Of a stretch of DNA of 64,000 nt, positions 1 through 64,000 are shown one piece after another; positions within the stretch are counted from its first letter, which is position 1, and every line of letters begins with the position of its first letter. A program made the position numbers and the translations under genes. The stretch comes from an uncultured bacterium. GTDB taxonomy: Bacteria; Abyssobacteria; SURF-5. The notes beneath the pieces are model-generated. The model had not been told where the DNA came from. It made no database searches and saw only the letters and a program-made list of their open reading frames with translations. Location: NCBI GenBank assembly GCA_964607485.1, contig CAZSKP010000014.1, positions 49,441 through 113,440 on the forward strand, written 5' to 3'.

Positions 1-2727
1 CACGTCTTGTTCTGCTTTCAACTGTCCGATGGAAGCGACTGCACTATTGAGTGCCGCAGCAAGCGCCGGGAGCCGGTCCTTTGCATCGCCAATGCGTTTC
101 TTCTTGATGGCATCACTAATGTGGATTACGACATTAGCCACTTCTGTTATCCACAAATTGCCTGCCACCCCCTTAAGCGCATGGACATAACGGTAAGCGC
201 CATCTGTATCGCCTTCGTCAAAAAAGCGGCTCAAATCGGCGGCAGCGTTGCCGTAATCGCACGAGAATACCAGCAATGCCTTAGCATAGGCTTCCGGATT
301 CTGCCAGTGCTGTATGCCTTTTTCTATATCGACGCCATCAAGAGGTGGCAGTTCCAATACGGATTGGGGTCCGGTATCTGGTTGAATTTGCACAACCATT
401 TCGCCCACGCCTTCCGGGACCACGTCTTCCATTGTTCTAAAAAGCTTGCTAAAATCGATCGGCTTGGCCACAACAGCATCCATTCCCGCTTCGAAACACT
501 TGTCCTTTTCCCCTTTCATTATGCTGGCTGTTATGGCGATGACCGGCATATGTCCTCCGGTGCCGGCCTCCAGAGCGCGAATACGTGCCGTAGCCTCAAG
601 CCCGTCCATTTCTGGCATCTGTACATCCATGAGAACGACATCGATCTTCTCTCGCAAAAAAGCCTCCACGGCCTCACGGCCATTGCGGGCCACCGTAACC
701 TTGTGACCCTGCTGCTCGAGGCGAATTTTGGCTAGGGCAACATTCGTTGCCATGTCTTCAGCCAATAATACCTTGAAACCTCGTCGAGAACTTGGCGAAA
801 CAGCTCTGCCTGGAACGACAAACAGATCAGCCTCTTCCGGAACTAGGTCGGTAGGGGTCATGTTGACCGTGAAATGAAATGTGCTTCCTTTACCCACCTC
901 GCTCTCCGCCCAGATCCGGCCTCCCATCAGCTCAACCAACTCCCGCGCAATGGTGGTGCCCAGACCGGTACCGCCAAACCGGCGCGTAGTCGAAGTATCG
1001 GCCTGGGTAAACGGTTCGAATATCCGGCTCAACTCGTCAGTCGAGATGCCAATCCCCGTATCCTCGACCATGAAATGAAGTTGACCTTCCTCCTCAGCGG
1101 GAAGCAGTCGCATGGACACACTGCCCCTTTCCGTAAACTTGAGAGCGTTGCCCACCAGATTGATAATGATCTGCCTGAGGCGCAACGGGTCACCAATAAA
1201 CGCTCCCGACAAAGATGGGTGAATATCAAGCTGCAGCCCAAGTCCTTTCTCCCGCGCTTTCATGTTCATCGTCGCATGAATTTCCTGCATCAATCGGAGT
1301 ATACTGAAAGGACGATGTTCAATGGTCAACTTGCCGCTTTCCATTTTGCTGATATCAAGGATATCGTCTATCAATCTCAGGAGACCACTAGCGGAGATTT
1401 GTGCGATAGTGAGATGCTTGCGCTGATGTTCCGGTAGCGATGGGTCTTCCAATACCAGTTCCAAGAAACCGAGAATGGTATTCATCGGCGTTCGAATCTC
1501 ATGGGACATGTTGGCCAGAAAATTGCTCTTGGCCGCATTGGCCATTTCGGCCTGGACAGTGGCGAGCTCAGATTTCTTGCTCGCCTCTTCCGCCTCCTCA
1601 CGCGCCTTGACCAACTCCGTCACGTCAACGAAAGACGCGATGCCGCCTGTGACTTCACCCGAGGTGTCGCGAATAAGAGTGGCGTTCTTTAGAATCGTCA
1701 GGCGACGGCCATCCTTCGTGACGATCATGCATTGCCTGCGAAAAATGGGCTCTTTGGACTCAAGGACACAAAGCCCGCACTCCATCATGCACGACTCGCC
1801 CGACAGAATATTGCAGTGTTGGCCAACTGCTTCTTTCTCGCTAAAGCCTGTCAGCCGGCAAAACTCGCGGTTGACACTGGTGATGGTCTTGTCAGCGTCA
1901 ACCGTGAACATTGCGGTGGCCGCCGTATCCAGAATATGTTGCTGGAATTGGTTAATACGCAGGATTTCCGCACTCGCCTGTTCATGCTCAGCGGTCTGAT
2001 AAGCCAAGCGCTGCGCCCCCAGTCCGATTCCAGACAGCCCGATCATCAAAAACAGGGCATGGCCAATATATACCCCTCTAGTATGAGATTTCTTGATTGC
2101 CCACAGGGGTGCCATAGGTATTGAGATGCTTATTCCTCCACGTATGTCTCCCTCCCGGTACCCTTGTACGGCATGGCATTGTAGGCACTCCTTTGTAGTA
2201 ATTAATGGGCGCATCAAACGCATATAAGCCTTGCCTTCTATTTCTTCGATCGAACTAACTTCTTCCATTCCTTGTTCGAAAGCTTTTAAAGCCTGGATCT
2301 CCCAGGCGTCCGGCGCATTCTCCGGACGTATGGGATCAATGCTCGTAATATGGCCAATGGAACCATACTCTTCATGGCCCAACTCATGAACTTGGCGAGT
2401 CATATAAGCCGGATTGATTTTAGTCAGCCGGGTTCCCGAAGAAGTAGTGATTTCGCGCTCTGACGCCTTGAGGTAGGGATTAGGAGTTGCTATCTCAGAT
2501 ACCGGCACATAGACACCCCCATGTTTCGCATTCCATTCACGATAGACAACGTCTTTCTGATGCAGCGCTCTGGCCTCAGTGCGGGCCATAGAAAGGATTT
2601 CCTGTCTCGAAAGGTGGACATTCCAACCCAGTGATATCGCGACGATAACTGTCCAAACTGCCGCCATGATCCAACCGACTCGCTTCCATTGAATCGGATA
2701 CGCGCCTGTCCCTTCTAGCTTGTCCAT
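1..2727 (-). CDS. Hybrid sensor histidine kinase (DUF3365-type heme-c periplasmic domain, PAS, HisKA/HATPase, receiver, Hpt); runs off the left edge
   Basis: Absent from the ORF track because there is no stop in the window. Manual translation from ATG 2727 (AGGAAG RBS) gives WNAKHGGVYVP, CLQCH, FLANMSHEIRTPMN, NLVGNALKFT, DTGIG, GGTGLG, VLMDVQMPEMDG and HALKGVAGNL in one frame. Confidence 0.93.
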   Translation of the reverse strand, partial: MDKLEGTGAYPIQWKRVGWIMAAVWTVIVAISLGWNVHLSRQEILSMARTEARALHQKDVVYREWNAKHGGVYVPVSEIATPNPYLKASEREITTSSGTRLTKINPAYMTRQVHELGHEEYGSIGHITSIDPIRPENAPDAWEIQALKAFEQGMEEVSSIEEIEGKAYMRLMRPLITTKECLQCHAVQGYREGDIRGGISISIPMAPLWAIKKSHTRGVYIGHALFLMIGLSGIGLGAQRLAYQTAEHEQASAEILRINQFQQHILDTAATAMFTVDADKTITSVNREFCRLTGFSEKEAVGQHCNILSGESCMMECGLCVLESKEPIFRRQCMIVTKDGRRLTILKNATLIRDTSGEVTGGIASFVDVTELVKAREEAEEASKKSELATVQAEMANAAKSNFLANMSHEIRTPMNTILGFLELVLEDPSLPEHQRKHLTIAQISASGLLRLIDDILDISKMESGKLTIEHRPFSILRLMQEIHATMNMKAREKGLGLQLDIHPSLSGAFIGDPLRLRQIIINLVGNALKFTERGSVSMRLLPAEEEGQLHFMVEDTGIGISTDELSRIFEPFTQADTSTTRRFGGTGLGTTIARELVELMGGRIWAESEVGKGSTFHFTVNMTPTDLVPEEADLFVVPGRAVSPSSRRGFKVLLAEDMATNVALAKIRLEQQGHKVTVARNGREAVEAFLREKIDVVLMDVQMPEMDGLEATARIRALEAGTGGHMPVIAITASIMKGEKDKCFEAGMDAVVAKPIDFSKLFRTMEDVVPEGVGEMVVQIQPDTGPQSVLELPPLDGVDIEKGIQHWQNPEAYAKALLVFSCDYGNAAADLSRFFDEGDTDGAYRYVHALKGVAGNLWITEVANVVIHISDAIKKKRIGDAKDRLPALAAALNSAVASIGQLKAEQDV

Positions 2728-3000
2728 TGTTGTGCTTCCTTCACTTTTTCGTCCAAGTCAGGAATGTGTTCTTTTTGGCAACTCGGGCAAAGGGTAATTC
2801 TGTCTTTAGATACGAGAAAGAAAATTCTAAATCTTAGCACCTGGTATAAAGGATGCTCTGCAAGATCGGAAGCATATTTGCTCCCAGTCTTTTCCTCGTT
2901 TCGATAAGCCTCCATCTTGGCGCAGCCGTTGACAAATAGGATTGCCGCCGTATCCAGTGTCGCTGGAGTTGGCTAATACGCAGGATTCCCGCATTCACCT
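2715..3000 (-). pseudogene. Degenerate remnant paralogous to the kinase pre-PAS segment, followed by a short Cys-containing tail
   Basis: 2944-3000 aligns to 1919-1979 with a 4-nt deletion. The downstream frame is the 66-aa ORF ending ITLCPSCQKEHIPDL. Confidence 0.55.
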
Positions 3001-3071
3001 CATGCCCCCCTCATCAAAAGAGATTAGGTAATTTGCGTAAATACACTTCACCCTCTCCCCCAACAAATAGA

Positions 3072-3140
3072 TGCATCATGCGTGCCATGTCCAGGCACCA
3101 TTTCTGCAAGAAATCTCAAAGGCGATTTAACATATTGAAA
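3072..3140 (-). promoter_or_regulatory. Sigma-54 promoter with upstream IHF-like site
   Basis: Minus strand TGGCACGCATGATGCA (3087-3072) has correct GG-N10-GC spacing. TTTCAATATGTTA (3140-3128) resembles WATCAANNNNTTR. Confidence 0.55.
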
Positions 3141-3377
3141 TAACAGTTGTTACATTTAGGGGAACAGGGGCGGTCGGGGCTTGAATATAAATGGGTTGGG
3201 TGAGCTAGAATGTACATTATTGCTCGCTTTCTGCAAGCAATAAAGGATAATGCATTTTACCAAGAGTAAGATCGGGATAGAGTGCTCGGGGAGACATCTT
3301 CCACCCGTCCAATTATGGCGGTGATTGCCAGCTTGTGGCTGCACAAGCCATGTCACGGCAATATGTTATAAATATCA

Positions 3378-3424
3378 CTGGGGGGGGCAAGAGGTCGCTG
3401 GTTCAAGTCCAGTCGCCCCGACCA
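3378..3424 (+). mobile_element. 3' half of tRNA-Pro(GGG): probable att site of an integrated element
   Basis: CTGGGGGGGGCAAGAGGTCGCTGGTTCAAGTCCAGTCGCCCCGACCA contains the anticodon region, T-arm, 3' acceptor strand and CCA. The upstream sequence is AT-rich with no 5' acceptor strand or D-arm. Confidence 0.8.
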
Positions 3425-3439
3425 CATAACCATTTGAGC

Positions 3440-3473
3440 TGAGGCCGCTCAGAGAATCACCTGAGTGGCCTCA
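3440..3473. terminator. Hairpin directly after the tRNA fragment
   Basis: TGAGGCCGCTCAG-N8-CTGAGTGGCCTCA followed by a pyrimidine-rich tail. Confidence 0.5.
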
Positions 3474-3646
3474 TTCCTTCTGGATTTGACAAGTGCGGCC
3501 GTTATGGATCCTTAGTTGACAACCGACGAGAAGAATTGAACTCAGCGTGCGAGGTAATGCCGATTGGGTTCTTTCAAGTTGGCCTCGGGTCAGCAGTGGT
3601 ACGGTTTTTCGGGGACAATCTATGACTTCTCCAGGCACCGGAGGGC

Positions 3647-4870
3647 CTAAGGCCCAATGTCACCAATTTCCTGTTCCCTTTCTTTGGCCCACTCAATTTG
3701 AGAATCCTTGATTCTGGCAGCGACTGTTTCTGCCGCCAAGCGATGGCCTTCCGGCGACCAATGCGGGTCATTTTTCAGGAAGAGAGAAAAGGGTTCGGGA
3801 TGACCACGGAAGATTGGGGTAAGATCTATGCATGGAACGTCCAGGGCGGCGCATACCTCCGCCAGACGTTTTGAGGGGCGGTCCCAGTCGATATCCTCTG
3901 ACTCCGGATCCAACCCTGCATATCTGATACTGATGTCGAATATTTCCCTATCCGCATCCTCTTTTTTTGGAACGTAGAGCACGATTAAGCGTCCTCCACC
4001 TTCCATTGCCGATTCCTTCATGCGTGAAACCAAGAGACGCACCACGTCCCAAGCAAGGTCCATCTCAGGAGAGGGAGGACCATAGATGTCCACTATCGAA
4101 AAATCCATTGCGTCTTTCTTTGCAGGCCCCACTTGAGAAGCATCATCAGAAGGCTGATGCCTTGCCCTCAAAGCATTCGCCCGCCGTTGTAACTCGCGTT
4201 TGTCCTTCAGAATCCTCAGCCGGTACTCAATGAATCCGAATAGCCAGCTGTTATGACGAAACCACTGGGTTATCGGCGAACTGAGCACTTTCTTGACGGG
4301 TCGATTTCCTATCCGTAAGGTACCGTCCTCTGCAATCACGGCCACGGGGCGCGTGCCCTGTTGGTCATCGAAGTTATCCCTGAGGTCGTTCCAGACAAAG
4401 GCAAGCATGGTCAGGTCGGGCTTATATCGCACGCCTTCCATCTGGAGACGCACTAATTCCTGCACAGTGCTATAACCGCTGACTCCCAGGTTGATGGTCT
4501 GAGTGTCAGGAATCAATTCCTGAAGAATCGTGGAAAATGTATCTTCGTTATCCACTCCGAATCCCCACATGAAACTGTCACCCAGCACAACGATGCGTCG
4601 GGTTCCGAGAGGCTTTGCGAAATCTTTCTCGCTGTCCCGGAGCCCCCGGCTGTTGTTAGCTACATGCACGTCGAATCCTCCCGGAAGAAAGAAGCGCGCA
4701 TTAATATTGGGCAAACCCACCCACCCTGCATCAGGGTCGCTGCGGTGCAACTTCGCCGTCGAGATGACCATTATCCTGGGCTTCACAAGTCGTATGGCCC
4801 CTTCCAATATCAACAGGACAAGAATCGTGCTGATGACAACCAACGAAAGACGTTCCACCCACTGTCTCAT
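3647..4870 (-). CDS. Membrane-anchored SGNH/GDSL hydrolase family protein
   Basis: N-terminal TM helix; VLGDSFMWG, NLGVSGYS, WND, DPHWSPEGH motifs. Confidence 0.88.
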   Translation of the reverse strand: MRQWVERLSLVVISTILVLLILEGAIRLVKPRIMVISTAKLHRSDPDAGWVGLPNINARFFLPGGFDVHVANNSRGLRDSEKDFAKPLGTRRIVVLGDSFMWGFGVDNEDTFSTILQELIPDTQTINLGVSGYSTVQELVRLQMEGVRYKPDLTMLAFVWNDLRDNFDDQQGTRPVAVIAEDGTLRIGNRPVKKVLSSPITQWFRHNSWLFGFIEYRLRILKDKRELQRRANALRARHQPSDDASQVGPAKKDAMDFSIVDIYGPPSPEMDLAWDVVRLLVSRMKESAMEGGGRLIVLYVPKKEDADREIFDISIRYAGLDPESEDIDWDRPSKRLAEVCAALDVPCIDLTPIFRGHPEPFSLFLKNDPHWSPEGHRLAAETVAARIKDSQIEWAKEREQEIGDIGP

Positions 4871-4959
4871 AAGCTACGCTATCGTTCTTGTGTCGGTTAG
4901 TGGAAAGGATGTGCTTTTACCGATGATTATTATTGATATTACCGTCGCCATGAGCCTGC

Positions 4960-6819
4960 CTAATCCAACTCGAAGTCCTCTTTCCAATCGTGTGTTTCCT
5001 CCCACGTCGGCTGGGACGATTTGTCGAAGAGGTAATTCTCCATCACGAGGTAATCCATTTCCGTCCGCATGAAACAACGGTAGGCTTCCTCGGGAGTGCA
5101 CACGATGGGCTCGCCGCGCACATTAAAACTCGTATTGATCAGTACCGGGCAGCCCGTGTGTTTCTTGAAGGTATGAACAAGTTCCCAATAGCGTTCGTTG
5201 GTCTCACGATTCACGGTCTGTATTCGCGCCGAGTAATCGATGTGTGTGACGGCCGGGATGTCGGAGCGGCGGTAATAGAGGCGCTCGAAAAGCGGCAGGT
5301 CGTGGTAACCATTCGGCAATGGGTTGAGGCGGTCGGCCCTTACCGGCGCGACGAGGAGCATGTACGGCGAAGGTCGGTCAAGCTCGAAATAGTCTGCGCA
5401 ATCTTCTTCAAGCACGGAGGGCGCGAATGGCCGGAAACCCTCACGATACTTGATCTTCAGGTTGAGTCGCTTTTGCATGTCGGGGTCTCGCGGGTCCCCG
5501 AGGATGCTACGATTGCCCAATGCCCTTGGGCCGTATTCCATGCGCCCCTGGAACCATCCGACAACGTTCCCTGCCGCCAAGAGCCGGGCTACTTCCTCAC
5601 AGAGGAGTCGAAAATCCGGGTAATGGCGGTACGGCGCTTCGAACCTTCGGGCAACGCGCACGATGTCGGCTGAGCCATACTCGGGCCCCAGCAAAGAGCC
5701 TTGCATTTCGTCATGTCCGGGTGTGGGACAGCGCTTCTCATCTTTCCATATGTGCCAGGCCGCCAGCGCAGCCCCCAATGCGCCGCCGGCGTCGCCCGCA
5801 GCCGGCTGAACCCACAGATTCTTGAAAAGCCCGCGGCGCAGCAGCTTCCCATTGGCGACACAGTTGAGCGTCACTCCTCCCGCGAGCGCGATATTATCCG
5901 AGCCAGTCAGTTCAAGTGCCGTGGATGCGAGTCGCAGAAAGATTTCCTCCGTCACGTGCTGTATTGCCAACGCGAGGTCCATGTAGGACTGAGTGAGTTG
6001 GCCATTCAAGGGTCGTGGCGGAATGCCAAACAGTGCCTCCCATCGGTCGTCGTGACACATGGTGAGACCGGTGGCATAGTTGAAGTACTCCATGTTCAAC
6101 AGTATTGACCCGTCTTCGCGCAAGTCAACCAATTCGTCCAGAATCTGTTGCCGATACCGTTTGGTCCGGTCACTCTCCGGGTTGCCATAGGGGGCGAGGC
6201 CCATGAGCTTATACTCGCCGCTGTTGACTCTGAAACCGCAGTAGTAAGTAAATGCAGAGTAAAGGAGCCCGAGAGAATGAGGAAAATGCAATTCCTTGAG
6301 AATCCGAATCTCTTTTCCGCTGCCCTTCCCGATAGTCGTCGTGGCCCACTCTCCTACCCCGTCGATTGTCAAGATTGCCGCTTCCTCAAACGGTGAAGGG
6401 AAAAAAGCACTGGCTGCGTGGGAAAGGTGGTGCTCGGGGAATAATAGCGTTGGGTTGCCGTCACCCAGCTTGGCCAACTCCTTCTTCAAGAGCTGGCGCA
6501 TGAGCAGTTTCTCCTTGATCCAAACGGGCATGGCCGAAAGGAAGCTCTGCAGCCCCTTTGGAGAAAAGGCGTGATAGGTTTCAAGCAGTCGTTCGAATTT
6601 GATGTAGGGCTTATCGTAGAACGCGACGGCGGTCAATTCGGCAGGAGTGACATTCCCCTCCGCGAGCACGTAAGCTGCCGCTCGAGTGGGAAATGAGGCA
6701 TCGTACTTCTTCCTGCTGAAGCGCTCCTCCTGGGCTGCGGCTATGATGTTGCCGTCAATGATCAATGCGGCAGCGCTGTCGTGATAGTAGGCCGATATGC
6801 CCAAAATTGCTGATCGCAT
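4960..6819 (-). CDS. O-carbamoyltransferase (NodU/CmcH/SxtI family)
   Basis: ILGISAYYHDSAA, EHHLSHAASAF, DGVGE, EYKLMGLAPYG, GPRALGNRSIL, NTSFNVRGEP; start moved to MRSAILG. Confidence 0.95.
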   Translation of the reverse strand: MRSAILGISAYYHDSAAALIIDGNIIAAAQEERFSRKKYDASFPTRAAAYVLAEGNVTPAELTAVAFYDKPYIKFERLLETYHAFSPKGLQSFLSAMPVWIKEKLLMRQLLKKELAKLGDGNPTLLFPEHHLSHAASAFFPSPFEEAAILTIDGVGEWATTTIGKGSGKEIRILKELHFPHSLGLLYSAFTYYCGFRVNSGEYKLMGLAPYGNPESDRTKRYRQQILDELVDLREDGSILLNMEYFNYATGLTMCHDDRWEALFGIPPRPLNGQLTQSYMDLALAIQHVTEEIFLRLASTALELTGSDNIALAGGVTLNCVANGKLLRRGLFKNLWVQPAAGDAGGALGAALAAWHIWKDEKRCPTPGHDEMQGSLLGPEYGSADIVRVARRFEAPYRHYPDFRLLCEEVARLLAAGNVVGWFQGRMEYGPRALGNRSILGDPRDPDMQKRLNLKIKYREGFRPFAPSVLEEDCADYFELDRPSPYMLLVAPVRADRLNPLPNGYHDLPLFERLYYRRSDIPAVTHIDYSARIQTVNRETNERYWELVHTFKKHTGCPVLINTSFNVRGEPIVCTPEEAYRCFMRTEMDYLVMENYLFDKSSQPTWEETHDWKEDFELD

Positions 6820-6960
6820 CAGCCACTTAGTTCTTCCCGCACGCTTCGAGCCGTGATTGCTTCCGGGCTGTTCCACATTGTTGCCGATCTTGAGGTACAA
6901 AAAGACAGGGGGATTTTCCTGGGGCAAGTACCACTGGTTCTCTATAAGCGGAAGGCGGCA

Positions 6961-7110
6961 TCAGAATATTGTGTAAATAAAGGGGGCAATCGCCGAGCCA
7001 CTGGTGAGGAGAATCAAGGCGCCGAACAGCAACAGACTCAGAATGATCGGGAGCAACCAGAACTTCTTTCTGACTCTCAGATATCCCCACAAATCGCTCA
7101 GGAGCTCCAT
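6961..7110 (-). CDS. SxtK-like (DUF5989) 49-aa membrane protein
   Basis: Below the ORF-track cutoff. Translates as MELLSDLWGYLRVRKKFWLLPIILSLLLFGALILLTSGSAIAPFIYTIF, with the family-typical RKK.WL.P and APFIYT.F. Confidence 0.9.
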   Translation of the reverse strand: MELLSDLWGYLRVRKKFWLLPIILSLLLFGALILLTSGSAIAPFIYTIF

Positions 7111-7132
7111 AATCTTTTCCCACTTGGAGAAA

Positions 7133-7528
7133 CTAATAAGGTCGTTCGATATCTTCGGGTCCGTATCTATGGTCGCGCGTGGTAAAGACAGAGGTCTTTC
7201 CCTTTTTCCACTGATTCTTCCGCATAAGGTCGGAACCGCCCATCCGCCGCACCGCCCCCAGCGGAGTTACCACTCCGTAAAAGAGCACTGTCAGGACCAC
7301 TCTTGAGACTATCGTACCCATCAGATGGGCAATACCAAACCAGACTTTCGCCGGATAGAAGAAAAGGTTTGGCCACACCATATCAGCTACCAGGAGCAGC
7401 ATCGCCAGAAGCAAGAACCTTGGATGCTCTCCGAAGTAAGCCACGAAAAGGCAAATCAGGACTAATGCCATGCCTGTGTCTTTAGACTGGTCCCGACTTG
7501 TGATTTCGCTCGTGTTCCCTTTTCTCAT
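7133..7528 (-). CDS. SxtJ family membrane protein
   Basis: KDTGMALVL, W.G....MG...SRV.L...FY.VVTP.G...R pattern; adjacent to sxtK-like and carbamoyltransferase genes. Confidence 0.85.
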   Translation of the reverse strand: MRKGNTSEITSRDQSKDTGMALVLICLFVAYFGEHPRFLLLAMLLLVADMVWPNLFFYPAKVWFGIAHLMGTIVSRVVLTVLFYGVVTPLGAVRRMGGSDLMRKNQWKKGKTSVFTTRDHRYGPEDIERPY

Positions 7529-7570
7529 GAAAAGAAAAGTTTCCCCCCTTAGCCGAGGATTTGCGCGTAT

Positions 7571-7600
7571 ATTATATAGAGAGCTTCTGAAGCCTGTCAA
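7571..7600 (-). promoter_or_regulatory. Sigma-70 promoter for the sxtJ-like operon
   Basis: TTGACA-N18-TATAAT on the minus strand. Confidence 0.6.
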
Positions 7601-7859
7601 CTAACTGAGGGGTGGTCATAATGACACTTCTCCGAGGAGATGTGGACTTGTGTAAATCGTATGTATCAAAAAGATGCAGTTGTTGTATGGAAGGCGCAAG
7701 AAATGGGGGGGGGAAAGGTCTTCTTCTGGAAAGGTTAGTATTCTTCACTTGGGCATAGTGCCGCTTTTGGCAAAGCGAAAATAGACACCCAGTCCCGCAT
7801 ACGCACGCATCAAAATGGTAATGACACAGATTCTCATCGCTTCTTGACAATATGTTGAA

Positions 7860-10800
7860 TCAGCTCGATTCATCCTGCGTCCTCGGGCTTGCATTCGAGC
7901 CGGGCGACAGCTCCTCTTTCCACTGCAGATACGTGCTGTAATACTGCAGGATTTCCGATTCACATCCAGAGTCAACGGACGTTCCCTCAGGCTCGATGAT
8001 CTCAATCGCTCCGGCGAATACCTCTCCACTGGAGCCGTTGATGCTGATGGCGTCCGTCTCCCCGAACGCAAGCGAATCGGCCTGCAAAATCCTCGCGTGC
8101 TCGTCGATGATCAGCCCCTGACACCCGGTGATGCACGGCTTGCCCATGCGACGAGAGTTGATTGCCGCGTGGGAGGTCATCCCGCCCTCTCGCGTGAGCA
8201 CGCCCTTCGAGGATGCAATCCCGCCGATGTCCCTTGGAGTCGTGCGGTTCGCTACCAGGATAATGTCCTCGCCTGCCTGGGTTCGGATGATGGCGTCCTC
8301 ACTGTTGAACGCGAGGTGGCCGGTGGCCACTCCCGGCGATGCGGGATTTCCCTTCGCAAGCAAATGTCTCGATGCGCTCGGGTCGAACATGGGGAGAAAA
8401 AGCTGTCTGAGGCCGGTCTCGTCGAGCCTCCCGACGGCTGTCTGCTGGTCAATGATACCTTCGTTGGCAAGCTCGACTGCAATTCTCAAAGCCGCCAAAT
8501 CCGTCCGCTTCGCCGGCCGCGTCTGGAGCAGATAGAGCGCATTCCCCTCGACCGTGAACTCGATGTCTTGCACGTCGCGCAAGTGCGCCTCGAGCTTGCG
8601 TGCCACCGCCTCGAGCTCGCGAAACGTTTCCGGAAAACGATGTTCCAGCGAGAAAGAGGGGTCTGTGCCATCGCGTGCCGAGCTCAGCGGCAGCGGTTCG
8701 CCGTGGCCGCACACCAGCACCTCGCCTTGTGAACGCGGCAGATACTCTCCGAAAATTTGGCGGTCTCCGGTTACGGGATTGCGCGAGAAGACTACTCCCG
8801 AGCACGATTCCGGGCAGAGGTTGCCAAACACCATCTGCTGGATGGTGGCCGCCGTGCAGAACTGGTGGGGGATGTTGAAAATCTGGCGGTAAGTGATGGC
8901 GCTGTCGCTCTGCCATGACAAGAATATCGCTCTGAGCGCCCCCATGAGCTGTTCTCGCGGGTCCTGCGGGAGGGGAGCGCCGATGGCGTCCGCAACTCTC
9001 TTCAACAGGGTCTTCACCATCCGTTTCATCTCTTCCGCGGACGCGCACGCCGGATTACTCTCGGCAAGAGCCGGCTCGCGCGTGTCGGAATAGCCCATGA
9101 CGGAGGAGGCGTACTTTGATATCAGCCTGAAATAGCACTCGTACGCAAACAGAGAGTCACCGGTGATATGGGCCAAACCTTCGACTGTTTCGTCGTTAAG
9201 CCCAATATTCAAGACGGTGTCCAACATCCCCGGCATTGAAACGCACGCGCCCGCCCGCACCGCCAGCAGAAGCGGCTTCTCCGGAGAGCCGAGCCTGCAC
9301 CCGGTGATTTCTTCCAGCTCCTCGATGCTCTCGGACAGGAGCTTCTGGGTGCGGTTACACAAGACATGGCCGTCGGAGAAGAACATGTTGCACACTTTCG
9401 ATGTGAGCGTAAACCCGGGAGGCACATTCAGCCCCAGCCGGGCCATTTCGGCAAGGAATGCGCCTTTCTCCCCCAGTATCGGGTAATGCGCCACCTGCCC
9501 CTCGGCTGCTCCCGGCCGGAAGAAATAGGCGAGTTTGGCCGGGTCAACCTTTTTAGAGATTGCGTCCAGGTCGCGCCTGATTCGGGCCACCTTAATGGCG
9601 GAGATTTCCCTGATGGGCGGATGACGCACGCGCTTCATGAACTCGGCGATGCGCGCGCGAGAGAAATTGAGCAGCCTCAGCGTAAGCTCGGAAAGATGTT
9701 GCAGCGTCGTCTCGCGGAATAGGCCGTCCACGAACGCGCTCGCCGCCTCGTCGGCGTGCGGAATCTGGCGTGACGAAAGAATTTCGCGCGTGGTATCGTA
9801 ATAGGTCTGAACGATCTTGTCCGTCGCCGCTCCTATCTCGGCGTTGATACGCTCGACGATCGAATAGACGGTATAGAAGTTGAGGTCGCTCGATTCCTTG
9901 AGCGCGAGGAGCTGCCTGCCGTAGTCTCTGATTTTCTTCGTGCACTGTCCCTTGGCGCGCACGCTCAAAATCATCGAATGCATCACATCGATGGCCAGCG
10001 GAAGCGCCTCGACCGTGATGTCGGCCAGAATCACATTGCTCGCCTCGCCGTAGATAATGTAGCCGAGACGTTCGAGTGTCAGGTCGAGCCAGATGGCCTC
10101 CAGCGTTACCTCGATTGTCCGCGTTTGAACCAGCGGATTCTTGATTGTGTCGCGCAGCGATATCCGCACCTCGCCGAGCATCAAGGCGGCGTTGAGGATG
10201 TCCCGCGCTCGCAGATACCCGATGAATCGCTCGAGCGATTCGAACAGATGGGGGAAGAAGAGAGAAACCGCCTCGCGCCGCCATGAATCGATGAGGGCAT
10301 GTATCTCCTCCGGCTCCTTTTTGTCTGCGCTTGTCAGCCCGGCCCTCAAGTTCTCGAAAAGTCGTTTGACATTGGGATTCTCTGCGTCGAGAATCGATTC
10401 TTCGAGCAGATTGACGAGAATCTCCACATTGGTTTCAATCAACGATCTGTTCCGCTTCTCGATACTGCCGAGGAGATACCGAAGCTGGCTGTTGACCCGG
10501 GGCGATACAATCTGCGAAATGTTGCTGAGGAGTTGGTATATGTCTTCTACCCGGTCTTCGATGTTCCCCGGATGGGGCTCAAAAACATTTGCGAGTTCCC
10601 TCTCCAGCTCTTTCAACAAGCCGAGTATCGGCTGGAATTTGTCGGGGCGGTACTGAAACACTTTCTGATACTTGTTTATTGCGGTCAGAGGCTCGGAGTC
10701 GGCGTTCTCCACATAGGCGAGGAGCGCTCGCACGAGGTCGAGGTTGCGCGGAGAGAGCTTGCTGTGGATTTCTCCCCTGATATCCTCGGTGATGGGGGAT

Positions 10801-11204
10801 GGGAACGCGTATTCTATCTCTTCGGCGAGCCCGCGCAACGCCCGAATCTCGTCTTGCGACGCGCCGAAGAAGGGCAGGCTCTTGACCAGTTGCCGCACGA
10901 GCAGATACATGTCGTCCGAGGACAGGTCTATGCACATCAGTTCTTCGAGCTTCTCGCGCATCTGCTTCGAGAGCGCAATGCTATCGGCCTTCTCGGCGAA
11001 GCCGCTGCCCCGGTAGCCGGCCAGGCTGCCCGTCTCAACGCGCAGATTCACGTTGAGCGCCTTGATGAGGTCGGTGCTGCCGAGCGGGTCGGAGACAATT
11101 CGCTCGATGCAGGCGAACACCTTCTCCCAGCTATTGATGGGCTCAAACTCTGATTCTTTGACCTCAACACTCATTCTGCCGTCAGATGCTCCCTCAGCGT
11201 TCAT
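7860..11204 (-). CDS. Atypical dikinase: glucan-water-dikinase-like N-terminal region + PPDK ATP-grasp + phospho-His swivel domain, no PEP/pyruvate barrel
   Basis: LGEKGAFLAEM..LGLNVPPGF, VRAGACVSMPGMLDTVLNIG, QQMVFGN, QDIEFTVE..LYLLQTR, GGMTSHAA. The protein stops just after the PPDK linker helix. Alternative start at 11174. Confidence 0.85.
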   Translation of the reverse strand: MNAEGASDGRMSVEVKESEFEPINSWEKVFACIERIVSDPLGSTDLIKALNVNLRVETGSLAGYRGSGFAEKADSIALSKQMREKLEELMCIDLSSDDMYLLVRQLVKSLPFFGASQDEIRALRGLAEEIEYAFPSPITEDIRGEIHSKLSPRNLDLVRALLAYVENADSEPLTAINKYQKVFQYRPDKFQPILGLLKELERELANVFEPHPGNIEDRVEDIYQLLSNISQIVSPRVNSQLRYLLGSIEKRNRSLIETNVEILVNLLEESILDAENPNVKRLFENLRAGLTSADKKEPEEIHALIDSWRREAVSLFFPHLFESLERFIGYLRARDILNAALMLGEVRISLRDTIKNPLVQTRTIEVTLEAIWLDLTLERLGYIIYGEASNVILADITVEALPLAIDVMHSMILSVRAKGQCTKKIRDYGRQLLALKESSDLNFYTVYSIVERINAEIGAATDKIVQTYYDTTREILSSRQIPHADEAASAFVDGLFRETTLQHLSELTLRLLNFSRARIAEFMKRVRHPPIREISAIKVARIRRDLDAISKKVDPAKLAYFFRPGAAEGQVAHYPILGEKGAFLAEMARLGLNVPPGFTLTSKVCNMFFSDGHVLCNRTQKLLSESIEELEEITGCRLGSPEKPLLLAVRAGACVSMPGMLDTVLNIGLNDETVEGLAHITGDSLFAYECYFRLISKYASSVMGYSDTREPALAESNPACASAEEMKRMVKTLLKRVADAIGAPLPQDPREQLMGALRAIFLSWQSDSAITYRQIFNIPHQFCTAATIQQMVFGNLCPESCSGVVFSRNPVTGDRQIFGEYLPRSQGEVLVCGHGEPLPLSSARDGTDPSFSLEHRFPETFRELEAVARKLEAHLRDVQDIEFTVEGNALYLLQTRPAKRTDLAALRIAVELANEGIIDQQTAVGRLDETGLRQLFLPMFDPSASRHLLAKGNPASPGVATGHLAFNSEDAIIRTQAGEDIILVANRTTPRDIGGIASSKGVLTREGGMTSHAAINSRRMGKPCITGCQGLIIDEHARILQADSLAFGETDAISINGSSGEVFAGAIEIIEPEGTSVDSGCESEILQYYSTYLQWKEELSPGSNASPRTQDESS

Positions 11205-14200
11205 CCAGCCCGTCGAGCGCCGACAGCGTCCGCGTCGCCAGATACTTCAAGGCCGCGCCGCCGCCCGTACACAAGGTAAACTTCTCCTTCGCCGCCTCGA
11301 TTCCGCCCATGCGACGATTCACGGCGGCAACTCCGTCGCCGCCGACCACGAGCTTTGCCTTGGCCGGGCACTGCGCGATGGCGTCCACAATCCAGTTTGT
11401 TCCCTCAGCGAATTGCTCCACTTCGTAGAGCCCGACGGTTCCGTTGTAGATGATCGTGCCTGCTTCAGCGAGAATGGCTTGAATCTCGCCCGCCGTCCTT
11501 GTGGCGGCGCCGTCGCTCGCGGCCGCAATATCAAACAGGTATGAACCGAAAGGAATGCTTTCCGCATCAAGAACGCGCGAAGACACTCGCAGGAGCGGCC
11601 TGAACTTGTCGGGCAGCTCGAAGGCAACGTGCACGTCCTTGGGAATCACGACCTTGACGTCGAATTCAGCCGCCAGCTCTATCAGCCTGTGGGCGGCCGC
11701 CACCTCGCGCTCGACCTCGAGCACGTCGGCACCCGAGAGCGAGTTGCCGGCCGACAGGCCGCTCGCAACGAGAAAGGCCGGGGATGCCGTCACAAATGTC
11801 TGAATGGCGCCATGGCGTATCATTGCTTCGACCGCGGGAATCTTTTCGCTTATCTTTACGCCGCTGACGAAAGCGACGACGGGCCGGCTGGCCTCGCGCA
11901 GTATTCCATCGAGAGTTTCAAGCTCGCTCCCCGTCAGCAAACCCAACACTTTATGCCCGTGGACGAGGTTCATCAGCGGCAGAAACGAGGCGTGAAGCCC
12001 GCGATGGGAGGCGCCGAACGCGCTGTTGACATAGTTAACCCGTCGCTGCGAGTCCGGGTCGAGATGGCCGAAGAGCGTGTCAAAAATGGCCTTCGCGAAA
12101 TGCCGATTGCCCGACTCCTCTCCTTCGTGGAAACGCAGATTCTCGAGATAGAGAACCTGACCGGGCCCGAGGCCGCGCGCGAGTGACGCTGTCTGGGCAT
12201 CGACGACGCCGGGCGCCATGAAGAAATCCCTCTCGGGAACAAGGACATTCCGGTCCCGCAGTATTTCGGCGAACCGCTGGCCTGCAATCCTCAAACTGAA
12301 CAGGTCAATGACTTGACCGTCCTCCGTCTGGAGGAACTGGAAATCTCTCTTGCGCCCATTGTGCGACATCACAATGACTCTCGCGTTTCGCTTGATGAGG
12401 TGCGCAATGTCGTCCGCGCTTGCAAATATCCGATGGTCATCGATGATTGAAGGTCTTATGGTGTTGGTGGCCGGGTCATAAAGCGGCTCCACGACGTTAT
12501 GGTCAACCCGTACCATCCAGTACATGCCGTCGAACGCTTCGTCAGGCAGGTCGAGAAGCGAGGATTTCTTTGAATAGGGACTCTCGGATTTCGGGGGCAC
12601 GTCGGGCACATAGGGAAATTGTGTGAAATCCTTCTGGTACGCCTTTTCCGCAGGCAGCATCACTTCTTCGAGGAATTCGACGTACATTTTCGACGGTCGC
12701 CACTCGTTTTCGTACCAGCCGATCAACTGGATGACGGTCATTGGCTCGCCGCTGGGAGCCACGAAATGGACGACCTCGACGTTCCTCTTACACAGCGTTA
12801 CGCCCGCCTCCGCAAGCTCTCGCAGCAGTCTGATTTGCGTTGAGCGGTCGATTTCCTTGTCCCTGAGGAACTGAAATCTCTGATGGTCGCCCTCGCGGCA
12901 TGCATCCTCCAGCACTTTGGCGGCAGCCTCGATATCATCAATCGTGTAATGTCCTCGGAGCACATAGGTGGGAGCCATGATGGAAACAGTTTCTATCGGG
13001 AACCGTATCGAGTACACCGGCGTGTGTGAAGTTCCCGCGGCGTCCACGAGAGCGGTGCTGGCGCTTGCGCCCGACGTCGTCTCGAAGATGTTTCCTGTCG
13101 CGTCGGTGCCGCGCCGTATGTCTTTCTTGTACTCTATCGGGTCGATTATGTCGGGGCCGACGTGCTCGCCGGTGAGCGCGTGATAGGTCGGCCCGATTCC
13201 CTCGAGCACCATTGCGCCGGCAACCTCGTAGAATCCGTTCCAGTCAAACCGGCCCTCCTCGGCGCCGCGGTGCATTGCCACCTCGACGAGACGGTTCAGA
13301 TTGGCCAGACATCCAGTCGTGCACGAGGCCGGGGAAAGAAAGTAATGCTTCGCGGGATCATACTTGTGGTCATTGATGTGCCTTATGAAGGTGGCATCGC
13401 GCCACTCGTCTTCCTTGCTCGAGCCGGGCGCGGTGATCATTGCCCGCAGGGCGCCGGCGCGCCTGTGGCGGTTGACGCCGTCCAAGTTGTTGAAGCGGCC
13501 AGTCGCATCTATGGCGACGTGTACAGGCATCCCGGCCAGTATGAAGCATTTCCACGGATAGTTCGCCGGGTCTCTGAATACCGGGTGGCTGAACACGAGC
13601 GATCGCTTCCCGTCCAGCTCAATCCAATCACGACCGTATTGAACGGTGCCCGGATAGCGACCCTGAACATAATCCTTCTCGTTCATCAGCTCGGCGAGGC
13701 GCTTGGCATCGGGGCCGCCCACCGCGATGACGCGCAGCGTGTCGCTCTTCGAGGCTATGCGGAACGTGCAGCTTCCCATGCGGCCGCCCGGAGCGTTGAT
13801 GGTGATGTTGTACACTCCCGGCAGTGAGGGATACAGTATCGAGTTCGGCCTGCTGATGGTCTGCCATCGCTGTCGCTGTCCATCATACTGGTCGATCGAC
13901 AGAAAGGTCACCCGGTCGAAGAGCTCCGTCTTCTCGTTGTAATCCAGGTGATGAACCCGGATGGTCGCCCGGAGCTTGTCGCCGTATTCGTATACATCAT
14001 GTATCAGTATTTCCCAGTCGTATTCGCGGCTGAGCCGGAGCGCGTATTTGCGAAGCGCATCGTAGTATCGCCCCATCACATGATGCACATTCTCAAGCGA
14101 CGCGGCGGTGAGCAGCGAAGTCGCGTACAGCTTGTGCCGGTTCTCGTGGAGCGCGACCATCGCGACAGCCTCTCCCGTCTCGTCACGCAAAACCTCCTGC

Positions 14201-16482
14201 AGGATGATAGGCTGCGACTCGAGGAAGAGCAGCCTCACAGCGTCCTCGGTCAATTCGCGGTCGGATACGCGGATCGTGCCCGTGCCCCCCATGGAGCCTG
14301 CGTACATGCGGGCTCGACGTTTCGTGGCGTGCGCCTGCGTTTTCTGTTCATACTTCCGGGCAAGACGCGGGATGTGACGCTTTGAAAAGTCGGTCTGTTG
14401 AGCGATGTCAAGCTTTGCCCAGTGACGGCTTGCCGCGGGCATACCCGGCGTGAATGTGTCAGCCCTCTCTCCGAGCTCTCGCTTAAGAGAATGGCCGGCG
14501 ATGAGGCGCAGCGCTTCCTCGACATCCGCCACAGCCTCGTCGAGGAAAAAGGCGATGCTCACCTGGGTGCCGGCATCGTTCTGGCTGACATAGACCTGGT
14601 TAGGGTCGAACATAATTCTGGAACTTCCGAAATTGAGATTCGAGGTCAACTGCACCCACCATTCGGGCAGGCTGAGCACTTCAAGTTCCTGCGCTTTCGC
14701 CTTGAAGAGCGAGATTATCCTCTCTCGCGAGAGCCTCGAATCGACCACCGCGTTCAAGCGGAGAAGCTTGCCGCGCGGAATATTCGTCTTGAATTCGTTA
14801 GTGGCGAGCAGCTTTGTATCATCACCGGCCAGCCCCAGCATCCTCGCCACACCGGCGAAGCGCTTCGGATTCTTCTTATGGATGACCTGGTACACTCCGG
14901 CTACTCTGTATGTTGGCTGGACAACTGCCGGTTCGTCATGCTTCTCGACAATATCGGCTCCCAGCACAAAGATCTTCCCCATCTCGGAAAGGGCGGATAT
15001 CCCGAGCGCATACGCAACTTCTTCGGCAGGCATGATGCCGAACGCGCTTCTTCCTTCAGGGTATTTCTCATTTAAGAGGGAGTGGACGGTCGCATCGTCA
15101 CTTGTCTGTGTCCGAGCGACAACAAGTTGTGCCCCTTCTTTACGAATACGCTCCAGTAACTGCGGCTCAATCTTACGAGCGTGATCTTCGCTGATGAGGA
15201 TATAGTCGATGCCCAAAGCCTTCCAGGGAAGGGACTCAAGAACGGCCGGCGCTTCGGTCAGGCTCCCGTGATACACACTGATGGCAGATTTCTGTTTGCC
15301 GATAGAAAGGAAGCCTTTCTCATCACCCTCGACCTCTTCATAGATTCCAAGCTGCGAGTTGTACTTCAGCCACTGCATAATGTCTTTGGCTTTCTGCCCG
15401 ACAAAGACCACTGCCTCCAGCTCATTGACATACGCGCTGCCGATCCTGCGCAGAGCGGCGATAATGTTCTGGTTGTATCCGACAACCGCAATCCGGCGCG
15501 GTGCGTTTCCGGGTGAGAGATGCGCCAAGATACGGGAACGAATGGCCGCAAGATGTCCGGCCTCGAGCTCGAGGAAGGGCGATTCCGAAAGTCTGAACAC
15601 ATCGTAGAATTCATTCATCCCCGGAACAAACTTCGCTAACTCATCCAGCGAGCGCTTCCTCTTTTCGGGATCCCTCTGAAAACGATCCAACTGAGCGAGA
15701 AGCCTGTCGATTTCGCGAACTTCCGTTACCGGCGCTATCCTCATCCCTCGTTGCTCAATCAGTGCACGAACCGCGTCAAGCGAGGGATGGCCCACCTCCT
15801 CCATAACGTATGCTTCCTCGGAAAGTTCGGGGGTTTGCTTCTCGACTCTTCTCGCCATCGCGGCGAGTGCACCCGACCGAGCCTGCATGTTAAACATGAA
15901 CGAAGCTGCTTCCGACAGAATTCCTTCAGGCACGTGTCGATGAACACTGGGACGATTGAAGTCGTCACAGAACTCGGCGAAAAGATGGTAAACGCCGTCT
16001 TCGCCGTCAAATATGTTCGTCCCGTATGCCGCCTTGAACTCCTCTGCAAGAGCTTCCTCCCCGATTCCTTCCCTCGCCATGAACTCCCGGAGCCCGGAGT
16101 GGAGAAGGGGAAAGAGTTGGAGGCGTCGCGCCATCCACTCGACACCTTCGTGAACGAGCGTCCGGTTCAATACGCGGCGGCGACGATGCTGAAAGCTTTC
16201 GTTCGAGTTTTGAGCGGTTATCTCTGAGCGACAGATCCATTCGAGGAAGGAGTACGTGTCGAGGACATCGGAATAGATGATTCCCTGATTGTCGGCGAGT
16301 GTCGCTATAGGGAATTGTTCGAGGGCTGGTGCGAGATCTATGTCTTGAAGCGCCGGGTCGGCGCGCGCAGCTGTCTCCACAAGTCGATGAATGTAAGTTG
16401 AAGAGGGCCGGTGCAAAATTATCGGTATCTGAGAGAAGCCTTCGGGACGGGCGAGAAGCTCGGGTGGGCTTGGCAAAAGCAT
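11194..16482 (-). CDS. Giant fusion: unknown domain + degenerate GAPDH + linker + divergent GAPDH + phosphoglycerate kinase
   Basis: GAPDH motifs IDATGRF, ASCTTGCLA, YHALT, TTSGA, WYENEW. PGK motifs RVDHNV, SHNGR, LENLRF, AFGASHR, TGGGAAL. Start set at ATG 16482 with GAGGAG RBS. Confidence 0.88.
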   Translation of the reverse strand: MLLPSPPELLARPEGFSQIPIILHRPSSTYIHRLVETAARADPALQDIDLAPALEQFPIATLADNQGIIYSDVLDTYSFLEWICRSEITAQNSNESFQHRRRRVLNRTLVHEGVEWMARRLQLFPLLHSGLREFMAREGIGEEALAEEFKAAYGTNIFDGEDGVYHLFAEFCDDFNRPSVHRHVPEGILSEAASFMFNMQARSGALAAMARRVEKQTPELSEEAYVMEEVGHPSLDAVRALIEQRGMRIAPVTEVREIDRLLAQLDRFQRDPEKRKRSLDELAKFVPGMNEFYDVFRLSESPFLELEAGHLAAIRSRILAHLSPGNAPRRIAVVGYNQNIIAALRRIGSAYVNELEAVVFVGQKAKDIMQWLKYNSQLGIYEEVEGDEKGFLSIGKQKSAISVYHGSLTEAPAVLESLPWKALGIDYILISEDHARKIEPQLLERIRKEGAQLVVARTQTSDDATVHSLLNEKYPEGRSAFGIMPAEEVAYALGISALSEMGKIFVLGADIVEKHDEPAVVQPTYRVAGVYQVIHKKNPKRFAGVARMLGLAGDDTKLLATNEFKTNIPRGKLLRLNAVVDSRLSRERIISLFKAKAQELEVLSLPEWWVQLTSNLNFGSSRIMFDPNQVYVSQNDAGTQVSIAFFLDEAVADVEEALRLIAGHSLKRELGERADTFTPGMPAASRHWAKLDIAQQTDFSKRHIPRLARKYEQKTQAHATKRRARMYAGSMGGTGTIRVSDRELTEDAVRLLFLESQPIILQEVLRDETGEAVAMVALHENRHKLYATSLLTAASLENVHHVMGRYYDALRKYALRLSREYDWEILIHDVYEYGDKLRATIRVHHLDYNEKTELFDRVTFLSIDQYDGQRQRWQTISRPNSILYPSLPGVYNITINAPGGRMGSCTFRIASKSDTLRVIAVGGPDAKRLAELMNEKDYVQGRYPGTVQYGRDWIELDGKRSLVFSHPVFRDPANYPWKCFILAGMPVHVAIDATGRFNNLDGVNRHRRAGALRAMITAPGSSKEDEWRDATFIRHINDHKYDPAKHYFLSPASCTTGCLANLNRLVEVAMHRGAEEGRFDWNGFYEVAGAMVLEGIGPTYHALTGEHVGPDIIDPIEYKKDIRRGTDATGNIFETTSGASASTALVDAAGTSHTPVYSIRFPIETVSIMAPTYVLRGHYTIDDIEAAAKVLEDACREGDHQRFQFLRDKEIDRSTQIRLLRELAEAGVTLCKRNVEVVHFVAPSGEPMTVIQLIGWYENEWRPSKMYVEFLEEVMLPAEKAYQKDFTQFPYVPDVPPKSESPYSKKSSLLDLPDEAFDGMYWMVRVDHNVVEPLYDPATNTIRPSIIDDHRIFASADDIAHLIKRNARVIVMSHNGRKRDFQFLQTEDGQVIDLFSLRIAGQRFAEILRDRNVLVPERDFFMAPGVVDAQTASLARGLGPGQVLYLENLRFHEGEESGNRHFAKAIFDTLFGHLDPDSQRRVNYVNSAFGASHRGLHASFLPLMNLVHGHKVLGLLTGSELETLDGILREASRPVVAFVSGVKISEKIPAVEAMIRHGAIQTFVTASPAFLVASGLSAGNSLSGADVLEVEREVAAAHRLIELAAEFDVKVVIPKDVHVAFELPDKFRPLLRVSSRVLDAESIPFGSYLFDIAAASDGAATRTAGEIQAILAEAGTIIYNGTVGLYEVEQFAEGTNWIVDAIAQCPAKAKLVVGGDGVAAVNRRMGGIEAAKEKFTLCTGGGAALKYLATRTLSALDGLDER

Positions 16483-16589
16483 AATCGCGCTCCTCAGATG
16501 TAACACGCCTATACTTTTGGCAGCACAATACTTATGCAATCCGCGTCACAACCTGAAAGGTGGGAGCGAACAGAATTCAGCCTACGGTA

Positions 16590-16618
16590 ATTTTACCCTC
16601 ATTTCCGAGAATAGTCAA
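16590..16618 (-). promoter_or_regulatory. Sigma-70 promoter for the GAPDH-PGK/dikinase operon
   Basis: TTGACT-N17-TAAAAT on the minus strand, about 110 nt before the start. Confidence 0.6.
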
Positions 16619-16768
16619 CGGCGGGCCGGCGACAGGCTTATGGTGTGGAGGGTACTTGACTTGTGAAGGGACTCCTCTCATTGTGGCACTGTTTTTCAGG
16701 AGGCAAGTCACCCCACTGAGGAGGGTAAACGTTGCACCTGTTGCTGGATTAGACTGAGCTCGTCACGA

Positions 16769-18148
16769 TTAGTAGAGCCCGTCGTTTCTCATGTCAACCA
16801 ACGATGACTTCAGTGCGCCAATTATTGCATCGACATCGTCGGGCGTGTGCGCCGTTGACAGGAAGACGACGTGCATGTCAGGCATGAAAACGCCATGCCG
16901 CCGCATGTAGTAGGGGAGCAACTTCTCTGCTATCTCGTTGGCGTTCTGCTCCATCTGGCGCAAGTCTTGCGGGTCGTCTTCGAGGAATCTTGCGATCACC
17001 GCACTCTCCAATCCCATCAAGCAGAACGGCATGTTGTTCTCTCGGGCGTATTCGTTGACCTCTTTGGTAAGTCGTTCTCCCTGCTCTTTCAAATAGGGAT
17101 ATACGGCATCCTGATTCTCTTTGAGGTAACTCAGCAACGCGCTGCCCGCCGCGCATGAGACCATGTTTCCGGAATTGGTCCCGACGGCGTGGATCTTCGT
17201 GTTGAGGTCCTCCAGCGGGTTGCCCGTCGTAACGGCCACTTCCATGATGTCGCGCCTGCCGACGACAGCGCCAAGCGGCAGCCCTCCGCCGACAATCTTG
17301 CCGAATGTCGCCAAATCGGGCTTTATGTCCCATCGATCCTGCGCGCCCCCGTAACACGCCCGGAATCCCGTCACCACTTCATCAAAGATCAGTATCACGT
17401 CCTGTTCCTTCGTGACTTCTCGCAGCTTTTTCAGGAAGTCGATGTTCAGCTTCGGCCAGCCGGGCCCCATGGGCTCCACGATAACGCAGGCAAGGTCTTT
17501 CGCATTCTCGCGTATGATATCGAAGGCGGCCTCATGGTCGCGCGGAAGCACAATCGTCGTTTCCAGGATATGACGGCATATGCCCGGCGTATCGAGGACA
17601 CCCTCCGGTCTCTCTATCGGACCGCGGCGTTCGGTTCCTATGTTGGAGCTTACGCTGACATCCGGGTGGGTGCCATGATATCCGGCTTCAAATTTTGCGA
17701 TTTTCTCTTTCCCCGAAAACGCGCGGGCTATCTTGATTGCCTGCATCGTCGACTCAGTGCCGGAATTTGTAAACAGAGACCTCTCGGCGCATGCAACCGC
17801 GTCAATTATCAACTTTCCAAGCCTATGCTCCAACTCATGCCCGACAACCACGCTGGTGCCCCGCGTAACCGCTTCCTGCACCGCTCTTACGACGACCTCC
17901 GGCGAATGGCCCAGGATGTGCGGCCCGTAGCTCATCGCGATGTCGATAAACTCGTTTCCGTCAAGGTCGATGAATCGACAGCCCTTCGCCTGCTTGATGA
18001 TCATCGGGATGAAAGGAGAATTGCGCGGTCCCTCGGTGAAGAACGAGATTGTCCCGTCCTCTTGCCTCTGTGTGTGGGCCTCCATGCATTTCTTCTGCTT
18101 GACCATCAACTCCTGGATGATGGGAAGCTCCAGTACTTCTTTCATCAT
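16769..18148 (-). CDS. Class III aminotransferase (glutamate-1-semialdehyde aminomutase-like)
   Basis: DLDGNEFID, NSGTES, YHG, LIFDEVVTGFR, TFGKIVGGGLP. Confidence 0.9.
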   Translation of the reverse strand: MMKEVLELPIIQELMVKQKKCMEAHTQRQEDGTISFFTEGPRNSPFIPMIIKQAKGCRFIDLDGNEFIDIAMSYGPHILGHSPEVVVRAVQEAVTRGTSVVVGHELEHRLGKLIIDAVACAERSLFTNSGTESTMQAIKIARAFSGKEKIAKFEAGYHGTHPDVSVSSNIGTERRGPIERPEGVLDTPGICRHILETTIVLPRDHEAAFDIIRENAKDLACVIVEPMGPGWPKLNIDFLKKLREVTKEQDVILIFDEVVTGFRACYGGAQDRWDIKPDLATFGKIVGGGLPLGAVVGRRDIMEVAVTTGNPLEDLNTKIHAVGTNSGNMVSCAAGSALLSYLKENQDAVYPYLKEQGERLTKEVNEYARENNMPFCLMGLESAVIARFLEDDPQDLRQMEQNANEIAEKLLPYYMRRHGVFMPDMHVVFLSTAHTPDDVDAIIGALKSSLVDMRNDGLY

Positions 18149-18162
18149 GGCAGTATCCTCCC

Positions 18163-18768
18163 CTAATCCTTTGTTTTCTCGTCCAGGTAGAGCCGGACGA
18201 AGTTCTTCGTCAGCCTATGCATTCTTTCAAGGGATATATTCTTGTCATCAATGTGTTTCTGCAAGGATACCCCGTCCTGAATTGCCACGAGCATACTTGC
18301 GAGGTCGTGTGCCTCCTTGGATGACAGCCCCGCCGTCTTGCCGGTTTCCGTAAGCAGTCGAAGTACTGCGGCTCGATATCGACGGAACAATCTGGTCATG
18401 CTTTTTTGGACCCTTGGATTGCGTTGGGCTTCGACGATACAACTATAGTAGAAGCCGGGAGGTTCAGTGTTATTCATTTCAGGGCTGAACAAAAATTCGA
18501 GACCTTTTTCGAAACGCTTTTCCGGGTCCTCGTATTCACCCATCTGGGCGGAGTAAGAGTGCATGAGGTCATCTACGAGTTTTTCGACCAATTCCTCAAT
18601 CATATCGTCTCTGTCTTTGAAATAATGATAGAGAATGCTGGGTTGAACCCCCGCCTCCTTTGCTATCGTCTTGATGGGGCTATTCTGCAGGCCGTGTTTT
18701 GAGATGCACCGACGCAGCGCGTCCAAAATCTGGGCTCTTCGCTCATCCGCCAGGCTCTTCCTGCCCAT
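18163..18768 (-). CDS. TetR/AcrR family regulator
   Basis: N-terminal HTH IAKEAGVQPSILYHYFKDRD. Confidence 0.92.
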   Translation of the reverse strand: MGRKSLADERRAQILDALRRCISKHGLQNSPIKTIAKEAGVQPSILYHYFKDRDDMIEELVEKLVDDLMHSYSAQMGEYEDPEKRFEKGLEFLFSPEMNNTEPPGFYYSCIVEAQRNPRVQKSMTRLFRRYRAAVLRLLTETGKTAGLSSKEAHDLASMLVAIQDGVSLQKHIDDKNISLERMHRLTKNFVRLYLDEKTKD

Positions 18769-18789
18769 GCCGTCTCCTCGAATATTATA

Positions 18790-18838
18790 TAGATTGAATA
18801 TTCAATCTAATTATACCGCGAGCCTCTGCATTTGTCAA
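18790..18838 (-). promoter_or_regulatory. Consensus sigma-70 promoter with a perfect 20-bp palindromic operator
   Basis: TTGACA-N17-TATAAT (18838-18810) immediately followed by TAGATTGAATATTCAATCTA (18790-18809). Confidence 0.85.
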
Positions 18839-18956
18839 CAGTGTGCTTACGGGAGACTTCCGGGATCGGGAGAGTCCCAGGGTGAATATCGGAAAGGAGC
18901 GGGATGTTCGCAATTCCGGAGCAGAGACCTTGAATATTCCGCATGGCTGTCACTGA

Positions 18957-20060
18957 TCAGAGGTGGTTACCCGAGGCCGAAAAGTAGCGATGGAATTTCG
19001 GGGGAAGCGATTGAGGATTCGGTGCATTCTCAAGAAAAGGTTTCAGGTCCACGGAATTCAAGGTGTGCCAGAACAGGATTGTCTTCTCCGCGTTTTGGTT
19101 CTTTGCGACAAAACTCATGAGAGCCGCCATCGTCTTGCCCGTATAGGTCACGTCCAGGGGTAATCCCTCGTGTTCACGCGTTGTTTCGATGGCTGCTCTC
19201 CCTTCCACGGTGGGACCGGCGTACTCCTCTCCAAAGAAATCGTGGATGAGCATGATATCTTCTGCTCGGTACCGTGGGCAGCGTATCGGACAATTGCAAC
19301 GCTTGAGGAAGCGAACGGCGCGATTGATTTCCCAGGCAATGATGCGTTCATTGGAAAATATCCGGTCGAGCACTCGAACGCCGATGACCTTGCTCTCAAG
19401 GCCAGCCAGACGCAGACCGAGCTGAAGCCCGGCCATTGTCCCGCCGGTGCCGACCGTTATGAAAATGATGTCCGGCGCCGGCAGCAATCCTTCCTCTATT
19501 TGGTCTCTCAGTTCGAAGGCCGCATTCACGTAGCCCAGACAGCTCAGGGCGGAGGAGCCGACCATGGGAACGAGGTAAGGCCGCTTGCCGGTGAAAGGAT
19601 TCGTATGCTTGAGATACTGAAAGAGCAACTTCAAGACCAGGTCGGCTGAGGATTTCGCATAGTCCATCGTGGCTCCGAGCGCGGCGTCGATCAAGAGATT
19701 CCGGCGCACATAATCATGTATCGGTTGCTGTCTGAACACCGCCGAGATCTTGTCGAAGCCCAACTCGCGTCCATAGATGCACGAAGCCATGACCTGGTTT
19801 GAGCCGAGCGAACCCCAACAGATGAGGGCGCTCCGATTTTTCCTCTTCGCATCTGCAAGCACAAACTCCATCATGCGAACCTTGTTGCCACCGTAAATGG
19901 CGCTGCTTTCGTCGTCCCTCTTAATCCACAAGCCAGGACACTGAAGATGTCGGCCCAATTTCTCCAGCGGGTGAACTCTGGTAGGGTACTTGCCCATCGG
20001 GGTCCACGGAACCTCATCCTGAAGTACGGGATAGGCCCGAAACAGGGGTGGTTGATACAT
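18957..20060 (-). CDS. D-cysteine desulfhydrase / ACC deaminase family PLP enzyme
   Basis: LWIKRDD, GGNKVR, GTGGTMAGL, LDVTYTGK. Confidence 0.88.
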   Translation of the reverse strand: MYQPPLFRAYPVLQDEVPWTPMGKYPTRVHPLEKLGRHLQCPGLWIKRDDESSAIYGGNKVRMMEFVLADAKRKNRSALICWGSLGSNQVMASCIYGRELGFDKISAVFRQQPIHDYVRRNLLIDAALGATMDYAKSSADLVLKLLFQYLKHTNPFTGKRPYLVPMVGSSALSCLGYVNAAFELRDQIEEGLLPAPDIIFITVGTGGTMAGLQLGLRLAGLESKVIGVRVLDRIFSNERIIAWEINRAVRFLKRCNCPIRCPRYRAEDIMLIHDFFGEEYAGPTVEGRAAIETTREHEGLPLDVTYTGKTMAALMSFVAKNQNAEKTILFWHTLNSVDLKPFLENAPNPQSLPPKFHRYFSASGNHL

Positions 20061-20176
20061 ATTCTACTCGCTCCTCTGGCAGGTCTCGCGAGAATTAGTA
20101 TATCAGAATGCGGCGGGATTTTGGACCTAAAGGATTATTCTCTGCCGGCTGGTCCTGGCGGCAGTGCCACCGTGCT

Positions 20177-20878
20177 CTAGAGACGCCCATACTTCTCATA
20201 CACATCCCTGAGCGAAGCTCCTTTCCGGAGTTCCTCTCGCGAGCGTTTTTCGGCGCCGACGACCTCCTCGGCTTTTTCGACAATAAGCTTCAGGTCCGCG
20301 GAATGCGGAATGACGACGATGCCGTCGCGGTCGGCAAACACGATATCATTCGGGTTCACTTCGACTCCGCCGCATACGATCTTCTCGTTGATTGCCACCA
20401 GCTTTGACCGACCGACCGAATCGGTGGGTATGCTCCCCTTTGCCCACACGGGAAAGTTGACCTCCAGCACACGTCGGATGTCGCGCATCGGTCCATCGAC
20501 CACTGCGCCTCTTGCGCCCCCATAGTATTTTGTGGTCGTGGCCATGAGCTCTCCGTAGGCGCCCGCGCCCCAAAAACCGTTTGTGCTGACAACGATGACC
20601 TGCCCCTTATCCAGACTCTGGCAGAACGCATCCAGCAGTCCTACTACAAAAGAAGGGTCCATTTCGTCGAGCGTTATCTTTCGATCGTCCCTGTCCTCGG
20701 CCATGGTGAAAGCGGGGCCCGCTATGGCCGCATCGGGAATGATGGGGGCAAAGCCGACTTCCATCACTTGCGACCACATGCCGAGCTCGTCGAGGATGTC
20801 TGACACGGCGGCGGTGTAGAGCTTCTCCAGTCTGTCACAGAGCCGTAACACTTCATCCCTTGATAGGTCGTTTGCCAC
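20177..20878 (-). CDS. RraA family / HMG aldolase-like protein
   Basis: TAAVSDILD, GELMAT, VVDGPMRDI, DIVFADRDGIVVIP; GTG start with GGAG RBS. Confidence 0.88.
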   Translation of the reverse strand: MANDLSRDEVLRLCDRLEKLYTAAVSDILDELGMWSQVMEVGFAPIIPDAAIAGPAFTMAEDRDDRKITLDEMDPSFVVGLLDAFCQSLDKGQVIVVSTNGFWGAGAYGELMATTTKYYGGARGAVVDGPMRDIRRVLEVNFPVWAKGSIPTDSVGRSKLVAINEKIVCGGVEVNPNDIVFADRDGIVVIPHSADLKLIVEKAEEVVGAEKRSREELRKGASLRDVYEKYGRL

Positions 20879-20983
20879 TGTCTTTCTCCCGCGGTTATTG
20901 CAGTTGACCAAGCACGTCGCTTTCAATAGAATATCTGGCAAGCTGAGAGATATCTTATCAGATCGAGGAAAGAGGGGGCAAAG

Positions 20984-22600
20984 ATGTCGCTGAAGAAGAG
21001 AAGCAAGGTGCTGCTGGAGAATCAGGACAGGACCGCCACTGCAATAGTCAGGCGGGAGTTGCTCAAGGCGATAGGCCTGACCGACGAGGAGATAAATCTG
21101 CCGTTTGTTGGGATCGCCAATTCCTGGACGGAGCTGACTCCGGGCCATATGCACCTGCGAGAGATTGGAGAAGCGGTGAAGGCCGGCGTGAGGCTGGCCG
21201 GAGGCACGCCGCTTGAATTCAACACTCCCGCTCCCTGCGACGGATACGGAAATGGTTTAGAGGGGATGAAGTATGTGCTGCCGCAGCGAGACTTAACCGC
21301 TGATTTCATCGAGATGATGGTCCGCGCTCATCATCTGGACGCAGTTGTTTTCATTTCCTCATGCGACAAGATCGTTCCCGGCCAGCTCATGGCCGCCGCC
21401 AGGCTCGACATCCCATCTATTTTTGTCACCGGCGGACCGATGCTTCCCTTCGACATGTTCTTGCCGAAAGAGGCTCCGCGCATTCTCAGCCAGCTCTGCT
21501 GTCCCGGCGCGGGGGCCTGCTCCGGTATGGGGACCGCCAACACGATGCAGTTTCTCACTGAGGCCCTCGGGATGAGCCTTCCCGGGTCGGCCGCAACTCA
21601 TGCGGTCCATTCGGAGAAGACTCACGCGGCGAAAAGAAGCGGGATGCAGATCCTGAAGCTGCTCGAAGGGGACATAACGCCCAAGAAGATCCTGACGAAG
21701 AACGCACTCGAGAACGCCATCATGGTTCAGCAGGCCACCGGCGGCTCGACTAACGCCGTGCTTCATCTTCTGGCGCTCGCAAACGAATTGAGAATTGATT
21801 TGGACATCGAGATGTACAATGAGTTGGGCAGGCAAATACCTCACATCTGCGGCGGCATGCCGTCGGGCCCTTATTTCATACTGGACATCTACAAGGCCGG
21901 CGGCGTCCCGGCCGTGATGCTTCGGCTCAGGGACAAGCTTCATATCGACGCTTTGACAGTGACCGGACAGAACCTGGAAGCAAACCTGTCGCGAGCGCTG
22001 ATACTCGATGAGGAAGTAATCAGGCCGCTCGACAGGCCATTTCATGACGAAGGCGGAATTGCCATCCTGCATGGAAACCTCGCTCCCGAATCGGCCGTTG
22101 TCAAGCAAAGCGGTGTTCCGCAAGATATGCTGGTGCACAGGGGGCCGGCGCGAGTGTTCGACAGCGAAGCGGCAGCTATTGAGGCCGCCTTTGACAAGAA
22201 GTTTCAAGAAGGCGATGTTATCGTTATCCGCTACGAAGGTCCGAAGGGAGGACCCGGAATGCGAGAGATATTGACCGTGACTGAGCTCTTATTCCAGATG
22301 AATCTGGCGGACAGCGTGTCAATCGTAACTGACGCGCGCTTTTCCGGGTTCAGCCGCGGTCCGGCAGTGGGCCACGTGAGTCCGGAGGCCTTCGCAGGCG
22401 GGCCAATCGCGGTGGTTGAGGAGGGGGATATTATTGAAATCAATATCCCCGAAAGACGCCTTCAGGTCGAGTTGCCCGACGAGGAAATTCGCAGCCGGTT
22501 GGGACATTGGAAAAAGCCTGACAGAGAGACAGGGGGCTATCTTGACCGGTACCGGGCCCTCGTTTCATCCGCTCACTTCGGGGCGATCCTGAAGACATGA
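20984..22600 (+). CDS. ilvD: Dihydroxy-acid dehydratase (IlvD/Edd family)
   Basis: PCDG, CDKIVPG, GACSGMGTAN, GGSTNAVLHL, YEGPKGGPGM, TDARFSG, VGHVSPEA. Confidence 0.85.
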   Translation: MSLKKRSKVLLENQDRTATAIVRRELLKAIGLTDEEINLPFVGIANSWTELTPGHMHLREIGEAVKAGVRLAGGTPLEFNTPAPCDGYGNGLEGMKYVLPQRDLTADFIEMMVRAHHLDAVVFISSCDKIVPGQLMAAARLDIPSIFVTGGPMLPFDMFLPKEAPRILSQLCCPGAGACSGMGTANTMQFLTEALGMSLPGSAATHAVHSEKTHAAKRSGMQILKLLEGDITPKKILTKNALENAIMVQQATGGSTNAVLHLLALANELRIDLDIEMYNELGRQIPHICGGMPSGPYFILDIYKAGGVPAVMLRLRDKLHIDALTVTGQNLEANLSRALILDEEVIRPLDRPFHDEGGIAILHGNLAPESAVVKQSGVPQDMLVHRGPARVFDSEAAAIEAAFDKKFQEGDVIVIRYEGPKGGPGMREILTVTELLFQMNLADSVSIVTDARFSGFSRGPAVGHVSPEAFAGGPIAVVEEGDIIEINIPERRLQVELPDEEIRSRLGHWKKPDRETGGYLDRYRALVSSAHFGAILKT

Positions 22601-22685
22601 AAGACGGTGCCGTGAGAGATTCGTGCGGTTCGCAATTCTTGGTCCGAATATTCTTTTCCCCTTTTCTCCCTGAGACCTCGATCTC

Positions 22686-23837
22686 CTAACATCCCATCAG
22701 CCGGCCTATGATCTCCTTCATGACCTCCGAGGTGCCGCCTCCGATTGTGGTGAGTCGCGTATCGCGCCATGCGCGCGAGATGGGGTATTCGTTCATGTAG
22801 CCGTATCCGCCGTGAATCTGGAGACAGCGGTCGATTATCTTGAAAGCAGTCTCGCAGCAGAACAGCTTCGCCATCGAGACTTCCTTCACGCACTCGACCC
22901 CGTTGTTCACGAGATATGCCGCGTGATAGGCGAGCTGCCGGGCCGCCTCGAGTTCGGTCGCCATGTCGGCAAACTTGTGGCGCGTGACCTGGAACTTGGC
23001 GATGGGCCTGCCGAACTGGACGCGGTCCTGCGCGTAATTGAGCGTCATATCCAGCGCCCTCTGAGCGCCTGCGACGGAGGCGATAGCCGCAATCAGCCGC
23101 TCGCCCTGAAAATTTATCATGGCGGTGTAGAAACCCTGCCCTTCCACGCCGAGCAGGTGCGACGCGGGGATCCTGTAATCTTCGAACACGAGCTCGGCGG
23201 TGTCGGACACGCGGTTGCCGACCTTATCGAGCTTGCGGCCCACAGAGAAACCGGGCAGCTTGGTCGGCGCGACGAACATGCTGATGCCGCCGTGACCAGC
23301 CTCGGTGTCGGTCTTGGCCGCGAGCGCAATGAAGTCCGCCCGCGTTCCGTTGGTGATGAACATCTTGGTTCCGTTGATGACGTATTCGTCGCCGTCGCGA
23401 ACGGCGGTCGTCCTCATGCTCGCCACGTCCGAGCCCGCCCCGGGCTCCGTGATGCCCAGCGCGGCGATCATCTCGCCTCGAATCGCCGGCGCCAGATATG
23501 TGCGCTTGATCTCGTCCGATCCGATGAGGTGAAGGGGACCGGTGCCCATGTCGCTCTGCACGAGGACCGACATCACGAGCCCCGCGAGCCCGCACAGGGC
23601 GAGTTCCTCGGCAAACACGACCGAATAGAAATAATCGAGACCCGAGCCTCCGTATTCCTCCGGATATCGAATTCCCAGCAAGCCGAGTTCTCCCATGCGC
23701 CTGAATACTTCGCGCGGAAACTCTTCGGCTTTGTCCCACTCCTCGGCATGCGGCGCGAGCTCCTTCTGAACGAAGTCGCGCACCGTTTTGCGAAACATCT
23801 CATGCTCTTCGGTAAAATACGGGTATCTTGATGTCAT
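22686..23837 (-). CDS. Acyl-CoA dehydrogenase
   Basis: ITEPGAGSD, NGTKMFITNG, RVQFGRPIAKFQ, QIHGGYGY, IGGGTSE. Confidence 0.95.
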   Translation of the reverse strand: MTSRYPYFTEEHEMFRKTVRDFVQKELAPHAEEWDKAEEFPREVFRRMGELGLLGIRYPEEYGGSGLDYFYSVVFAEELALCGLAGLVMSVLVQSDMGTGPLHLIGSDEIKRTYLAPAIRGEMIAALGITEPGAGSDVASMRTTAVRDGDEYVINGTKMFITNGTRADFIALAAKTDTEAGHGGISMFVAPTKLPGFSVGRKLDKVGNRVSDTAELVFEDYRIPASHLLGVEGQGFYTAMINFQGERLIAAIASVAGAQRALDMTLNYAQDRVQFGRPIAKFQVTRHKFADMATELEAARQLAYHAAYLVNNGVECVKEVSMAKLFCCETAFKIIDRCLQIHGGYGYMNEYPISRAWRDTRLTTIGGGTSEVMKEIIGRLMGC

Positions 23838-23851
23838 CGATGATTTTCTCC

Positions 23852-24268
23852 TCAACACTTGCCGGCGGGCCTGAACTTTGGTATGGCGATCTCATCGGTA
23901 GCATGGTCGAAGAGTACCTCGACCTTCATCCCGACGCTTACCTCCTCCGGGACACAGCCAACCACGTTGCTCATCATGCGAACGCCCTCATCGAGCTCCA
24001 CAAGAGTGACAACGTACGGGATGTCCTGCACAAATGCCGCGCTGGGTGCGCGACGGATGATCGTATATGAATAAATCGTTCCCCTTCCGCTCGCCTCGAC
24101 CCAATTCAGACTCTCGGAAAGGCAGCTTCGACAGTGCGACTGTGGGAAAAATTGGAACACGCCGCAATCGCCGCATCGCTGCAGCAGCAGTTTGTGCTCC
24201 CTGGCGGCTTCCCAGAACCTCGCCGTAACGAGGTCCGGCACGGGAAGCGGTTTTGAATATTCCGTCAT
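23852..24268 (-). CDS. DUF35 Zn-ribbon/OB-fold protein (ChsH2-like)
   Basis: FWEAA..LLLQRCGDC...P...CRSC, G.IYSYT, VELDEGVRM. Confidence 0.92.
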   Translation of the reverse strand: MTEYSKPLPVPDLVTARFWEAAREHKLLLQRCGDCGVFQFFPQSHCRSCLSESLNWVEASGRGTIYSYTIIRRAPSAAFVQDIPYVVTLVELDEGVRMMSNVVGCVPEEVSVGMKVEVLFDHATDEIAIPKFRPAGKC

Positions 24269-24277
24269 GACATCGCC

Positions 24278-25474
24278 TCAATCGGTTCCTAGAACGAGCG
24301 CCGTATGCGAGGAGAAATGGCCGCCGAGCCCGTTTATCAATCCCCTCTTTGCGCCCCTCACCTGCCTTTTTCCCTCCACCTCGCCCCGCAGCTGCTTGAC
24401 TGCCTCGATGATGTGAAAGATGCCCGACGGCAGTCCGGGATGGCAGTGGGCATGACAGCCTCCGTGAGTAACAATCGGTATCTCGCCCCCGATTTCGATT
24501 CTCTGCCCTCCCTCGACGAACGGACCGCCCTCTCCCTCTTTGCAGAAACCGAAACTTTCAAGGAACAATATGGGCGTTATCGAAAAGCAGTCGTACAGCT
24601 GGGCGAAATCCATGTCCTTCGGCCCGAGGCCCGACATCTCGTACACCTGGTGGGCGGCATCGGCGCTGCCGTTGCGAAGGAGGTTGCCGGCCAGGGTGAC
24701 GTGCTCCTGCGTCGTGCGGGACCCCGCCCCGAGAACGAGTACCGGCTCCTTCTTCAGGTCGCGGGCCCTCTCGGCCGAAGTGACCACGATCGCGCCGCCT
24801 CCGTCGGATATGATCGAGCACATGTCTTTCGTCAGCGGCGAGGATATCTGCTTGGACGCAAGGACGTCGTCGATCGTGAGGGGGTCGCGCTTTTGCGCAT
24901 CGGGATGCATCGAGGCGTGTTTGCGAATGCTGACGGCCACCTGCGCCAGTTGCTCGAGCGTGGTGCCGTATTCGTGCATGTGCCTCGTCGCTGCAAGCGC
25001 ATACGTGCTGACCAGCGTAGGCCCGTAAGGGACCTCGAACTGCGAGTGGCCTATCCGCGAAAAAAGTTCGGTGATGCCCTCGCCGATCACTGCCATAAAC
25101 TCGCCGTAGCCCGTGAAAGAGCGGATCGTGTCGGCAGCCGCAATGAGGACGGCGCTGGCCATGCCGCTGTGTATGGCGTTGGCCGCGCTGATGACGAGCT
25201 GGATGTGGGTGGCGCCGCCTATCTGCATCGAGGTCGTAAAGCGAGGCCTGATGCCCACGTATTCGGAGAACATGACACTGTGCATCAGGATTAATTGGTT
25301 GGCAATACCGGCGGTGAGCACGCCGTCGATGTCGGCGTTCGTGAGCCCGCAGTCTTCGAGCGCGCGTTTCGCAGCCTGCGCGTGAAGCTGCATCGGGCCC
25401 TTGTCGTGAACCGTGCCGAGATCGCTTTCGCCTATGCCCACGATTGCGATCTCGCCGCTCCAGCCGTCACCCAT
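24278..25474 (-). CDS. Thiolase-superfamily protein (SCP2-thiolase/Ltp2-like)
   Basis: AIVGIGES, ISDGGGA, QLYDCF, THGG, EAVKQLRGE; partner DUF35 gene directly downstream. Confidence 0.9.
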   Translation of the reverse strand: MGDGWSGEIAIVGIGESDLGTVHDKGPMQLHAQAAKRALEDCGLTNADIDGVLTAGIANQLILMHSVMFSEYVGIRPRFTTSMQIGGATHIQLVISAANAIHSGMASAVLIAAADTIRSFTGYGEFMAVIGEGITELFSRIGHSQFEVPYGPTLVSTYALAATRHMHEYGTTLEQLAQVAVSIRKHASMHPDAQKRDPLTIDDVLASKQISSPLTKDMCSIISDGGGAIVVTSAERARDLKKEPVLVLGAGSRTTQEHVTLAGNLLRNGSADAAHQVYEMSGLGPKDMDFAQLYDCFSITPILFLESFGFCKEGEGGPFVEGGQRIEIGGEIPIVTHGGCHAHCHPGLPSGIFHIIEAVKQLRGEVEGKRQVRGAKRGLINGLGGHFSSHTALVLGTD

Positions 25475-25631
25475 TTTGAAGTCTTTATCCTGAACTATTC
25501 ATCCGCCGTCATTTGCAATGAGCACAATATAGCGGATTCTTGCCTGAAATTCAATTGAAGGGAATTATGCGGCTCCCCCCACCAGCCGTCGATTATATCT
25601 ATCTGCATATGTGATGCAAAACCGTTGTTTC

Positions 25632-25711
25632 CGTCATTCCCGTGGAAACGGGAATCCAGAATGTCAAAATGAGCGCAAGCCTGCTGGATGCCCGCTTTCG
25701 CGGGCATGACG
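25632..25711. repeat. Pair of inverted REP-like palindromes
   Basis: CGTCATTCCCGTGGAAACGGGAATCCAG ... CTGGATGCCCGCTTTCGCGGGCATGACG; partial copy at about 44835-44861. Confidence 0.8.
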
Positions 25712-25749
25712 ACATTTCTTGCATTACTCATGCAGGAATCAATGAGAGG

Positions 25750-28095
25750 CTATGAAAGTTCGGACTCGCTGAAGAACACTTTCGAATCGCCGATATCAGT
25801 AACGTCGCCAACTATCTGGAATGTGCCTTCCAGTCGTATGTCATCCGACGCCGCGCCTACCATGACCTCGACAGTTCCGGGCTCGACGACGTACTGCATA
25901 CCTGTGTCATGGAAGCCAAGCTGATTGACAAAGAGTGTGAAGGTCACCGTCCGATTCTCGCCGGGCTTCAGCGTAAGCCTTCTGAATCCCTTCAATTCTT
26001 TAACCGGCCGGGTGATATTCGATTCCGCGTCATGCACGTACAGTTGGACAACCTCGTCGCCATTGCGGTCGCCGACGTTCTTGACATCGACGCTTATCTC
26101 GACCCTTTCCCCGGCCTTAACCTCTCCGGAGCCGATTCGAAGGTTGCTGTACTCGAAGCTCGTATAACTCAATCCGTGACCGAACGCGAACAGCGGCGTG
26201 CAGCTTGTCGAGACATAGTCGCCGTAAATGACCGACCTCGCACCCGACGGCTTGTGATTGTAATAGAGAGGTATCTGCCCGACCGTCCGCGGAACGGTGA
26301 TCGGCAGCTTGCCGCCGGGATTGTAGTCGCCGAATAGCACGTCCGCCACCGCCTCGCCGCCCTCCTCGCCCGGCACCCATGCCTCGATAATTGCGGCGGC
26401 ATTCTCTGCAATCCATGAAATCGAAAGCGGCCTTCCGTTAATGAGAACGACAACCACGGGCCTGCCCGTTTCGCAAACCGCGCGAACCAATTCCTCCTGC
26501 ACGCCCGGAAGATTGAGGTCGGCGCGATCGCGGAACTCTCCGCTGGTGCAGTCCATCGCCAATCCGGATTTCTCGCCGACGACAACCACCGCGACATCCG
26601 CCTTGTTCGCAACCTCGACCGCCTCGGCGAAGCCCTCGGTCGAATCACCGTTGATTTCACAGCCCTTGGCGAAATGAACAACCGTCTCTGACGAGACTCG
26701 TCGCTTTATGGCTTCGAGAACGCTCGTCATCGATACCGTGATGGCTTCGCCCGTCAAATCGTCCGGCATGTTCCTGCCGCCTTGCAGCGCCATGGCGAGC
26801 GATGGCTGGGACGCGTGGGAATAGTCGCCGACCACGCTCCTGATGTTGTCGGCATTCGGACCGATGACGGCGATTGAAGGCACATCCTTCTTGAGAGGCA
26901 GCAGAGCGCCCGTGTTCTTCAGGAGCACGATCGATTTCTGCGCCAGTTCGCGTGCGAGCGCCCGCTGGTCGCCTGTCTCGAACACTGCCTCGATTTTATC
27001 GGTCGGCACATAGGGATTTTCGAACAGTCCCAGCTCGAGCTTCATCTTCAGGATTCGAGCGACAACCTTATCTATCAATTCCTCGGTGACCATGCCATCC
27101 TTTACAGCCTCGTGGAGCGGCCCGCCGTAGCAATCTGTGTGCGGAAGCTCGACGTCGATTCCGGCCTCGAGCGCCATCGCGGCGGCTTCGGCTTTGTCTT
27201 TAGCCACACGGTGATATTGTGCCAGGGTGGGTACCGTGTGATAGTCCGACACGACTATTCCGTTGAAGCCCCACTCGTTGCGAAGAATCTCCGTGAGCAG
27301 CTTCTTTGAGCAGCCGCATGGTATCCCGTCTAATTCGTGGTAGGCGTTCATCATCGAGGCGAGACCGGCCTCTTTCACCGCCGCCTCGAAGGGCATGAGG
27401 AATACATCGCGCAATTCCCTCGGCATAATCTTCGCGGGCGCCCAGTTGAGGCCGCCTTCCGGCACGCTGTATCCGACGAAATGTTTTCCCGTCGCAACAA
27501 TGCCATCCTTCAAGTTGGGCCCCTGCAACCCTTTCACGTATGAGACGCCCATCCGCGATATGAGGTACGGGTCCTCGCCAAAGGTCTCCTCGGTCCTGCC
27601 CCACCTGGGGTCGCGTGCGACATCGAGCACCGGCGAGAGTCCCTGGTGCGCGCCCGTGGCCTTCATTTGCTTTCTGATCACGGACGCCATCTGCTCGATG
27701 AGTTCCGGCGACCACGTGCCGGCAGCGCCTATTATTTGGGGGAAACACGTCGCCCCGGCGGCCATGTACCCGCTGCAGCATTCCTCGTGAACCATTGCCG
27801 GGATGCCCAGGCGAGTGTTTTCGGTTAAGTGCTTCTGGATCGAGTTCGTCAGCTCGGCGGCTTCAGTTGGTTGCAGATTGCTTGCCCCGGCGACACGAGT
27901 AAGTTGCCCGATGCCGTCTTTAATCCGCTCCTTTGTCATCTCCTCGGCGTACGCCATGTTTTCGTACAGCTCGACCGAGCCAAGCTGAGCGATTTTCTCA
28001 TCGAGCGTCATCCTCGCAAGAAGATCGGAGACCCGTCCTTCGACGGGAAAGGAGGCATCTTTGTAGACAGGCGTGCTGTCGGAAGTGTCACTCAT
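25750..28095 (-). CDS. GH3 beta-xylosidase/beta-glucosidase with Fn3-like C-terminus
   Basis: RDPRWGRTEETFGEDP, KHF, VVSDY, SIVLLKN, FGHGLSYT, EVVQLY; follows xylAB. Confidence 0.93.
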   Translation of the reverse strand: MSDTSDSTPVYKDASFPVEGRVSDLLARMTLDEKIAQLGSVELYENMAYAEEMTKERIKDGIGQLTRVAGASNLQPTEAAELTNSIQKHLTENTRLGIPAMVHEECCSGYMAAGATCFPQIIGAAGTWSPELIEQMASVIRKQMKATGAHQGLSPVLDVARDPRWGRTEETFGEDPYLISRMGVSYVKGLQGPNLKDGIVATGKHFVGYSVPEGGLNWAPAKIMPRELRDVFLMPFEAAVKEAGLASMMNAYHELDGIPCGCSKKLLTEILRNEWGFNGIVVSDYHTVPTLAQYHRVAKDKAEAAAMALEAGIDVELPHTDCYGGPLHEAVKDGMVTEELIDKVVARILKMKLELGLFENPYVPTDKIEAVFETGDQRALARELAQKSIVLLKNTGALLPLKKDVPSIAVIGPNADNIRSVVGDYSHASQPSLAMALQGGRNMPDDLTGEAITVSMTSVLEAIKRRVSSETVVHFAKGCEINGDSTEGFAEAVEVANKADVAVVVVGEKSGLAMDCTSGEFRDRADLNLPGVQEELVRAVCETGRPVVVVLINGRPLSISWIAENAAAIIEAWVPGEEGGEAVADVLFGDYNPGGKLPITVPRTVGQIPLYYNHKPSGARSVIYGDYVSTSCTPLFAFGHGLSYTSFEYSNLRIGSGEVKAGERVEISVDVKNVGDRNGDEVVQLYVHDAESNITRPVKELKGFRRLTLKPGENRTVTFTLFVNQLGFHDTGMQYVVEPGTVEVMVGAASDDIRLEGTFQIVGDVTDIGDSKVFFSESELS

Positions 28096-28172
28096 CGGAA
28101 TAATCTCCTCATCGTCCTTATTGATTGCTTAATAGACGGGGACAGTGTCAAACCTACGGGCGACTAGACTTG

Positions 28173-29705
28173 TTATTGCGTCGCATCAAGATTCGATAGC
28201 CGCCGGAAGTGTTCCTTGTTCGACGGATACAGCTCTCGGTAAATTGAATAAAGTCTTTTGTATAATTCGACGTTTTCGGATATCGGGATGGTTTCGGACG
28301 ACTTCCTGACGGTCGCCTTTGCAGCCTCTGCGCAACTTGAGAAAACACCCGCGCCCACACCCGCGAGCAGGGCCGCACCGAACGGGGCCGCGTCGGTCAC
28401 GCTCAGCGTGCACACCTTTTGTCCGAACACGTCGGCCTGTATCTGCCGCCACAAGGGACTCTTTGCGCCGCCGCCGGCGAGGACGATCTCCCCGACGTCC
28501 ACTCCGAGTTCCCGCACGAGCTCCAGACTGTCGCGCAGGCCGAATGCGACGCCTTCCATCACCGCGCGCACCATGTGAGCCTTCGTGTGCCGGAGGTTCA
28601 ATCCGACGAACATGCCCCGGGCGTCGGAGTCGGCATGCGGCGTCCTCTCGCCGCTGAGATAGGGCAAGAAGAGCAGTTCCCCGGCGCCGGGCGCCGCTGA
28701 GGAAGCCATGTCGGAGAGCAGGTCATATACGTCGATGCGGCCGGCTTGCGCGCGCTCGATTTCGACGCGGCAGAGATTATCCTTGAACCATTTGAGCGAA
28801 AGCCCGGCCGTGAGCATGACACCCATCAGGTACCACCTGTCCGGCACGGCGTGGTTCATGCAATGCAGCCGCATCCGCTCGTCCACGCGATGCTCCGAGA
28901 GCGCTGCGAGCACAACGCCCGACGACCCGATGCTCGACTGAAGCGTTCCCTCCTCGATGATTCCCGCGCCAACCGCAGCGCAGGCGTTGTCCGCGCCGCC
29001 GCCGACCACCGGCGTGCCTTCCCGGAGACCGGTCGCCTCGGCGGCCGCGCGAGTTATCCGGCCCGAGACCTCGTGCGAGCCGACGACACGCGGCATTATT
29101 TCGAGATCGATATCGAGCGCCGAGAGGATCTTCTCCGACCACTTGCGCTCGCCGACATTGAACAGAATGGTGCCCGCCGCGTCGGAGACGTCGGTCGCAA
29201 GCTCGCCCGTCAGTTTGTAGCGGATGTAGTCCTTCGCGATGAGCAGATGCCGAAGCTTGCCATAGTTCTCAGGCTCATTCTCGCGCAGCCATAGCACCTT
29301 CGGTGCGGTGAAGCCCTCGAGCGCCGGATTCGACGCCTCGTCGCGTAGCAGCTCAAATCCGACGCGCTCGTTTATCTCCTCGCACTGTTTAGTCGTCCGA
29401 ACATCGCACCACATGATTGCCGGGCGTATGACTCTACCGTTCTCATCGAGGAACACCGAGGTATGCATCTGTCCCGACAGCCCTACGGCCGCGATCTCGC
29501 CCGGCTCGACACCCTTCTCTATAGGCTGACGCGTCGCGACGCAGAAGGCGTCCCACCAATCGGCCGGATTCTGCTCGGCCCACTTCGCGCGCGGCGACGA
29601 GATCTCATAGCCCGAAAAACTCTCCGCCGCGATCGAGCCGTCCGGCCTGACAGCGAGCGCCTTCACCCCCGTCGTCCCGACGTCAACCCCGAGCATGATC
29701 GGCAT
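28173..29705 (-). CDS. xylB: Xylulokinase
   Basis: GVDVGTTGVK, SGQMH, FTAPK, PYLSGERTP, GGGAKS; directly downstream of xylA. Confidence 0.93.
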   Translation of the reverse strand: MPIMLGVDVGTTGVKALAVRPDGSIAAESFSGYEISSPRAKWAEQNPADWWDAFCVATRQPIEKGVEPGEIAAVGLSGQMHTSVFLDENGRVIRPAIMWCDVRTTKQCEEINERVGFELLRDEASNPALEGFTAPKVLWLRENEPENYGKLRHLLIAKDYIRYKLTGELATDVSDAAGTILFNVGERKWSEKILSALDIDLEIMPRVVGSHEVSGRITRAAAEATGLREGTPVVGGGADNACAAVGAGIIEEGTLQSSIGSSGVVLAALSEHRVDERMRLHCMNHAVPDRWYLMGVMLTAGLSLKWFKDNLCRVEIERAQAGRIDVYDLLSDMASSAAPGAGELLFLPYLSGERTPHADSDARGMFVGLNLRHTKAHMVRAVMEGVAFGLRDSLELVRELGVDVGEIVLAGGGAKSPLWRQIQADVFGQKVCTLSVTDAAPFGAALLAGVGAGVFSSCAEAAKATVRKSSETIPISENVELYKRLYSIYRELYPSNKEHFRRLSNLDATQ

Positions 29706-29741
29706 CTTAACTAATTTTCTCCGAAAGTTGTATTTGAACTG

Positions 29742-31064
29742 TCATGTTTTCCCAAAAATATATTTGTTCAGGATGTTTTCAAGGAGTTCTTGTCTGCCGC
29801 TTCTGGGCTCCGGCTCGCCCTTGCTGACAGCCCAATCCTCGAGTTCCGTCAGGGTGGTCTTGCGTTGGAGCGCTTTCTTGCCCATGCCGCGGGAATAGCC
29901 GGCGTAGCGGTCGCGCAGGGGCCGGCTGAGCGCGTTGTCTTCGACAAGCTTGTGCGCAACCTCCAGCGCTCTGGCAAAAGTATCCATCCCTCCAATGTGT
30001 GCGTGGAATAGATCAATCGTGTCGAAGGACCCTCTTCTGACCTTGGCGTCGAAATTCAATCCTCCAAATTTGAGCCCTCCCTGTTGAAGGATGATATACA
30101 TGGCCCACACCGCACCATAGATATCGGTAGGGAATTGATCGGTATCCCATCCAAGCGTCGGATCGCCGCGATTGATGTCCAAGCTGCCGAGCTTTTCCGC
30201 ACGTGACGCTACCATCAGTTCATGCTCGAACGAGTGGCCTGCAAGCGTTGCATGATTCGCCTCTATGTTCAGCATGAAGTGATCAATGAGGTCAAACTCT
30301 CTCAGAAAACCCAAACACGTCGAAGCATCGAAATCGTACTGGTGAGTCGAGGGTTCCTTGGGCTTGGGCTCGATAAAGAATTTCCCCTTGAACCCGGCTT
30401 TTTTGGCGTAATCGACAGCCATATGCAGCATGGCCGCAAGCTGTTCGAGTTCCTGGCCGATGTTTGTGTTAATCAGAGACACGTAGCCCTCGCGTCCGCC
30501 CCAGAAAACATATCCGGTCCCATCGAGTTCGACCGTCGCATCAATCGCTCGTCTGATCTGGCTTGCGGCATGAGCAAAGACGAGGGGATCGGGGTTGGTT
30601 GCGGCGCCGTGGGTATAGCGAGGATGGCTGAAGAGGTTGGCGGTCCCCCAAAGAAGTCTGACGCCTGTTTCGCGCTGAAGCTTTTTCGCCTTCTTCACCA
30701 TCTTCTGAAGGTTCCTGTTTGTTTCCTTTATCGTGTCGCCCTTGGGCGCGATGTCCCGATCATGGAAGCAATAGTGTTTCACTCCAAGCTTGGTGAAGAA
30801 CTCGAAGGCGGCTTCAAGGGTCTTTTCCGCAATATCCATCGGACTTGATCCCTCACGCCATCGCCGATCATAGGCCGGCCCGCCGAACGGGTCGGAGCCG
30901 GTACCCATAAAGGTATGCCAAAAGGCGACCGCGAATTTCAAGTGTTGCTCCATCGTCTTCCGACCGACCTTCTTCTTCGGATTGTAGTACTTGAATGACA
31001 GGGGATTCGCGGAATCGGGCCCTTCATATCTAATCTCTCTTACTTCGGGAAAGTAACCTGTCAT
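29742..31064 (-). CDS. xylA: Xylose isomerase (class II)
   Basis: FWHTF, FHDRD, LWGTANLF, WGGREGY, IEPKPKEP..HQYD, NIEANHA, WDTDQF, NFDAKVRR. Confidence 0.97.
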   Translation of the reverse strand: MTGYFPEVREIRYEGPDSANPLSFKYYNPKKKVGRKTMEQHLKFAVAFWHTFMGTGSDPFGGPAYDRRWREGSSPMDIAEKTLEAAFEFFTKLGVKHYCFHDRDIAPKGDTIKETNRNLQKMVKKAKKLQRETGVRLLWGTANLFSHPRYTHGAATNPDPLVFAHAASQIRRAIDATVELDGTGYVFWGGREGYVSLINTNIGQELEQLAAMLHMAVDYAKKAGFKGKFFIEPKPKEPSTHQYDFDASTCLGFLREFDLIDHFMLNIEANHATLAGHSFEHELMVASRAEKLGSLDINRGDPTLGWDTDQFPTDIYGAVWAMYIILQQGGLKFGGLNFDAKVRRGSFDTIDLFHAHIGGMDTFARALEVAHKLVEDNALSRPLRDRYAGYSRGMGKKALQRKTTLTELEDWAVSKGEPEPRSGRQELLENILNKYIFGKT

Positions 31065-31126
31065 GAACCGTTCCTTTCTCTATGTCTGGAATATGGAACA
31101 GCGAACACGAGCGGGTTCATTCGCAT

Positions 31127-32695
31127 TCATGGGATTATTTGGCGAAACTTGGCTTCAGAAACCAACGGAACAAGCCCAGCGAGGAACCCGTTGAATATGC
31201 TGACCCTAATCCACCAGGAGAGAAGCCAGTCGCCTGTCATCGTAAAGAGATAAGTAGCCGGAATCTCGCAGGCGGCCAGCAGCACAAACAAGGTCACTGA
31301 TCCGGCGACGAGAAACTGGCCCAATGGCGACCAGACGAAGAAAGACGCAACGGCGACGGAGGTCGCAGAGATAAGGCTCCCGGCGAGTCCCAGAGCAAGA
31401 CCCGTCTGCCAGTCGGTCGAACGTTGCACGCTCCTTCGCAGCAACTCGTCGCATGCAAAGTAAATCCCGCTGACCAGAAACGCCAGGCCGAACCAGAATA
31501 ATCGTCGGCCCGCAGGCAGTACACTCACCAGCCAACGATCGAAAAGAAACAGCATGAGCGTCGCTGCAAGGAGCGCCATTCGCGCTCCCCAAGGTCCCCG
31601 CGGTATCCCAATCCCAAATCCCGGCTTAATCATCACAAGAAGCAGGAGAGGGACAGCTGCAATCGCAAAAAGGACAAGGATTCTCCCATATGCCAAAAGC
31701 GGGATCTTTTGGACCGACGGGATTGAGTTACTGAAGATGGCGGCCATGCCCCAACCGGCTATGAATAGTAACAGCATTGCCCATGCAGGAATTCCTCGAC
31801 TGCCGCTTTCTTCAACCGTTCGCCAAAAGAACAGCCCTATGCCGGCCACCGCCATAGAGCCGCCCAGCAAGACTCCGATTGCCAATACCAGAAGTTGTGT
31901 CCAGTTCGTTACAAGTAATCGCTCGTTCGTGTTGCCGCTGATTTGGTTTATCCAGCGCAGGATTGTACGGTGGGAGGCCTTGTCGAGAATAATGCTGAAA
32001 TGGTTGGTCTCGGGCATGACCTGCGCCCTTCTTGCAGTTCCCTGTCCAATCTCGCCATATGTCTTGTTGAGTTCCGGACGCTTCACTCTTGTGCCGTTCG
32101 TGAGTGCAATGTGCGTCTGTCTCTTGACTGTTCCGAGATCGCGTTCCGCCACCAGAATTAGAACGTTCGAAGGTCGCTCTTTATCCAGTGCGGCTGAAAC
32201 CGTTGACAAGAGGACGACCCCATCAACGGACGGAGTCTCCCATGCCGTTTGCAAGGCGTAGCGCGTTCCCTCGCTATGGCCGATCAGGAAATGGCGCGAA
32301 TCGGGTCGGGCTTCAAGAAAAGGATGTGTGGCTTCCGATGATTCGATACCGTGAGATGTGTACGCCATCGTGACCTTGGAATTCGGCGAGCCGGAATTGG
32401 CCACAAGCCGGACAGCATAGCCGTCGCGAAGCAAGGAGAGAGCAAGAGGAAAATACGTTTGAATGCTCGAGCCGAATCCCGTGTAGATGACGACTCTTCC
32501 TAGCTCGGGTTCATCCGGTTGCAAATCGTAGCAGGCAATATCATAGTCAAGCTTGTCAGAAGGGACCGACTGCCATTTTCCTCCATAGCGGAGAAGATCC
32601 CAACTTCCCATCAGATGACAAGCCAGCGCCAATACCAGGCCTGCCGCAAACAGCGTCAACCCGAGCCTATGTCTTGTACGGGGATTATCCAACAT
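31127..32695 (-). CDS. Alpha/beta hydrolase fused to a multi-pass membrane domain
   Basis: GHSEG nucleophile elbow, N-terminal TM, hydrophobic C-terminal half. Confidence 0.75.
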   Translation of the reverse strand: MLDNPRTRHRLGLTLFAAGLVLALACHLMGSWDLLRYGGKWQSVPSDKLDYDIACYDLQPDEPELGRVVIYTGFGSSIQTYFPLALSLLRDGYAVRLVANSGSPNSKVTMAYTSHGIESSEATHPFLEARPDSRHFLIGHSEGTRYALQTAWETPSVDGVVLLSTVSAALDKERPSNVLILVAERDLGTVKRQTHIALTNGTRVKRPELNKTYGEIGQGTARRAQVMPETNHFSIILDKASHRTILRWINQISGNTNERLLVTNWTQLLVLAIGVLLGGSMAVAGIGLFFWRTVEESGSRGIPAWAMLLLFIAGWGMAAIFSNSIPSVQKIPLLAYGRILVLFAIAAVPLLLLVMIKPGFGIGIPRGPWGARMALLAATLMLFLFDRWLVSVLPAGRRLFWFGLAFLVSGIYFACDELLRRSVQRSTDWQTGLALGLAGSLISATSVAVASFFVWSPLGQFLVAGSVTLFVLLAACEIPATYLFTMTGDWLLSWWIRVSIFNGFLAGLVPLVSEAKFRQIIP

Positions 32696-32987
32696 GAGAA
32701 ACGAATTCGACCGTCCCGTTCCCTTGACGTGACGAGCACCGAAGGTTCACGGACAATCTTTGTTCCGTTGGACTGGGCCAACCTCACTGTTAATTCGAAA
32801 GGCTTTCCGTCCTCAATAGATTAGGGTTCAGCAAGAAATAAGTCAAGCTTCGGTGAGAAGGATGGGGTTCCCATGCGTACGCCCGCACCGAGACGTGGTC
32901 CGGGAAACGTGGGATAGAAAGGAGAAAGCGGAAGCTTCGCTCTTTCGGGACGGGTGAGAACTGAAGGCTTCCGTCCACGAAGTTCGT

Positions 32988-33509
32988 TTATCTGCTGAAA
33001 GCTTTCCGAATAATTGTCTCGACAACCGTTTCCAGGTCGATCTCACTAGGCAAATCTATCTCGATGTCGGCGTATTTTCTATAGAGAATCAATCGTTCGT
33101 CAAAAAGAGCCCTCAAGCCTTTCCTCTTGAGCCCGACGATTCCTCGTGTGTCCTTGTTTGCGAGCCTTCTCTCAATGCTTCTGAATGACATGTTCAGAAA
33201 AATGATCAGGGAATTTTCCGCCAACAATTTCATCGCTTTTTCAGAGTAAATTACGCTTCCGCCCGGGGAGATTATGCATTTATCCAGCTTCCCCATTTCC
33301 AATATGGCGTTCTCCTCGGTCTCCATGAATTTTTCGTCGCCAAAATCGTCCAGAATTTGTTGCAGCTTCAGCCCGAGGCGCTGCTCAATTATCTCGTCGG
33401 TATCTATGAACACGTATTCCAACCTCCTGGCCAATTCTCGGCCGAGCATGCTTTTCCCCACGCCGGGCATGCCAATCAGGGTCGCGTTCATTCTCTCTGT
33501 TCGGTCCAT
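32988..33509 (-). CDS. aroK: Shikimate kinase
   Basis: LIGMPGVGKS, DTD..IE, SPGGS, ER..LYRKYAD. Confidence 0.88.
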   Translation of the reverse strand: MDRTERMNATLIGMPGVGKSMLGRELARRLEYVFIDTDEIIEQRLGLKLQQILDDFGDEKFMETEENAILEMGKLDKCIISPGGSVIYSEKAMKLLAENSLIIFLNMSFRSIERRLANKDTRGIVGLKRKGLRALFDERLILYRKYADIEIDLPSEIDLETVVETIIRKAFSR

Positions 33510-33673
33510 TTCGCGCGATAATAAAATAGGCAGTGGTCACATGAATGGGCAGGCCCCGCACCTGCTCACGCTCGATGGCTGCGCGTTGGGGCCAACCTCG
33601 AGGTGTTGTCCGCACAAGAGCGTATCAGTGAGTTAGCCGGAAACCGCGCATTGTCGTGGGCTGCGACGGATGG

Positions 33674-34111
33674 TTACTGCAACACGAGGTCCGCCCGCCC
33701 GATATCTTGCAAATACTGGGGATAGGCGTCGTATAACGGCTTGATCGCTGGCAAGAGCTTCAGGATTTTGGGAATAGGACCCTTGGCTATGATCTTCTTC
33801 TTGGTAAGCGCGACCGGCAAGTTCACCTTTCCGTGCCAGAACTCGTGCGCCGTGTCGCCGCTGAGCGTGAACGTCGCGACGGGCTCGTTCGTGTTGTCGT
33901 TGACGAGAACGCCCATCGGGTTCGTTGTGGCATCGAGGGTGAGGCTCAGCTCGGGATCGCGCCATACAAACTTGAGAATGAGGTTGGCCTTGCTCATGGA
34001 TTCATAGGCGGGCTGCATGACGGGGTCGCCCTCCGCCGCGAGCTTCGAGACCTTCTTGAAGAAGCCTCCCATGATTTCCGCCATTTCGTCCGCGTCCTTG
34101 AAAACGGCCAT
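33674..34111 (-). CDS. SCP2 sterol/lipid-binding domain protein
   Basis: D.AH.FW.GKVNL..AL....I.AKGP..KILKL pattern. Confidence 0.82.
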   Translation of the reverse strand: MAVFKDADEMAEIMGGFFKKVSKLAAEGDPVMQPAYESMSKANLILKFVWRDPELSLTLDATTNPMGVLVNDNTNEPVATFTLSGDTAHEFWHGKVNLPVALTKKKIIAKGPIPKILKLLPAIKPLYDAYPQYLQDIGRADLVLQ

Positions 34112-34149
34112 TTCGTTGCCTCCTTTGTCATCCTGGATTCGAGTCGGTC

Positions 34150-34944
34150 CTACGCGCGGATCTTCTCACTTGCCACGCACGCCGCCCCCAGTGCGCCAAT
34201 TATCTGAGGGTCGATGCCGTCGGGGAAGCTCTTCAGGTCGAATTTCAGTTTCTTTTGCAGAGCGTCTAATACCCCTCGATTCTTTGCGACGCCGCCCGTG
34301 ACCGCGATGGCTTCCTTCAACCCGACCCTGCCAACCATAGTGCTCACACGATTTGCGAGCGAGATGTGCAGGCCTTTCACGATGCTCGGGAGCGGAACTT
34401 CTTCGTTTATGAGGTTTATCACTTCCGACTCGGCGAAGACGCTGCACATGCTGCTGATGGTCGTCGGGTCTCCCTCCTGGAAATGGAGCTCGGACAGCTC
34501 TTCCAGCTCGATGCCCATGCTGCGCGCCATCATTTCGAGGAAACGTCCCGTGCCCGCGGCGCACTTGTCGTTCATGGCGAAATCGAGCAGGTTGCCCTCG
34601 TCGTCGAGCCGTATCGCCTTGGTGTCCTGGCCTCCGATATCGATAATCGTGCGGACATCGTTCAGGAGCATGTAGGCGCCTTTCCCGTGGCAGGAGATTT
34701 CCGAGACGTTGACATGCGCGAAATCCACTTTTGCACGGCCGTATCCTGTGCCCACGATGTAGGCGACGTCCGCTTCGCCGCATCCGGCCCTTTTGAGCGC
34801 TTCGTGGAAAACCTCCCTGGCGGTCTTCGTGGGATTGGTGGTGCTCGGGCCGGTCACATAGCTCAGGATGTGGCCGTCGTTCAAGATCAGGGCCTTGCTC
34901 GCAGTGGAGCCGATGTCGACGCCCGCCGTTATTGTTGTTGACAT
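34150..34944 (-). CDS. 2-hydroxyacyl-CoA dehydratase activator (HgdC/BcrA-D type ASKHA ATPase)
   Basis: GVDIGST, TGYGR, EISCH, DIGGQD, MNDKCAAGTGRF, CSVFAESE, TGGVAKN. Confidence 0.95.
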   Translation of the reverse strand: MSTTITAGVDIGSTASKALILNDGHILSYVTGPSTTNPTKTAREVFHEALKRAGCGEADVAYIVGTGYGRAKVDFAHVNVSEISCHGKGAYMLLNDVRTIIDIGGQDTKAIRLDDEGNLLDFAMNDKCAAGTGRFLEMMARSMGIELEELSELHFQEGDPTTISSMCSVFAESEVINLINEEVPLPSIVKGLHISLANRVSTMVGRVGLKEAIAVTGGVAKNRGVLDALQKKLKFDLKSFPDGIDPQIIGALGAACVASEKIRA

Positions 34945-34970
34945 TTTCCCCTCTCCTCAAACAGCCGCAC

Positions 34971-36293
34971 TCACGCTCTCTCCTTTTTCATCTCCACTCT
35001 GGGGAGCACGATGTCGTTCACAAAGCGCGAGAATTCTTCCTGAATCGCCTCGACAGGAGTTACCCTCGGGTCGAACATGTCGTATTCGAACACGAGCAGC
35101 GGCACTCCTTCCTCGCGAGACGCTTCCTTGAACAGGCCGAGTCCGCCCCACGCATGTTTGCACGCGACATGGCCGGCGAAAATGCCGCAGTCGCCCTTGA
35201 ACTCGCGACACAACTGGAGGTAATCATCGACATACGCCTCGATGGGCCCTTTGAACTGACGCGACATGGGCATGAGCCTGATCAGCTTCCTGGCCAAACC
35301 CTCCAGCATTGCGTCGGGACTGGAGGTGTCGATGTACCCTTCCGGCGCGTAGTAGCCGAACAGGTCCATCGGAATGCACATCTTCAGTTCGAACTCGAGC
35401 CAGTCGTAAAACGACAGGTCGAACCAGATGGGGTCTTGATACCAGATTCCGCGGATGGCCTCGCCGCCTTCGACCGCCGATTCGCCCCTCTCGATTCTCT
35501 CCCTGCATTCAATCGCAAGCTCCTCGGCTACGTGGCATCCGGCCTCGGAACCCGACGCCACAATGACCAGCCCCGTCATGAGCGACGAAACCTTGCTGGC
35601 CTGCGGGCATGGGACATGTTTCCTGCCTTCGTTCCACTCCCACAGGTGCGTTGACATCCGGTTCGAGAGCTCGCACACCTCAGCCAGCTTGTCCCAGGAG
35701 AACTTGAGGCCCGTGTGTTCCTCGAGATAGGGAATCGCGTTGCGAAGCTGCTTGGCGACATACCTGATTTCCCGCTCGCCGTAAAGGTAGGGGATGTCAA
35801 TCAGGCGAAGCGGCTTGCCGGTCACATGCATGAGGGTCTGTGACGCCGCTATCTGCGAGTCGCACGGCGTGTTGGCGAAGAACAAGCATGTTGGGTCGGG
35901 CATCACTTTTTTCAGGGCGGCGCCGAGCGCACCCTTGTCGATTGAGCATACCTCGGGCGCCAGGCCGTGGGCCTCCGCCTTATCAATATTCTCGATGTTG
36001 AAATTCAAATCGCCCACGAGCGTGTTGAATCCGGTGACCATCTCGATGGGATAGCTTTGGACGGGCCCGTCGAGCGCACGAATGATTTCGGGGCTGATGC
36101 CGCAGTTGTGCCAGACCATCGGCACGTTGTCGTCCATCGCCTGGAAAACGTCTTCGATAAACTGCTTAAACGTCGAGAAATGCGCCCTCAGCCCTCTGGA
36201 TGCCGGGTCGGCTTCGTAGAGTGCGATCAGGCCTTCGACCCCTTCGTATATGGATTCCCATTCGTCCCAGCGATCTTTTCCCAGAATTGCCAT
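34971..36293 (-). CDS. 2-hydroxyacyl-CoA dehydratase subunit (HgdA/BcrB-like)
   Basis: EVCS, PCD, ACKH FeS cysteines; EYDMFDPR C-terminus. Confidence 0.87.
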   Translation of the reverse strand: MAILGKDRWDEWESIYEGVEGLIALYEADPASRGLRAHFSTFKQFIEDVFQAMDDNVPMVWHNCGISPEIIRALDGPVQSYPIEMVTGFNTLVGDLNFNIENIDKAEAHGLAPEVCSIDKGALGAALKKVMPDPTCLFFANTPCDSQIAASQTLMHVTGKPLRLIDIPYLYGEREIRYVAKQLRNAIPYLEEHTGLKFSWDKLAEVCELSNRMSTHLWEWNEGRKHVPCPQASKVSSLMTGLVIVASGSEAGCHVAEELAIECRERIERGESAVEGGEAIRGIWYQDPIWFDLSFYDWLEFELKMCIPMDLFGYYAPEGYIDTSSPDAMLEGLARKLIRLMPMSRQFKGPIEAYVDDYLQLCREFKGDCGIFAGHVACKHAWGGLGLFKEASREEGVPLLVFEYDMFDPRVTPVEAIQEEFSRFVNDIVLPRVEMKKERA

Positions 36294-36311
36294 GACCCGA
36301 TACCTCCCTTT

Positions 36312-37442
36312 CTACTTCCCGATCTTTTCCAGGAACGCCTGGACGCGCGTTTTCACCTGTCCTGCCGCCGTGACCCCATACTCCCTGTCCAGCACCAGGA
36401 TGGGGATATTCTCTTCCTTCAATGTCCATTGCAGATTGTGACCGTCGCTGGCCCACGGGTCGCAGAATTTCATGCGCTGAAAGACGACTCCGTCTGCGCT
36501 GAAATCCTTCACGAGGCCCTTGAGGATTTCCGCTCTCTTGGGAAATTCGCCGACCGTTCTCGCGCACGGCACATGGTAGAAATAGCGGTGAAGGAGATTT
36601 TCCATGATGTCGCCGTCCTCGTTCACCAGTTCTGAGAAATAGCGCGCGCCGAAGCAGACATCTTCCGCGACGACGAGGCCTCCCTGCTCCTCGATGTTGC
36701 GCAAATATGCGGGCTCGTCGAATTCTCCGCCGGTGAGTATCAAGCGCGCCCGGTAGGAGCTCCTTGTCTCTCCGTCGCCAAGTTCCGCGAGGAGCCGTTC
36801 CAGCATCGGGTTGAAATCTTCCTTCGGCATCACGTGTGCGGCGACGGAAACCGTAAGGGCGTCGGCTCCCGTGATGGGCGGATTGGCCTTCTTCCTGATG
36901 TCAGCGAGCCGCAGCAAGAGCCTGCGCGTTTCGTTGTGGAGCTTGACGGCTGCCTTCAAGCTGTCGTCTTCGATCTTGACGGAGAAGTGCTCCTCGATGC
37001 TCGCTGCCAGGTTTGCAATCTCTTCCTTATACCAATCGAAAACGTGTTCCTCAAACGTCCGCGGAATGGACATGAACGCCTTGAACGGGATGTCCACCTT
37101 GTTTTTCCACACGTCGAACGCCCTTCGCACGTGGTCGCATGTGTTCGCCAGAATCACGCCGCCGAGGAACTTCATCTCTCCTTCGAGAGCCAGATTGACG
37201 CTGTGCCTCACGAACGTGCACAGGCGGGCGCTGAGGTACGTGTCGGCGATGGAGGTATCCTTGCTGCCCGCTCCCCGAACGCGATAGGGAAGCATTCCGG
37301 CCGCCGTGATCAGTTCCTCGGGAATGTATGAGCAATAATACCCAACGACCTTTTTGCCGCTGTTGAGCCAGCGGTCGAGGTACTCATTTCGGGGCGAGGA
37401 GATCGCCTCTCGAAATGTGTTCATGATTTCCTGTTCGTTCAT
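36312..37442 (-). CDS. 2-hydroxyacyl-CoA dehydratase subunit (HgdB/BcrC-like)
   Basis: YCSYIPEELITAAG, LCTF, TCD, KFCDP, TRVQAFLE. Confidence 0.9.
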   Translation of the reverse strand: MNEQEIMNTFREAISSPRNEYLDRWLNSGKKVVGYYCSYIPEELITAAGMLPYRVRGAGSKDTSIADTYLSARLCTFVRHSVNLALEGEMKFLGGVILANTCDHVRRAFDVWKNKVDIPFKAFMSIPRTFEEHVFDWYKEEIANLAASIEEHFSVKIEDDSLKAAVKLHNETRRLLLRLADIRKKANPPITGADALTVSVAAHVMPKEDFNPMLERLLAELGDGETRSSYRARLILTGGEFDEPAYLRNIEEQGGLVVAEDVCFGARYFSELVNEDGDIMENLLHRYFYHVPCARTVGEFPKRAEILKGLVKDFSADGVVFQRMKFCDPWASDGHNLQWTLKEENIPILVLDREYGVTAAGQVKTRVQAFLEKIGK

Positions 37443-38215
37443 GCTGACACCTCTTCCTTCTTTGACCACAATCGTCGCACGATGTTCTGCACGTCGGCAA
37501 GAAAAGGAGCACTTGCCGGTATTTCGAAGATCGTTCTCCCTTCCCTATCGTTTTTTCTCAGCGTTGCGTCCTCCCGGATCATCCCCCAGGAGCCCAAGTT
37601 CATCCTGCTCAGCGTTTCGTTCGGGCAAGAATCCTCTTCGTCCATCCGATTGATGATAGTCCCCACTTGGCAGTTCATTCCCAAATCGCCCGCAACCTCG
37701 ACGAGTTTCTCCGCGGTCTGGACGCTGCGGAGGGAACAGTCCATCAGAAGAACGAGGTAGTCAACGTGTCTCATGACATCGCGGTACACCTGCTCCAGCC
37801 CGGCCTCGGCGTCGATGAGAACGATGTCGTAATTGCCCGCCAGAGTCTCCACGGCATCTCTCAGCAGCCGATTCACAGGGCAGAAACAGCCTTTGAACCG
37901 CGAATGTCCCATCCCCAGGAAGTCAAACGAGGGGGTCTCGATGAGCGATTCCATCAGCAGGTAATTGAATGATGCAGCGATTTCCTCTTTCCGCTTGTTG
38001 GATTTGGCGTCCTGGATAAGCCGATCCCTGACAGTTCCGATGGTTGCCGTCTCGCGGGCGATTCCCAGGAGTTGCTGGAGCCCACCGGCGGGGTCGGCGT
38101 CGATTGCGAGAGCTTTCCTCTTTTCTTCGGAGAACACGCGCACGCAAGCCGCCGTGAAAGCGCTCTTTCCCACGCCTCCTTTGCCGCAGGCGGCAATCAC
38201 CGTCGCACCCGCCAC
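37439..38215 (-). CDS. CooC/AcsF-like MinD-family ATPase
   Basis: GKGGVGKS, IDADP, GCFC.VN, IDAEAGLEQ. Confidence 0.87.
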   Translation of the reverse strand: MAGATVIAACGKGGVGKSAFTAACVRVFSEEKRKALAIDADPAGGLQQLLGIARETATIGTVRDRLIQDAKSNKRKEEIAASFNYLLMESLIETPSFDFLGMGHSRFKGCFCPVNRLLRDAVETLAGNYDIVLIDAEAGLEQVYRDVMRHVDYLVLLMDCSLRSVQTAEKLVEVAGDLGMNCQVGTIINRMDEEDSCPNETLSRMNLGSWGMIREDATLRKNDREGRTIFEIPASAPFLADVQNIVRRLWSKKEEVSA

Positions 38216-38989
38216 TTACTTCCCTCCCTCACTGAATGTTTCCGCATGCAGGTTGCGTCTCTTCACTTCCTGCGCCACATCCCTCAGCGCGTCGCACTCC
38301 GGCTTATCGGGACACGAGTCGCAGTCGTAAGGGTTTTCGCATTCATAGTCTTTGCCGGTCCTCTTCCTGGCTTTTTCGAGCTGCTCGTCGCGTCGCCTCT
38401 CGTTCACACGCCTGGCTATCCGCATAATTTCCTTCACCCGGTCATGCATGCCCACGACGAAGATCGCTTCAGCGGCTTCGACGACCGGCGCCGAGTCATG
38501 TATCGTTTGAAGAAGATACTCGCCCCAGACCTGCAGCGAGAAGCCGTCCTGCACAGCTTTAGTGCTCACCCTGGCCCATATCTTTTCGTCCATCAACCGT
38601 ACCATGCAGCCGTCCAACTGGCCGGCGGCGGGCAGCGCCATTCTGAGTTTGGACAGATGTTCCGGCTTGATGCCGGCGCCGCCGACAAGCGCGACGTGCG
38701 CGAAGGGATAGCGCCCGCGCTCAAGGTGTCCGAGGTCGGTGCCGACTATGAGGATTCGGCCGTCATCGATAAGAGATGTATCGTTCGTGCTGAGAACGAG
38801 CGCCGCCGAGGGAACCGAAGGGTGTCCTAACTCCAGATGCGTTTCCGACTGAGAAACAATCCGCGACGTGCCTTGAGGTCGCATGAAACGTTCGGGCGCA
38901 GACGACGACCCACTGCTGAAGCTCGATCCACGGGCATGCTCGGGGATTCTTTCGAGCACGCTTCTTATTTCTCCAATGCAGCCGTCCAT
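38216..38989 (-). CDS. Protein resembling an isolated middle domain of acetyl-CoA synthase beta subunit, with a C-terminal four-Cys motif
   Basis: ELGHP, DGRI.IVG.DL, PFA, IWARVS..AV..GFSL..WG; tail CENPYDCDSCPDKPEC. Confidence 0.65.
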   Translation of the reverse strand: MDGCIGEIRSVLERIPEHARGSSFSSGSSSAPERFMRPQGTSRIVSQSETHLELGHPSVPSAALVLSTNDTSLIDDGRILIVGTDLGHLERGRYPFAHVALVGGAGIKPEHLSKLRMALPAAGQLDGCMVRLMDEKIWARVSTKAVQDGFSLQVWGEYLLQTIHDSAPVVEAAEAIFVVGMHDRVKEIMRIARRVNERRRDEQLEKARKRTGKDYECENPYDCDSCPDKPECDALRDVAQEVKRRNLHAETFSEGGK

Positions 38990-39036
38990 TGTGTCCTCAC
39001 AAAATCCGGAGCGTCGATGGTGTCAGATGCCGGAGT

Positions 39037-40356
39037 TCAGCTCGTCAGATGCTTCGCCAGTCGCTTTCCAAGGCCGATGCAGGTCAGCACCGGCGGCAAT
39101 CCCCACGGCTGCGGGATAACGCTGGTATCGCACACGTAGAGGTTCTCGATTTTCGTTTGCAGGTTCTTGTCCACCACGAGTCCGATGGGGGCCGTGCCGC
39201 CCGGATGCGCGCCCCTGTCGACCGAATAGAAGATGTCAGAAGCGTCGCAGCCGGCCTTCTCGAGGACCCGTTCCGCGATCCGGGTTCCCTTATCGAGTTT
39301 GAGCCGGTCATCGTAGCTCAACGGCTTCGAGAACGAGCCGTCAAGGTTCAGGCGTCCGCCCATGTCGTCGCGAATCTTGACCATGATGCCCAGCACCGAG
39401 TTGTAGTTTCGCACCTTGGGCAAATACGACGGGTTGCGCAGGCCGACAGACAGCGCAAACAGGAGGCTCGGCTCGACCAGCGGCGAGAGGACGAAGCCTT
39501 CTTCCACATGCTCGTAGGTGCCGACGCTCATCGGCGGGACAGACGACGTGCCCCTTCCCTTGTCGCGTGGAACTCCATAGACCATCCGCAGCGGGTCGCA
39601 GAAGAATCCCTGGCCGGCTTCCGGTATGCCCGACCGCTGAAGAATGACGGGCGTGCCCATGCCGCCGCTGGCAACAATCACCACCTTGGCGAACACTTCC
39701 ACGGGTACACCGGAGGCATTTCTGCCTCTCACGCCAACGGCCGTTCCATTCTCCGTGATGACTTCTCTGATATTGACTTTCTTGAGCAAGATGGCGCCCT
39801 TTTCGACTGCCTCGGCCACGTACTCCTTCGCCGTCCACTTCGCCCCGCGCTTGCATCCGAGGATGCAGTCGGAACAGCCGGGCTCGCATTTTGCGGGGTC
39901 TATGAACTTCCTGAACGGCTCCCAGTTGTACCCCAGGTCGTTGGCGGCGGACATCAGACGCATGCTGGGAGGGCCAAGCAACTCGTCCGGCAGAGTGGTG
40001 ATTCTCAGTTCCTCTTCCGCCTCGTTCACTTCATACTCGAGGTCAACGCCGTATTTCTCCTTGAGCCAAGCAGGCGGCCGTGTCGCCGTTGCAGTAAAAA
40101 CAAGGGACGAACCCCCTATCGCGAGCGCCCGGACGACGTTCAGCCCCTCTTCGGAATAGACAAAGCCCGCGCGATCCACGTGCCTCACGAGTGAGAAGTG
40201 GTTGCCCAGGCGTTTGGGCTGCGTGCCCCGGTCGATGAACACCACGCGCTTTCCGGCTTTTGTGAGCTCACGGCCGACGGTTGCGCCGCCCGGTCCCGTT
40301 CCGACGACCACGACGTCAGCTTCTAATCTGATATTTTGGCTGGTGGTAGAGTTCAT
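39037..40356 (-). CDS. GMC family FAD oxidoreductase
   Basis: VVVGTGPGG, IGGSS, C..C..GC..GAKW, TPVILQRSG, HPGGT, NLYVCDTS. Confidence 0.9.
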   Translation of the reverse strand: MNSTTSQNIRLEADVVVVGTGPGGATVGRELTKAGKRVVFIDRGTQPKRLGNHFSLVRHVDRAGFVYSEEGLNVVRALAIGGSSLVFTATATRPPAWLKEKYGVDLEYEVNEAEEELRITTLPDELLGPPSMRLMSAANDLGYNWEPFRKFIDPAKCEPGCSDCILGCKRGAKWTAKEYVAEAVEKGAILLKKVNIREVITENGTAVGVRGRNASGVPVEVFAKVVIVASGGMGTPVILQRSGIPEAGQGFFCDPLRMVYGVPRDKGRGTSSVPPMSVGTYEHVEEGFVLSPLVEPSLLFALSVGLRNPSYLPKVRNYNSVLGIMVKIRDDMGGRLNLDGSFSKPLSYDDRLKLDKGTRIAERVLEKAGCDASDIFYSVDRGAHPGGTAPIGLVVDKNLQTKIENLYVCDTSVIPQPWGLPPVLTCIGLGKRLAKHLTS

Positions 40357-40402
40357 TGTGCACCCTCCTGCGTGCCCCGCACGGACATGACCAATGTTTC
40401 TC

Positions 40403-41194
40403 CTATGACCGGTTCCTCTCCTGTTCTTTGGCGACCTCATTCAAAGCGGCGACGCCACCCTCGGAAAAGGCGCGGACGGCCTCCAAGAGTTTCTTCCGTC
40501 GAATGTTGGATATGAAGGCTTCGACGGTCTTCACCGAGTTCTCCGCGATCTTGGGGAGCAGTTCCTGGGCCTGCTCGGGAAAGCGTTTGGCGAATTTTCT
40601 GGCAAACACTTTCACCTCTTCCAGCGCGAGCATGCTGATGATGTCGCTCTGAAGGCGGAAATCCTCAACGGAGAATCCCGCCTCCACTGTGAGACCTCCC
40701 TTGCGGACCTCGGAGAAAGCCTCCACTATCCTGATATCTATTCCCTCATACATTTTCTCCCCGGCTTCGTTTGTCGTCGAGGAGATCATCTCGCATCGCT
40801 CCATCTCTTGTATTTCTTCCGGCGATAGCCCCGTCCGCTCACTGAGCTCCGCCAGACCGAAAGGCCCGAGAGCCGGCGCGATATCGAGCAGGCGTTCAGG
40901 TTCGCTGCCGGTCGCTCTGATGACATCAATTTCGGAGAGGGACAGGTTGCCATTGGCTTGATCGATAATCTGCTTGATAATATCCAGCGGAAGGAACCGC
41001 TTCAGTTGCAGTTCCTTGATGAGCCTGATGCGTTCCACGTAGCTTTCGTCATAGTAGGCCATATTCCTCTTTGTCTTGAGCGGTCGTGGAAGGAGTCCTT
41101 TATTGATATAGAAGTGGATGGCCTGCCTGTCTAATCCTGTCCTTCTCACGAGGTCCGACATTTTCATGAGTTTGTTTGTACTCTTGGCTGGCAT
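40403..41194 (-). CDS. MerR family regulator with tandem HTH domains
   Basis: MSDLVRRTG..RQAIHFYINKGLLP; second repeat LAELSERTGL; GGAG RBS. Confidence 0.9.
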   Translation of the reverse strand: MPAKSTNKLMKMSDLVRRTGLDRQAIHFYINKGLLPRPLKTKRNMAYYDESYVERIRLIKELQLKRFLPLDIIKQIIDQANGNLSLSEIDVIRATGSEPERLLDIAPALGPFGLAELSERTGLSPEEIQEMERCEMISSTTNEAGEKMYEGIDIRIVEAFSEVRKGGLTVEAGFSVEDFRLQSDIISMLALEEVKVFARKFAKRFPEQAQELLPKIAENSVKTVEAFISNIRRKKLLEAVRAFSEGGVAALNEVAKEQERNRS

Positions 41195-41233
41195 TGTTAT
41201 CTCCGATTGGCCCGAGCATTCATATAGTATATA

Positions 41234-41276
41234 GTGTAACTTTACACATTGTATCACCGGCCTCGGAATCTGTCAA
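41234..41276 (-). promoter_or_regulatory. Sigma-70 promoter with palindromic operator
   Basis: TTGACA-N17-TACAAT (41276-41248), then GTGTAA-N2-TTACAC (41234-41247). Confidence 0.75.
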
Positions 41277-41346
41277 GAAAAAAATGAGGCCTCGACAGCT
41301 TGGCCGCTCAACGACTCTGGCAAAAGGCCGAAGTTCGGAAAACCAA

Positions 41347-42297
41347 TTATCTCCGGGGCAGAGCGTTCGTCGCTCTGCCGAGCTGGCGGCCGGAGAGGGC
41401 TATCAGCAGGACAGAGAGGGTCAAGAACGGCAAGCATCTTGTGAGTTGATGATAGGGAGTCAGCGCGGTGTTCAGGTTGGCGAACCCAGACAGACCGGCG
41501 GCGTCGTTGGTGAGGCCGTGAACCATAATGGCGGGAATGACGCTGCCTCCCGTGCGGTTCATGAAGTAGCAAGCAATGATAGAGGCGGTCACCGTGCCCA
41601 CAAAGAAGGCGGGCAGGTACATGAAGAGGTACTGGAGCAGGCCCAGTCGTTGTATGACTCCTTCTACGATGTCGCGTGGGACGTGCCAGAGTCCCCAGGC
41701 TAACCCAACCACGAGCGCGGCCGTCAGCGGGGTGGTGAGATTCGTTTGGATCGCCGATTGGGCGTAGCCGCGCCAACCGAGTTCTTCGAGGACGCCGCCC
41801 TGGTCGAGGAAAGCGCCGCTCAGAAGGGCGATGAGAAGCGCCGGACCGAATATCCCTTCGGGTTGGGCATACTTGGCGCCGCCCGGGATGGCCGAGCGGA
41901 TGCCATATACGGCGATGAGGCATATGGGGATGAGGATAAAGAGAAGGATGTAGGCGCTGAGCGCCTGACTCCAGCGAGTATCCGGCCCGATCGGTTTGAA
42001 GCGTGTAAGGAGCTGCCGGAGGCTGGGGCGACGTGTCCAGCCGCACATTATCAAGGCTGCGATGCTCGGGACACTGGATCCAAGTATCAGCAGCCACAGT
42101 GCCGGTTCGGCAAGGGCAAGACGAACGACGGCGAGAAGATTGGAGGTCTGTTCGATACCCGTCTTTTCGGTGGCGCTTGCCGCTGCCGCGCCGAAGTCCA
42201 TTGTGGCGCCGGTGAGCGTGCTGAGGATGGGCACGAGGGCGAGGAGCAGGACAGTGAGGACGAAAAAGATGACGATGGGTTTCCACGTGGTCGGCAT
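41347..42297 (-). CDS. CPBP (CAAX protease/Abi family) intramembrane metalloprotease
   Basis: EELGWRGY, WGLWH, HGLTN. Confidence 0.9.
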   Translation of the reverse strand: MPTTWKPIVIFFVLTVLLLALVPILSTLTGATMDFGAAAASATEKTGIEQTSNLLAVVRLALAEPALWLLILGSSVPSIAALIMCGWTRRPSLRQLLTRFKPIGPDTRWSQALSAYILLFILIPICLIAVYGIRSAIPGGAKYAQPEGIFGPALLIALLSGAFLDQGGVLEELGWRGYAQSAIQTNLTTPLTAALVVGLAWGLWHVPRDIVEGVIQRLGLLQYLFMYLPAFFVGTVTASIIACYFMNRTGGSVIPAIMVHGLTNDAAGLSGFANLNTALTPYHQLTRCLPFLTLSVLLIALSGRQLGRATNALPRR

Positions 42298-42534
42298 ATC
42301 TGGAGCGACTTCCGCGTTAGGGTAATGGGGACAGTGGAACGATCATCTATCAGGGTGATACGGCATCAATCCGCATCGTTGCCCCGCCGATTGCATGAAC
42401 GAATGCTCATGGACGCCCCGGATGCGCTTGTGTCCATCCGACACGACGGCCTCTGCACTTGCCAGCAGGAGATATTATAAGTCAGCGGAATTTGAATTTC
42501 TAGTGAATAGTGGAAATGGAGGAGCAGACTTTCA

Positions 42535-43080
42535 TCATACATCCCTTCTACGACGCCTTCTGGCCTGATCAAGAACCATTATGCCAACAATCAGCAAAGG
42601 GACCCCCGCTGCAACCGGCAACACCCGAGTTGTCTGCAGAACCGGTTTCTGCCGGACGTGAAATTGGATGGTCGGACTGGTAAACACTATATGGCTGCCA
42701 CGGTCGGTGACGCTCACCACCACCCGGTAGTCGCCGCCCTTGATCAGCCGCATGGGCCAGTCGGTCCGCAGCGACTCACCCGGTCCGAGGGCCGCACCGG
42801 TAATGGCCTTGTGTGCGCTCCAATCTTCCAGATCCACCGGCTGCTCATTTCCCGGGTCGATCTCTACGAGGCTGATCCAAGCGACCAAGCCTTCGATGGG
42901 TTTTGCGCCCGTATTGGTGATCGTGCTCCAGAATCGCAGGTGATCCCCCATGATGGGCGCCGGTGGGTTTTGCTCATCCGGCCGCAGATCAAGGGTCAAC
43001 GGCGCCTGGGCCGCGAATGCGACCGGTGCGAGCAAGGCCGTCACCATAAAAGCTGGCAGAAGATATTTCCACATATTCAT
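42535..43080 (-). CDS. Exported, C-terminally anchored protein of the ABC operon
   Basis: Signal peptide, beta-rich body, C-terminal TM plus RRRRR. Confidence 0.7.
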   Translation of the reverse strand: MNMWKYLLPAFMVTALLAPVAFAAQAPLTLDLRPDEQNPPAPIMGDHLRFWSTITNTGAKPIEGLVAWISLVEIDPGNEQPVDLEDWSAHKAITGAALGPGESLRTDWPMRLIKGGDYRVVVSVTDRGSHIVFTSPTIQFHVRQKPVLQTTRVLPVAAGVPLLIVGIMVLDQARRRRRRDV

Positions 43081-43092
43081 GATAGTTTCCTC

Positions 43093-43848
43093 TCATAGAA
43101 AATTGGGGTGGCGGGCACTGCGTCGGGCCGCCAGCAGACAAAGAACCAACCACGCCGCCACCAGGGTAAGTCTTGCCAGTTGGGCGGAAAACGGTTCGCT
43201 GTCAATAATGACGCTGTCGAAGGTGTTGAGCGCCCCGGCGAACGGGTTTACCGCGTCCAGGCCGCGTCCGATGGCCGAGCCCCGCAGACCCGGGCCGAGC
43301 AGAAGCGGACTTGCGGTCAGCATCAGCAAGGTGACCGCGCTCAACAGCGACGCCAACACACTGCCCGTGCGGGCGGATAGAGCCATGGCCAAATAGCCGA
43401 ATCCCAGCACCACGGGCGTTCCAAAAAGGGCCAGGTAGAATATGGCCGCTCCAAGATTCTGGCCGCTCGCGCCCACGGCCCATAGATAAGGCATCGCCAC
43501 CACAAACATGAAAACCCATGCACTCAGCAAGCCCAGGACCTTGCCGCTAAGCAAAGCGTTTGCGTCGACCGGCGCGCAGAGCAGCGGCACCAGCGTGCCT
43601 CGCTCCCTTTCACCGGCGTAAGCGTCGCTGCCTAGAATGGCTGCAAGCAGGGCTCCGGCCGCCAAGACCGTCCCGGTCATCATGTAAACTACTTCGGCAT
43701 TGTCGAGCAGGCTGAGCTCGGTATTGCTGACCAAGAGCAGACTGAAAGCGGACAGAAGGCCGCTATAAGCTATCAGCCACAACAGGCCGCGCTGGCTACG
43801 CAGCATCTTCGCGCTCTCTTGGTAAGCGATTGTCCAATGCGCTTTCAT
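43093..43848 (-). CDS. ABC-2 type permease
   Basis: AGERERGTL..LLCAP...LLSGK; start overlaps the ATPase stop. Confidence 0.88.
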   Translation of the reverse strand: MKAHWTIAYQESAKMLRSQRGLLWLIAYSGLLSAFSLLLVSNTELSLLDNAEVVYMMTGTVLAAGALLAAILGSDAYAGERERGTLVPLLCAPVDANALLSGKVLGLLSAWVFMFVVAMPYLWAVGASGQNLGAAIFYLALFGTPVVLGFGYLAMALSARTGSVLASLLSAVTLLMLTASPLLLGPGLRGSAIGRGLDAVNPFAGALNTFDSVIIDSEPFSAQLARLTLVAAWLVLCLLAARRSARHPNFL

Positions 43849-44780
43849 ATTGCCGCCTCCTGTGCGTGAGCGGAATCCGGTGCGGTGATGTTCAAGTAGA
43901 GTTCTTCCAAGCTCGACGCTTCGGAGCGAATCTCCAGGACGCGCCAGCCGCGTTGCCACAGTTTTCCCCAGATGGCGGAAGGTCCGCCGGGGATTCCAGA
44001 TTGGAGCTGAACGCGCCACCAGCCGCCTTCGATGGCCAGCAGGGAAACCCCGGCCGGAAGATTGGAAGTATCCGGCGTACCTTCCATGCGCAGACGATAA
44101 GAGTATCCGGCCCCCCGTTCCGCCAGTAAATCGCCAAGGCCGCCCTCGAGGCGGGTGCGGCCCTGATCGATAATTCCAATGCGGCTGCACAGGCGGTCCA
44201 CATCGTCGAGCAGGTGCGTGCACAACAGTACTCCGGTCTTGCCATCGGCCGCAAAATTCAATAACAGATCGTGAATCTCGCGCCGTCCCTTGGGGTCGAG
44301 CCCATTGGTGGGTTCGTCCAGAATCAGGAGCCTGGGATGCGGCGCCAAGGCTCTGGCCACGGCCAGGCGCTGCTTCATTCCTCTGGAATATGTCCCTATG
44401 GGACGATGCCTCACCGAGCCGAGCCCCACCTCTTCCAGCAGCTCCCGAATGTCCTTCTCGTTTTGAGGCTGTCCATACAAACAGCTATACCAGTCCAGGT
44501 AGGCGGGCGCCGTCATCCAATCATAAAACCCCGCCTGCTCCGGCATGACACCGACGTCTCGGCGGATATCCAGGGCATGGTCAGCGGGATCGTGATTCAG
44601 CACGCGGATTCGGCCGCCGCTGCGCTCGCGCAAGCCCAACAAAGCGAAAATGGTTGTGGACTTGCCGGCCCCGTTGGGCCCCAGCAAACCGTAGATATCA
44701 CCGGGTTGCAGGTGCAGATCGACACCCTTAAGGATTTCCTTTCCCTCAATATGTAACTGCAGGTTCTCGATGCTTATCAT
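43845..44780 (-). CDS. ABC transporter ATP-binding protein
   Basis: GPNGAGKS, YSRGMKQR, LILDEPTNGLDP. Confidence 0.95.
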   Translation of the reverse strand: MISIENLQLHIEGKEILKGVDLHLQPGDIYGLLGPNGAGKSTTIFALLGLRERSGGRIRVLNHDPADHALDIRRDVGVMPEQAGFYDWMTAPAYLDWYSCLYGQPQNEKDIRELLEEVGLGSVRHRPIGTYSRGMKQRLAVARALAPHPRLLILDEPTNGLDPKGRREIHDLLLNFAADGKTGVLLCTHLLDDVDRLCSRIGIIDQGRTRLEGGLGDLLAERGAGYSYRLRMEGTPDTSNLPAGVSLLAIEGGWWRVQLQSGIPGGPSAIWGKLWQRGWRVLEIRSEASSLEELYLNITAPDSAHAQEAAI

Positions 44781-45199
44781 GGCGTTAGCCTCACAAAATG
44801 GAATCAAAGTTGAGCGATTTTGCCCGCAACCACCCGTCATGCCTGCGAAAGCAGGCCGGGATCGGCGTATCCCCTCTGCCAGATACTATATCACTGATGA
44901 ATGAAAATGGTATACTGTGCACAAATCGGCCTTACGATACAGGAGCTTATTCTCCCTATAAGCCTTGATGTGCTGCACATTTACGAGGTCTTGAATGAGA
45001 ACGTTGAATGCTGTGGGCGAATCCGAAGGTACAGGCTTCAAATGGTTGGGCGTTTGGCCAAGACCCCTTTTCTTGGAATTGGAGGCCCCACGGACTACTG
45101 TGGGAAGCGGCGCTTTACTAAATACAATAAACATGATATGTTCTCTGGAGCTTGGAGCAGCCCAAAACGCACCGAGGAAACGAAAGAGAGTGAGCCGGA

Positions 45200-46606
45200 A
45201 TGACGTCATCAATCATAAGAACACTGCAGAAGGCATTGGGGCCTGAGAAGGTCCTCACCGACTCAAACACGCTGAGCGAGAGAAGACACGACTACTGGGT
45301 GCTGAGCCAGTTGGAGGACATGCAGGGACGCGGCGCGCCCAACCCCGCGTGCGTCGTACAGCCGGCCGAAACCGCCGACGTGGTCGCCGTCGTGAACGCC
45401 TGCCGCGAGAGCGCGACGCCGCTCGTGCCGTTCGGGCTGGGTTCGGGCGTATGCGGAGGGGTGAAGGTGGACGCCGCCACCGTGCTGTTGGACATGAGCG
45501 CGATGAATCGGACCCGCAAAATCGACGTGGACAACCTGCTCGCCACGTTCGAGGCAGGAGTCAGAGGGGCCGACGCGGAAGCGGCCCTGGCCAAGCGCGG
45601 GCTGATGTCGGGCCACTACCCCCAATCTATCGACGTGAGCAGCGTTGGCGGCTGGGTGGCTACCCGCTCGGCCGGGCAGTTCTCGAGCGCTTATGGCAGC
45701 ATAGAGGACGTGCTGCTCGGGCTGGAAGTCGTCCTGCCAAACGGAGAAGTGCTGGAGACGCGCCTGACCCCCCGCTCCTCCACGGGACCCGACCTGAAAA
45801 ACATCTTCCTGGGCAGCGAGGGGACTCTGGGCGTAATCACCGCGGTCACGCTTTCCGTCCGCTGGAAACCCGAGAAGCAGGACTACAGCGTCTATCACGC
45901 GCCGAGCATGGATGCCGGCTTCGATGTCCAGCGCCTCATCGTCCAGTCGGGGTGGGCCCCGCCCGTGATGCGGCAATACGACACGGCGGAGGCATGGCGC
46001 CTGTTTCCCGACCAGGCCCGGGGCAACGACGCCCTGCTGGTCCTCGTGCACGAGGGGCCCGCGGTCAGAGTCGAGGCGGAAAAAGCGGCATGCGCCACCT
46101 TGGCCGCCGGAGCCGACTGCGAGCCAGCGCCGACGGCGGCCGCGGAAAAGTGGATGGAAGAACGCAACGATGTCCCCACGTTTGAAGAGTTTCTGAAGAA
46201 CGGCGTCATTCTCGATACGATCGAAATAGCCGCCACGTGGGACCGCATCGGCGCCATCTATCGCGACGCCGTGGCTTCGCTCAGCGAGGTCGAGAACATA
46301 TTGAACGCGTCCGCCCATAGTTCCCACTCGTATCGCTCGGGCACGAATCTCTATTTCACGTTCGCCGCTCGGCCCGACGACCCGAACGACATGGCCGCGA
46401 CGTACAACGAATGCTGGCGTCGAACGCTGGAGGCCACCGTCGCGAACGGCGGCGGAATCTCGCACCACCACGGCATAGGACGCCTGCGCCGCGACTGGCT
46501 GCCCAGGGAACTGGGAGGGGCGGGCGTCGGAGTGCTTCGGAGCATCAAACAGGCCCTGGACCCGACCAACTTCATGAATCCGGGGGTGCTGATACCAGAC
46601 AGGTGA
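45200..46606 (+). CDS. FAD-linked oxidase, alkyl-DHAP synthase-like
   Basis: GHYPQS...SSVGGWVATR, GPDL...FLGSEGTLG, HSSHSY, ISHHHGIG. Confidence 0.87.
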   Translation: MTSSIIRTLQKALGPEKVLTDSNTLSERRHDYWVLSQLEDMQGRGAPNPACVVQPAETADVVAVVNACRESATPLVPFGLGSGVCGGVKVDAATVLLDMSAMNRTRKIDVDNLLATFEAGVRGADAEAALAKRGLMSGHYPQSIDVSSVGGWVATRSAGQFSSAYGSIEDVLLGLEVVLPNGEVLETRLTPRSSTGPDLKNIFLGSEGTLGVITAVTLSVRWKPEKQDYSVYHAPSMDAGFDVQRLIVQSGWAPPVMRQYDTAEAWRLFPDQARGNDALLVLVHEGPAVRVEAEKAACATLAAGADCEPAPTAAAEKWMEERNDVPTFEEFLKNGVILDTIEIAATWDRIGAIYRDAVASLSEVENILNASAHSSHSYRSGTNLYFTFAARPDDPNDMAATYNECWRRTLEATVANGGGISHHHGIGRLRRDWLPRELGGAGVGVLRSIKQALDPTNFMNPGVLIPDR

Positions 46607-46620
46607 GAAGGAGACGGGAC

Positions 46621-47517
46621 ATGACACAGGCGAAGGCAAACGACATTCAATTAGAGTACGACACATTCGGCGACATTTCATCGCCGCCGCTCGTGTTAAT
46701 CATGGGCCTCGGCGTTCAAATGATAATGTGGGACGAGGAGTTCTGCCGGCAGCTTGCTCAGAAAGGGCATTACGTGATCCGGTTCGACAATCGGGACATC
46801 GGCCTTTCAACCAAGTTCGACGACGCCGGAGCGCCGGACGTGATGAAGGCATTGAGCGCCCTGATGCAAGGCAAAAAGGTCGATGCCCCTTACTCGCTGG
46901 ACGATATGGCCGACGACACGGTCGGACTGATGGACGCGCTCGGCATCGACACGGCTCACGTCTGCGGCGCGTCGATGGGAGGGATGATCGCCCAGACCAT
47001 TGCCATCCGCCATCCGGCGCGCGTCAGGAGCCTCACCTCGATAATGTCCACCACGGGCGCCCTCGACCTGCCCCAGCCCAAGCCGGAGATCATGGCCTTC
47101 CTGCTCACACCGCCGCCGCAAGAGCGCGAGGCGAACATAGAACACGGCCTGAAACTGTGGCGAACGATCGGAAGCCCCGGTTTTCCCCCCGATGAGGAGC
47201 GGATACGAAGAATGGCGGCGCTTTCCTACGACCGATGTTTTCATCCTGAAGGCGTCGCCCGACAGATTATGGCAGTCTGGGCGCAAGGCGACAGGACGCC
47301 GGCGCTCAAGTCGGTGACGACGCCCACCCTGGTCATCCACGGAGCCGCCGACCCGCTGCTTCTGGTCGAGTGCGGCGAGGCCACGGCAAGGGCCGTGCCC
47401 GGCTCATCGCTCCTCGTCATCGAGGGCATGGGCCACGACCTCCCCGTCGGCGCCTGGCCGCAAATCATCGATGCAATCGCCGCGCACACAAGCAAAGCGG
47501 GTCAAGCGGTTGCGTGA
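46621..47517 (+). CDS. Alpha/beta hydrolase
   Basis: FDNRDIGLS, GASMGG, HG..DPL, GMGHD; AGGAG RBS before 46621. Confidence 0.9.
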   Translation: MTQAKANDIQLEYDTFGDISSPPLVLIMGLGVQMIMWDEEFCRQLAQKGHYVIRFDNRDIGLSTKFDDAGAPDVMKALSALMQGKKVDAPYSLDDMADDTVGLMDALGIDTAHVCGASMGGMIAQTIAIRHPARVRSLTSIMSTTGALDLPQPKPEIMAFLLTPPPQEREANIEHGLKLWRTIGSPGFPPDEERIRRMAALSYDRCFHPEGVARQIMAVWAQGDRTPALKSVTTPTLVIHGAADPLLLVECGEATARAVPGSSLLVIEGMGHDLPVGAWPQIIDAIAAHTSKAGQAVA

Positions 47518-47558
47518 AGGCGCCGGGCAGCTTCATACGCTGAAGCGAGGCTCAGAGA

Positions 47559-48311
47559 GTGCCGGCTGAAAAATCAGAGGCCATAGTTCTGCACACGTAT
47601 AACCTCACGGAGTCGAGCAAGATAGTCGTGTTGCTCACTCCGCTCAGAGGCAAGGTGCGCGCCGTGGCCAAGGGCGTGAGGCGCACAAAGAGCAAGTTCG
47701 GGAGCGCGCTCGAGCCCATGACCCATGTGGAGGTGCAGGTCCACTTCAAGGAGGGCCGCGACCTCCAGACGCTTTCGCAGGCGGAGACCCGCGAATCTTT
47801 TCCAACCATTCGTTCGGACCTTTCGCGGCTGGGACTGGCCTCGGTGATGTGCGAGCTGATGGAGCAGTTCGTCCAGGAGGGCGAGGAATCCGCCCGATTG
47901 TTCGTGCTCCTGCTCATCTCGCTGAAGACGCTTGCGTGCACGTCGAAAAACTATGAGAGCCTGCTGATTTCCTTCTACATGAAACTTCTCGACATCTCCG
48001 GCCTTCTGCCCGAACTGAGCCAGTGCGTTCGCTGCAAGGGCGGGCTTCGGGAACGCGCCTATCTCGATGCGAGCGCGGGCGGCGCGCTGTGCGGGAAGTG
48101 CAGCGGCGGCGCGGGAGAGAAGGTGTCCGCCGGTTCGCTCACAATAATGCGCCGGCTGTTGTCCTCGGACTGGACCATGCTCGAGCGCATCCGTCTCGGG
48201 GCGGCGTCTGCCGAGGAGATTCTGAGCGCGCTCAACGCGTACATACTCCATCATACCGGCCGCGAGCTCAGGTCGGCCAAGTTCCTCCGCAGCCTGTCGA
48301 AACTGAGGTGA
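47559..48311 (+). CDS. recO: DNA repair protein RecO
   Basis: AIVL, GKV.AVAKGVRR..SKFG.ALEP, C..C / C..C zinc finger. Confidence 0.93.
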   Translation: MPAEKSEAIVLHTYNLTESSKIVVLLTPLRGKVRAVAKGVRRTKSKFGSALEPMTHVEVQVHFKEGRDLQTLSQAETRESFPTIRSDLSRLGLASVMCELMEQFVQEGEESARLFVLLLISLKTLACTSKNYESLLISFYMKLLDISGLLPELSQCVRCKGGLRERAYLDASAGGALCGKCSGGAGEKVSAGSLTIMRRLLSSDWTMLERIRLGAASAEEILSALNAYILHHTGRELRSAKFLRSLSKLR

Positions 48312-48451
48312 CGGAGCGCGCCGGGGCCGCTTGCAAAAATCAGCGGACTGTGTTATATAAAGCTATCAACTATTCACAGCATAACGGTCCTTAGGATCGG
48401 CCAAACCCACACCTTAGCGTCGGGCCTGCCCGTTTTCACGGAGAAGTCCAC

Positions 48452-49534
48452 TTGGCAGAAGTTGACAGAATACTTGCCGAAGCCGTCAAGCTAGGGGCAT
48501 CGGACATACACCTTTGTGCCAACACGGTTCCCATGATTCGCCTCTGGGGCGAGATAAAGCCCTTGCCCGCCCACTCGGAGGTGCCGGCGGAGGAAAACAA
48601 GCGGCGTCTGTTCGAGATACTCACGACCAGACAGATTGAGGACCTGGGCCGAAACCTCGCCATAGACATCTCGTACGTCGTGGAAAAGCTCGGGCGGTTC
48701 AGGGTCAACATTCATCACGAGGATAGAGGCATCTCCGGCTCGTTCCGGGTGGTTCCTTCGAAGATAAGAACGGTGGAAGAGCTGAGCCTGCCCGAGGCGG
48801 CGAAGAATCTCACGCGGCTTCATCAGGGGCTTGTGCTCGTGACAGGTCCGTCGGGCTGCGGCAAGTCCACAACGCTGGCCGCATTGATCGACCTGATTAA
48901 CAGGGAATCCCGCCGTCACATCATTTGCATCGAGGACCCGGTCGAATTCGTGCACAGGAGCGGCCTGTCCCACATCGACCAGCGCGAGGTGGGGGTGCAT
49001 ACGCGCAGCTTCACCACCGCGTTGAGGGCGGCCTTGCGCGAGGACCCCGACGTGATTCTCGTGGGCGAGATGCGCGACCTGGAGACCATCGCGATGGCGA
49101 TAACCGCCTCCGAGACGGGGCACCTCGTGTTCAGCACCCTCCACACCCGCAACGCGGCGAAAACGATCGAGCGGATAATAAACGTGTTTCCCCCCGACCA
49201 GATTGCGCAGATACGCACGATGCTGGCGGAATCGCTGGCCGGAGTCATCTCGCAACAGCTCATCCGAAATTCAAGGGGCACGGGCCGCGTGCTGGCTCTG
49301 GAGATCCTGCTGCGCACGACGGCGCTCGCCACACTCATACGCGAAGGCAACACGTATCGCATTCCTTCGCTCATGCAGACCGGCAAGAGATACGGGATGA
49401 TGCTCATGGACGACCACATTGCGTCTCTTTACAAGAGCGGCCTCATCGACCCGAAGCACGCTCTCGAGAAGGTGATCGACCGTGAGGAGTTCTTAAGCCT
49501 GATGGGGGGCAAGACAAGCCCTGCCAAAACCTAG
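48452..49534 (+). CDS. pilT: Type IV pilus retraction ATPase PilT/PilU family
   Basis: ASDIHL, GPSGCGKST, EDPVE, LREDPDVILVGEMRD, TGHLVFSTLHT. Confidence 0.88.
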   Translation: MAEVDRILAEAVKLGASDIHLCANTVPMIRLWGEIKPLPAHSEVPAEENKRRLFEILTTRQIEDLGRNLAIDISYVVEKLGRFRVNIHHEDRGISGSFRVVPSKIRTVEELSLPEAAKNLTRLHQGLVLVTGPSGCGKSTTLAALIDLINRESRRHIICIEDPVEFVHRSGLSHIDQREVGVHTRSFTTALRAALREDPDVILVGEMRDLETIAMAITASETGHLVFSTLHTRNAAKTIERIINVFPPDQIAQIRTMLAESLAGVISQQLIRNSRGTGRVLALEILLRTTALATLIREGNTYRIPSLMQTGKRYGMMLMDDHIASLYKSGLIDPKHALEKVIDREEFLSLMGGKTSPAKT

Positions 49535-49555
49535 AACGACTTTTCGGGAGGCTCT

Positions 49556-50614
49556 TTGCCCGCGGAGATCGACAGATTCCTGAGGTTCCTGGTCAAACAC
49601 GACGGCTCCGACCTGATGCTTGCCTCGGGCTCGAAGCCGATGGCGCGCGTGCACGGCGACTTGTTCGCGCTCGATTTCGGACAAGACAGCTCGGTGCTCA
49701 CTACCGACAACACCCGTAACCTCATCTACGAGATACTCACCGACGAACAGATACGACGCTTCGAGCGTTCGGGCGACCTGGATTTCGCCTACGAAGTGCC
49801 TGACTGCGCACGTTTCAGATGCAACGCGTACAAACAGACGAAGGGCGTGGGCATCGTCCTGCGGACCATCCCGACCAAGATCAAGACCATCGAGGAGCTC
49901 GGTCTGCCTTCGGGAGTGAAGCAGCTTGCCCGCTCCACGCGAGGGTTCATCCTCGTCACGGGACCGACCGGAAGCGGGAAGACGACCACGCTGGCCGCAA
50001 TGATAGACCTCATAAACCATGAGCGCCGCACCCACATAGTCACGATCGAGGAACCGATCGAGTATGTTCACAAGAATATCCGATCCCTGATAACACAGCG
50101 CGAGGTGGGACCGCACACGCATAGTTTCAAGGCGGCTTTGCGGGGAGCCGTCAGGCAGGACCCCGACATCATACTCGTCGGCGAGATGCGCGACCTCGAC
50201 ACCATCTCGATGGCGCTGACGACGGCCGAGATGGGCGCGCTCGTGTTCGGAACGCTTCACACGACGAGCGCCGCAAAGACAGTCAACAGGATCATCGACG
50301 TGTTCCCGTTCGAAGAGCGCAACCGCATCCGCGCCCTGCTTGCCGAGGCCCTCACGGGCGTGGTGGCGCAGCAGCTTGTCAGGAGGGCGGACAAGAAGGG
50401 CCGCGTCGCCGTGGCGGAAATATTGATAGGCACATCCGCAATTTCGAACACGATCAGGGAGGGAAAAATTGAGCAGATGGTCTCGCTCATGGAGACCGGG
50501 AAGAAATACGGAATGCAGATGTTAGACGAGCACCTGACGCAGCTCGTTCAAAAGATGGTCATCACCCCCTCCTCCGCGCGCAAGGTCGCAACCAACAAGA
50601 GCCTGTTCCGCTAA
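49556..50614 (+). CDS. pilT: Second PilT/PilU family ATPase
   Basis: GPTGSGKTT, EEPIE, RQDPDIILVGEMRD, GTLHT. Confidence 0.85.
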   Translation: MPAEIDRFLRFLVKHDGSDLMLASGSKPMARVHGDLFALDFGQDSSVLTTDNTRNLIYEILTDEQIRRFERSGDLDFAYEVPDCARFRCNAYKQTKGVGIVLRTIPTKIKTIEELGLPSGVKQLARSTRGFILVTGPTGSGKTTTLAAMIDLINHERRTHIVTIEEPIEYVHKNIRSLITQREVGPHTHSFKAALRGAVRQDPDIILVGEMRDLDTISMALTTAEMGALVFGTLHTTSAAKTVNRIIDVFPFEERNRIRALLAEALTGVVAQQLVRRADKKGRVAVAEILIGTSAISNTIREGKIEQMVSLMETGKKYGMQMLDEHLTQLVQKMVITPSSARKVATNKSLFR

Positions 50615-50910
50615 TGGTCGCGCGAGAAGCGGATGTGGTCAAACGCGGGCGGCTTCTCGCGCTCGCGTTCGTTCTTGCTCACTCTGAGTTCCATGGAGAC
50701 ATCGTTGAAATCAAAGTCCTCGGGCAGCGTCTCTGTCTCCTCCACCTGCTCCTTGGGAATCGAGATGGCCATTGGGTCCAAAATGTACGTCTCCTCGTCC
50801 TCACAGTAGTTCATCACTCTGCCGATTATGACCATTTTTGCCTGGCTGCCGCGCCCGGAGTCGCCCCCCCCGGAGAGGCGCATCTTCACCAAATCGCCCT
50901 TCGATATCAT
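50611..50910 (-). CDS. Small acidic hypothetical protein
   Basis: GAGGAG RBS, upstream consensus promoter, host-like codon usage. Confidence 0.7.
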   Translation of the reverse strand: MISKGDLVKMRLSGGGDSGRGSQAKMVIIGRVMNYCEDEETYILDPMAISIPKEQVEETETLPEDFDFNDVSMELRVSKNEREREKPPAFDHIRFSRDH

Positions 50911-50951
50911 GTCTCACTCCTCTTAATTTCCGTTGCTCACAATGCAAGCAG

Positions 50952-50981
50952 ATTATAGGACGCGCGAGACGGTTGTGTCAA
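50952..50981 (-). promoter_or_regulatory. Sigma-70 promoter
   Basis: TTGACA-N18-TATAAT on the minus strand. Confidence 0.7.
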
Positions 50982-51085
50982 TCGCGCAACAAAACACGAG
51001 ATTCCCCGAGTATGTTGGCCGACACCTACCCACTCCAAAAACTCTTCAAACCGAAGAGGTTCTTGCCATAAGATGGGACATGTGC

Positions 51086-51757
51086 TTAACAGAATAGGAG
51101 GAGGGAATGATAGATAGTAATTGGCCTACCGAGCTGAGGCCGATTATGCCTCGAACAATAACAATGGTCACAATTTGGAACGATTCTTACGGATATCCAC
51201 CCGCCTCCATAGCAGACGTTTAAGTTCTCATCATTATCGTCGAACCGCTGCTTGATCTTGTCTTGCCAATATTCTTGTGTATGAGACTGCACATAGCCCA
51301 GCATGCCCGCTTCGCTCGCATTGCGAGCATATCTACCGTCAAGAAAACATCCAAGGCCGTCATTCCCAAGATACTGGGTAACACCCCTTCTGTTTGCAGA
51401 AAGGCGTTTAGCTTCAAATTCGTATCGTGGACGAGGACCACGGCGAACAAGCTCAAATTGAATGTCTACCCTAGGCCTTTGTTTGCCATGTTGGCCAGGT
51501 ATATTAAGCGGGGGATCTTCGTGAAGTGTGTAATGCGTTTTCCAATCAGGTGGTGAAGGATCCTCCAGAATCTTTCTTATTGCTTTCACTAACTCTTCGG
51601 TGATAACGGTCTCCTCCGAGCTATTATGCACTTTATGGTTTATGCAATCGTATCCCATCTTAAGCAGGGAAAACACATGAACTCTGAAGCTGGTTTTGTA
51701 GTGTTCTGACAGTTCTGGAGAGGGAACATCTTTATGAATGTGATCGCCTATGGCCAT
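51086..51757 (-). CDS. Putative PD-(D/E)xK nuclease
   Basis: E...RVDI....FEAKRL catalytic-like pattern; abuts the methyltransferase gene. Confidence 0.65.
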   Translation of the reverse strand: MAIGDHIHKDVPSPELSEHYKTSFRVHVFSLLKMGYDCINHKVHNSSEETVITEELVKAIRKILEDPSPPDWKTHYTLHEDPPLNIPGQHGKQRPRVDIQFELVRRGPRPRYEFEAKRLSANRRGVTQYLGNDGLGCFLDGRYARNASEAGMLGYVQSHTQEYWQDKIKQRFDDNDENLNVCYGGGWISVRIVPNCDHCYCSRHNRPQLGRPITIYHSLLLFC

Positions 51758-54700
51758 TTATGTGTTGCTATCCACAGATGTTGCCAGCATGTCTGCTATA
51801 TATTCATCTGCATCAACGAGAGCTTGGCTCCTAAGCCAATGAAGCTTTTCCCTGGGTTTAAATAGATATGTGAACCGACCGTCAGCGTCATAGACCCTCA
51901 GGCTTTTGTTAAAATAGAGCCACTGACCTCGCCCCTCCAGTACTTTTTCTCGATTATTCCTGTTCCACTCATCAACCTTTTCAACTCTAACTGGGATTTC
52001 CGAGATACTTTGAGAAAGCGTTATCTTTACAACTGCCTCCATATTAGAGTAAAAAATCTCTATAGAATGTCTATCTATTGTTTGACCGCCAAGGAACAAT
52101 TCTAGTTCACTTCTCAATACTCTCCCATATTCAAACATTTCCTTCTTGCTGGCAGGTGACAACAATTCGTTGGGAATTCTTCCTTCATTCAACTTGCTTC
52201 GAGCACGAAGCAAGTCATGGATGAGCCAACGCTCTGTGTGTTTCAGCCCGAGCACGTCATATACCTGTCTGTTCAGTGATTCGAGCAGGCAGTCTGTTGG
52301 AGTGCTAGAAGAAGAGGCTGATTCAAATAAGAATCCTTCTCCTTTATCTGATCTTTGTTGCATTTTTGCAAGCTCGTCGTACAATCCTGCCCATTTTGCA
52401 ATTTCGTCTGGTGTCAGCTTGTCAATTGGAACTGGAATCTTTTCAAGGTCTTTCTTCCGAGGATTGTCACGTTCGATTCCCAATACAGTGAGAAGGAATT
52501 GGTGATAATACGCAAAATCTGAACTTAGGTATAGAGCAAGGGCTTTCAGCAGATCAATTTGTGCGGGATCGCCAGCAATCCCAACCTTCCGGGGAGGAAC
52601 CAATATGAATTCGTTGGAGAACACCGCGAACCTTCTCGATTCATCAACGATTACATGCGGAGGTTTGCATATTCTTAGCGCCTTCTCGCCACGACCTTTT
52701 CGCGCGTAATGTAATGACATATCAATGGTTTCCAAAGCCTGATCTGGGAATCTGAAGATCTTTCCCAGCCCCCTAAGCTTTGTCATATTAAGCTTAAGCG
52801 CATTCTTTCTTCTTATGGCTTGCGGGAAAGGCTCAAGCTTTTCGAACAGAGATTCGGGATCATCCCTATTCTCCCCAAGCTCATGGTCGAGTTGCTTGGG
52901 CGATCTTAATTTGCGTAGTTGCGGGCCCTCGCGAATCTCCAATTGATGCTTTTCTCCAAAACTCTGCAACGAAGGGAACCGCGCATCGAGGGATATCAGA
53001 AGATGCCTATCTCGTGGAGAACCCCACATGGCAATCTTCCAAGGAGCCTGACTGCCTGTCTTGGCATCAGCAACCGGAATTTCCCTGATTTCGTCGGCGC
53101 TTATGCTGATAGCCCATGTTGTTCTATTGCCTTTGGAACTGCGACTTGTCAGTTGGTTAATGGCAAACGGTGCGTAGGTCAAGATGGTTTCTGTACGGGA
53201 GCTGTTGTCGAGTTTCGGTAGTGAGTAAAAGAAAACTGAGGCGGGACTGATAGCATCCTTGAATAGAACATGCCGAAGATTGGCGAAGTTCACGACACAC
53301 CATACACTCATTCTTTTAAAAAACTCACGCCGGAACGATTCGCCTCTGGTTTTAATAAGCGTTGTGGCAGGCATTAGAAGACCAATTATGCCCTTCTCGG
53401 AAACATATTTTGTGACCTCCCAGGCGAAAGCCTCGGCAATTTGATTATACGAGACCGGAAAAGATTTTTTATTTTTCCTAATCCAATTGAGTGCGGTCTT
53501 GTCAGCCTTTCCCGTTCTATTAGATTCCAAGTTTTCCAAGCTGAGTTCTTTCCAAGGTGGATTACCCACAATCCAGTCGAATCCACTTTTCGGCTTCTCT
53601 TTTTCCCATTCAGGACCAGGCGCAAAAAATCCCTCCTCGCAGTGGAAAACGTTCTTATTTCTTAGCACCGGAAGTCTAAAGGTGTAATAGCCACGCTTTT
53701 CCAAATCAGGAGGCTTGACATAATCCAGCAAACTCATAGTAAGACTAAGTTCTGTAATACCACAGGCGTCTGCGTCAACGTCCATTCCATAAATATGATT
53801 TGTAAGTAGTTCACGCAATTCTGTGGGCTGGAGATAATTATTCGTTGCGGACCTGAGTTCGCGCTCCACGAGTCTGCGATAACATTGCACGAGAAAGGCG
53901 CCGGAACCACATGCAGCGTCGAACACCTTCATCCCTCTTTCAAGAGGCTTTTTGCTATCGAGTTCGTCGAGAATGAGGTTCACTAGGTGAAGTGGCGTAT
54001 AGTAAGCGCCGGACCTTCGACCCGTACCTTCAGCATGCAAGAACTGCTGGTAAACAACTGATAACGTCTCAATTGGGATATGCGCGAAATCATAGGCCTT
54101 GAAGTCCAAATGCATTTGACCGGAAGCTGGATCATCACCCTTGAATGCGGATGCAACTTTCCGAATATGGTCAATGGTTGGAGCGTCTTTCCCTTCAAGA
54201 GAAACAGGAAAAATCGAGCCATTCAACCAATCATTGAGTTCCTTTAAAATCTGCCGAAGTCCCTTTTTTGTGGCATTGCGGCCAAATACGGAATCTGGAT
54301 GGATATGCCATTTATTCAACTTTTCATCAGAAAGAATATCTCTGTCTCTTAAATAATGAAGATAGACATATTGGCCAATGAGCGAATGCGCGATGTTTCG
54401 TACTAAATTATCTTTCAGCAGACAAGAGCCAAGCTGATTGAGATTGCGAAGGAGGGTCCAGTCCACCCTGCCCTGTGGATCAAGTCTGTGACCCCATTGG
54501 GGCCAGATTTCACCATTATCAATTGACTCGGCCTTGAATGCTCCGAACTTCTCTAATACATCATCTGCACTCTTTTCGGCTGTACAAATCGCCTGATCTC
54601 TGTCATTGAAATACATTTTCGGATCGAATTTGAAGCCCAAGTAAAGCCGTATCGATCTCTGGGTCAAAACGAAAAGGAAAGGCACAATATTTTGGTTCCA

Positions 54701-54952
54701 TACTAGCCGGTGGATTTCCCTGGCATCTTTCTCAGTGTCAGCTTTACATACATATACCAAAGGAATGAGAGATTGGCTGGATGATTCTCCGCCCAACTTC
54801 TCCCGCAAAGTGTAAACTCCCTCCAAACTGCAGTCACGCATCGCACGGGAGAAGATAAACGAATATGCGGGATAGTCGCGGAGTTGGGTATCTCTCAGAA
54901 AAGCAGGAGAGTCTTCGTACTCGAGGGTGGAAAGAAGGCCGTCTATATCCAT
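51758..54952 (-). CDS. Large N6-adenine DNA methyltransferase (type IIG/Eco57I-like architecture)
   Basis: LSVVYQQFL, GAYYTP, DAACGSGAFL, IYGMD, IVGNPPW; long C-terminal TRD-like region. Confidence 0.92.
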   Translation of the reverse strand: MDIDGLLSTLEYEDSPAFLRDTQLRDYPAYSFIFSRAMRDCSLEGVYTLREKLGGESSSQSLIPLVYVCKADTEKDAREIHRLVWNQNIVPFLFVLTQRSIRLYLGFKFDPKMYFNDRDQAICTAEKSADDVLEKFGAFKAESIDNGEIWPQWGHRLDPQGRVDWTLLRNLNQLGSCLLKDNLVRNIAHSLIGQYVYLHYLRDRDILSDEKLNKWHIHPDSVFGRNATKKGLRQILKELNDWLNGSIFPVSLEGKDAPTIDHIRKVASAFKGDDPASGQMHLDFKAYDFAHIPIETLSVVYQQFLHAEGTGRRSGAYYTPLHLVNLILDELDSKKPLERGMKVFDAACGSGAFLVQCYRRLVERELRSATNNYLQPTELRELLTNHIYGMDVDADACGITELSLTMSLLDYVKPPDLEKRGYYTFRLPVLRNKNVFHCEEGFFAPGPEWEKEKPKSGFDWIVGNPPWKELSLENLESNRTGKADKTALNWIRKNKKSFPVSYNQIAEAFAWEVTKYVSEKGIIGLLMPATTLIKTRGESFRREFFKRMSVWCVVNFANLRHVLFKDAISPASVFFYSLPKLDNSSRTETILTYAPFAINQLTSRSSKGNRTTWAISISADEIREIPVADAKTGSQAPWKIAMWGSPRDRHLLISLDARFPSLQSFGEKHQLEIREGPQLRKLRSPKQLDHELGENRDDPESLFEKLEPFPQAIRRKNALKLNMTKLRGLGKIFRFPDQALETIDMSLHYARKGRGEKALRICKPPHVIVDESRRFAVFSNEFILVPPRKVGIAGDPAQIDLLKALALYLSSDFAYYHQFLLTVLGIERDNPRKKDLEKIPVPIDKLTPDEIAKWAGLYDELAKMQQRSDKGEGFLFESASSSSTPTDCLLESLNRQVYDVLGLKHTERWLIHDLLRARSKLNEGRIPNELLSPASKKEMFEYGRVLRSELELFLGGQTIDRHSIEIFYSNMEAVVKITLSQSISEIPVRVEKVDEWNRNNREKVLEGRGQWLYFNKSLRVYDADGRFTYLFKPREKLHWLRSQALVDADEYIADMLATSVDSNT

Positions 54953-54976
54953 TTAGAAGCGTGCCTTTTTGTTTGC

Positions 54977-55005
54977 ATTATACAACGGTCAAAACAATTT
55001 TTCAA
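54977..55005 (-). promoter_or_regulatory. Sigma-70 promoter of the methyltransferase cassette
   Basis: TTGAAA-N17-TATAAT on the minus strand. Confidence 0.6.
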
Positions 55006-55061
55006 CTATTGCCTGGCCACAGACAGGAGAGAGGAGAAAGGATCGGCTGAAAGTGTTTCCT

Positions 55062-56591
55062 CTACCTCGGGTGGCGAAGGTGCATGCGGGTGAGCACGTC
55101 CCAGAGCTGTTCGGCCACGCGGCCCTCCGAGTAGGTGGAGGCGACCACTTCCCGGTTTCTCTCGATGAGCGCGCTGCTCTTGCCGGGCGTGAGGAAGGAG
55201 ACCATCCCGCCGATGGTGTACTCGTTGGCCTCTATCAGCTTCCTTACGTACGAGACGTTCTTGAGCTTCAGAATCTCCTGGAGGCGCCTTCCCAGCCCGA
55301 TGTTCTCCCTGTCCTGGTACCCGATGGAATGGTAGTCCTGGCCGTCGATTCTCAGGACGTTGTACATGTGGTCGAGGTTCACGCCCGCTCGTTGGAAGTC
55401 ATGCGTGATAGTGGAAATGTTTCTGCCGATGACCGCCTTGCCGAGGAACCACGGCTCGATGAACGCGAAGCCGAACCCCTCGAGATAGCTGGTGGTGACG
55501 ACGATGTCGGCCATGTTGAACGCGTCGCCGAGCGCGAATCTTACGATCTCCATCTTCCTCGGGTCTATTTCCCGCTCGAACGAGACGATGTTCTGGAGGC
55601 CTATCGTCACGGGCAGCTTGTGTTTCTCGCAGAACGCTTCGATTTTCTTCGCATACGCGAGGTCCTCGCCCGCGTCGGGCATGACTCCGACGAACAGGTG
55701 AAACTTTCCCTCGAGCGGCATCCCCTGCACCTTTATCTTCTTCTGGGAGATCGTGTTGAACAGGCAGGTGAGGAACACGGCCTCTTCGACGTTCTTCCTC
55801 TTCACGCACCGGACCGGATAGAGAACGAATCTCACGTTGGGGTCCAGTCCCTTCTCGTCGATGATGCGCTTGCGCAGGTTCTTGTGCTCGTCGTCGTCGA
55901 TGATGAGGCTCCCGTTGATGCAGTTGGGCACGTAGGCGATCCGGTCGCGGTCGATTCCGTGCTCGATCAGGCGGGAGATGTCGTGAGTGTTTATCGTTAT
56001 ATACCCCAGGTTCGGATAGTTGGGATATATGACCTCGTGCCAGTTGGGGATAAGGGGAATCTCGGTGTCCTGGAACTTCTTGAGGTTCTCGAAATTCTTG
56101 GCGCGCTGCTGGAGAAAATCGTGGGCCCGGTAGAAGATGCGTTTCCGGGGGTGATGATGATGACAGTACTGAAGATAGAGGTAGAAGGCGTACGTCACCG
56201 CGGGGTTTATCCCTATTCCCAGGTTCTCGGCCAGCACGACGTCCACAGTCCTGAGCTTCTGAGCCAGTATTTCCATGATGTTCGTGCCGTGCCAGATGTA
56301 GTCCTGTATCTTCTGCTGGCTTGGGGTTTTTCGAGCGAGGCCGGGAATCTCGTAGTCGGGGTCGAACTCATCGATGTTAATATAATCGATTTTGCCGGGG
56401 ATCGACTTCACGAACTTGTCCGGGTCGCTCGCCAGCTTCCCGAAGAGGGTGATTCTCGTCTCGGGATGTATCGCGAGCAGACTCTCGACATTGCGCATGA
56501 TGACGACGTTGACGCCGTCGCGCTTGCCGATCCAGAAGTGAGCTATGCCGAGGTGAAGCGGCTTCTTCCTGTTTTTCGTCGTGGCGATCAT
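55062..56591 (-). CDS. GT-B (GT4-like) glycosyltransferase
   Basis: DGVNVV, HDF, PVRCVKRKNVEEA, TTSYLEGFGFAFIEPW; ATGA overlap with the upstream gene. Confidence 0.85.
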   Translation of the reverse strand: MIATTKNRKKPLHLGIAHFWIGKRDGVNVVIMRNVESLLAIHPETRITLFGKLASDPDKFVKSIPGKIDYINIDEFDPDYEIPGLARKTPSQQKIQDYIWHGTNIMEILAQKLRTVDVVLAENLGIGINPAVTYAFYLYLQYCHHHHPRKRIFYRAHDFLQQRAKNFENLKKFQDTEIPLIPNWHEVIYPNYPNLGYITINTHDISRLIEHGIDRDRIAYVPNCINGSLIIDDDEHKNLRKRIIDEKGLDPNVRFVLYPVRCVKRKNVEEAVFLTCLFNTISQKKIKVQGMPLEGKFHLFVGVMPDAGEDLAYAKKIEAFCEKHKLPVTIGLQNIVSFEREIDPRKMEIVRFALGDAFNMADIVVTTSYLEGFGFAFIEPWFLGKAVIGRNISTITHDFQRAGVNLDHMYNVLRIDGQDYHSIGYQDRENIGLGRRLQEILKLKNVSYVRKLIEANEYTIGGMVSFLTPGKSSALIERNREVVASTYSEGRVAEQLWDVLTRMHLRHPR

Positions 56592-57820
56592 CTTTTCTCC
56601 CACCTGTCCAGCAGATACGGTTTTTCTTTTTCATAAAGCTCCGCGACGCCTTCTATCACCTTCTCGGCCTCGGCGGTGCTCATCTTCTCGGTCTCCCTCA
56701 CAAACCCGCCGGTGCGGCCGAAGTACAGGGGCGTGAGCGAGTCCATGAGTTTGCCGGGCTCAAGCGCCTCCGAGTTGTATGCAACGGCGAACTCGTACAC
56801 GAGCCTGACCCACAACCGCGCGGGAAAGGAGAACGAGCCCTCGTCGAGCCGGGCGGCGGCTTCCACGTTCGACAGCGTGTCCTTCGATAGGAATTCTTTC
56901 CACAGCGCTCTGTTGGCTTTCACGCCATCCTTGAACTTCTGAATGAGAGGACCCGGCGCGACGGTGACGGGTTCCGGCTCCTGGTCGAAGGAAGGTCCGA
57001 CGGCCGGCACCGGCCGGCTGCCTTTCACGCCGACCCACTTGTCCTCGTATCTTCCCATCATTGCGAACATCGTGCCGACCACCTGCCTGAACATCGGCGC
57101 GAGGTCGCTTGGATTTTTCGGGTCGTGTATTTTCGCGCCGAGGTTCGCCTGCCGGATGTCGAAGCCTTCGTTGACGGCGGTGGTCGTCATGAAGATGTCG
57201 ATGCCGTAGCGGGCCGTCTCGGTGCCCCAGACGTCTTTTCCCAAATACGACTCGGCCAGCTTCATCGATACTCCGAAATCGCCCCCGATGGGCTGCCGGA
57301 CGCGTTTGCCGTAGAGCGCTCGCGTGAGCGGATAGGCGAGGCTGTTCGTGATAGTGCCGTCGTATTTGTGCCTGAGATAGAGGGGAGTCACGTAACCGGC
57401 CCCATCCTTCACGATGGGTTCCGCGAGCAGCTTAATCCATTCTGGCGTGATGCTTCTCAGGTCCGAATCAACGACGACGCAGCCGCGGGCTCCCAGCATC
57501 ACGCACGCCTCGAAAATGGCCTTGAGCGCTGTCCCCTTGCCGGGCATGCCCTGATACTCGGCGGCCAGTTTGTGCACGTGCCCGGGAGCGGGCGCCTTCA
57601 GGAACACATCGCGCGTGTCGTCGAACGAGCCACCGTCGGAATTCATCAGGAGCGCCTTCGCGCCGGAGAAATGCTTGGCGAGCCCGTCGGCGGCGGATTG
57701 GGCGACGCGGCCTATGGTGTGGGCATTATTGTAGCTGGGAACGCCTACCACGACGTCGGCGCTTCCGATTTTCTCAAGGAACGCTCTCGCTTGATTGTCA
57801 AGAGCCGACTGAGCTGTCAT
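56588..57820 (-). CDS. GT2/GT-A glycosyltransferase, glucosylglycerate synthase (Ggs)-like
   Basis: VGVPSYNN, DGGS.D.T, GKGTA, VDSDLRSITPEW, RHKYDGTITN, RQPIGGDFG, GIDI, KIHD.K. Confidence 0.8.
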   Translation of the reverse strand: MTAQSALDNQARAFLEKIGSADVVVGVPSYNNAHTIGRVAQSAADGLAKHFSGAKALLMNSDGGSFDDTRDVFLKAPAPGHVHKLAAEYQGMPGKGTALKAIFEACVMLGARGCVVVDSDLRSITPEWIKLLAEPIVKDGAGYVTPLYLRHKYDGTITNSLAYPLTRALYGKRVRQPIGGDFGVSMKLAESYLGKDVWGTETARYGIDIFMTTTAVNEGFDIRQANLGAKIHDPKNPSDLAPMFRQVVGTMFAMMGRYEDKWVGVKGSRPVPAVGPSFDQEPEPVTVAPGPLIQKFKDGVKANRALWKEFLSKDTLSNVEAAARLDEGSFSFPARLWVRLVYEFAVAYNSEALEPGKLMDSLTPLYFGRTGGFVRETEKMSTAEAEKVIEGVAELYEKEKPYLLDRWEKR

Positions 57821-57892
57821 CGGGATTGCCTCCTGACTGGATAGAGTTTGCCAAGGATATTACGGTATCCAAGAATCAGTCGTCTCACACGG

Positions 57893-59104
57893 CTAGGCAT
57901 TGTCCTCTCTTACCGTTTCGAGCAGCATATCCAGGAAGTCCGGGATGGCGGAGGTCACGCGGCTCCAGTTGGGTATCTGTGGAGCTCCGAGCGGGTCTTC
58001 CAGAAACGTTTTTCCGGAAATTTCGATTCCCCGCGTGAACGCTTCGACTGCGGTTACCTCGCTGTGCATGTCGAAATTCAGTTTGTTTATCTTGGCATCG
58101 TCGTGGTACCTCTTGACCGTCTCCTGAGCGATCCTCAGATAGCTGGCGATGAGGGTTTTGAAAAAGGCTTCCGAGAAGACCACGCCCTCGCTTGCCAGCG
58201 TGCGGAAGAGAACCTTGCCTATGTCGATGCTCATCTTGAGCAGCCCCTTGGCCGGGTCGTCGGGCGAAAGCGGCTGATGTTTGTGTTCGTAGTTTTCGCA
58301 GAGGTCCGCCTGACAGATACGTTTCATCGAGCAGTTGCGATACACCTCGGCCAGCGTGCCCACCTCGAGGCCCCAGTCGCCTGGCACCCTGTTTACGCGG
58401 GCGATGTCGGTTATCATCGAGAACTCCCCCGCCAGCGGATACCGGAAGCTGTTGAGATAATCGAGAAACGGCAGATAGCCGAGAATATTTATGAGCGACC
58501 TCACCATCGGAAAAACGTAAAGGCGCGTCACTCGCCCGTGCATGCGGTCGGACACGCGGCCGTAGAAGCCTTTGCAGAATTCATAATCCATGTCCGGGTT
58601 CGTGCAGGGGTAGCAGAGCCGGCCCAGCAATTCGCGGGTGTAGTTGACGATGTCGCAGTCATGGAGCGCGATTACCCAGCATTCGCCCTTCGCTATGACG
58701 TATCCGTAAGCGGTCCAGGCCGAGCGCCCCTTTCCGTCCCCGCCGACTTTCAGGTCGTGCTTTTCAAGCAGCTTGTAAAGCTTCTGCATTCGGGGGCCAT
58801 TGCACCAGATGAGCACACGGTTTGGTGGAAGGGCGGAGGCAAGTTTCCTGGCCTCCTCGAACTGTTCCCTATTTTTCGTCAATCCGAGAGTAATGACGAA
58901 CTCCTTTACGTACTTGATGTTACTGAGCTCCCGAAAAATGTCCTTGCACGCCGGCGCATGAAGGTCCGAGTACGTGACCGGAAGCACGAGCGCAATCGGG
59001 CGGTGGCGCGACATACGCTCGAGCTCCAGCTCCAGTTGCTCGATCTGCGGTTCTCCCAACCTGTGCAGGGTCGACACGATCCCGGTCTGATAGAAATCGC
59101 TCAT
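57893..59104 (-). CDS. gpgS: Glucosyl-3-phosphoglycerate synthase-like glycosyltransferase
   Basis: MSDFYQ.G.VSTLH, GKGR.AW, LHDCDI, FCKGFY, GRVTRL, FRYPLAGEF, WGLEVG.L.EV, YEHKHQ. Confidence 0.82.
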   Translation of the reverse strand: MSDFYQTGIVSTLHRLGEPQIEQLELELERMSRHRPIALVLPVTYSDLHAPACKDIFRELSNIKYVKEFVITLGLTKNREQFEEARKLASALPPNRVLIWCNGPRMQKLYKLLEKHDLKVGGDGKGRSAWTAYGYVIAKGECWVIALHDCDIVNYTRELLGRLCYPCTNPDMDYEFCKGFYGRVSDRMHGRVTRLYVFPMVRSLINILGYLPFLDYLNSFRYPLAGEFSMITDIARVNRVPGDWGLEVGTLAEVYRNCSMKRICQADLCENYEHKHQPLSPDDPAKGLLKMSIDIGKVLFRTLASEGVVFSEAFFKTLIASYLRIAQETVKRYHDDAKINKLNFDMHSEVTAVEAFTRGIEISGKTFLEDPLGAPQIPNWSRVTSAIPDFLDMLLETVREDNA

Positions 59105-59157
59105 TCACGACCTCCTCTCCGTCCCGTCCCACATCCGCCGTGTCGGCGAGCGCGGAA

Positions 59158-60978
59158 CTAAAAGAGCAGCCTTATTCTTTCAGGCGTGCGATATCTCTCA
59201 ATGAGCGCCGCGTGGCTTTCAGGCCCGAGCGAAACGGACGCGCACGGCTTCCTGTACAGCGAGTCCCCCAGCTCGAAAAGATGTTCCAGACGCCGGGCCA
59301 TTGCTTCCAGAGAATATTTCGAGCACACGCCCGCGCGATTCCTCTCAATCAAATCGGAGGCGCCGTCATCAAGCAGGCGAAATGTGGTCCCGACCGCCGG
59401 ATTGCGGTCAATAAACCGGCCCCCCAGAGCCGGCTCACCGGCGAGCCGGTCGAGCTGCTCGAGCTGCATTTCGACGCCGAGGTCGGCGAAATCGACGCAA
59501 TCGTCCCCTCCGGAGCGGAATACTTTCTCTTCTATTATTGCGGCAATCGCCGGGCGTGTCAACTTGTCAACCCGACTCCGGCCGCCGACCAATTTGTTCA
59601 TCTTCTTTTCGTATGCTTCGAGCAACCTGTCGCGCAAGCCGGGCAGGTCGGCGAGCGAAACGGCGAGCCGGTCGTACAGGTGATCGAAGCTCATGCCGTT
59701 GTTCTCAAAGTCGAGCACTATTTCGGCGATCCTTCTCCCGACCACGAGCTTGCGGCTGAGCCAGCCTTCGTGGTACATGAGTCCGAATCCTTCCACAATC
59801 GAAGTCGTCACGACGGCTGTGCAGAGCGCATGCAGGTCGCTCATGCTGAACGCTTTGACCGACCCATTCTTTATCGTCCTCCGACCCGTCCCGGATACGA
59901 TGTCCCTTCCGAAGCCGATGACGACCGGCATGCCCCGGCTGACGGCAAACTTCTTCAGCCGCCGCGAGTAGGCGATGTCGGGCGGCGAGTTGGCGTCGAG
60001 CGTTATGAGGAGCTGGTAGCCGCGTCCCAGATGTTTGAAAAGCGTCAGCAGCAGGAGCGATTCAACGATGTTCTTTCTCCTCATCGCTTTGACGGGTGAG
60101 AGCAGGATGGATAGAGAGTCGTCGAAGACCTGATTCGACGACGAAGCGCAGTCCGCGAGCCTCTTCAACATCATCTTCTTGTAGTCTGCGCGCGGGAGCC
60201 CCAGTTCCGCAAGCTCACGCTCGTCTTGCTCCCACAGAGGCTTCTGCTCAAATTGGCTCACGTCGATCGGGTCGGGCAAGAGGAAGATCCTGTCGCCGGG
60301 GATGCCGATTCGGAGCAGGTTCTCCGTGTCCGCGCTGTTTATGGTGAGGTACACAACATTAGAGCCGATGGGATACATGAAGCTGCGCGCGAACGCCTCG
60401 TCGCGACGACCGGTGCATGTGAAGAACGCCTTCAACTGCTCCGGCCGATTGTTTTCGGCAAAGTCGTGAACCTGGTTGACAAGCCAGAGCGGCAGCGACC
60501 GGTCTGTCGCCATCTCCGCGATTCGCTTGAACGCCATCGTCGCGACGGGATTCTTGCCGAGGGAGATGTTATGCGCGTGGAGCACATATGGACAATCCGG
60601 CCCGGCTTCCCGGAGGTCGAGCCAGCGAAGAATGTCCCCGGCGAGCTTATCCGCGGCTCTCAGGAACGATGCGCGGTCCGGATAGGGCTTGCTGCGATAG
60701 GCGAGCGATGGCACATCCACTATTCTCACTTCCCCCCGGTCGCCCTCGGTCCCGGCGGGCTCAAACGTTTTCTTTGCGCGAGAGTCGGAGCCGACGCCGG
60801 CTATCACGTCAATTTGAAGCGACTCATACCTCGAATGCCTCCGGAGCGCATTCGCCGTGTCGCGCATGACTGACACGACGCCGCCCGGCTTGAGGTGGTA
60901 GTGCATCATGCCCAACCTGAGCCGTTTCCTGCGTGGCCGCACAGGCTTAATGTCGAGCAGGTCTTTCGCCATCTTCAC
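59158..60978 (-). CDS. GT-B (GT4-like) glycosyltransferase
   Basis: HYHLKPGGV, HAHNISLGKN, HDFAENNR, PVKAMRRKN, TTSIVEGFG. Confidence 0.85.
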   Translation of the reverse strand: MKMAKDLLDIKPVRPRRKRLRLGMMHYHLKPGGVVSVMRDTANALRRHSRYESLQIDVIAGVGSDSRAKKTFEPAGTEGDRGEVRIVDVPSLAYRSKPYPDRASFLRAADKLAGDILRWLDLREAGPDCPYVLHAHNISLGKNPVATMAFKRIAEMATDRSLPLWLVNQVHDFAENNRPEQLKAFFTCTGRRDEAFARSFMYPIGSNVVYLTINSADTENLLRIGIPGDRIFLLPDPIDVSQFEQKPLWEQDERELAELGLPRADYKKMMLKRLADCASSSNQVFDDSLSILLSPVKAMRRKNIVESLLLLTLFKHLGRGYQLLITLDANSPPDIAYSRRLKKFAVSRGMPVVIGFGRDIVSGTGRRTIKNGSVKAFSMSDLHALCTAVVTTSIVEGFGLMYHEGWLSRKLVVGRRIAEIVLDFENNGMSFDHLYDRLAVSLADLPGLRDRLLEAYEKKMNKLVGGRSRVDKLTRPAIAAIIEEKVFRSGGDDCVDFADLGVEMQLEQLDRLAGEPALGGRFIDRNPAVGTTFRLLDDGASDLIERNRAGVCSKYSLEAMARRLEHLFELGDSLYRKPCASVSLGPESHAALIERYRTPERIRLLF

Positions 60979-61009
60979 GATCGCCCTTCGGCCGGCTTCG
61001 TGCCGAGCT

Positions 61010-61957
61010 TCATCCGACGATTTTCAGAAGCTGCGGCAGCGACTCTATCACGCCGTCCGGCTCGAAGCCTGCGCACTCCGGACGGTCTTCCCTCATGGTG
61101 AGGCTCTCTCTGTCCCCCGCGAAGAGCACGCACTTGAAGCCGACCCTGCGTGCCGGAACCATGTCGTTGAGAACGTCGTTGCCCACGTACAGGACGCGGG
61201 CCGGCTCGATCCCCATTCTCCGGAGGCGGTCGCGGGCGCGCTCGAACGCAAGCGGGTTCGGCTTGGACACGCCGAGGCGGTACGAAAAGAACACGAGCCG
61301 TCTGTCGAAGAGGTCGCGCATCGGTTCGGCCGCCCGACTGCCCGCCCGGCGAAGGAGCATGTTGATGGCGATGGGAGTGTAGAACTGGGCGTTCGATATG
61401 ATTCCCTGCCGGAGCCCGAGCCCTTTAACGCCCTCGAGGGTCTGGCGAGCGCCCGGGTAGAGGACCTTGGTCTGATAGACATCGTCGAAGAAATAGGCGA
61501 CTCTGAGGGCCAGGTCAAGCTCGGTCTCACCCCTGCTGATTCTCGGCTTGTACCCTTTCGTTTCCAGCTTCTTCAGTATTTTCAGCCATGTCCGCTCGAT
61601 GTTCACCTCCGGCGAGAACACGCCTCGGCTTTGCTTGCGCCGGTGGGTCCTTTCAATTTCCCGGAAATACAGTTCCATGAGCTTTTGCGCCGGGTCGCCG
61701 TCCAAGTACCTCTCAAGCCCAAACTCCCTCGCGGTCAGCCTGAACGTGCCTCGCATCGTCTCCTTCTTCGTGAGGAAGTCCTCCAAGTCAACCGCCGACA
61801 GCGCCAACAGCGTGCCGTACACGTCCCACAGGACGGCCCGCACATCCTTCATCCTCGGGAGCCGGCTGGGAACGCTGGCCGGCACAACCGCGTATTTTCT
61901 CCGCCGGAACGGCCTTCTGGCCTGCCGCTCCGCATATTTTTCAATCGATGTGTTCAT
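61010..61957 (-). CDS. HAD-superfamily phosphatase
   Basis: WDVYGTL, ISNAQFYT, SKP, YVGNDVLND. Confidence 0.88.
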   Translation of the reverse strand: MNTSIEKYAERQARRPFRRRKYAVVPASVPSRLPRMKDVRAVLWDVYGTLLALSAVDLEDFLTKKETMRGTFRLTAREFGLERYLDGDPAQKLMELYFREIERTHRRKQSRGVFSPEVNIERTWLKILKKLETKGYKPRISRGETELDLALRVAYFFDDVYQTKVLYPGARQTLEGVKGLGLRQGIISNAQFYTPIAINMLLRRAGSRAAEPMRDLFDRRLVFFSYRLGVSKPNPLAFERARDRLRRMGIEPARVLYVGNDVLNDMVPARRVGFKCVLFAGDRESLTMREDRPECAGFEPDGVIESLPQLLKIVG

Positions 61958-62354
61958 AATCCGGGAAAGAAGTTCAGCGCCGATGATGTATGATGACAGG
62001 TCGCCTCAGCCGACGTTCACACTTACATTACTATAACCCGAACGCCGCAAGCCATCTACCGTGTTCGGCCTCATTATAGGGGCGGCTGATTGTGTTGTCA
62101 ATTTGCAGGATTGTGGCATTTCACACACCGTTGGTCTGAAAGTGGGCAAATACCCCAGTGGCATGCGGGAGCCGCAAAGATACCGAATGTCGGAATCGTC
62201 GGGAAAATCAAGGAGTTGCGTTATTCCCTCATGGCGTCGCGTCCCGGGCACGGAAATTGCCTTGATAGTCCCCGACAATGCTTGTCTTCGGTGGGCCTTC
62301 AATAATCGATGACGCCGCCGAATCCGAAATTTTCATGTCCGTAAGGAGAACACC

Positions 62355-62804
62355 ATGCAGAAAAAGTGGAGAACTTGGCTGCTCGCAGGAGCGGGAATAG
62401 CGATATTCGTACTGGGGACCCCGCTGGCTCAGAAGGTAGCGGCCAGCGCGGGCGATGCGGTCGCGAAGACCGAGAAGGCCCCTGCGGCGGCCCCCGAGGC
62501 CCCGCACTCTCAGGCGATCCGGGTGGGCGACCGATACCTTCGAATCATGCCTATGAAAGACGGATCACTCGGCGCGTTCCTGTACGATTCGGCGTTCAGG
62601 TTGATAGCCGCCAACGAGAACGATGCGGCTCTGACGTTTGCCCTGCCGAATGGGGAGAAACAGACGATAAAGATTACTGCGCCCGTCATGTCCTCAACGT
62701 GCTCGATGGAAGAACATGCCGGCGACGCCGACTGCTGCGCGACCGAGCCGGGCGGCGTACCCCACGAAAACTGCGACCACGAGAAACAGGCTCCGCAGGA
62801 ATAG
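62355..62804 (+). CDS. Secreted hypothetical protein with a Cys/His-rich tail
   Basis: AAGGAG RBS, signal peptide, tail CSMEEHAGDADCC...HENCDH. Confidence 0.7.
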   Translation: MQKKWRTWLLAGAGIAIFVLGTPLAQKVAASAGDAVAKTEKAPAAAPEAPHSQAIRVGDRYLRIMPMKDGSLGAFLYDSAFRLIAANENDAALTFALPNGEKQTIKITAPVMSSTCSMEEHAGDADCCATEPGGVPHENCDHEKQAPQE

Positions 62805-62810
62805 GCGACG

Positions 62811-64000
62811 CTATCTAACAACCTCGGGTCTAGGAAGCGGCTCCGAGTTTGCCTCGAATGTGAATGCGGCGCGGAGGAGCGTCGCCTCGTCGAACGCCTT
62901 GCCGACGAGTTGAAACCCTATCGGCAATCCTTCCTTCGTGAGCCCGCAGGGGAGCGATATCGCGGGCAGCCCGGTCAGGTTGGACGGGCAGGCGAAACGA
63001 AGAAGAGTCATATCCACGTCGGCTTCCATCCCTCCGACCGACACGGTGGTTGCGCCTATGGGCGGGGCAGGAATGGCCGCCCCGGGCAGCGCGAACACGT
63101 CGATTTTCTTGAAGGCCTCGGCGAATTCCTTCCGGATAATGCTCCGGAGGCGCTGCGCCTTCAGGTAATGGATCGCCGAGAACGCCGCGCCCGCCTCCAG
63201 CAGCCTGCGCACGTCGTCGCCGTAATCCGCGCCCCGATTCCTCAGGTTGTCCTCGTGATACGAGGCCGCCTCGGTCGTGATGAGGACCGACTCGACGGCG
63301 GAAGTGAGCTCGACGCTCGGCAGGCTGACCTCGACGATGCGGGCGCCGAGTTTTTCGAACAGCTTCAGCGCGCGCTTGACACCCTCCGCAACCTCTTCGT
63401 CCACGCTCCCGAAACAGAAAGGTGGTTCTATTCCGACCTTGAGCTTCTTGACGCCGTCCTTGAGCGTTCTCGCAAAGTTTGGAACCCTCTCTCGCGCGCT
63501 CGATGGGTCGTTGGGGTCGTGACCCGCCATCGCCGAGAGCATGACGGCCGCGTCGCGCACGCACTTCGTCATCGGGCCCGCGTGGTCGAGCGACCATGCG
63601 AGTGGAACGACGCCGTGCACGCTCACGCGCCCAAAGGTCGGCTTGAGCCCGACGATTCCGCAGAGGGCCGAAGGCGTGCGAATCGAGCCGCCCGTGTCGC
63701 TGCCGGTGGAGGCGATGCACATGTCGGCCGCCACGGCCGCCGCCGAGCCGCCGCTCGAGCCGCCGGGGATGCGTCCCGTGTTGTACGGATTGCGCGTGCC
63801 TCCGAAGTGCGGGTTCTGCGTGGTGCCGCCGAATGCGAATTCGTGCATGTTCGTCTTTCCGATTATGACCGCGCCTGCCGCCCGCAGTTTCGACACGGCG
63901 GTCGCATCGGCGTCGGGAATCCAGTCGCGCAATATCTTCGAGCCGGCGGTCGTGCGCAATCCCTTTGTCTGATACAAGTCCTTGTGGGAAATCGGAATGC
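62811..64000 (-). CDS. Amidase signature family protein (GatA-like); 5' end outside the window
   Basis: GIPISHKD at the edge, GKTNMHEFA, PGGSSGGS, GSDTGGSIR. Confidence 0.93.
   Translation of the reverse strand, partial: IPISHKDLYQTKGLRTTAGSKILRDWIPDADATAVSKLRAAGAVIIGKTNMHEFAFGGTTQNPHFGGTRNPYNTGRIPGGSSGGSAAAVAADMCIASTGSDTGGSIRTPSALCGIVGLKPTFGRVSVHGVVPLAWSLDHAGPMTKCVRDAAVMLSAMAGHDPNDPSSARERVPNFARTLKDGVKKLKVGIEPPFCFGSVDEEVAEGVKRALKLFEKLGARIVEVSLPSVELTSAVESVLITTEAASYHEDNLRNRGADYGDDVRRLLEAGAAFSAIHYLKAQRLRSIIRKEFAEAFKKIDVFALPGAAIPAPPIGATTVSVGGMEADVDMTLLRFACPSNLTGLPAISLPCGLTKEGLPIGFQLVGKAFDEATLLRAAFTFEANSEPLPRPEVVR

Follow-up and report, generated by a model that had tools for sequence, protein, structure and literature searches.

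Two adjoining genes on the minus strand of a contig from an uncultured sediment bacterium, referred to here as genes A and B, constitute a conserved chromosomal two-gene module whose members are paralogues of the genome's housekeeping genes (gap, pgk and ppdK). Gene A encodes a GAPDH-PGK fusion whose conserved residues predict catalytic competence, and gene B encodes a PPDK-type dikinase that carries a new helical domain and ends before the pyruvate domain. An AMP/PPi-linked PGK step is the reading that we tentatively propose for the pair.

Gene assignment and local context

The window (the whole stretch of DNA that was analysed, 64,000 nucleotides) contains two long open reading frames at 11194..16539 and 7860..11204. 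On the basis of database proteins and homologue alignments, the start of gene A was revised to 16482 (product P0003) and that of gene B to 11174 (product P0015); therefore, the two genes are adjacent with a spacer of 19 nt, and only when the ATG at 11204 is taken as the start of gene B do they overlap (11 nt). The two large adjoining frames with adjacent ends that the earlier note had described were thus recovered. The features of the locus are as follows.

11194..16482, minus strand: gene A, megafusion P0003 (1762 aa), including the stop codon
7860..11174, minus strand: gene B, truncated PPDK-type protein P0015 (1104 aa), including the stop codon
16590..16618, minus strand: sigma-70-like promoter match TTGACT-17-TAAAAT (10/12 positions), approximately 108 nt ahead of the start codon of gene A

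The single sigma-70-like promoter claimed previously was found as a 10/12 site (16618-16590); since the 10.2 kb scanned contained seven such sites where shuffled sequences gave 3.9 +/- 1.7, it is to be read as a consensus match only. The GC content of genes A and B (0.56-0.60) lies within the range across the window (0.455-0.622), and none of the 15 neighbouring open reading frames scanned (1-32.7 kb) was a mobile-element gene, in agreement with the host-like composition noted before. Misassembly is excluded as the origin of the locus. A Logan contig of 14,858 bp, obtained independently although the source sample may be its origin, showed no differences over 8718-16700, and 10 full-length proteins of different origin share the architecture of gene A.

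Architecture of gene A

Five parts make up the gene A product: its helical N-region is followed by a dead domain of GAPDH fold, then by a small alpha/beta domain, GAPDH and PGK. In the Pfam search, approximately 890 residues without assignment were followed by Gp_dh_N, Gp_dh_C and PGK. The 10 full-length members of the family share 44-89% identity, and the conservation spans the entire length.

15508..16482, minus strand: helical N-region, residues 1-325 (AF2 model mostly helical, pLDDT low to moderate)
14473..15507, minus strand: degenerate (pseudo) GAPDH-fold domain, residues 326-670 (AF2 model and fold matches)
13828..14472, minus strand: long helix and small alpha/beta domain, residues 671-885 (AF2 pLDDT 75-90 for residues 735-880)
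12613..13827, minus strand: GAPDH domain, residues 886-1290 (Pfam Gp_dh_N, 44 bits; TIGR01534, 115 bits)
13321..13323, minus strand: codon of Cys1054, a residue that falls on Cys149, the catalytic cysteine of GAPDH, in the alignment
11197..12534, minus strand: PGK domain, residues 1317-1762 (Pfam PGK, 199 bits)

Residues 1-325 had no family match in Pfam, and in P0014 a different N-region of 640 aa stands in their place. Residues 326-670 matched GAPDH with Foldseek (E 7e-14, TMt 0.56), and with VIA the GAPDH match (Z 16.1, 274-280 residues aligned) exceeded that of ArgC/ASADH (Z ~12). This domain has GYNQN instead of GxGxxG and contains no cysteine, which bears out the extra degenerate domain that had been suspected among the central-carbon domains; the dead copy probably takes the structural role that in ordinary GAPDH falls to a neighbouring subunit on a separate chain. 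For residues 671-885, the Pfam search gave no match, and the sole lead was a weak SnoaL/NTF2-like match (0.80) in the ESM Atlas.

The GAPDH domain scored below the equivalog cut-off of TIGR01534 (115 bits, cut-off 367), whereas the canonical copy of the genome reached 440 bits. SPASCTTGC, H1101, R1123/R1124, R1160 and WYENEW were nevertheless invariant in all 10 members; for this assignment, we take Cys149 and His176 to be the catalytic residues of GAPDH and the arginines to form the anion sites. In the region of the canonical NAD-binding GxGxxG and Asp32, the motif reads NAPGGRMGS, with "VGG-PD" where the canonical copy reads "VND", a difference that does not by itself indicate a cofactor preference.

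The PGK domain matched PF00162 over model positions 6-377 of 379 (199 bits; gathering score, 27). The 3-PG-binding residues, which we take in human numbering to be D23, N25, R38, H62, R65, R122 and R170, were kept in 10/10 family members. The residues for nucleotide binding and transfer (K215, K219, N336, E343, GGD and TGGG; the four single residues are K1543, K1547, N1680 and E1687 in gene A) were likewise kept in 10/10, and therefore this PGK can probably use ADP/ATP like any other. A 10-residue deletion removes GGGMAxTF, and P338 is replaced by T.

The best NCBIfam match of the PGK part was the PGK/TIM model (NF010569, 178 bits), which represents the natural PGK-TPI fusion of Thermotoga. 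A TPI-GAPDH fusion is reported for stramenopiles (PMC3527533). Gene A similarly places on one chain lower-glycolytic enzymes that act in succession or close to each other; it differs from these fusions in having the dead GAPDH copy and approximately 540 further residues, and in being a paralogue rather than the housekeeping enzyme. No natural GAPDH-PGK fusion was found in the literature.

Architecture of gene B

In gene B, approximately 555 residues without Pfam assignment precede PPDK_N (125 bits) and PEP-utilizers (65 bits), and PF02896 (the PEP/pyruvate TIM barrel) was not matched. The limits between the inner domains are set after those of the PPDK structure.

9540..11174, minus strand: family-defining all-helical domain, residues 1-545 (AF2 pLDDT 83, pTM 0.76)
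8505..9539, minus strand: PPDK nucleotide-binding (ATP-grasp) region, residues ~546-890 (PPDK_N; TIGR01828 positions 2-514; 1KBL)
7989..8504, minus strand: linker and phosphohistidine swivel domain, residues ~891-1062 (PEP-utilizers, 65 bits; GGMTSHAA motif)
8169..8171, minus strand: codon of His1002, which presumably carries the phosphate (aligned to the PPDK GGMTSHAA motif)
7863..7988, minus strand: short conserved C-terminal tail, residues 1063-1104 (the chain ends where the PPDK PEP/pyruvate barrel would begin)

Residues 558-1062 align to positions 9-514 of Clostridium symbiosum PPDK (1KBL) with E 9e-118. With PPDK (TIGR01828, EC 2.7.9.1; 1KBL/1DIK), gene B shares the ATP-grasp and the swivel domain with its GGMTSHAA motif, at ~45% identity to bacterial PPDKs over this half, and His1002 was invariant in the 25 family members aligned. 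In contrast to PPDK, the PF02896 barrel is missing, the TIGR01828 match stops at position 514 of 865 and the chain ends 42 residues later, a helical N-domain of 545 aa is added, and the score (538 bits) is below the equivalog cut-off of 843. Since the pyruvate domain is absent, a non-pyruvate acceptor would be required, as the earlier note had supposed.

The helical-domain profile had only 30 matches among 1.84 billion representatives, and PDB fold searches returned generic helical bundles, nothing specific. Across 104 domains, R94, R114, E118, D131, R133, H137, S141, D364, K408, R487, T489 and E496 were invariant or nearly so.

PEP synthase, GWD, rifampin phosphotransferase and phenylphosphate synthase work on the same principle: a swivelling histidine receives phosphate from the ATP-grasp domain and passes it to a substrate that an exchangeable module selects; to our knowledge, none of them uses a PGK module or a helical domain of the gene B type. 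The description of gene B as glucan-water-dikinase-like was not upheld. GWD has the reverse domain order (phosphohistidine before the C-terminal nucleotide-binding domain) and carbohydrate-binding modules, whereas gene B has PPDK_N before PEP-utilizers and PPDK-type sequence, and no carbohydrate-binding module was detected in its N-domain by Pfam at E up to 5. The all-helical model of this N-domain likewise gave no specific fold match.

Recurrence across genomes

Within the host genome, canonical gap and pgk adjoin on one contig (C15) and a full ppdK (1430 bits) lies on another (C35), so that the pair is a dedicated module and not an ordinary gap-pgk-ppdK locus. Among 11 genomes of the phylum (relatives of Candidatus Abyssobacteria), three had the A/B pair, the two genes lying 19, 19 and 4 nt apart between flanks that are unrelated; outside the source genome, the genomes with the pair are G009 and G010, and a fourth contig was assigned by an indirect match. 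Wherever the loci were readable, gene A was accompanied by gene B (3/3 genomes, plus the contig with the indirect match). Three outcomes had been named beforehand as speaking against the module, i.e., genes never adjacent elsewhere, a misassembly, and the genome's only gap/pgk, and none of these was found.

Adjacency is not universal. Gene B was present in 6/11 phylum genomes, and gene A was absent throughout in three of these (G004, G007 and G008; 92-97% complete); a metagenome locus (L028) also has gene B without gene A. In the tree of gene B, copies with and without gene A are interleaved, and at least three changes are needed. It follows that gene B, occurring in genomes without gene A, does not need the PGK of gene A. 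The pairwise identities of A and B track each other in six pairs (88/89, 65/65, 67/69, 66/65, 67/71 and 62/65).

The host genome also encodes a membrane H+-PPase (848 bits) beside the full PPDK, and no soluble PPase of family I or II was found in it (97.5% completeness); the organism appears to conserve PPi. Two-component genes adjoin several of the loci examined. No glycogen or glucan genes were found beside any of them.

Dikinase-PGK fusion relatives

Fourteen distant matches to the N-domain profile of gene B were scanned; dikinase domains were present in 12 and PF02896 in none, and in two a PGK domain lay directly behind the phosphohistidine domain. A search with one PGK-bearing relative gave PF01326, PF00391 and PF00162 together in 85 clusters among 92 matches. 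These natural fusions back a functional tie between the dikinase family and PGK, as had been proposed from the locus. The N-domains of gene B and of the fusion branch are homologous (hhalign over 489 columns; probability 99.9, E 1e-37) and have invariant polar residues in common, and the gene B profile matched P0152 with E 1.3e-9. One weak profile match (P0160, E 3e-4) is of GWD type, with GWD1_pHisD ahead of a PPDK_N at the C-terminus.

The fusions (~1400 aa; P0152, P0154 and P0162-P0244) resemble gene B in the homologous helical N-domain, the ATP-grasp, the phosphohistidine and the lack of PF02896. They differ in that their PGK is in the same chain and no GAPDH is present, whereas in the present locus PGK belongs to gene A, which lies upstream and also carries GAPDH and pseudo-GAPDH; their dikinase halves are only ~27% identical to gene B. 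The fused PGK occupies the slot behind the phosphohistidine domain, which is the slot of the PPDK acceptor domain. In the 78 fusion PGK domains, the 3-PG site was largely kept (D23 in 78, N25 in 78, R38 in 70, H62 in 77, R122 in 77 and R170 in 78), while the ATP/transfer residues were kept in only 31-39; K215 was kept in 31 and lost in 47. The 47 proteins without K215 form a derived clade with the 3-PG site kept, which suggests that after the fusion the ATP site was dispensable and the 3-PG site was not. As K215 is catalytic, these 47 probably cannot make ATP, and the "local ATP generation" suggested by the earlier note fits poorly with them. R65, the 3-phosphate ligand, is D or E in 78/78 domains, and K215 is D or E in 43; these acidic positions could equally be compatible with a sensor domain. 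Gene A, in contrast to the fusions, keeps R65 and the ATP-site residues, and its PGK forms a long branch of its own outside the fusion clade (in a three-group tree, which cannot be rooted). No conserved neighbour genes were found around eight fusion loci.

Proposed reaction and alternatives

In the mechanism that we propose, the half-PPDK of gene B would charge its swivelling histidine with ATP and Pi, the new helical domain standing in place of the pyruvate/PEP domain, and the phosphohistidine would exchange phosphate with 3-PG/1,3-BPG held on the PGK domain of gene A (ATP + Pi + 3-PG <-> AMP + PPi + 1,3-BPG; we infer both the transfer and its direction). The fused GAPDH would interconvert the labile 1,3-BPG and glyceraldehyde-3-phosphate on the spot, and the pair would carry out the PGK step in an AMP/PPi-linked form, which would relate to ordinary PGK as PPDK does to pyruvate kinase. 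We hold this to be a real possibility, at somewhat less than even confidence. It is favoured because the fusions in 85 clusters tie the dikinase family to PGK, because their PGK takes the acceptor-domain position of PPDK and keeps the 3-PG site while the ATP site is lost in 47/78, and because homology links the N-domains of gene B and the fusions. The adjacency of A and B with matched divergence in all three phylum genomes that hold A, the intact GAPDH/PGK catalytic residues and carrier histidine, and the membrane H+-PPase and PPDK of a host in which no soluble PPase was found argue in the same direction. It is weakened by the occurrence of B without A (3/6 B-holding phylum genomes and L028), by the ATP-site residues kept in the PGK of gene A and the position of this PGK outside the fusion clade in the unrooted tree, and by the lack of a conserved neighbour at the eight fusion loci. 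Further, the invariant Arg/Lys/His/Asp/Glu set of the helical domain could be the real acceptor or effector site, and the R65/K215 changes in the fusions could equally mean a sensor domain.

Such a sensor figures in an alternative that we consider unlikely, in which gene B is a VadK-like autophosphorylating histidine kinase derived from PPDK that binds and tunes lower-glycolysis enzymes (gene A here, ordinary PGK/GAPDH elsewhere), the fused PGK being a 3-PG-sensing or docking module and not a catalytic acceptor. [quoted passage not shown] VadK and gene B are both PPDK-derived, lack the PEP/pyruvate domain and keep the carrier histidine, whereas the VadK partners are methylcitrate-cycle enzymes, not PGK/GAPDH, and its mode of action on them is not settled in that account. 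On the Rv1127c-type model NF004531, gene B (1104 aa) scored 427 bits, just under the cut-off of 456; this model has 534 positions and VadK lacks a counterpart of the 545-aa helical domain. The presence of B without A, the acidic residues at K215/R65 of the degenerate fusion PGKs, which suit a binding domain, and the two-component genes next to several loci accord with a regulatory kinase; the retention of K215 in 31/78 fusions and of other ATP-site residues in 30-39 would be needless for a pure sensor, and with their close coupling in one operon and their matched divergence, A and B resemble the subunits of a single enzyme more.

That gene B is a self-contained dikinase, with the helical N-domain binding an acceptor other than pyruvate, be it a glucan or a small molecule, and GAPDH-PGK giving local ATP or the following steps, is a generalised form of the model in the earlier note and in our judgement quite improbable. 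The invariant polar constellation is what a ligand or catalytic site typically shows, and B without A, the ATP site kept in gene A and the weak match to the GWD-type P0160 are all in line with it, but the gene B N-domain has no detected carbohydrate-binding module or fold, its dikinase domains follow the PPDK and not the GWD order, no glycogen or glucan genes adjoin the loci examined, and 47/78 fusion PGKs were probably unable to make ATP. We find it slightly less probable still that A and B are co-regulated yet mechanistically independent, A serving as an alternative fused GAPDH-PGK (e.g., for gluconeogenesis or with another cofactor) and B doing an unrelated job. Gene A has all that is needed to act alone, the flanks are not conserved, and half of the B-holding phylum genomes have B alone; the separate dikinase-PGK link by fusion, the tight spacing with matched divergence, and the fact that A was never seen without B in readable loci speak against independence.

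Implications

Returning to the AMP/PPi-linked step, the broader claim that the A/B pair and the single-chain dikinase-PGK fusions together represent a new activity, a "3-phosphoglycerate, phosphate dikinase" in which the phosphohistidine docks on a PGK module, is one that we regard as doubtful but worth stating. If true, glycolysis/gluconeogenesis would gain a third PPi-linked step in addition to PPi-PFK and PPDK, and in this organism it would be hard-wired to GAPDH, so that 1,3-BPG would never leave the complex. The fusion relatives suggest an undescribed route for moving phosphate on or off 3-phosphoglycerate.

Gene limits and integrity of the locus

Two long ORFs are listed on the minus strand of the region (11194..16539 and 7860..11204). 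The gene starts were set by the recorded proteins and by homologue alignments, and the following features were obtained.

11194-16482, minus strand: gene A, start at 16482, 1762 aa (P0003)
7860-11174, minus strand: gene B, start at 11174, 1104 aa (P0015)
16618-16590, minus strand: sigma-70-like match TTGACT-17-TAAAAT, about 108 nt 5' of gene A

At the junction, the TGA stop of gene A is followed by GGGAG, a 19-nt spacer and the ATG of gene B. The earlier note had described the ends as overlapping or adjacent; they are adjacent, and the 11-nt overlap would need a less likely ATG at 11204. The promoter match is weak evidence, because 7 such matches were found in the region (3.9 expected). The GC content of both genes (0.56-0.60) is inside the range of the window and no mobile-element gene was found among the 15 neighbouring ORFs, in agreement with the host-like composition noted before; a mobile or foreign island was rejected on these two grounds. 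Independently, a Logan contig of 14,858 bp that may derive from the source sample matches 8718-16700 with zero differences, and the architecture recurs in ten full-length family members of different sources. Misassembly, which the earlier note had named as a refuting outcome, is therefore excluded.

Other features of the window were also recorded. Just 3' of gene B (3647-7600, minus strand) are genes for an SxtJ-like small protein, a NodU/CmcH-type carbamoyltransferase (655 aa) and a GDSL/AlgX-like SGNH hydrolase, with a 12/12 promoter match at 7600-7571; this set is not kept beside the A-B pair in other genomes. A hybrid histidine kinase gene (1-2727, minus strand; Tll0287-like, PAS, HisKA, HATPase, receiver and Hpt domains) runs past the window edge. 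The lowest GC of the window (0.455-0.514, at 50-56 kb) resembles a small foreign island and holds a 1064-aa MmeI/Eco57I-type methyltransferase fusion (51758-54952, minus strand); a similar 1078-aa gene lies near gene B in another genome of the phylum (G007, L038:6949-10185).

Distribution and pairing of the two genes

The source genome is 4.70 Mb in size and 97.5% complete. It has canonical copies of gap (440 bits) and pgk (535 bits) next to each other on contig C15, and contig C35 carries a full ppdK (1430 bits). The separate copies for which the earlier note had suggested a search are thus present, genes A and B are extra copies, and a housekeeping gap/pgk/ppdK identity was ruled out.

Gene A is rare: 12 clusters were found among 5.8 billion proteins (10 full length), and the scan of the genome collection with gene A gave one locus. 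A relative with 88% identity is on a contig of Candidatus Abyssobacteria SURF_17. Gene A was found in 3 of the 11 phylum genomes (G000, G009 and G010), and in all three it is followed by gene B (spacers of 19, 19 and 4 nt) among unrelated flanking genes. A fourth pair is implied by P0013 and P0018, each on a 157,244-bp contig. Over six pairs, the identities of A run parallel to those of B (A/B: 88/89, 65/65, 67/69, 66/65, 67/71 and 62/65), as expected of two genes passed on as a unit. Gene B is more widespread than gene A, with 22 clusters of its architecture and presence in 6 of the 11 phylum genomes. In G004, G007 and G008, gene A is absent both from the genome and from the surroundings of gene B; the metagenome locus L028 likewise has gene B without gene A, and the metagenome scan with the N-domain of gene B gave a single locus. 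In the gene B tree, copies with and without gene A are interleaved. The adjacency for which the earlier note had suggested a search is seen in all three phylum genomes with gene A, but these copies of gene B lack it.

Domain organization of gene A

In the C-terminal half of gene A, Gp_dh_N, Gp_dh_C (sub-threshold) and PGK (199 bits) were detected with Pfam; the score against the NCBIfam type I GAPDH model was 115 bits, far below the cut-off of 367. GAPDH motifs were judged by alignment to the genome's own canonical enzymes, with residue roles as described for GAPDH and PGK. The live GAPDH domain retains SPASCTTGC, the histidine of TxHxLT, the arginines of RR and IRxP, and WYENEW, each of them invariant in 10/10 members. 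Its dinucleotide motif is unusual (NAPGGRMGS), and 'VGG-PD' replaces the 'VND' of the canonical copy. In the PGK domain, all 3-PG ligands and K215, K219, N336, E343, GGD and TGGG are kept in 10/10 members, and a 10-residue deletion removes the GGGMAxTF segment.

Residues 1-881 were modelled with AlphaFold (pLDDT 61, 11 sequences) and comprised four parts: a helical part (1-325), an alpha/beta part (326-670), a long helix, and a small alpha/beta domain at about 735-880 that is predicted well. The 326-670 part matched GAPDH structures (Foldseek E 7e-14 with a TMt near 0.55; VIA Z 16.1 over 274-280 residues), and ArgC/ASADH scored lower (Z about 12). Where GAPDH has its glycine-rich loop, this segment reads GYNQN, and cysteine is absent throughout. 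It is a dead GAPDH copy, in line with the degenerate domains described in the earlier note. The sequence-profile comparison of the dead and live domains gave E 0.035 only, and the question was settled by the fold match. The dead domain probably pairs with the live one as a second GAPDH subunit normally would. For the other parts of residues 1-881 no match was found, the fold-search lists for 1-325 and 671-881 being filled by GAPDH; the best ESM Atlas score for the middle domain (0.80, SnoaL/NTF2-like) is a lead only. In a profile comparison, neither the N-region nor the middle domain showed a relation to the helical domain of gene B.

Two relatives differ in outline. The most distant, P0014 (2199 aa, 44-47% identical), has a different 640-aa N-region in place of the first ~260 residues, with a hydrophobic signal- or anchor-like start. 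P0013 (1035 aa, from the 157,244-bp contig) diverges from the family after 'RHRRAGALRAM' and stops soon after, a break that looks like a frameshift, in the assembly or in the gene.

Domain organization of gene B

Residues 558-1062 of gene B, with the carrier-histidine motif GGMTSHAA among them, align to residues 9-514 of the 873 of C. symbiosum PPDK (E 9e-118). Only 42 residues follow the aligned part, PF02896 is absent, and the score against the PPDK model was 538 bits (cut-off 843). The description of gene B as glucan-water-dikinase-like was not borne out: its domain content and alignment are of PPDK type, no carbohydrate-binding match was found in Pfam, and a glucan water dikinase was rejected. 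The first 545 residues gave a confident all-helical model (pLDDT 83, pTM 0.76) with no Pfam family and no specific structural relative (best Foldseek E 0.057); VIA gave generic four-helix bundles at Z of 11.4 or less, below noise for helical proteins, and the best ESM Atlas score (0.81) is a lead only. A GWD-type protein, P0160 (1505 aa; GWD1_pHisD, then a C-terminal PPDK_N), weakly matches positions 4-213 of the helical-domain profile (E 3e-4), which may be a distant link of the two dikinase kinds or chance.

Dikinase-PGK fusion relatives

The helical-domain profile matched only 30 proteins among 1.84 billion representatives. Fourteen distant matches were scanned with Pfam: dikinase domains were present in 12 and PF02896 in none, and in two (P0152 and P0154) a PGK domain lies directly behind the phosphohistidine domain. 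In a search with P0152, 85 of 92 matches were clusters with this dikinase-PGK architecture, annotated merely as PGK or PPDK, whose labels include Spirochaetota, Elusimicrobiales and Ozemobacteraceae MAGs. The fusion family consists of P0152, P0154 and P0162-P0244. The fusion is present in 25/87 genomes of the phylum of G284, a genome that has the fusion at L040:12653-16981 and also holds an ordinary PGK. The helical domains of the gene B branch and of the fusion branch are homologous (489 columns, hhalign probability 99.9, E 1e-37), and R94, R114, E118, D131, R133, H137, S141, D364, K408, R487, T489 and E496 are invariant or nearly so over 104 of them.

Most 3-PG ligands are kept in the 78 fusions compared (D23 in 78, N25 in 78, R38 in 70, H62 in 77, R122 in 77, R170 in 78), and R65, a ligand of the 3-phosphate, is D/E in 78/78. 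Nucleotide and transfer residues are kept in only 31-39 of 78: 43 have E/D at K215, 44 have a deletion of the GGGD loop, and TGPR stands in place of TGGG. The fusions form two groups, 31 that keep the PGK ATP site and 47 without K215 that are a derived clade. Since these 47 are derived and the 3-PG ligands persist, PGK could do without its ATP site once fused, and the 3-PG site remained under selection. The PGK tree has three clean groups and is unrootable, and the gene A PGK falls outside the fusion clade.

Neighbourhood and pyrophosphate context

No neighbour is conserved around family members, and at 8 fusion loci neither a conserved neighbour nor a GAPDH was found. Recurring nearby are phosphate-selective porin O/P (L028 and L050), two-component genes (G004, G010, L048, L049, L052 and L054) and anion symporters (Na_sulph_symp (DASS) in L028 and G004; SDF in L051). 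Porin O/P directly adjoins a dikinase-family member in two unrelated loci (L028:3682-5199 and L050:13128-14444). Upstream of the A-less gene B of G004, on the same strand (L037:3101-11389), are five single-domain response regulators, two dCache histidine kinases and a response-regulator/Na-sulfate-symporter fusion. In the source genome, a membrane H+-pumping pyrophosphatase is encoded on contig C29 (1673-3682, 848 bits), no soluble PPase of family I or II was found at 97.5% completeness, and each of the two PFK copies has its best match in the 'mixed' ATP/PPi subfamily. The membrane H+-PPase and PPDK with no soluble PPase found suit a PPi-conserving metabolism.

Proposed mechanism and alternatives

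We read the locus as encoding a phosphohistidine enzyme of the PPDK family whose acceptor module has been exchanged, next to a fused pair of glycolytic enzymes. PPDK has its phosphate acceptor site in the domain behind the swivelling histidine, and PGK, which takes the place of this domain in the fusions, is proposed as the acceptor. The phosphohistidine would be charged from ATP and Pi and would exchange phosphate on the PGK module (ATP + Pi + 3-PG <-> AMP + PPi + 1,3-BPG), in one chain in the fusions and as the same partnership in trans with genes A and B. With GAPDH fused to PGK, 1,3-BPG would be made or used in place. Phosphate exchange between the phosphohistidine of gene B and 3-PG/1,3-BPG on the PGK module is plausible, at somewhat less than even chances, and there is a real chance that the locus represents a new enzyme activity. 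Against it, gene B occurs without gene A in half of the phylum genomes holding gene B, the gene A PGK retains its ATP site, and this PGK is outside the fusion clade in a tree that is unrootable. The invariant charged site of the helical domain could itself be the acceptor or an effector site, and a domain that only senses 3-PG would equally fit the acidic residues at R65 and K215 of the fusions.

Gene B might instead be a regulatory histidine kinase like VadK, a truncated PPDK that, according to PMC13400623, autophosphorylates and binds methylcitrate-cycle enzymes; we regard this as unlikely. Also unlikely, and more so, is the idea of the earlier note in its general form, in which gene B is a dikinase complete in itself, its helical domain binds another acceptor, and PGK/GAPDH give ATP or the next steps; its glucan form has no support in fold, Pfam or neighbour data. 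The alternative given the least weight is that A and B are independent paralogues, co-regulated only.

Significance

PGK counts as an enzyme that always works with ADP/ATP, and PPi-linked variants are known at the PFK and pyruvate kinase steps. No natural GAPDH-PGK fusion, PPi-dependent PGK or dikinase-PGK fusion was found in the literature searched, where the term 'phosphoglycerate dikinase' surfaces in a rice proteomics paper; 'phosphoglycerate kinase', 'dikinase' and 'fusion' are absent from the main text of the Abyssubacteria genome paper (PMC6121073). Even if the exchange reading is wrong, no description was found for a GAPDH-PGK fusion with an internal dead GAPDH copy, for a helical domain of 545 aa whose charged site is invariant, or for the ~110 related protein clusters annotated only 'phosphoglycerate kinase' or 'pyruvate phosphate dikinase'. 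If the exchange reading is true, the dikinase superfamily would gain a new acceptor module, and if the phosphohistidine of a PPDK relative services a PGK module, the ATP bookkeeping of glycolysis/gluconeogenesis would change in energy-limited anaerobes.

Follow-up and report, generated by a model that had tools for sequence, protein, structure and literature searches.

The union of an ATP-grasp domain with a swivelling phospho-histidine domain is a reusable phosphotransfer engine, and with every acceptor domain joined to it so far, whether pyruvate barrel, rifampin-binding domain, phenol-binding subunit or helical domain of GWD, a new activity has arisen. In GWD1, the acceptor site is a domain of 20 helices without an equivalent in the PDB, and the His domain rests on it (PMC13553574). 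The engine can also do without its pyruvate barrel. According to PMC13400623, the barrel-less VadK autophosphorylates on the histidine equivalent to His1012 of the protein described here and associates with metabolic enzymes.

Here, we analysed a gene in a stretch of 64 kb from an uncultured bacterium (the window). The gene encodes a true PPDK-lineage engine that bears a conserved domain of 546 residues outside known fold families and is paired with a natural GAPDH-PGK fusion. If the two proteins cooperate, the lower glycolysis or gluconeogenesis of uncultured bacteria could include a reaction or a point of control that has not been described so far. What is new at this locus is the N-terminal domain, the partner gene and the order of the domains, whereas PPDK relatives without a barrel are already known (VadK/Rv1127c, 2026). 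A preliminary description of this DNA had reported a new domain order in the PPDK family with the barrel absent; the barrel-less PPDK as a concept had already been published, while the domain order and the N-terminal domain are indeed new.

Gene extent and PPDK-type catalytic core

The target gene lies on the minus strand at 7860..11174 and codes for 1104 residues counted from the ATG at 11174. It is part of a single open reading frame (7860..11204, minus strand), in which an ATG at 11204 would yield 1114 residues. Translation probably starts at ATG 11174. The database copy of the protein (P0001) has 1104 residues, the first residue of the homologues aligns with target residue 16, and an RBS-like GAGGGAG is located between the stop codon of the partner gene and this ATG. 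Residue numbers in this text are counted from ATG 11204. The span of 7860-9540 originally assigned to the protein captured the PPDK half correctly, but the gene extends to 11174 or 11204 and includes the whole N-terminal domain, which had been termed a substrate domain.

Three domains and a tail follow one another on the minus strand. The N-terminal domain (residues 11-556; 9537..11174), all-alpha in an AlphaFold2 model, belongs to no known family. It is followed by a PPDK-type ATP-grasp (nucleotide-binding) domain with the first linker (residues 557-944; 8373..9536), assigned by Pfam, NCBIfam and alignment to 9pzl/1kbl, and by the swivel phospho-histidine domain (residues 945-1066; 8007..8372), assigned by Pfam and alignment. 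The latter carries the motif GGMTSHAAI at 8160-8186 of the translated strand, with the catalytic His1012 (codon 8169-8171) and Thr1010 (codon 8175-8177). The C-terminal tail (7860..8006, including the stop codon) contains a conserved aromatic stretch, in which Y1088 and W1095 are invariant. The protein ends 16 residues past YSTYLQWKEE, in agreement with the earlier estimate of about 15, and a spacer of 260 nt, richer in AT, lies behind the stop codon.

The assignment of the core to PPDK draws on several comparisons. Pfam detected PPDK_N (PF01326; E 5.5e-36) and PEP-utilizers (PF00391; residues 979-1060, E 4.8e-18). Positions 2-514 of the 865 positions of the PPDK profile TIGR01828 align to residues 557-1076 with 537.7 bits, which is under the curated cut-off of 843.45 bits, while the PEPS models reach about 100 bits and the RPH model (NF041857), whose cut-off is 999, gives 46.6 bits. 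The best phmmer matches in the PDB are 1kbl and 9pzl (E about 1e-117), and the core is about 42% identical to the PPDK of Clostridium symbiosum over 505 residues, spanning residues 9-514 of 1kbl. The target sequences ILGEKG, AVRAGA, DVQDIEFTVE and LLQTRPAKRT align with the C. symbiosum motifs in 9pzl/1kbl. The aligned motifs bearing K22, R92, D321/E323, Q335/R337 and T453/H455 of PPDK are kept. None of the 19 aligned sequences deviates at T1010, S1011 or H1012. Pfam, the PDB alignment and the translation of 8160-8186 hence bear out the preliminary assignment of a true PPDK-type front half with ATP-grasp motifs, GGMTSHAA, the catalytic His and its adjoining Thr. The preliminary description considered control by the PPDK regulatory protein (PDRP) through this Thr, which would take a PDRP gene (PF03618) in the genome in addition to the Thr two residues before the His. 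A Thr at the regulatory position is general to PEPS, PPDK and PtsI (PMC12167813), and no match to PF03618 was found among the 43 window ORFs scanned with Pfam. The His helix deviates from the canonical one, reading SHAAINSRR instead of SHAAVVARG; HAAINS occurs in all ten family members compared, as opposed to HAAVVA in 27 of 36 canonical PPDKs.

The absent barrel and the protein family

The PEP-utilizers_C barrel (PF02896) gave no Pfam match in the target protein or in any of the 43 window ORFs scanned. When six full-length PPDKs were used as tblastn queries for a remnant of the barrel, they matched only 7908-9539, corresponding to query residues 3-552. All matches of barrel residues had E values of at least 0.4, and none fell within 6928-7860. 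The lack of a downstream barrel ORF noticed at first was therefore confirmed by tblastn, including the region 7530-7860 that had been proposed for a check.

The same build is shared by a protein family. We found 18 homologues of 1019-1118 residues, 63-70% identical to the target, with the same architecture and the same terminus. All 18 contain PF01326 and PF00391 and lack PF02896, and they stop 22-45 residues past the core. All 19 aligned proteins terminate 3-27 residues beyond the invariant Trp, with the alignment reaching the C-terminus. Five further, more distant representatives of 50%-identity clusters (family B) are built alike, and the source labels of the homologues include Abyssubacteria, Hydrogenedentota, Poribacteria and Lindowbacteria. 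Because 18 of 18 near-full-length homologues lack the barrel, the protein is not a recent truncation; homologues continuing into a barrel, which the preliminary description had named as evidence against its proposal, were not encountered.

About 28 proteins among the best 150 representatives consist of the front half only. Other front halves are extended at the N-terminus as well, such as P0080 with RCC1 repeats and P0028 with HEAT, metallophosphatase and GNAT domains. An LG+G4 tree of 83 rows separates the target family from canonical PPDKs by a stem branch of 0.61. The tree includes no outgroup (no PEPS sequence) and its backbone is poorly resolved, with 36 of 80 inner branches open, so that the PPDK lineage of origin cannot be read from it. 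The initial idea of an independent recombination gained no support: there is a sister group that also has an N-terminal extension, and descent of both from one ancestor is not rejected. The order of N-terminal domain, ATP-grasp and His domain is conserved in the family and was not found in the literature searched, and the orders quoted earlier for PPDK/PEPS, RPH and GWD agree with the papers.

The N-terminal helical domain and the GAPDH-PGK partner

The AlphaFold2 model of the 546-residue N-terminal domain (pLDDT 84.2, pTM 0.80) consists of 23 helices forming one compact all-alpha unit. No Pfam or NCBIfam family matches it, and Pfam at E <= 10 returned only chance-level matches. Foldseek against the PDB and BFVD gave nothing at E <= 0.001, with the best TMq being 0.13-0.18, and the PDB matches listed included no chain of RPH. 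Searching PDB sequences with a profile of the domain retrieved nothing better than E 0.1, the protein atlas contained only clusters of its own kind (scores 0.79-0.84), and tblastn against plasmids found no match. We found no internal sequence repeats. The designation as a substrate domain thus gained no backing from Pfam, the PDB profile search or Foldseek, none of which detected a relative of known function, and no ligand-binding motif links the domain to a substrate. The non-significant Foldseek neighbours are helical-repeat or adaptor proteins, for example Tom70 and designed repeats, and a docking scaffold therefore fits the domain at least equally well as an enzyme site.

Conservation of the domain is on a par with that of the catalytic core. 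Pairwise identity averages 0.696 in the N-terminal domain, 0.679 in ATP-grasp and 0.736 in the His domain, with 33%, 31% and 30% invariant columns, respectively. In families A and B together, no fewer than 22 of the 24 sequences agree at 72 positions of the N-terminal domain, including 13 R/K/H and 9 D/E. Invariant residues of the domain include R55, R104, R124, H147, R347, D374, E378, R497, H503 and R532. A search with the domain alone yielded only same-family fragments cut at their C-terminus, five out of seven of which still contain PPDK_N. Judged by these sequence comparisons, the domain is under strong selection and conserved to the same degree as the catalytic core. By analogy, it may plausibly serve as the acceptor-binding site.

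The partner gene is located upstream of the target on the same strand (11194..16482, minus strand) and codes for 1762 residues from ATG 16482. About 890 residues of no known family are followed by GAPDH (residues 912-1283; 12691-13806) and then PGK (residues 1336-1768; 11236-12534), with the checked active-site motifs kept in both. The target ATG is only 19 nt downstream of the partner stop codon. A promoter-like site upstream of the partner, TTGACT-17-TAAAAT (16590..16618, minus strand; 10/12, a consensus match only), likely starts a two-gene unit of partner and target. Downstream of the target, a perfect sigma-70-like site, TTGACA-18-TATAAT (7571..7600, minus strand; likewise a consensus match only), heads a separate unit of SxtJ-like, carbamoyltransferase and SGNH genes. 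The coupled giant gene upstream had been overlooked in the preliminary description.

For three of ten partner-family matches, the longest contig has the same size as that of a target-family match (113440, which is the window's own, 88333 and 157244). A scan of genome contigs with the pattern SMPGM[ML]DT was swamped by canonical PPDKs and produced 80 loci, all of which matched only target residues 531-1114; by tblastn, the N-terminal domain and the N-terminal region of the partner were absent from all 80. Pfam, the PDB profile search and the protein atlas returned nothing for the N-terminal region of the partner, and a covalent GAPDH-PGK fusion was not found in the literature searched. Several other ideas were discarded. 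Partner residues 336-720 are not a degenerate second GAPDH (hhalign probability 0.2-0.3% against its own GAPDH and one canonical GAPDH), and the N-terminal domain of the target is not akin to parts of the partner (at most 0.6%). PADLOC found no match that would make the gene pair a defence system, and Rfam found no match in the window that would indicate an upstream riboswitch.

Channelling of 1,3-bisphosphoglycerate between GAPDH and PGK is a long-debated question. The fusion would be a natural test case for it.

Proposed function, alternatives and known systems

The ATP-using and the phosphate-carrying parts of PPDK are kept, the barrel is gone, a helical domain is added and GAPDH-PGK adjoins; the phosphate is thus probably moved to an acceptor other than pyruvate. 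Our tentative reading, to which we assign a probability of roughly 0.4, is a dedicated and conserved PPDK derivative that has left pyruvate/PEP and delivers phosphate at a site on the helical N-terminal domain to an acceptor from the triose-phosphate/3-phosphoglycerate node. The PPDK-type ATP-grasp would bind ATP, His1012 of the swivel domain would become phosphorylated, and AMP together with PPi or Pi would be released. The swivel domain would then deliver the phosphoryl group at a second site, located not in a TIM barrel but on the family-specific helical domain, which could bind the acceptor or act in docking. The acceptor would likely come from the node served by the presumably co-transcribed GAPDH-PGK megaprotein, for instance 3-phosphoglycerate/1,3-bisphosphoglycerate or glycerate. 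The reverse direction, from AMP and PPi to ATP, might also be possible. We infer autophosphorylation on His1012 by analogy with PPDK and VadK, and an acceptor site on the N-terminal domain by analogy with the helical central domain of GWD, while it is the partner gene that suggests the identity of the acceptor. The fused PGK already serves 3-phosphoglycerate and 1,3-bisphosphoglycerate, and a second phosphotransfer enzyme at this point is not obviously needed.

A bolder version, which we consider decidedly unlikely, joins target and megaprotein into one machine, in which the swivel His would swap phosphate with 1,3-bisphosphoglycerate/3-phosphoglycerate at the N-terminal domain and thereby add a dikinase step. 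If true, substrate-level phosphorylation could be coupled to the conversion of AMP and PPi to ATP and Pi, giving a PPi-economising lower glycolysis, or in the opposite direction ATP to AMP could drive the activation of 3-phosphoglycerate for gluconeogenesis. Such a machine would unite a new enzyme activity, a new fold and a natural covalent GAPDH-PGK channel.

A possible, though not probable, alternative to a transfer onto a small acceptor is a regulatory histidine kinase of the VadK kind, which would autophosphorylate, act on or bind the GAPDH-PGK megaprotein and tune flux, with the N-terminal domain as a docking scaffold. VadK (Rv1127c) is barrel-less, autophosphorylates and co-precipitates with methylcitrate-cycle enzymes (PMC13400623). 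The target scores 427.2 bits on the barrel-less model NF004531, near its cut-off of 456, with P0002 at 424.2 and family B at 379.6-408.6 bits; eight of ten short forms pass. The adaptor- or repeat-like fold neighbours, non-significant as they are, and the translational closeness to the partner gene point in the same direction. However, conservation of the N-terminal domain at the level of the core, with many invariant charged residues, would be unusual in a pure scaffold. The domain also lacks sequence repeats and resembles no part of the partner by hhalign, and VadK works without any such domain. Should the domain nevertheless be a docking scaffold only, the VadK idea of a PPDK remnant as a metabolic regulator would extend past actinobacteria.

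The enzyme could also be a small-molecule dikinase unrelated to its neighbour. Like RPH, HpeHI or GWD, it would phosphorylate, for instance, an antibiotic, a phenolic, a glycan or a xenobiotic, with GAPDH-PGK adjoining incidentally. Recruitment of new acceptor domains is a recurrent event in the PEP-utilising/dikinase superfamily, and the further N-extended front halves (P0080, P0028) fit this notion. The very tight spacing of the two genes speaks against an incidental adjacency, as does the shared contig indicated in three of ten partner-family matches, albeit one of these is the window's own. Moreover, the N-terminal domain alone retrieves only fragments of its own family, mostly with PPDK_N attached. 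We consider this explanation unlikely.

Even less probable is a split PPDK, whose barrel would be encoded elsewhere and join in trans to keep the pyruvate/PEP interconversion, with the N-terminal domain oligomerising in place of the barrel dimer. Two-component dikinases are known in HpeHI and PpsAB (PMC12167813), and the canonical HAAVVA helix is kept in 11 of the 28 short front-half proteins, so that some of these may be split or fragmentary PPDKs. This reading, which we regard as very improbable for the target, is opposed by the 64-kb window without a barrel ORF or remnant, by the alteration of the barrel-entering His helix at three consecutive and elsewhere highly conserved positions in all ten family members, and by the long stem branch between the family and canonical PPDKs. 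Nothing besides the absent barrel speaks for a decaying pseudo-enzyme, an artefact of assembly or a recent truncation, and these can practically be dismissed in view of identical ends in 18 homologues, invariant catalytic motifs and purifying selection over the full length.

Among described systems, PPDK (EC 2.7.9.1; C. symbiosum 1KBL/1DIK/9PZL) shares with the target the homologous ATP-grasp and swivel His domains, the ATP-site motifs and GGMTSH, and the same first half-reaction would be expected from the sequence. PPDK differs in having the PEP/pyruvate TIM barrel and the HAAVVA helix, whereas the target has no barrel, adds the N-terminal domain and reads INS for VVA. VadK/Rv1127c, the actinobacterial barrel-less PPDK of NF004531, shares with the target the PPDK front half and the lack of a barrel. 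It has two domains only (about 490 residues, 490-534 in this type) and no counterpart of the N-terminal domain, in contrast to the 1104-1114 residues of the target, and its partner context is the methylcitrate cycle rather than GAPDH-PGK.

GWD1/PWD are swivel-His dikinases with a large all-helical acceptor domain N-terminal to the His domain (PMC13553574); the order in GWD is CBM45s, helical domain, His and ATP-grasp, whereas the target has the helical domain, ATP-grasp and His without CBMs. No sequence similarity between GWD and the target was detected. RPH, HpeHI and PpsAB follow the same ping-pong logic of placing a new acceptor domain on ATP-grasp and swivel His (PMC12167813 for HpeHI and PpsAB). 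They use a PEPS-like ATP-grasp and arrange ATP-grasp, substrate domain and His in this order or split them over two proteins, whereas the engine of the target is PPDK-like.

Extent of the gene and the missing barrel

The PPDK relative occupies a single ORF on the minus strand (window 7860..11204, 1114 aa), and residue numbering here runs from 11204. Its start is likely the ATG at 11174, because the database copy P0001 (100% identical) has 1104 aa, residue 16 marks where the homologues start, and GAGGGAG lies between this ATG and the TGA of the upstream gene (11196-11194). The preliminary description was correct in what it observed, but its coordinates spanned just the C-terminal half of the gene.

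In the protein, Pfam recognised only two domains, PPDK_N (E 5.5e-36) and, at residues 979-1060, the PEP-utilizers mobile domain (E 4.8e-18). The NCBIfam PPDK model TIGR01828 aligned by positions 2-514 of 865 with residues 557-1076, scoring 537.7 bits where the cut-off is 843; scores were much lower for PEP synthase models (~100 bits) and for the rifampin phosphotransferase model (46.6 bits). The best solved-structure matches were Clostridium symbiosum PPDK, 9pzl and 1kbl (E ~1e-117; residues 568-1072 versus chain 10-515), in which ILGEKG, AVRAGA, DVQDIEFTVE, LLQTRPAKRT and GGMTSHAA face the corresponding PPDK motifs. These we take to be the carriers of K22, R92, D321/E323, Q335/R337 and T453/H455. 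Translation placed GGMTSHAAI at window 8160-8186 (minus strand), so that the PPDK-type ATP-grasp and phospho-His motifs reported from the sequence are indeed present.

The absence of a barrel downstream, also proposed at that stage, held when the whole window was searched with six full-length PPDKs by tblastn. Their matches were confined to 7908-9539 and to query residues 3-552; barrel residues matched only outside this segment and at E >= 0.4, the nearest (E 1.1) within a carbamoyltransferase gene, and the PEP/pyruvate barrel family PF02896 was found in none of 43 window ORFs scanned with Pfam. A word-indexed protein search returned 29 proteins, including the window's own copy. Eighteen homologues besides that copy (1019-1118 aa; identity 63-70% across 91-99% of the query) all contain PF01326 and PF00391 and lack PF02896; thus the homologues end without a barrel rather than continuing into one, as a recent truncation would have it. 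Three further proteins of 666-866 aa lack their C-terminal part, and for two of these the source label says 'partial'. All 19 aligned sequences stop 3-27 residues past the invariant Trp of a conserved ...Y-x-N-T-Y-L-E-W-K... stretch, and by BLAST every full-length member overhangs the core C-terminally by 22-45 residues. An exhaustive search of 1.84 billion representatives added five more distant proteins of the same build (P0030, P0032, P0035, P0040 and P0065; 906-1027 aa). Judged from these sequences, the barrel is missing not by accident.

N-terminal domain, His helix and descent

For residues 11-556, neither Pfam nor NCBIfam has a matching family; at E <= 10 there were chance-level matches only. 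An AlphaFold2 model from 25 sequences (mean pLDDT 84.2, pTM 0.80) predicts an entirely helical domain with 23 helices. Foldseek found no match for it at E <= 0.001 in either the PDB or BFVD (best PDB match E 0.017, TMq 0.13, the neighbours being designed repeat proteins, Tom70 and similar), its sequence profile matched no PDB sequence, and a comparison of three segments revealed no internal repeats (best probability 1.3%). When the domain served alone as query, with candidates of 300-956 aa, all that came up were fragments of family members truncated at the C-terminus. Homology of the domain extends from the close homologues (family A) to the five distant proteins (family B), with phmmer E values of 1e-47 to 1e-14 in two blocks, ~20-210 and 320-535. 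Over 17 full-length members the domain averages a pairwise identity of 0.696, and 33% of its columns are invariant; the corresponding values are 0.679 and 31% for the ATP-grasp domain, 0.736 and 30% for the His domain, and 0.497 and 9% for the C-terminal tail. Across both families, conservation extends to 22 or more of 24 sequences at 72 positions of the domain, 13 of them R/K/H and nine D/E. Because its conservation matches that of the core and these positions persist in both families, the domain looks like a functional site rather than a loose spacer.

At fifteen positions, family A has a different residue (conserved to 90% or more) from the one that canonical, barrel-bearing PPDKs conserve to 70% or more; six lie in the His domain, three of them directly after the catalytic His1012. 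From this His, all ten family-A rows read HAAINS, whereas HAAVVA is the reading of 27 of the 36 canonical PPDKs and of 11 of the 28 short forms, which comprise the PPDK front half only; family B has HAAECA, HAAITC, HAANNA and one broken sequence. It is with the helix after the catalytic His that PPDK reaches into its partner active sites. The alteration of this helix fits a changed acceptor site and speaks against a barrel provided by another protein. Two residues ahead of the His, a Thr is present in all ten family-A rows and invariant in the 19 aligned sequences; it is kept in only 16 of the 28 short forms and is Asn in P0065. In our protein this residue is Thr1010, the putative point of control by the PPDK regulatory protein (PDRP).

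A quick LG+G4 tree without outgroup was computed from 83 core sequences and 530 columns, comprising 10 family-A, 4 family-B, 36 canonical and 28 short rows, 4 canonical rows with N-extensions and 1 short row with an N-extension; canonical rows had been thinned from 91 to 36 (55 removed), and fragments and partial-coverage rows dropped. Family A formed a clade among PPDK-type sequences (SH-aLRT 100, long stem of 0.61) on a poorly resolved backbone. Constraining families A and B to one clade improved the log-likelihood by 109.5 units over the free quick search (p-AU 0.956). Since the constraint was not rejected and the N-terminal domain is common to both, a single origin of the N-extended architecture looks likely. 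Short forms occur at scattered points of the tree, which requires 19 changes. They probably include fragments or split genes alongside real barrel-less lineages. The NF004531 cut-off was passed by eight of ten short forms tested, and reached by neither our protein nor any of four other N-extended proteins tested.

The GAPDH-PGK partner gene and its surroundings

Directly upstream on the minus strand lies the partner ORF (window 11194..16539), whose start is probably ATG 16482 behind GAGGAG. The resulting gene (11194-16482; database copy 1762 aa) encodes ~890 residues without a family, followed by GAPDH and PGK. The GAPDH domain is divergent yet motif-complete, keeping SCTT, H-x-x-T, RR, T-S-G-A and the R of 'RVP' against 8hrs, and the PGK domain keeps RxDxN, DDxRI, SHxGR, ENxRF, AFGxxHR, GxK, NGxxGxxE, GGD and TGGGA against 7zy7; we assume these to be the catalytic and phosphate-binding motifs of the two enzymes. 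Conservation is very high in the ~890-residue N-region, which is rich in His and has HENRHK and IRVHHLDYNE among its motifs. The build recurs in nine homologues at 65-89% identity; one measures 1035 aa, the others 1715-1760 aa. Contigs are common to both families, since three of ten partner-family matches report a longest contig identical in size to that of a match to the PPDK relative: 113440 (the window's own), 88333 (P0185 with P0015, the latter labelled Candidatus Abyssobacteria SURF_5) and 157244 (P0186 with P0004).

Promoter-like sites on the minus strand lie upstream of the pair (16618-16590, 10/12 consensus match) and downstream of it (7600-7571, a perfect sigma-70-like site), and because of them the two genes look like one bicistronic unit. 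The downstream site precedes an SxtJ-like membrane protein, a NodU/CmcH-type carbamoyltransferase and an SGNH/AlgX-like hydrolase (3647-7600, minus strand), which look like a separate unit for O-carbamoylation/acylation of a polysaccharide or small molecule. At the upstream end, a 286-nt spacer (counted from ATG 16482) with the promoter-like site separates the pair from its direct neighbours, a class-III aminotransferase and a TetR regulator (16769-18768, minus strand).

Farther away, a BcrAD/BadFG-type activator ATPase adjoins two HGD-D subunits, 2-hydroxyacyl-CoA dehydratase/benzoyl-CoA reductase-like (34150-37469, minus strand); together with a CdhC-like fragment gene (38216-38989) they point to an anaerobic lifestyle. 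The low-GC stretch 50001-56000 (0.455-0.514 versus ~0.58 around) may be an acquired island, and contains an ORF without a family (51086-51757) and a 1064-aa MmeI/Eco57I-type N6 DNA methylase/restriction fusion (51758-54952). For three large ORFs in series (56588-60978, minus strand; 410, 403 and 606 aa), Pfam gave no match at E <= 1e-4. The window contains no Rfam element and no PADLOC defence family.

Function and known systems

We consider the protein a functional, selected swivel-His dikinase (probability about 0.8), predicted to autophosphorylate from ATP and to make no PEP by itself. As to where the phosphate goes, we tentatively favour a candidate site on the N-terminal domain, its acceptor linked to the GAPDH-PGK node, because of the enzyme-like conservation of this domain, the altered His helix, the precedent of GWD and the gene coupling. 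The main rival, rather unlikely but the closest, is a regulator resembling VadK that would dock on the GAPDH-PGK megaprotein through its N-terminal domain. A small-molecule dikinase unrelated to the neighbouring GAPDH-PGK gene is distinctly less probable. A barrel acting in trans is improbable, given HAAINS in family A in place of HAAVVA, and truncation or decay is scarcely credible for a build that the homologues share.

The observation of the preliminary description is borne out, and its interpretation, an independent joining of a PPDK front half to a new acceptor domain, only in part: new are the domain, the domain order and the partner, while the PPDK-lineage engine itself is known. Neither an N-extended barrel-less PPDK nor a covalent GAPDH-PGK fusion turned up in the literature searched, which lay mostly outside subscription journals and included the PGK review PMC7729029, PMC12525153 and the Abyssubacteria genome paper PMC6121073. 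The protein deserves an enzymologist's attention, its function being putative.

Other builds occur among the representatives. P0175 carries adenylate kinase in fusion with a full PPDK, P0080 combines RCC1 repeats with a front half whose catalytic His is Asp, P0028 joins HEAT repeats, front half, metallophosphatase and GNAT, and P0085 (2145 aa) carries a 1226-aa N-extension on a full PPDK. Short forms of 480-585 aa (28; e.g. P0049, P0058, P0067, P0088 and P0097) are common among the best 150 representatives; part of them may be fragments. Their often altered His helix and Thr suggest many independent barrel-less PPDK lineages beyond VadK.

According to the portions available of the respective papers, PPDK and PEPS run from ATP-grasp over swivel His to pyruvate domain, and RPH from ATP-grasp (1-314) over the RIF-binding domain to swivel His (767-865) (PMC4844700), and HpeHI and PpsAB separate the ATP-grasp from a substrate-plus-His part (PMC12167813). 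GWD runs from CBM45 modules over a helical central domain and the His domain to a C-terminal ATP-grasp (PMC13553574). Barrel loss in the PPDK lineage is already described, because Rv1127c/VadK of mycobacteria and other actinomycetes was published as a PPDK without barrel; its His422 is autophosphorylated with ATP/Mg, and it co-precipitates with methylcitrate-cycle enzymes (PMC13400623). Our protein resembles VadK as a barrel-less member of the PPDK lineage. For a helical acceptor domain the precedent is GWD, where transfer occurs with the His domain resting on a helical domain (PMC13553574); the N-terminal domain here is helical in the predicted model.

Follow-up and report, generated by a model that had tools for sequence, protein, structure and literature searches.

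The fusion of a GAPDH and a PGK domain makes up no more than the C-terminal half of protein A, which has 1,762 residues. A is not a housekeeping enzyme: the genome also has a canonical gap-pgk pair, of which A is a paralogue. Gene A is located on the minus strand of the window (the whole stretch of 64,000 nucleotides analysed here) and is followed by gene B, which encodes a truncated dikinase. We give a probability of about one half to the joint reading that A belongs to a family of fused glycolytic "megaproteins" as a reduced form, apparently lacking an export-type leader, and that it might serve together with dikinase B as an accessory, tethered GAPDH/PGK unit at the node of 3-phosphoglycerate (3-PG) and 1,3-bisphosphoglycerate (1,3-BPG). 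The same genome codes for a canonical PGK (535 bits versus 204 for A) and, adjoining it, a canonical GAPDH (142 bits versus 40 for A); a full PPDK is encoded elsewhere in the genome (1,430 bits).

Extent and origin of gene A

The order in gene A is a helical N-terminal domain, a degenerate GAPDH-fold domain, an alpha/beta domain, a catalytic-looking GAPDH and a PGK. The features on the minus strand are:

11194..16482, minus strand: gene A, 1,762-aa polyprotein (open reading frame; ATG start at 16482, stop codon TGA at 11194-11196)
16590..16618, minus strand: promoter-like candidate site TTGACT-17-TAAAAT upstream of gene A (consensus scan, 10/12 matches)
15517..16410, minus strand: residues 25-322, mostly helical N-terminal domain (AF2 model)
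14479..15507, minus strand: residues 326-668, degenerate GAPDH-fold domain, Rossmann plus alpha/beta (Foldseek, VIA-align)
13828..14277, minus strand: residues 736-885, alpha/beta domain of no known family (AF2 secondary structure)
12613..13806, minus strand: residues 893-1290, GAPDH domain (Pfam, TIGR01534, PDB profile, alignment to the genome's own GAPDH)
13321-13323 and 13180-13182, minus strand: GAPDH catalytic residues Cys1054 and His1101, respectively
12535..12612, minus strand: residues 1291-1316, Pro-rich linker between GAPDH and PGK (sequence)
11197..12534, minus strand: residues 1317-1762, PGK domain (Pfam, alignment to the genome's own PGK, tree)

The initial annotation had described GAPDH and PGK within one open minus-strand frame, which is confirmed by the open reading frame, by Pfam and by a profile search against PDB sequences. 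The motifs quoted there (INAPGGRMG, SPASCTTGC, TYHALT, SGVKISEKI, TASPAF and YNGTVGLYE) and the Pro-rich linker are all present in the translation of gene A, and its domain coordinates were good to about 15 nucleotides. The fusion does not start near 13815, as had been proposed, but continues to the ATG at 16482, which is the likely start, or to the first in-frame TTG at 16539. The 890 residues upstream of GAPDH-PGK are conserved and include the second, degenerate GAPDH-fold domain. Thus, instead of a simple two-domain construct, gene A encodes a five-domain protein that belongs to a wider family of glycolytic polyproteins.

Altogether, 12 relatives of protein A were found, the identical 1,762-aa protein P0001 and 11 more. 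Full-length homologues include eight with 65-89% identity and one with 47%, and the fusion is kept in all of them; among relatives with a name, the closest is a Candidatus Abyssobacteria MAG. Comparison with an 88%-identical homologue gave dN/dS values of 0.056-0.22 for the segments of gene A (dS 0.37-0.81). The GAPDH-PGK linker is the least constrained segment (0.22), and the domains are at 0.06-0.15. The lowest values belong to the alpha/beta domain, which is the most conserved part of A (0.056), and to the catalytic GAPDH that follows it; the degenerate GAPDH-fold domain is at 0.12 and the N-terminal domain at 0.15. An assembly chimera, or two genes joined through a lost stop codon, is a practically negligible explanation for this gene: the same architecture recurs in independent assemblies of several sources, the frame contains neither a stop nor a frameshift in the window, and the linker is under purifying selection. 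No point in favour of such an artefact was found, and it is refuted as far as sequence comparison allows, so that the fusion can be regarded as natural. The initial annotation had raised the possibility of a common or already characterised architecture; it is rare, and a literature search found no published description of it.

Domains of protein A and its wider family

The N-terminal domain is predicted by AF2 to consist of helices spanning residues 28-322 (pLDDT mostly 60-90) and has no Pfam match. Residues up to about 245 are specific to Abyssubacteria-type members, and distant relatives align only from about 230-270 on. For residues 326-668 the top Foldseek matches in the PDB are all GAPDH or E4PDH (E 1.7e-14), with a TM score (target) of 0.63 over about 350 columns at 16% identity. 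VIA-align likewise places the GAPDH 7bex_A at the top (Z 14.7, rmsd 5.1, 288 aligned residues), followed by ASADH/ArgC with Z 11-12. Both GxGxxG and a Cys at the expected catalytic position are absent from this domain, and BLASTP gave no significant match between it and the catalytic GAPDH of A. The alpha/beta domain (residues 736-885; AF2 pLDDT approximately 75-88) has no match in Pfam. It is common to the whole superfamily and falls inside the stretch that is matched in distant relatives.

The GAPDH domain exceeds the Pfam cut-off for Gp_dh_N (2.3e-11, 44.3 bits versus 31.7) and stays below those for Gp_dh_C (4.9e-4, 20.2 bits versus 24.4) and NCBIfam TIGR01534 (115.4 bits versus 367.2). A profile of 10 family members searched against PDB sequences identified GAPDH over residues 889-1187 (E 6.4e-34). 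The counterparts of SPASCTTGC and TYHALT in the GAPDH encoded by the same genome are SNASCTTNC and TVHAYT, and S-ASCTTGC, T.H..T.E, R, T..G, R.P and WY.N are invariant among 10 sequences with 28-47% identity to the reference row. The Cys and His motifs are likewise invariant in 10/10 sequences of a second alignment. According to the alignment to the genome's GAPDH, A and three relatives have both sets of phosphate-site residues, and the residues aligned with N313/E314 are likewise kept in A. The phosphate-site positions are those that we take to be T179, R195, T208/G209 and R231, with N313/E314 numbered on the same assumption. The canonical NAD fingerprint is not found in A, which has NAPGGRMG with one residue inserted into GxGxxG. 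The acidic residue after strand 2 is also missing: A has AVGGPD where the host enzyme has AVNDITD, placing Gly-Gly-Pro at the position of the Asp, and the G-P of this motif is invariant across the superfamily alignment. A change of Asp32 to Gly opens GAPDH to NADP.

The PGK domain is matched by Pfam PF00162 over profile positions 6-377 of 379 (1.2e-58, 199.4 bits versus a cut-off of 27) and by the family profile over residues 1297-1759 (E 4e-45); the best NCBIfam match is the PGK/TIM model NF010569 (178 bits). Alignment with the host PGK showed that neither the basic 3-PG patch nor any of the catalytic lysines has been lost. The motifs RVDHNV, DDHRI, HNGRK, ENLRF, FGAxHR, SGxKxxEK, NGTxGLxE, GGDG and TGGGA are invariant in 10/10 sequences. 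The canonical nucleotide motifs are replaced (TASPA for GGGMA, YNGTVG for WNGP.G and VGGDG for GGGDT), with their Asn, Glu and Asp retained. In a PGK tree the domain groups with PGKs of polyproteins, with support of 100/100 together with P0051/P0052, and the canonical PGKs of its own phylum stand apart (99/99). A possible change of cofactor or nucleotide specificity, suggested by the initial annotation, fits these data, since both nucleotide sites are remodelled and the catalytic and substrate-phosphate residues are kept. Because both nucleotide sites depart from the consensus, A might also have lost its activity.

A search with residues 1-890 of A identified 22 proteins. Ten of these are distant relatives (22-31% identity, 1,661-2,680 aa) that contain varying sets of TIM, FBA, PFK, GAPDH, PGK or enolase domains according to Pfam. 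Residues 230-885 (approximately) match 10 such megaproteins with E values of 1e-31 to 8e-57, and two at about 1e-8. A profile search yielded 33 proteins, of which all that bear a name are labelled Omnitrophota. The family core, a degenerate GAPDH-fold domain, the alpha/beta domain and a catalytic GAPDH, is found in A. One Omnitrophota locus contains two adjacent giant genes, encoding FBA+GPI+PFK+dikinase and TIM+GAPDH+PGK, and one distant relative adjoins a mosaic ORF with a length of at least 5,483 aa. Inspected by eye, P0042, P0047 and P0012 start with a hydrophobic segment, A starts without one, and A ends at its PGK domain.

A truncated dikinase and possible functions of the pair

7860..11174, minus strand: gene B, 1,104 aa (ATG at 11174) or 1,114 aa (ATG at 11204) (Pfam, TIGR01828, AF2)

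Gene B, which the initial annotation had overlooked as a PPDK-derived gene, starts either 19 nucleotides past the stop of A (ATG at 11174) or with an overlap of 11 nucleotides with A (ATG at 11204), and a GAGGGAG in this start region spans the stop codon of A. Its product consists of a 560-aa all-helical extension, a PPDK nucleotide-binding (ATP-grasp) domain and a phosphohistidine swivel domain, and ends about 50 residues past the latter. AF2 predicts 25 helices in the extension (pLDDT 80.6), for which a fold search gave no convincing match. Pfam identifies PPDK_N (5.5e-36) and PEP-utilizers (4.8e-18), and the phosphohistidine motif GGMTSH (His1012 in the 1,114-aa numbering, 8169-8171) is retained in the consensus of the B family. 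Residues 557-1076 correspond to positions 2-514 of the 865 positions of TIGR01828 (537.7 bits, below the cut-off of 843). Positions 515-865 are unmatched, and the PEP/pyruvate barrel PF02896 has no match in B or three homologues. According to its scores B is of the PPDK (Pi/PPi) type (538 bits) and not of the PEP-synthase type (90 bits).

A homologue of B lies directly downstream of A in all four loci with downstream DNA (the window, L005, L016 and L018), and the other neighbours of the pair differ among them. Two-component genes lie upstream of relatives. The adjacency could partly reflect descent among related genera. Among 11 genomes of the phylum the B extension is present in six and A in only three; the N-terminal half of A has no match in G004, G007 and G008 (92-97% complete), where other genes flank B. 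B thus is present without A in three of the six B-holding genomes and therefore has a function independent of A. The 1,413-aa protein P0085 shows homology to B over residues 1-958 (26% identity, E 1e-61; N-terminal extension E 1e-10), and its C-terminus is a PGK (400 bits) at the place of the PEP domain of PPDK. This PGK has canonical nucleotide motifs, which would fit an ordinary ADP/ATP kinase placed near a dikinase.

The conserved residues suggest that GAPDH and PGK of A probably both are active on the normal three-carbon phosphates. A would then catalyse GAP + NAD(P)+ + Pi <-> 1,3-bisphosphoglycerate <-> 3-phosphoglycerate, and the unstable acyl phosphate may pass between the two domains, which are tethered by a short flexible linker. 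Judged from its fold, the degenerate GAPDH-fold domain most likely provides in cis the surface of the usual GAPDH subunit partner. A and B might form a two-gene unit, in which B is a PPDK minus the PEP/pyruvate barrel. Since its ATP-grasp domain and its phosphate-carrying histidine are kept, B presumably still runs ATP + Pi + His <-> AMP + PPi + His~P. It may exchange the phosphate of this histidine at the PGK step, in which case the 3-PG/1,3-BPG node would be linked to AMP/PPi as well as to ADP/ATP. The pairing of A and B hints at an undescribed handling of 3-phosphoglycerate. Scores below the exact-family cut-offs (TIGR01534, Gp_dh_C and TIGR01828) count against this accessory A-B unit, as do the genomes with B but no A, the canonical nucleotide motifs in the PGK of P0085 and the altered nucleotide sites of A.

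Plain channelled glycolysis, with A as a bifunctional GAPDH-PGK using the usual NAD(P) and ADP/ATP, and B unrelated or merely co-regulated and serving its own acceptor, perhaps bound through the helical extension, seems rather doubtful to us. It would agree with the intact catalytic residues in both domains, with the occurrence of B without A and with the canonical ATP-site motifs in the PGK of P0085. However, it does not account for the conserved position of B downstream of A between otherwise variable neighbours or for the covalent fusion of a deep-branching B homologue to PGK, and it leaves unexplained why a 5.3-kb extra copy is under purifying selection beside a normal gap-pgk pair. Both folds could also serve as metabolite sensors or as a scaffold, with catalysis being irrelevant; one GAPDH-fold domain of A is already degenerate, both proteins contain large helical domains that match no known family, and the two-component genes would suit such a role. 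We regard this as quite improbable, because the Cys, His and phosphate-site residues of GAPDH (the same 10 sequences) and the active-site motifs of PGK (10/10) are invariant and dN/dS is lowest in the catalytic GAPDH and the alpha/beta domain next to it.

PPDK is described to work by three partial reactions (PMC8100219). In a dikinase-driven activation of 3-PG, the His~P of B, formed from ATP with release of AMP and PPi, would replace ATP at the PGK-like domain, which would mainly be a binding module for 3-PG/1,3-BPG with His~P as donor or acceptor. The net reaction would be 3-PG + ATP + Pi + NAD(P)H <-> GAP + AMP + PPi + NAD(P)+ + Pi and could run both ways. The position of the PGK of P0085 in place of the acceptor barrel, the Pi/PPi type of B and the invariant 3-PG patch and lysines of A next to changed adenine-pocket motifs (GGG to TAS, P to T, T to G) argue for it. 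The closed PGK cleft would presumably leave little room for a protein histidine, and both the nucleotide motifs kept in P0085 and the occurrence of B without A argue against it. We consider this activation unlikely, and equally so the enzyme it would imply, a "3-phosphoglycerate, phosphate dikinase" formed by A and B, in which the swivelling His~P exchanges with 3-PG/1,3-BPG on the PGK module, and a tethered, NADP-permissive GAPDH forms or uses up the acyl phosphate.

Related systems and implications

Delta-1-pyrroline-5-carboxylate synthase is a fusion of glutamate 5-kinase and gamma-glutamyl phosphate reductase. As in PGK plus GAPDH, a kinase making an unstable acyl phosphate is joined to a Cys-dependent dehydrogenase consuming it; it is a mechanistic analogue only, with unrelated folds and substrate and reversed domain order. 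As in A, PGK is covalently joined to a glycolytic enzyme in the PGK-TIM of Thermotoga maritima (fus gene) and in multidomain PGKs of protists (PMC7729029). In T. maritima the partner is TIM, whose step does not adjoin that of PGK, whereas in A it is GAPDH; PGK-TIM moreover has two domains instead of five, and both a degenerate GAPDH-fold domain and a dikinase partner are missing. The only GAPDH/PGK couple mentioned in the relevant passages of that article is non-covalent (PMC7729029). Stramenopile TPI-GAPDH resembles A in that GAPDH is fused to a neighbouring glycolytic enzyme, but it is eukaryotic, mitochondrion-targeted and two-domain, with GAPDH at the C-terminus and no PGK (PMC3527533). 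The giant "Archaeovorins" of Omnitrophota contain TIM, GPI, FBPase, PGM/PMM and aldolase domains and frequently PPDK domains (bioRxiv 10.1101/2023.11.21.568195). The distant relatives of A that have a source name are labelled Omnitrophota and carry such domains; "phosphoglycerate" and "glyceraldehyde" do not occur in the searched passages of that preprint. In comparison with the Omnitrophota giants, A has 1,762 aa, belongs to a different phylum and has no TIM domain; by eye, it also lacks a hydrophobic leader and a C-terminal tail. B has the nucleotide and GGMTSH phosphohistidine parts in common with PPDK (EC 2.7.9.1; TIGR01828), but lacks the PEP/pyruvate domain and carries the additional 560-aa helical extension; the model NF004531 for short, PRK05878-type PPDK gives 427 bits (cut-off 456).

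The genes described here currently are labelled "phosphoglycerate kinase", "triose-phosphate isomerase" or "pyruvate, phosphate dikinase". Such labels would mislead metabolic reconstructions, and the annotation is corrected here. Direct hand-over of intermediates among glycolytic enzymes has been debated for decades, mostly from weak, transient complexes. In A, GAPDH is welded to PGK, and relatives combine up to five or more enzymes of the pathway, in single chains that are under purifying selection beside a normal set of free enzymes. A thus is a natural, expressible test object for the channelling of 1,3-bisphosphoglycerate. The tie to a dikinase that lacks its pyruvate domain recurs, since such a protein is encoded next to A here and is fused directly to PGK in P0085. 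It suggests that an undescribed energetic variant of the 3-PG/1,3-BPG step may exist in anaerobic, uncultured bacteria. If a "3-phosphoglycerate, phosphate dikinase" were indeed formed, glycolytic substrate-level phosphorylation would be tied to AMP + PPi <-> ATP + Pi and not to ADP <-> ATP.

Extent, active sites and conservation of the GAPDH-PGK polyprotein

Features of the A-B locus and its surroundings in the window.
11194..16482, minus strand: gene A, GAPDH-PGK polyprotein
7860..11174, minus strand: gene B, helical extension with PPDK nucleotide-binding and phosphohistidine swivel domains
16590-16618: promoter-like site upstream of A (consensus match only)
7571-7600, minus strand: perfect sigma-70 consensus TTGACA-18-TATAAT, 12/12 (consensus match only)
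34150-40440, minus strand: BcrAD/BadFG-type ATPase, two HGD-D (2-hydroxyacyl-CoA dehydratase-like) genes, ParA/MinD-like ATPase, short CdhC-like ORF and GMC oxidoreductase; a run typical of anaerobic acyl-CoA chemistry, with no relation to the A-B finding

The minus-strand reading frame of A is uninterrupted, beginning at a TTG (16539) and ending with a TGA (11194-11196); an identical product of 1,762 aa in the protein databases (P0001) starts at ATG 16482. Pfam detected Gp_dh_N (ORF residues 912-1018, 44 bits), PGK (199 bits) and, slightly below its cut-off, Gp_dh_C (20 bits). Solved GAPDHs matched a ten-member family profile at positions 889-1187 (E 6e-34) and solved PGKs at positions 1297-1759 (E 4e-45); no other fold was present among the 60 PDB matches listed. 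All motifs quoted in the initial annotation were found in the translation. The GAPDH-PGK fusion that it proposed is therefore correct for 11194-13815, but this interval covers just the last half of the gene.

Both catalytic domains were aligned to the GAPDH and PGK of the window's own genome. The GAPDH domain keeps SPASCTTGC (S-C-T-T) and WYENE, both His and Thr in TYHALT, the two Arg in KDIRRG and the Arg in IRFP, with T-S-G standing for T-T-G; the retained columns are invariant in 10 sequences with 28-47% identity to the reference row. Residue numbers for these sites follow the Geobacillus enzyme. The dinucleotide site has one extra residue in INAPGGRMG, and AVGGPD is found versus AVNDITD in the host enzyme. 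Asp32-to-Gly is the classical route by which GAPDH gains NADP use; for the A domain this amounts to a lead and not a finding. In the PGK domain the entire 3-PG patch (RVDHNV, DDHRI, HNGRK, ENLRF, FGASHR) is kept, as are the two SGVKISEKI lysines and, within the nucleotide motifs, Asn, Glu and Asp; GGGMAYTF is changed to TASPAF, NGP to NGT and GGGDT to VGGDG. Residues for substrate binding and phosphoryl transfer are conserved; the pockets for the adenosine part of the nucleotides are remodelled. A pattern scan also identified ordinary-length GAPDHs with the variant S-x-A-S-C-T-T-G-C in Bacteroidota, Acidobacteriota and others (loci L030-L039), which are 25-33% identical to the polyprotein domain and might be its free-standing kin.

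Word-based searches found 12 relatives of A, among them eight of full length at 65-89% identity and one of 2,199 aa at 47% identity; the nearest relative with a named genome record belongs to a Candidatus Abyssobacteria MAG (88%). The assemblies behind these relatives come from NCBI, JGI, ENA and Logan. Compared with the 88% homologue, all segments are under purifying selection (dS 0.37-0.81): dN/dS is lowest in the alpha/beta domain (0.056), the catalytic GAPDH (0.084) and PGK (0.091), higher in the degenerate GAPDH fold (0.12) and the N-domain (0.15), and highest in the GAPDH-PGK linker (0.22). Homologues from several assembly sources and selection that includes the linker show that the fusion is not an artefact of a lost stop codon. 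A is split at L020 128-1797 (frame change near 1045-1156) and likewise in a second assembly, as P0011 (1,035 aa, its tail out of frame) and P0088 (699 aa), whose contigs have one and the same recorded length; these splits may be sequencing errors or real frameshifts. The stretch is present in four DNA runs of one sediment study, one of which is possibly its source; no RNA runs were listed in the sequencing-run search.

A is not the housekeeping enzyme. The window's genome, which is 97.5% complete, carries a canonical PGK (535 bits) adjoining a canonical GAPDH (142 bits) on a separate contig, and also a complete PPDK (1,430 bits). Canonical PGK occurs in 11/11 genomes of the phylum set, A in only three.

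The N-terminal half of A

Residues 1-890 were modelled with AlphaFold2 from a 12-row alignment (mean pLDDT 68.5).

Segments of A in the AlphaFold2 model (residues from ATG 16482).
28-322: helical region
329-660: Rossmann plus alpha/beta unit
693-730: long helix
736-883: alpha/beta domain

Foldseek against the PDB gave GAPDH and erythrose-4-phosphate dehydrogenase as best matches (best E 1.7e-14; TM (target) 0.63, with 16% identity across about 350 columns). In the Foldseek-independent VIA search GAPDHs also ranked first (7bex_A, Z 14.7, rmsd 5.1, 288 aligned; 8jb1_B, Z 14.5; 2czc_A, Z 12.8), followed by aspartate-semialdehyde and N-acetyl-glutamyl-phosphate reductases (Z 11-12). Both lists were filled by the GAPDH-fold domain, with which the N-domain and the alpha/beta domain were searched together. 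According to the model, the Rossmann plus alpha/beta unit is a degenerate GAPDH-fold domain. The glycine fingerprint and a Cys at the catalytic position are both absent on inspection of its sequence, BLASTP against the catalytic GAPDH domain of A gave nothing significant (E 0.23), and Pfam searches of residues 1-890 up to E 5 returned chance-level matches only. Similarity to the catalytic domain appears, from the model, at the fold level only. The equivalent region weakly matches Gp_dh_N in three distant relatives (P0047, P0082, P0083), with which an old tandem duplication as the origin of the two GAPDH domains would fit.

Related fused glycolytic proteins

A full HMMER scan with residues 1-890 of A as query retrieved 22 proteins from 1.84 billion representatives. 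Ten of them are distant (1,661-2,680 aa; 22-31% identity over about residues 230-885 of A).

Domain combinations in related proteins (Pfam).
P0041, P0045, P0047: TIM+GAPDH+PGK
P0042: TIM+GAPDH+PGK+enolase
P0040, P0044: class II aldolase+TIM+GAPDH
P0043: PFK+GAPDH
P0046: TIM+GAPDH (NCBI record, Candidatus Omnitrophota MAG)
P0051, P0052: PGK+TIM

A profile search raised the family to 33 proteins and added GPI, FBP aldolase/phosphatase and iPGM domains; all named members are labelled Omnitrophota. One Omnitrophota locus, covered by L028 (MAG JAKLGJ010000002.1, 2-16264) and L043 (1-19998), contains two giant genes side by side, one of about 3,300 aa with aldolase, GPI, PFK and a complete dikinase, the other of 2,160 aa with TIM, GAPDH and PGK; its genome also encodes a canonical PGK. 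The pair is flanked on the 3′ side by a sugar ABC transporter, an MFS transporter and a GH2-like gene, and on the 5′ side by a 556-aa ORF without Pfam match and a mosaic ORF spanning 5,483 aa or more (NDK, GDPD, cation-efflux, M50 peptidase, HEAT, WD40, methyltransferase, PHP and DHH domains). Close kinship of B with the dikinase of the first giant gene was rejected (BLASTP 23% identity, dikinase part only).

In a PGK tree with a midpoint root only, and with P0045 and P0047 on long branches, the A domain and P0012 form a clade (100/99) that is sister to P0051/P0052 (100/100). These four lie inside a weakly supported polyprotein PGK group (84/86), from which the canonical PGKs of the phylum are separate (99/99). 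The domain matches establish A, as judged from its sequence, as a member of a family of fused glycolytic enzymes.

The N-termini of P0012, P0042 and P0047 have a hydrophobic, signal-peptide-like segment, followed in P0042 and P0047 by an NLR(P/Q) motif; by eye, A and B show no such segment. About 200 additional residues follow PGK in P0041 and others. Canonical PGK matches in 746-747-aa frames, about the size of a Thermotoga-type PGK-TIM fusion, were found in two phylum genomes (G001:C6:103273-104415, G003:C37:8983-10080).

Gene B and the proposed function

B starts at ATG 11174, 19 nt past the A stop codon, which is spanned by GAGGGAG; the alternative ATG 11204 would give an 11-nt overlap with A. 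Its last 520 residues correspond to PPDK profile positions 2-514 of 865 with 538 bits, versus 90 bits for PEP synthase. The GGMTSH phosphohistidine motif is present; the PEP/pyruvate barrel was absent in the domain profile scan. The first 560 residues are confidently predicted to form 25 helices (pLDDT 80.6, pTM 0.75). Searches with this extension gave no convincing match in Foldseek (best E 0.011 with TM 0.12), generic four-helix bundles below the tool's helical-protein threshold in VIA (best Z 10.7), a score under the level called meaningful in ESM Atlas (best 0.85), chance-level matches in Pfam up to E 5, and no BLASTP match to the N-terminal half of A.

Each of the four loci with downstream sequence (window, L005, L016, L018) has a B homologue directly 3′ of A, and all other neighbours vary among them. 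The B extension is present in six of the 11 phylum genomes. The N-terminal half of A had no match in three of these genomes (G004, G007, G008; 92-97% complete), where other genes flank B. Thus A always occurs with B, but not the converse, which speaks against obligatory pairing. Upstream of A in G010 (L017 6265-8076), and of the solitary B in G004 (L046 3945-11389), are genes for dCache histidine kinases and response regulators, one of the regulators carrying a fused Na/sulfate-type symporter. At the corresponding position the window instead encodes a TetR protein and a class III aminotransferase. The sigma-70 consensus site at 7571-7600 lies just 3′ of B, ahead of a carbamoyltransferase gene (4960-6927).

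The profile search also identified P0085 (1,413 aa), in which a helical N-region precedes the other domains.

Domains of P0085.
516-732: PPDK_N
867-949: swivel domain
1012-1400: PGK (400 bits)

BLASTP finds homology to B in two stretches, residues 17-220 (E 1e-10) and 269-958 (E 1e-61), at 25-26% identity. A deep-branching relative of B therefore has PGK at the position of the phosphate-acceptor barrel of PPDK. Its PGK keeps the canonical nucleotide motifs. A 917-aa ORF found together with P0085 (L044, Anaerolineae) is taken, from its length alone, for an ordinary PPDK.

Taken at the level of sequence, A is an accessory polyprotein of five domains that is conserved and has its GAPDH and PGK catalytic residues intact, and barrel-less PPDK derivatives are repeatedly associated with PGK. 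A would catalyze the GAP/1,3-BPG/3-PG steps, the tethered domains handing over the intermediate, and the degenerate domain would stand in for a GAPDH subunit contact. B would couple the PGK step to AMP/PPi; the partial reactions of PPDK are those given in PMC8100219. In a bolder and unlikely form of this reading, the phosphohistidine of B would exchange phosphate directly with 3-PG/1,3-BPG held by the PGK module. The intact 3-PG patch of A, its altered adenine pocket and the order of domains in P0085 are consistent with this form; the canonical ATP motifs of the P0085 PGK and the presence of B without A weaken it.

PGK-TIM fusions, multidomain protist PGKs and a non-covalent GAPDH/PGK couple appear in the available part of a PGK review (PMC7729029), and a TPI-GAPDH fusion in that of PMC3527533. 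For Omnitrophota giant genes, the accessible text of a preprint (10.1101/2023.11.21.568195) lists TIM, GPI, FBPase, PGM/PMM, aldolase and PPDK domains and contains neither "phosphoglycerate" nor "glyceraldehyde"; that of a 2026 preprint (10.64898/2026.06.07.730766) counts glycolytic KOs and has nothing on fusions. In the openly accessible main texts searched, we found no published description of a covalent bacterial GAPDH-PGK or PGK-dikinase fusion. According to this survey, fused glycolytic enzymes are known as a kind and A is a variant of them; the mechanism at the dikinase link between A and B is possibly new.
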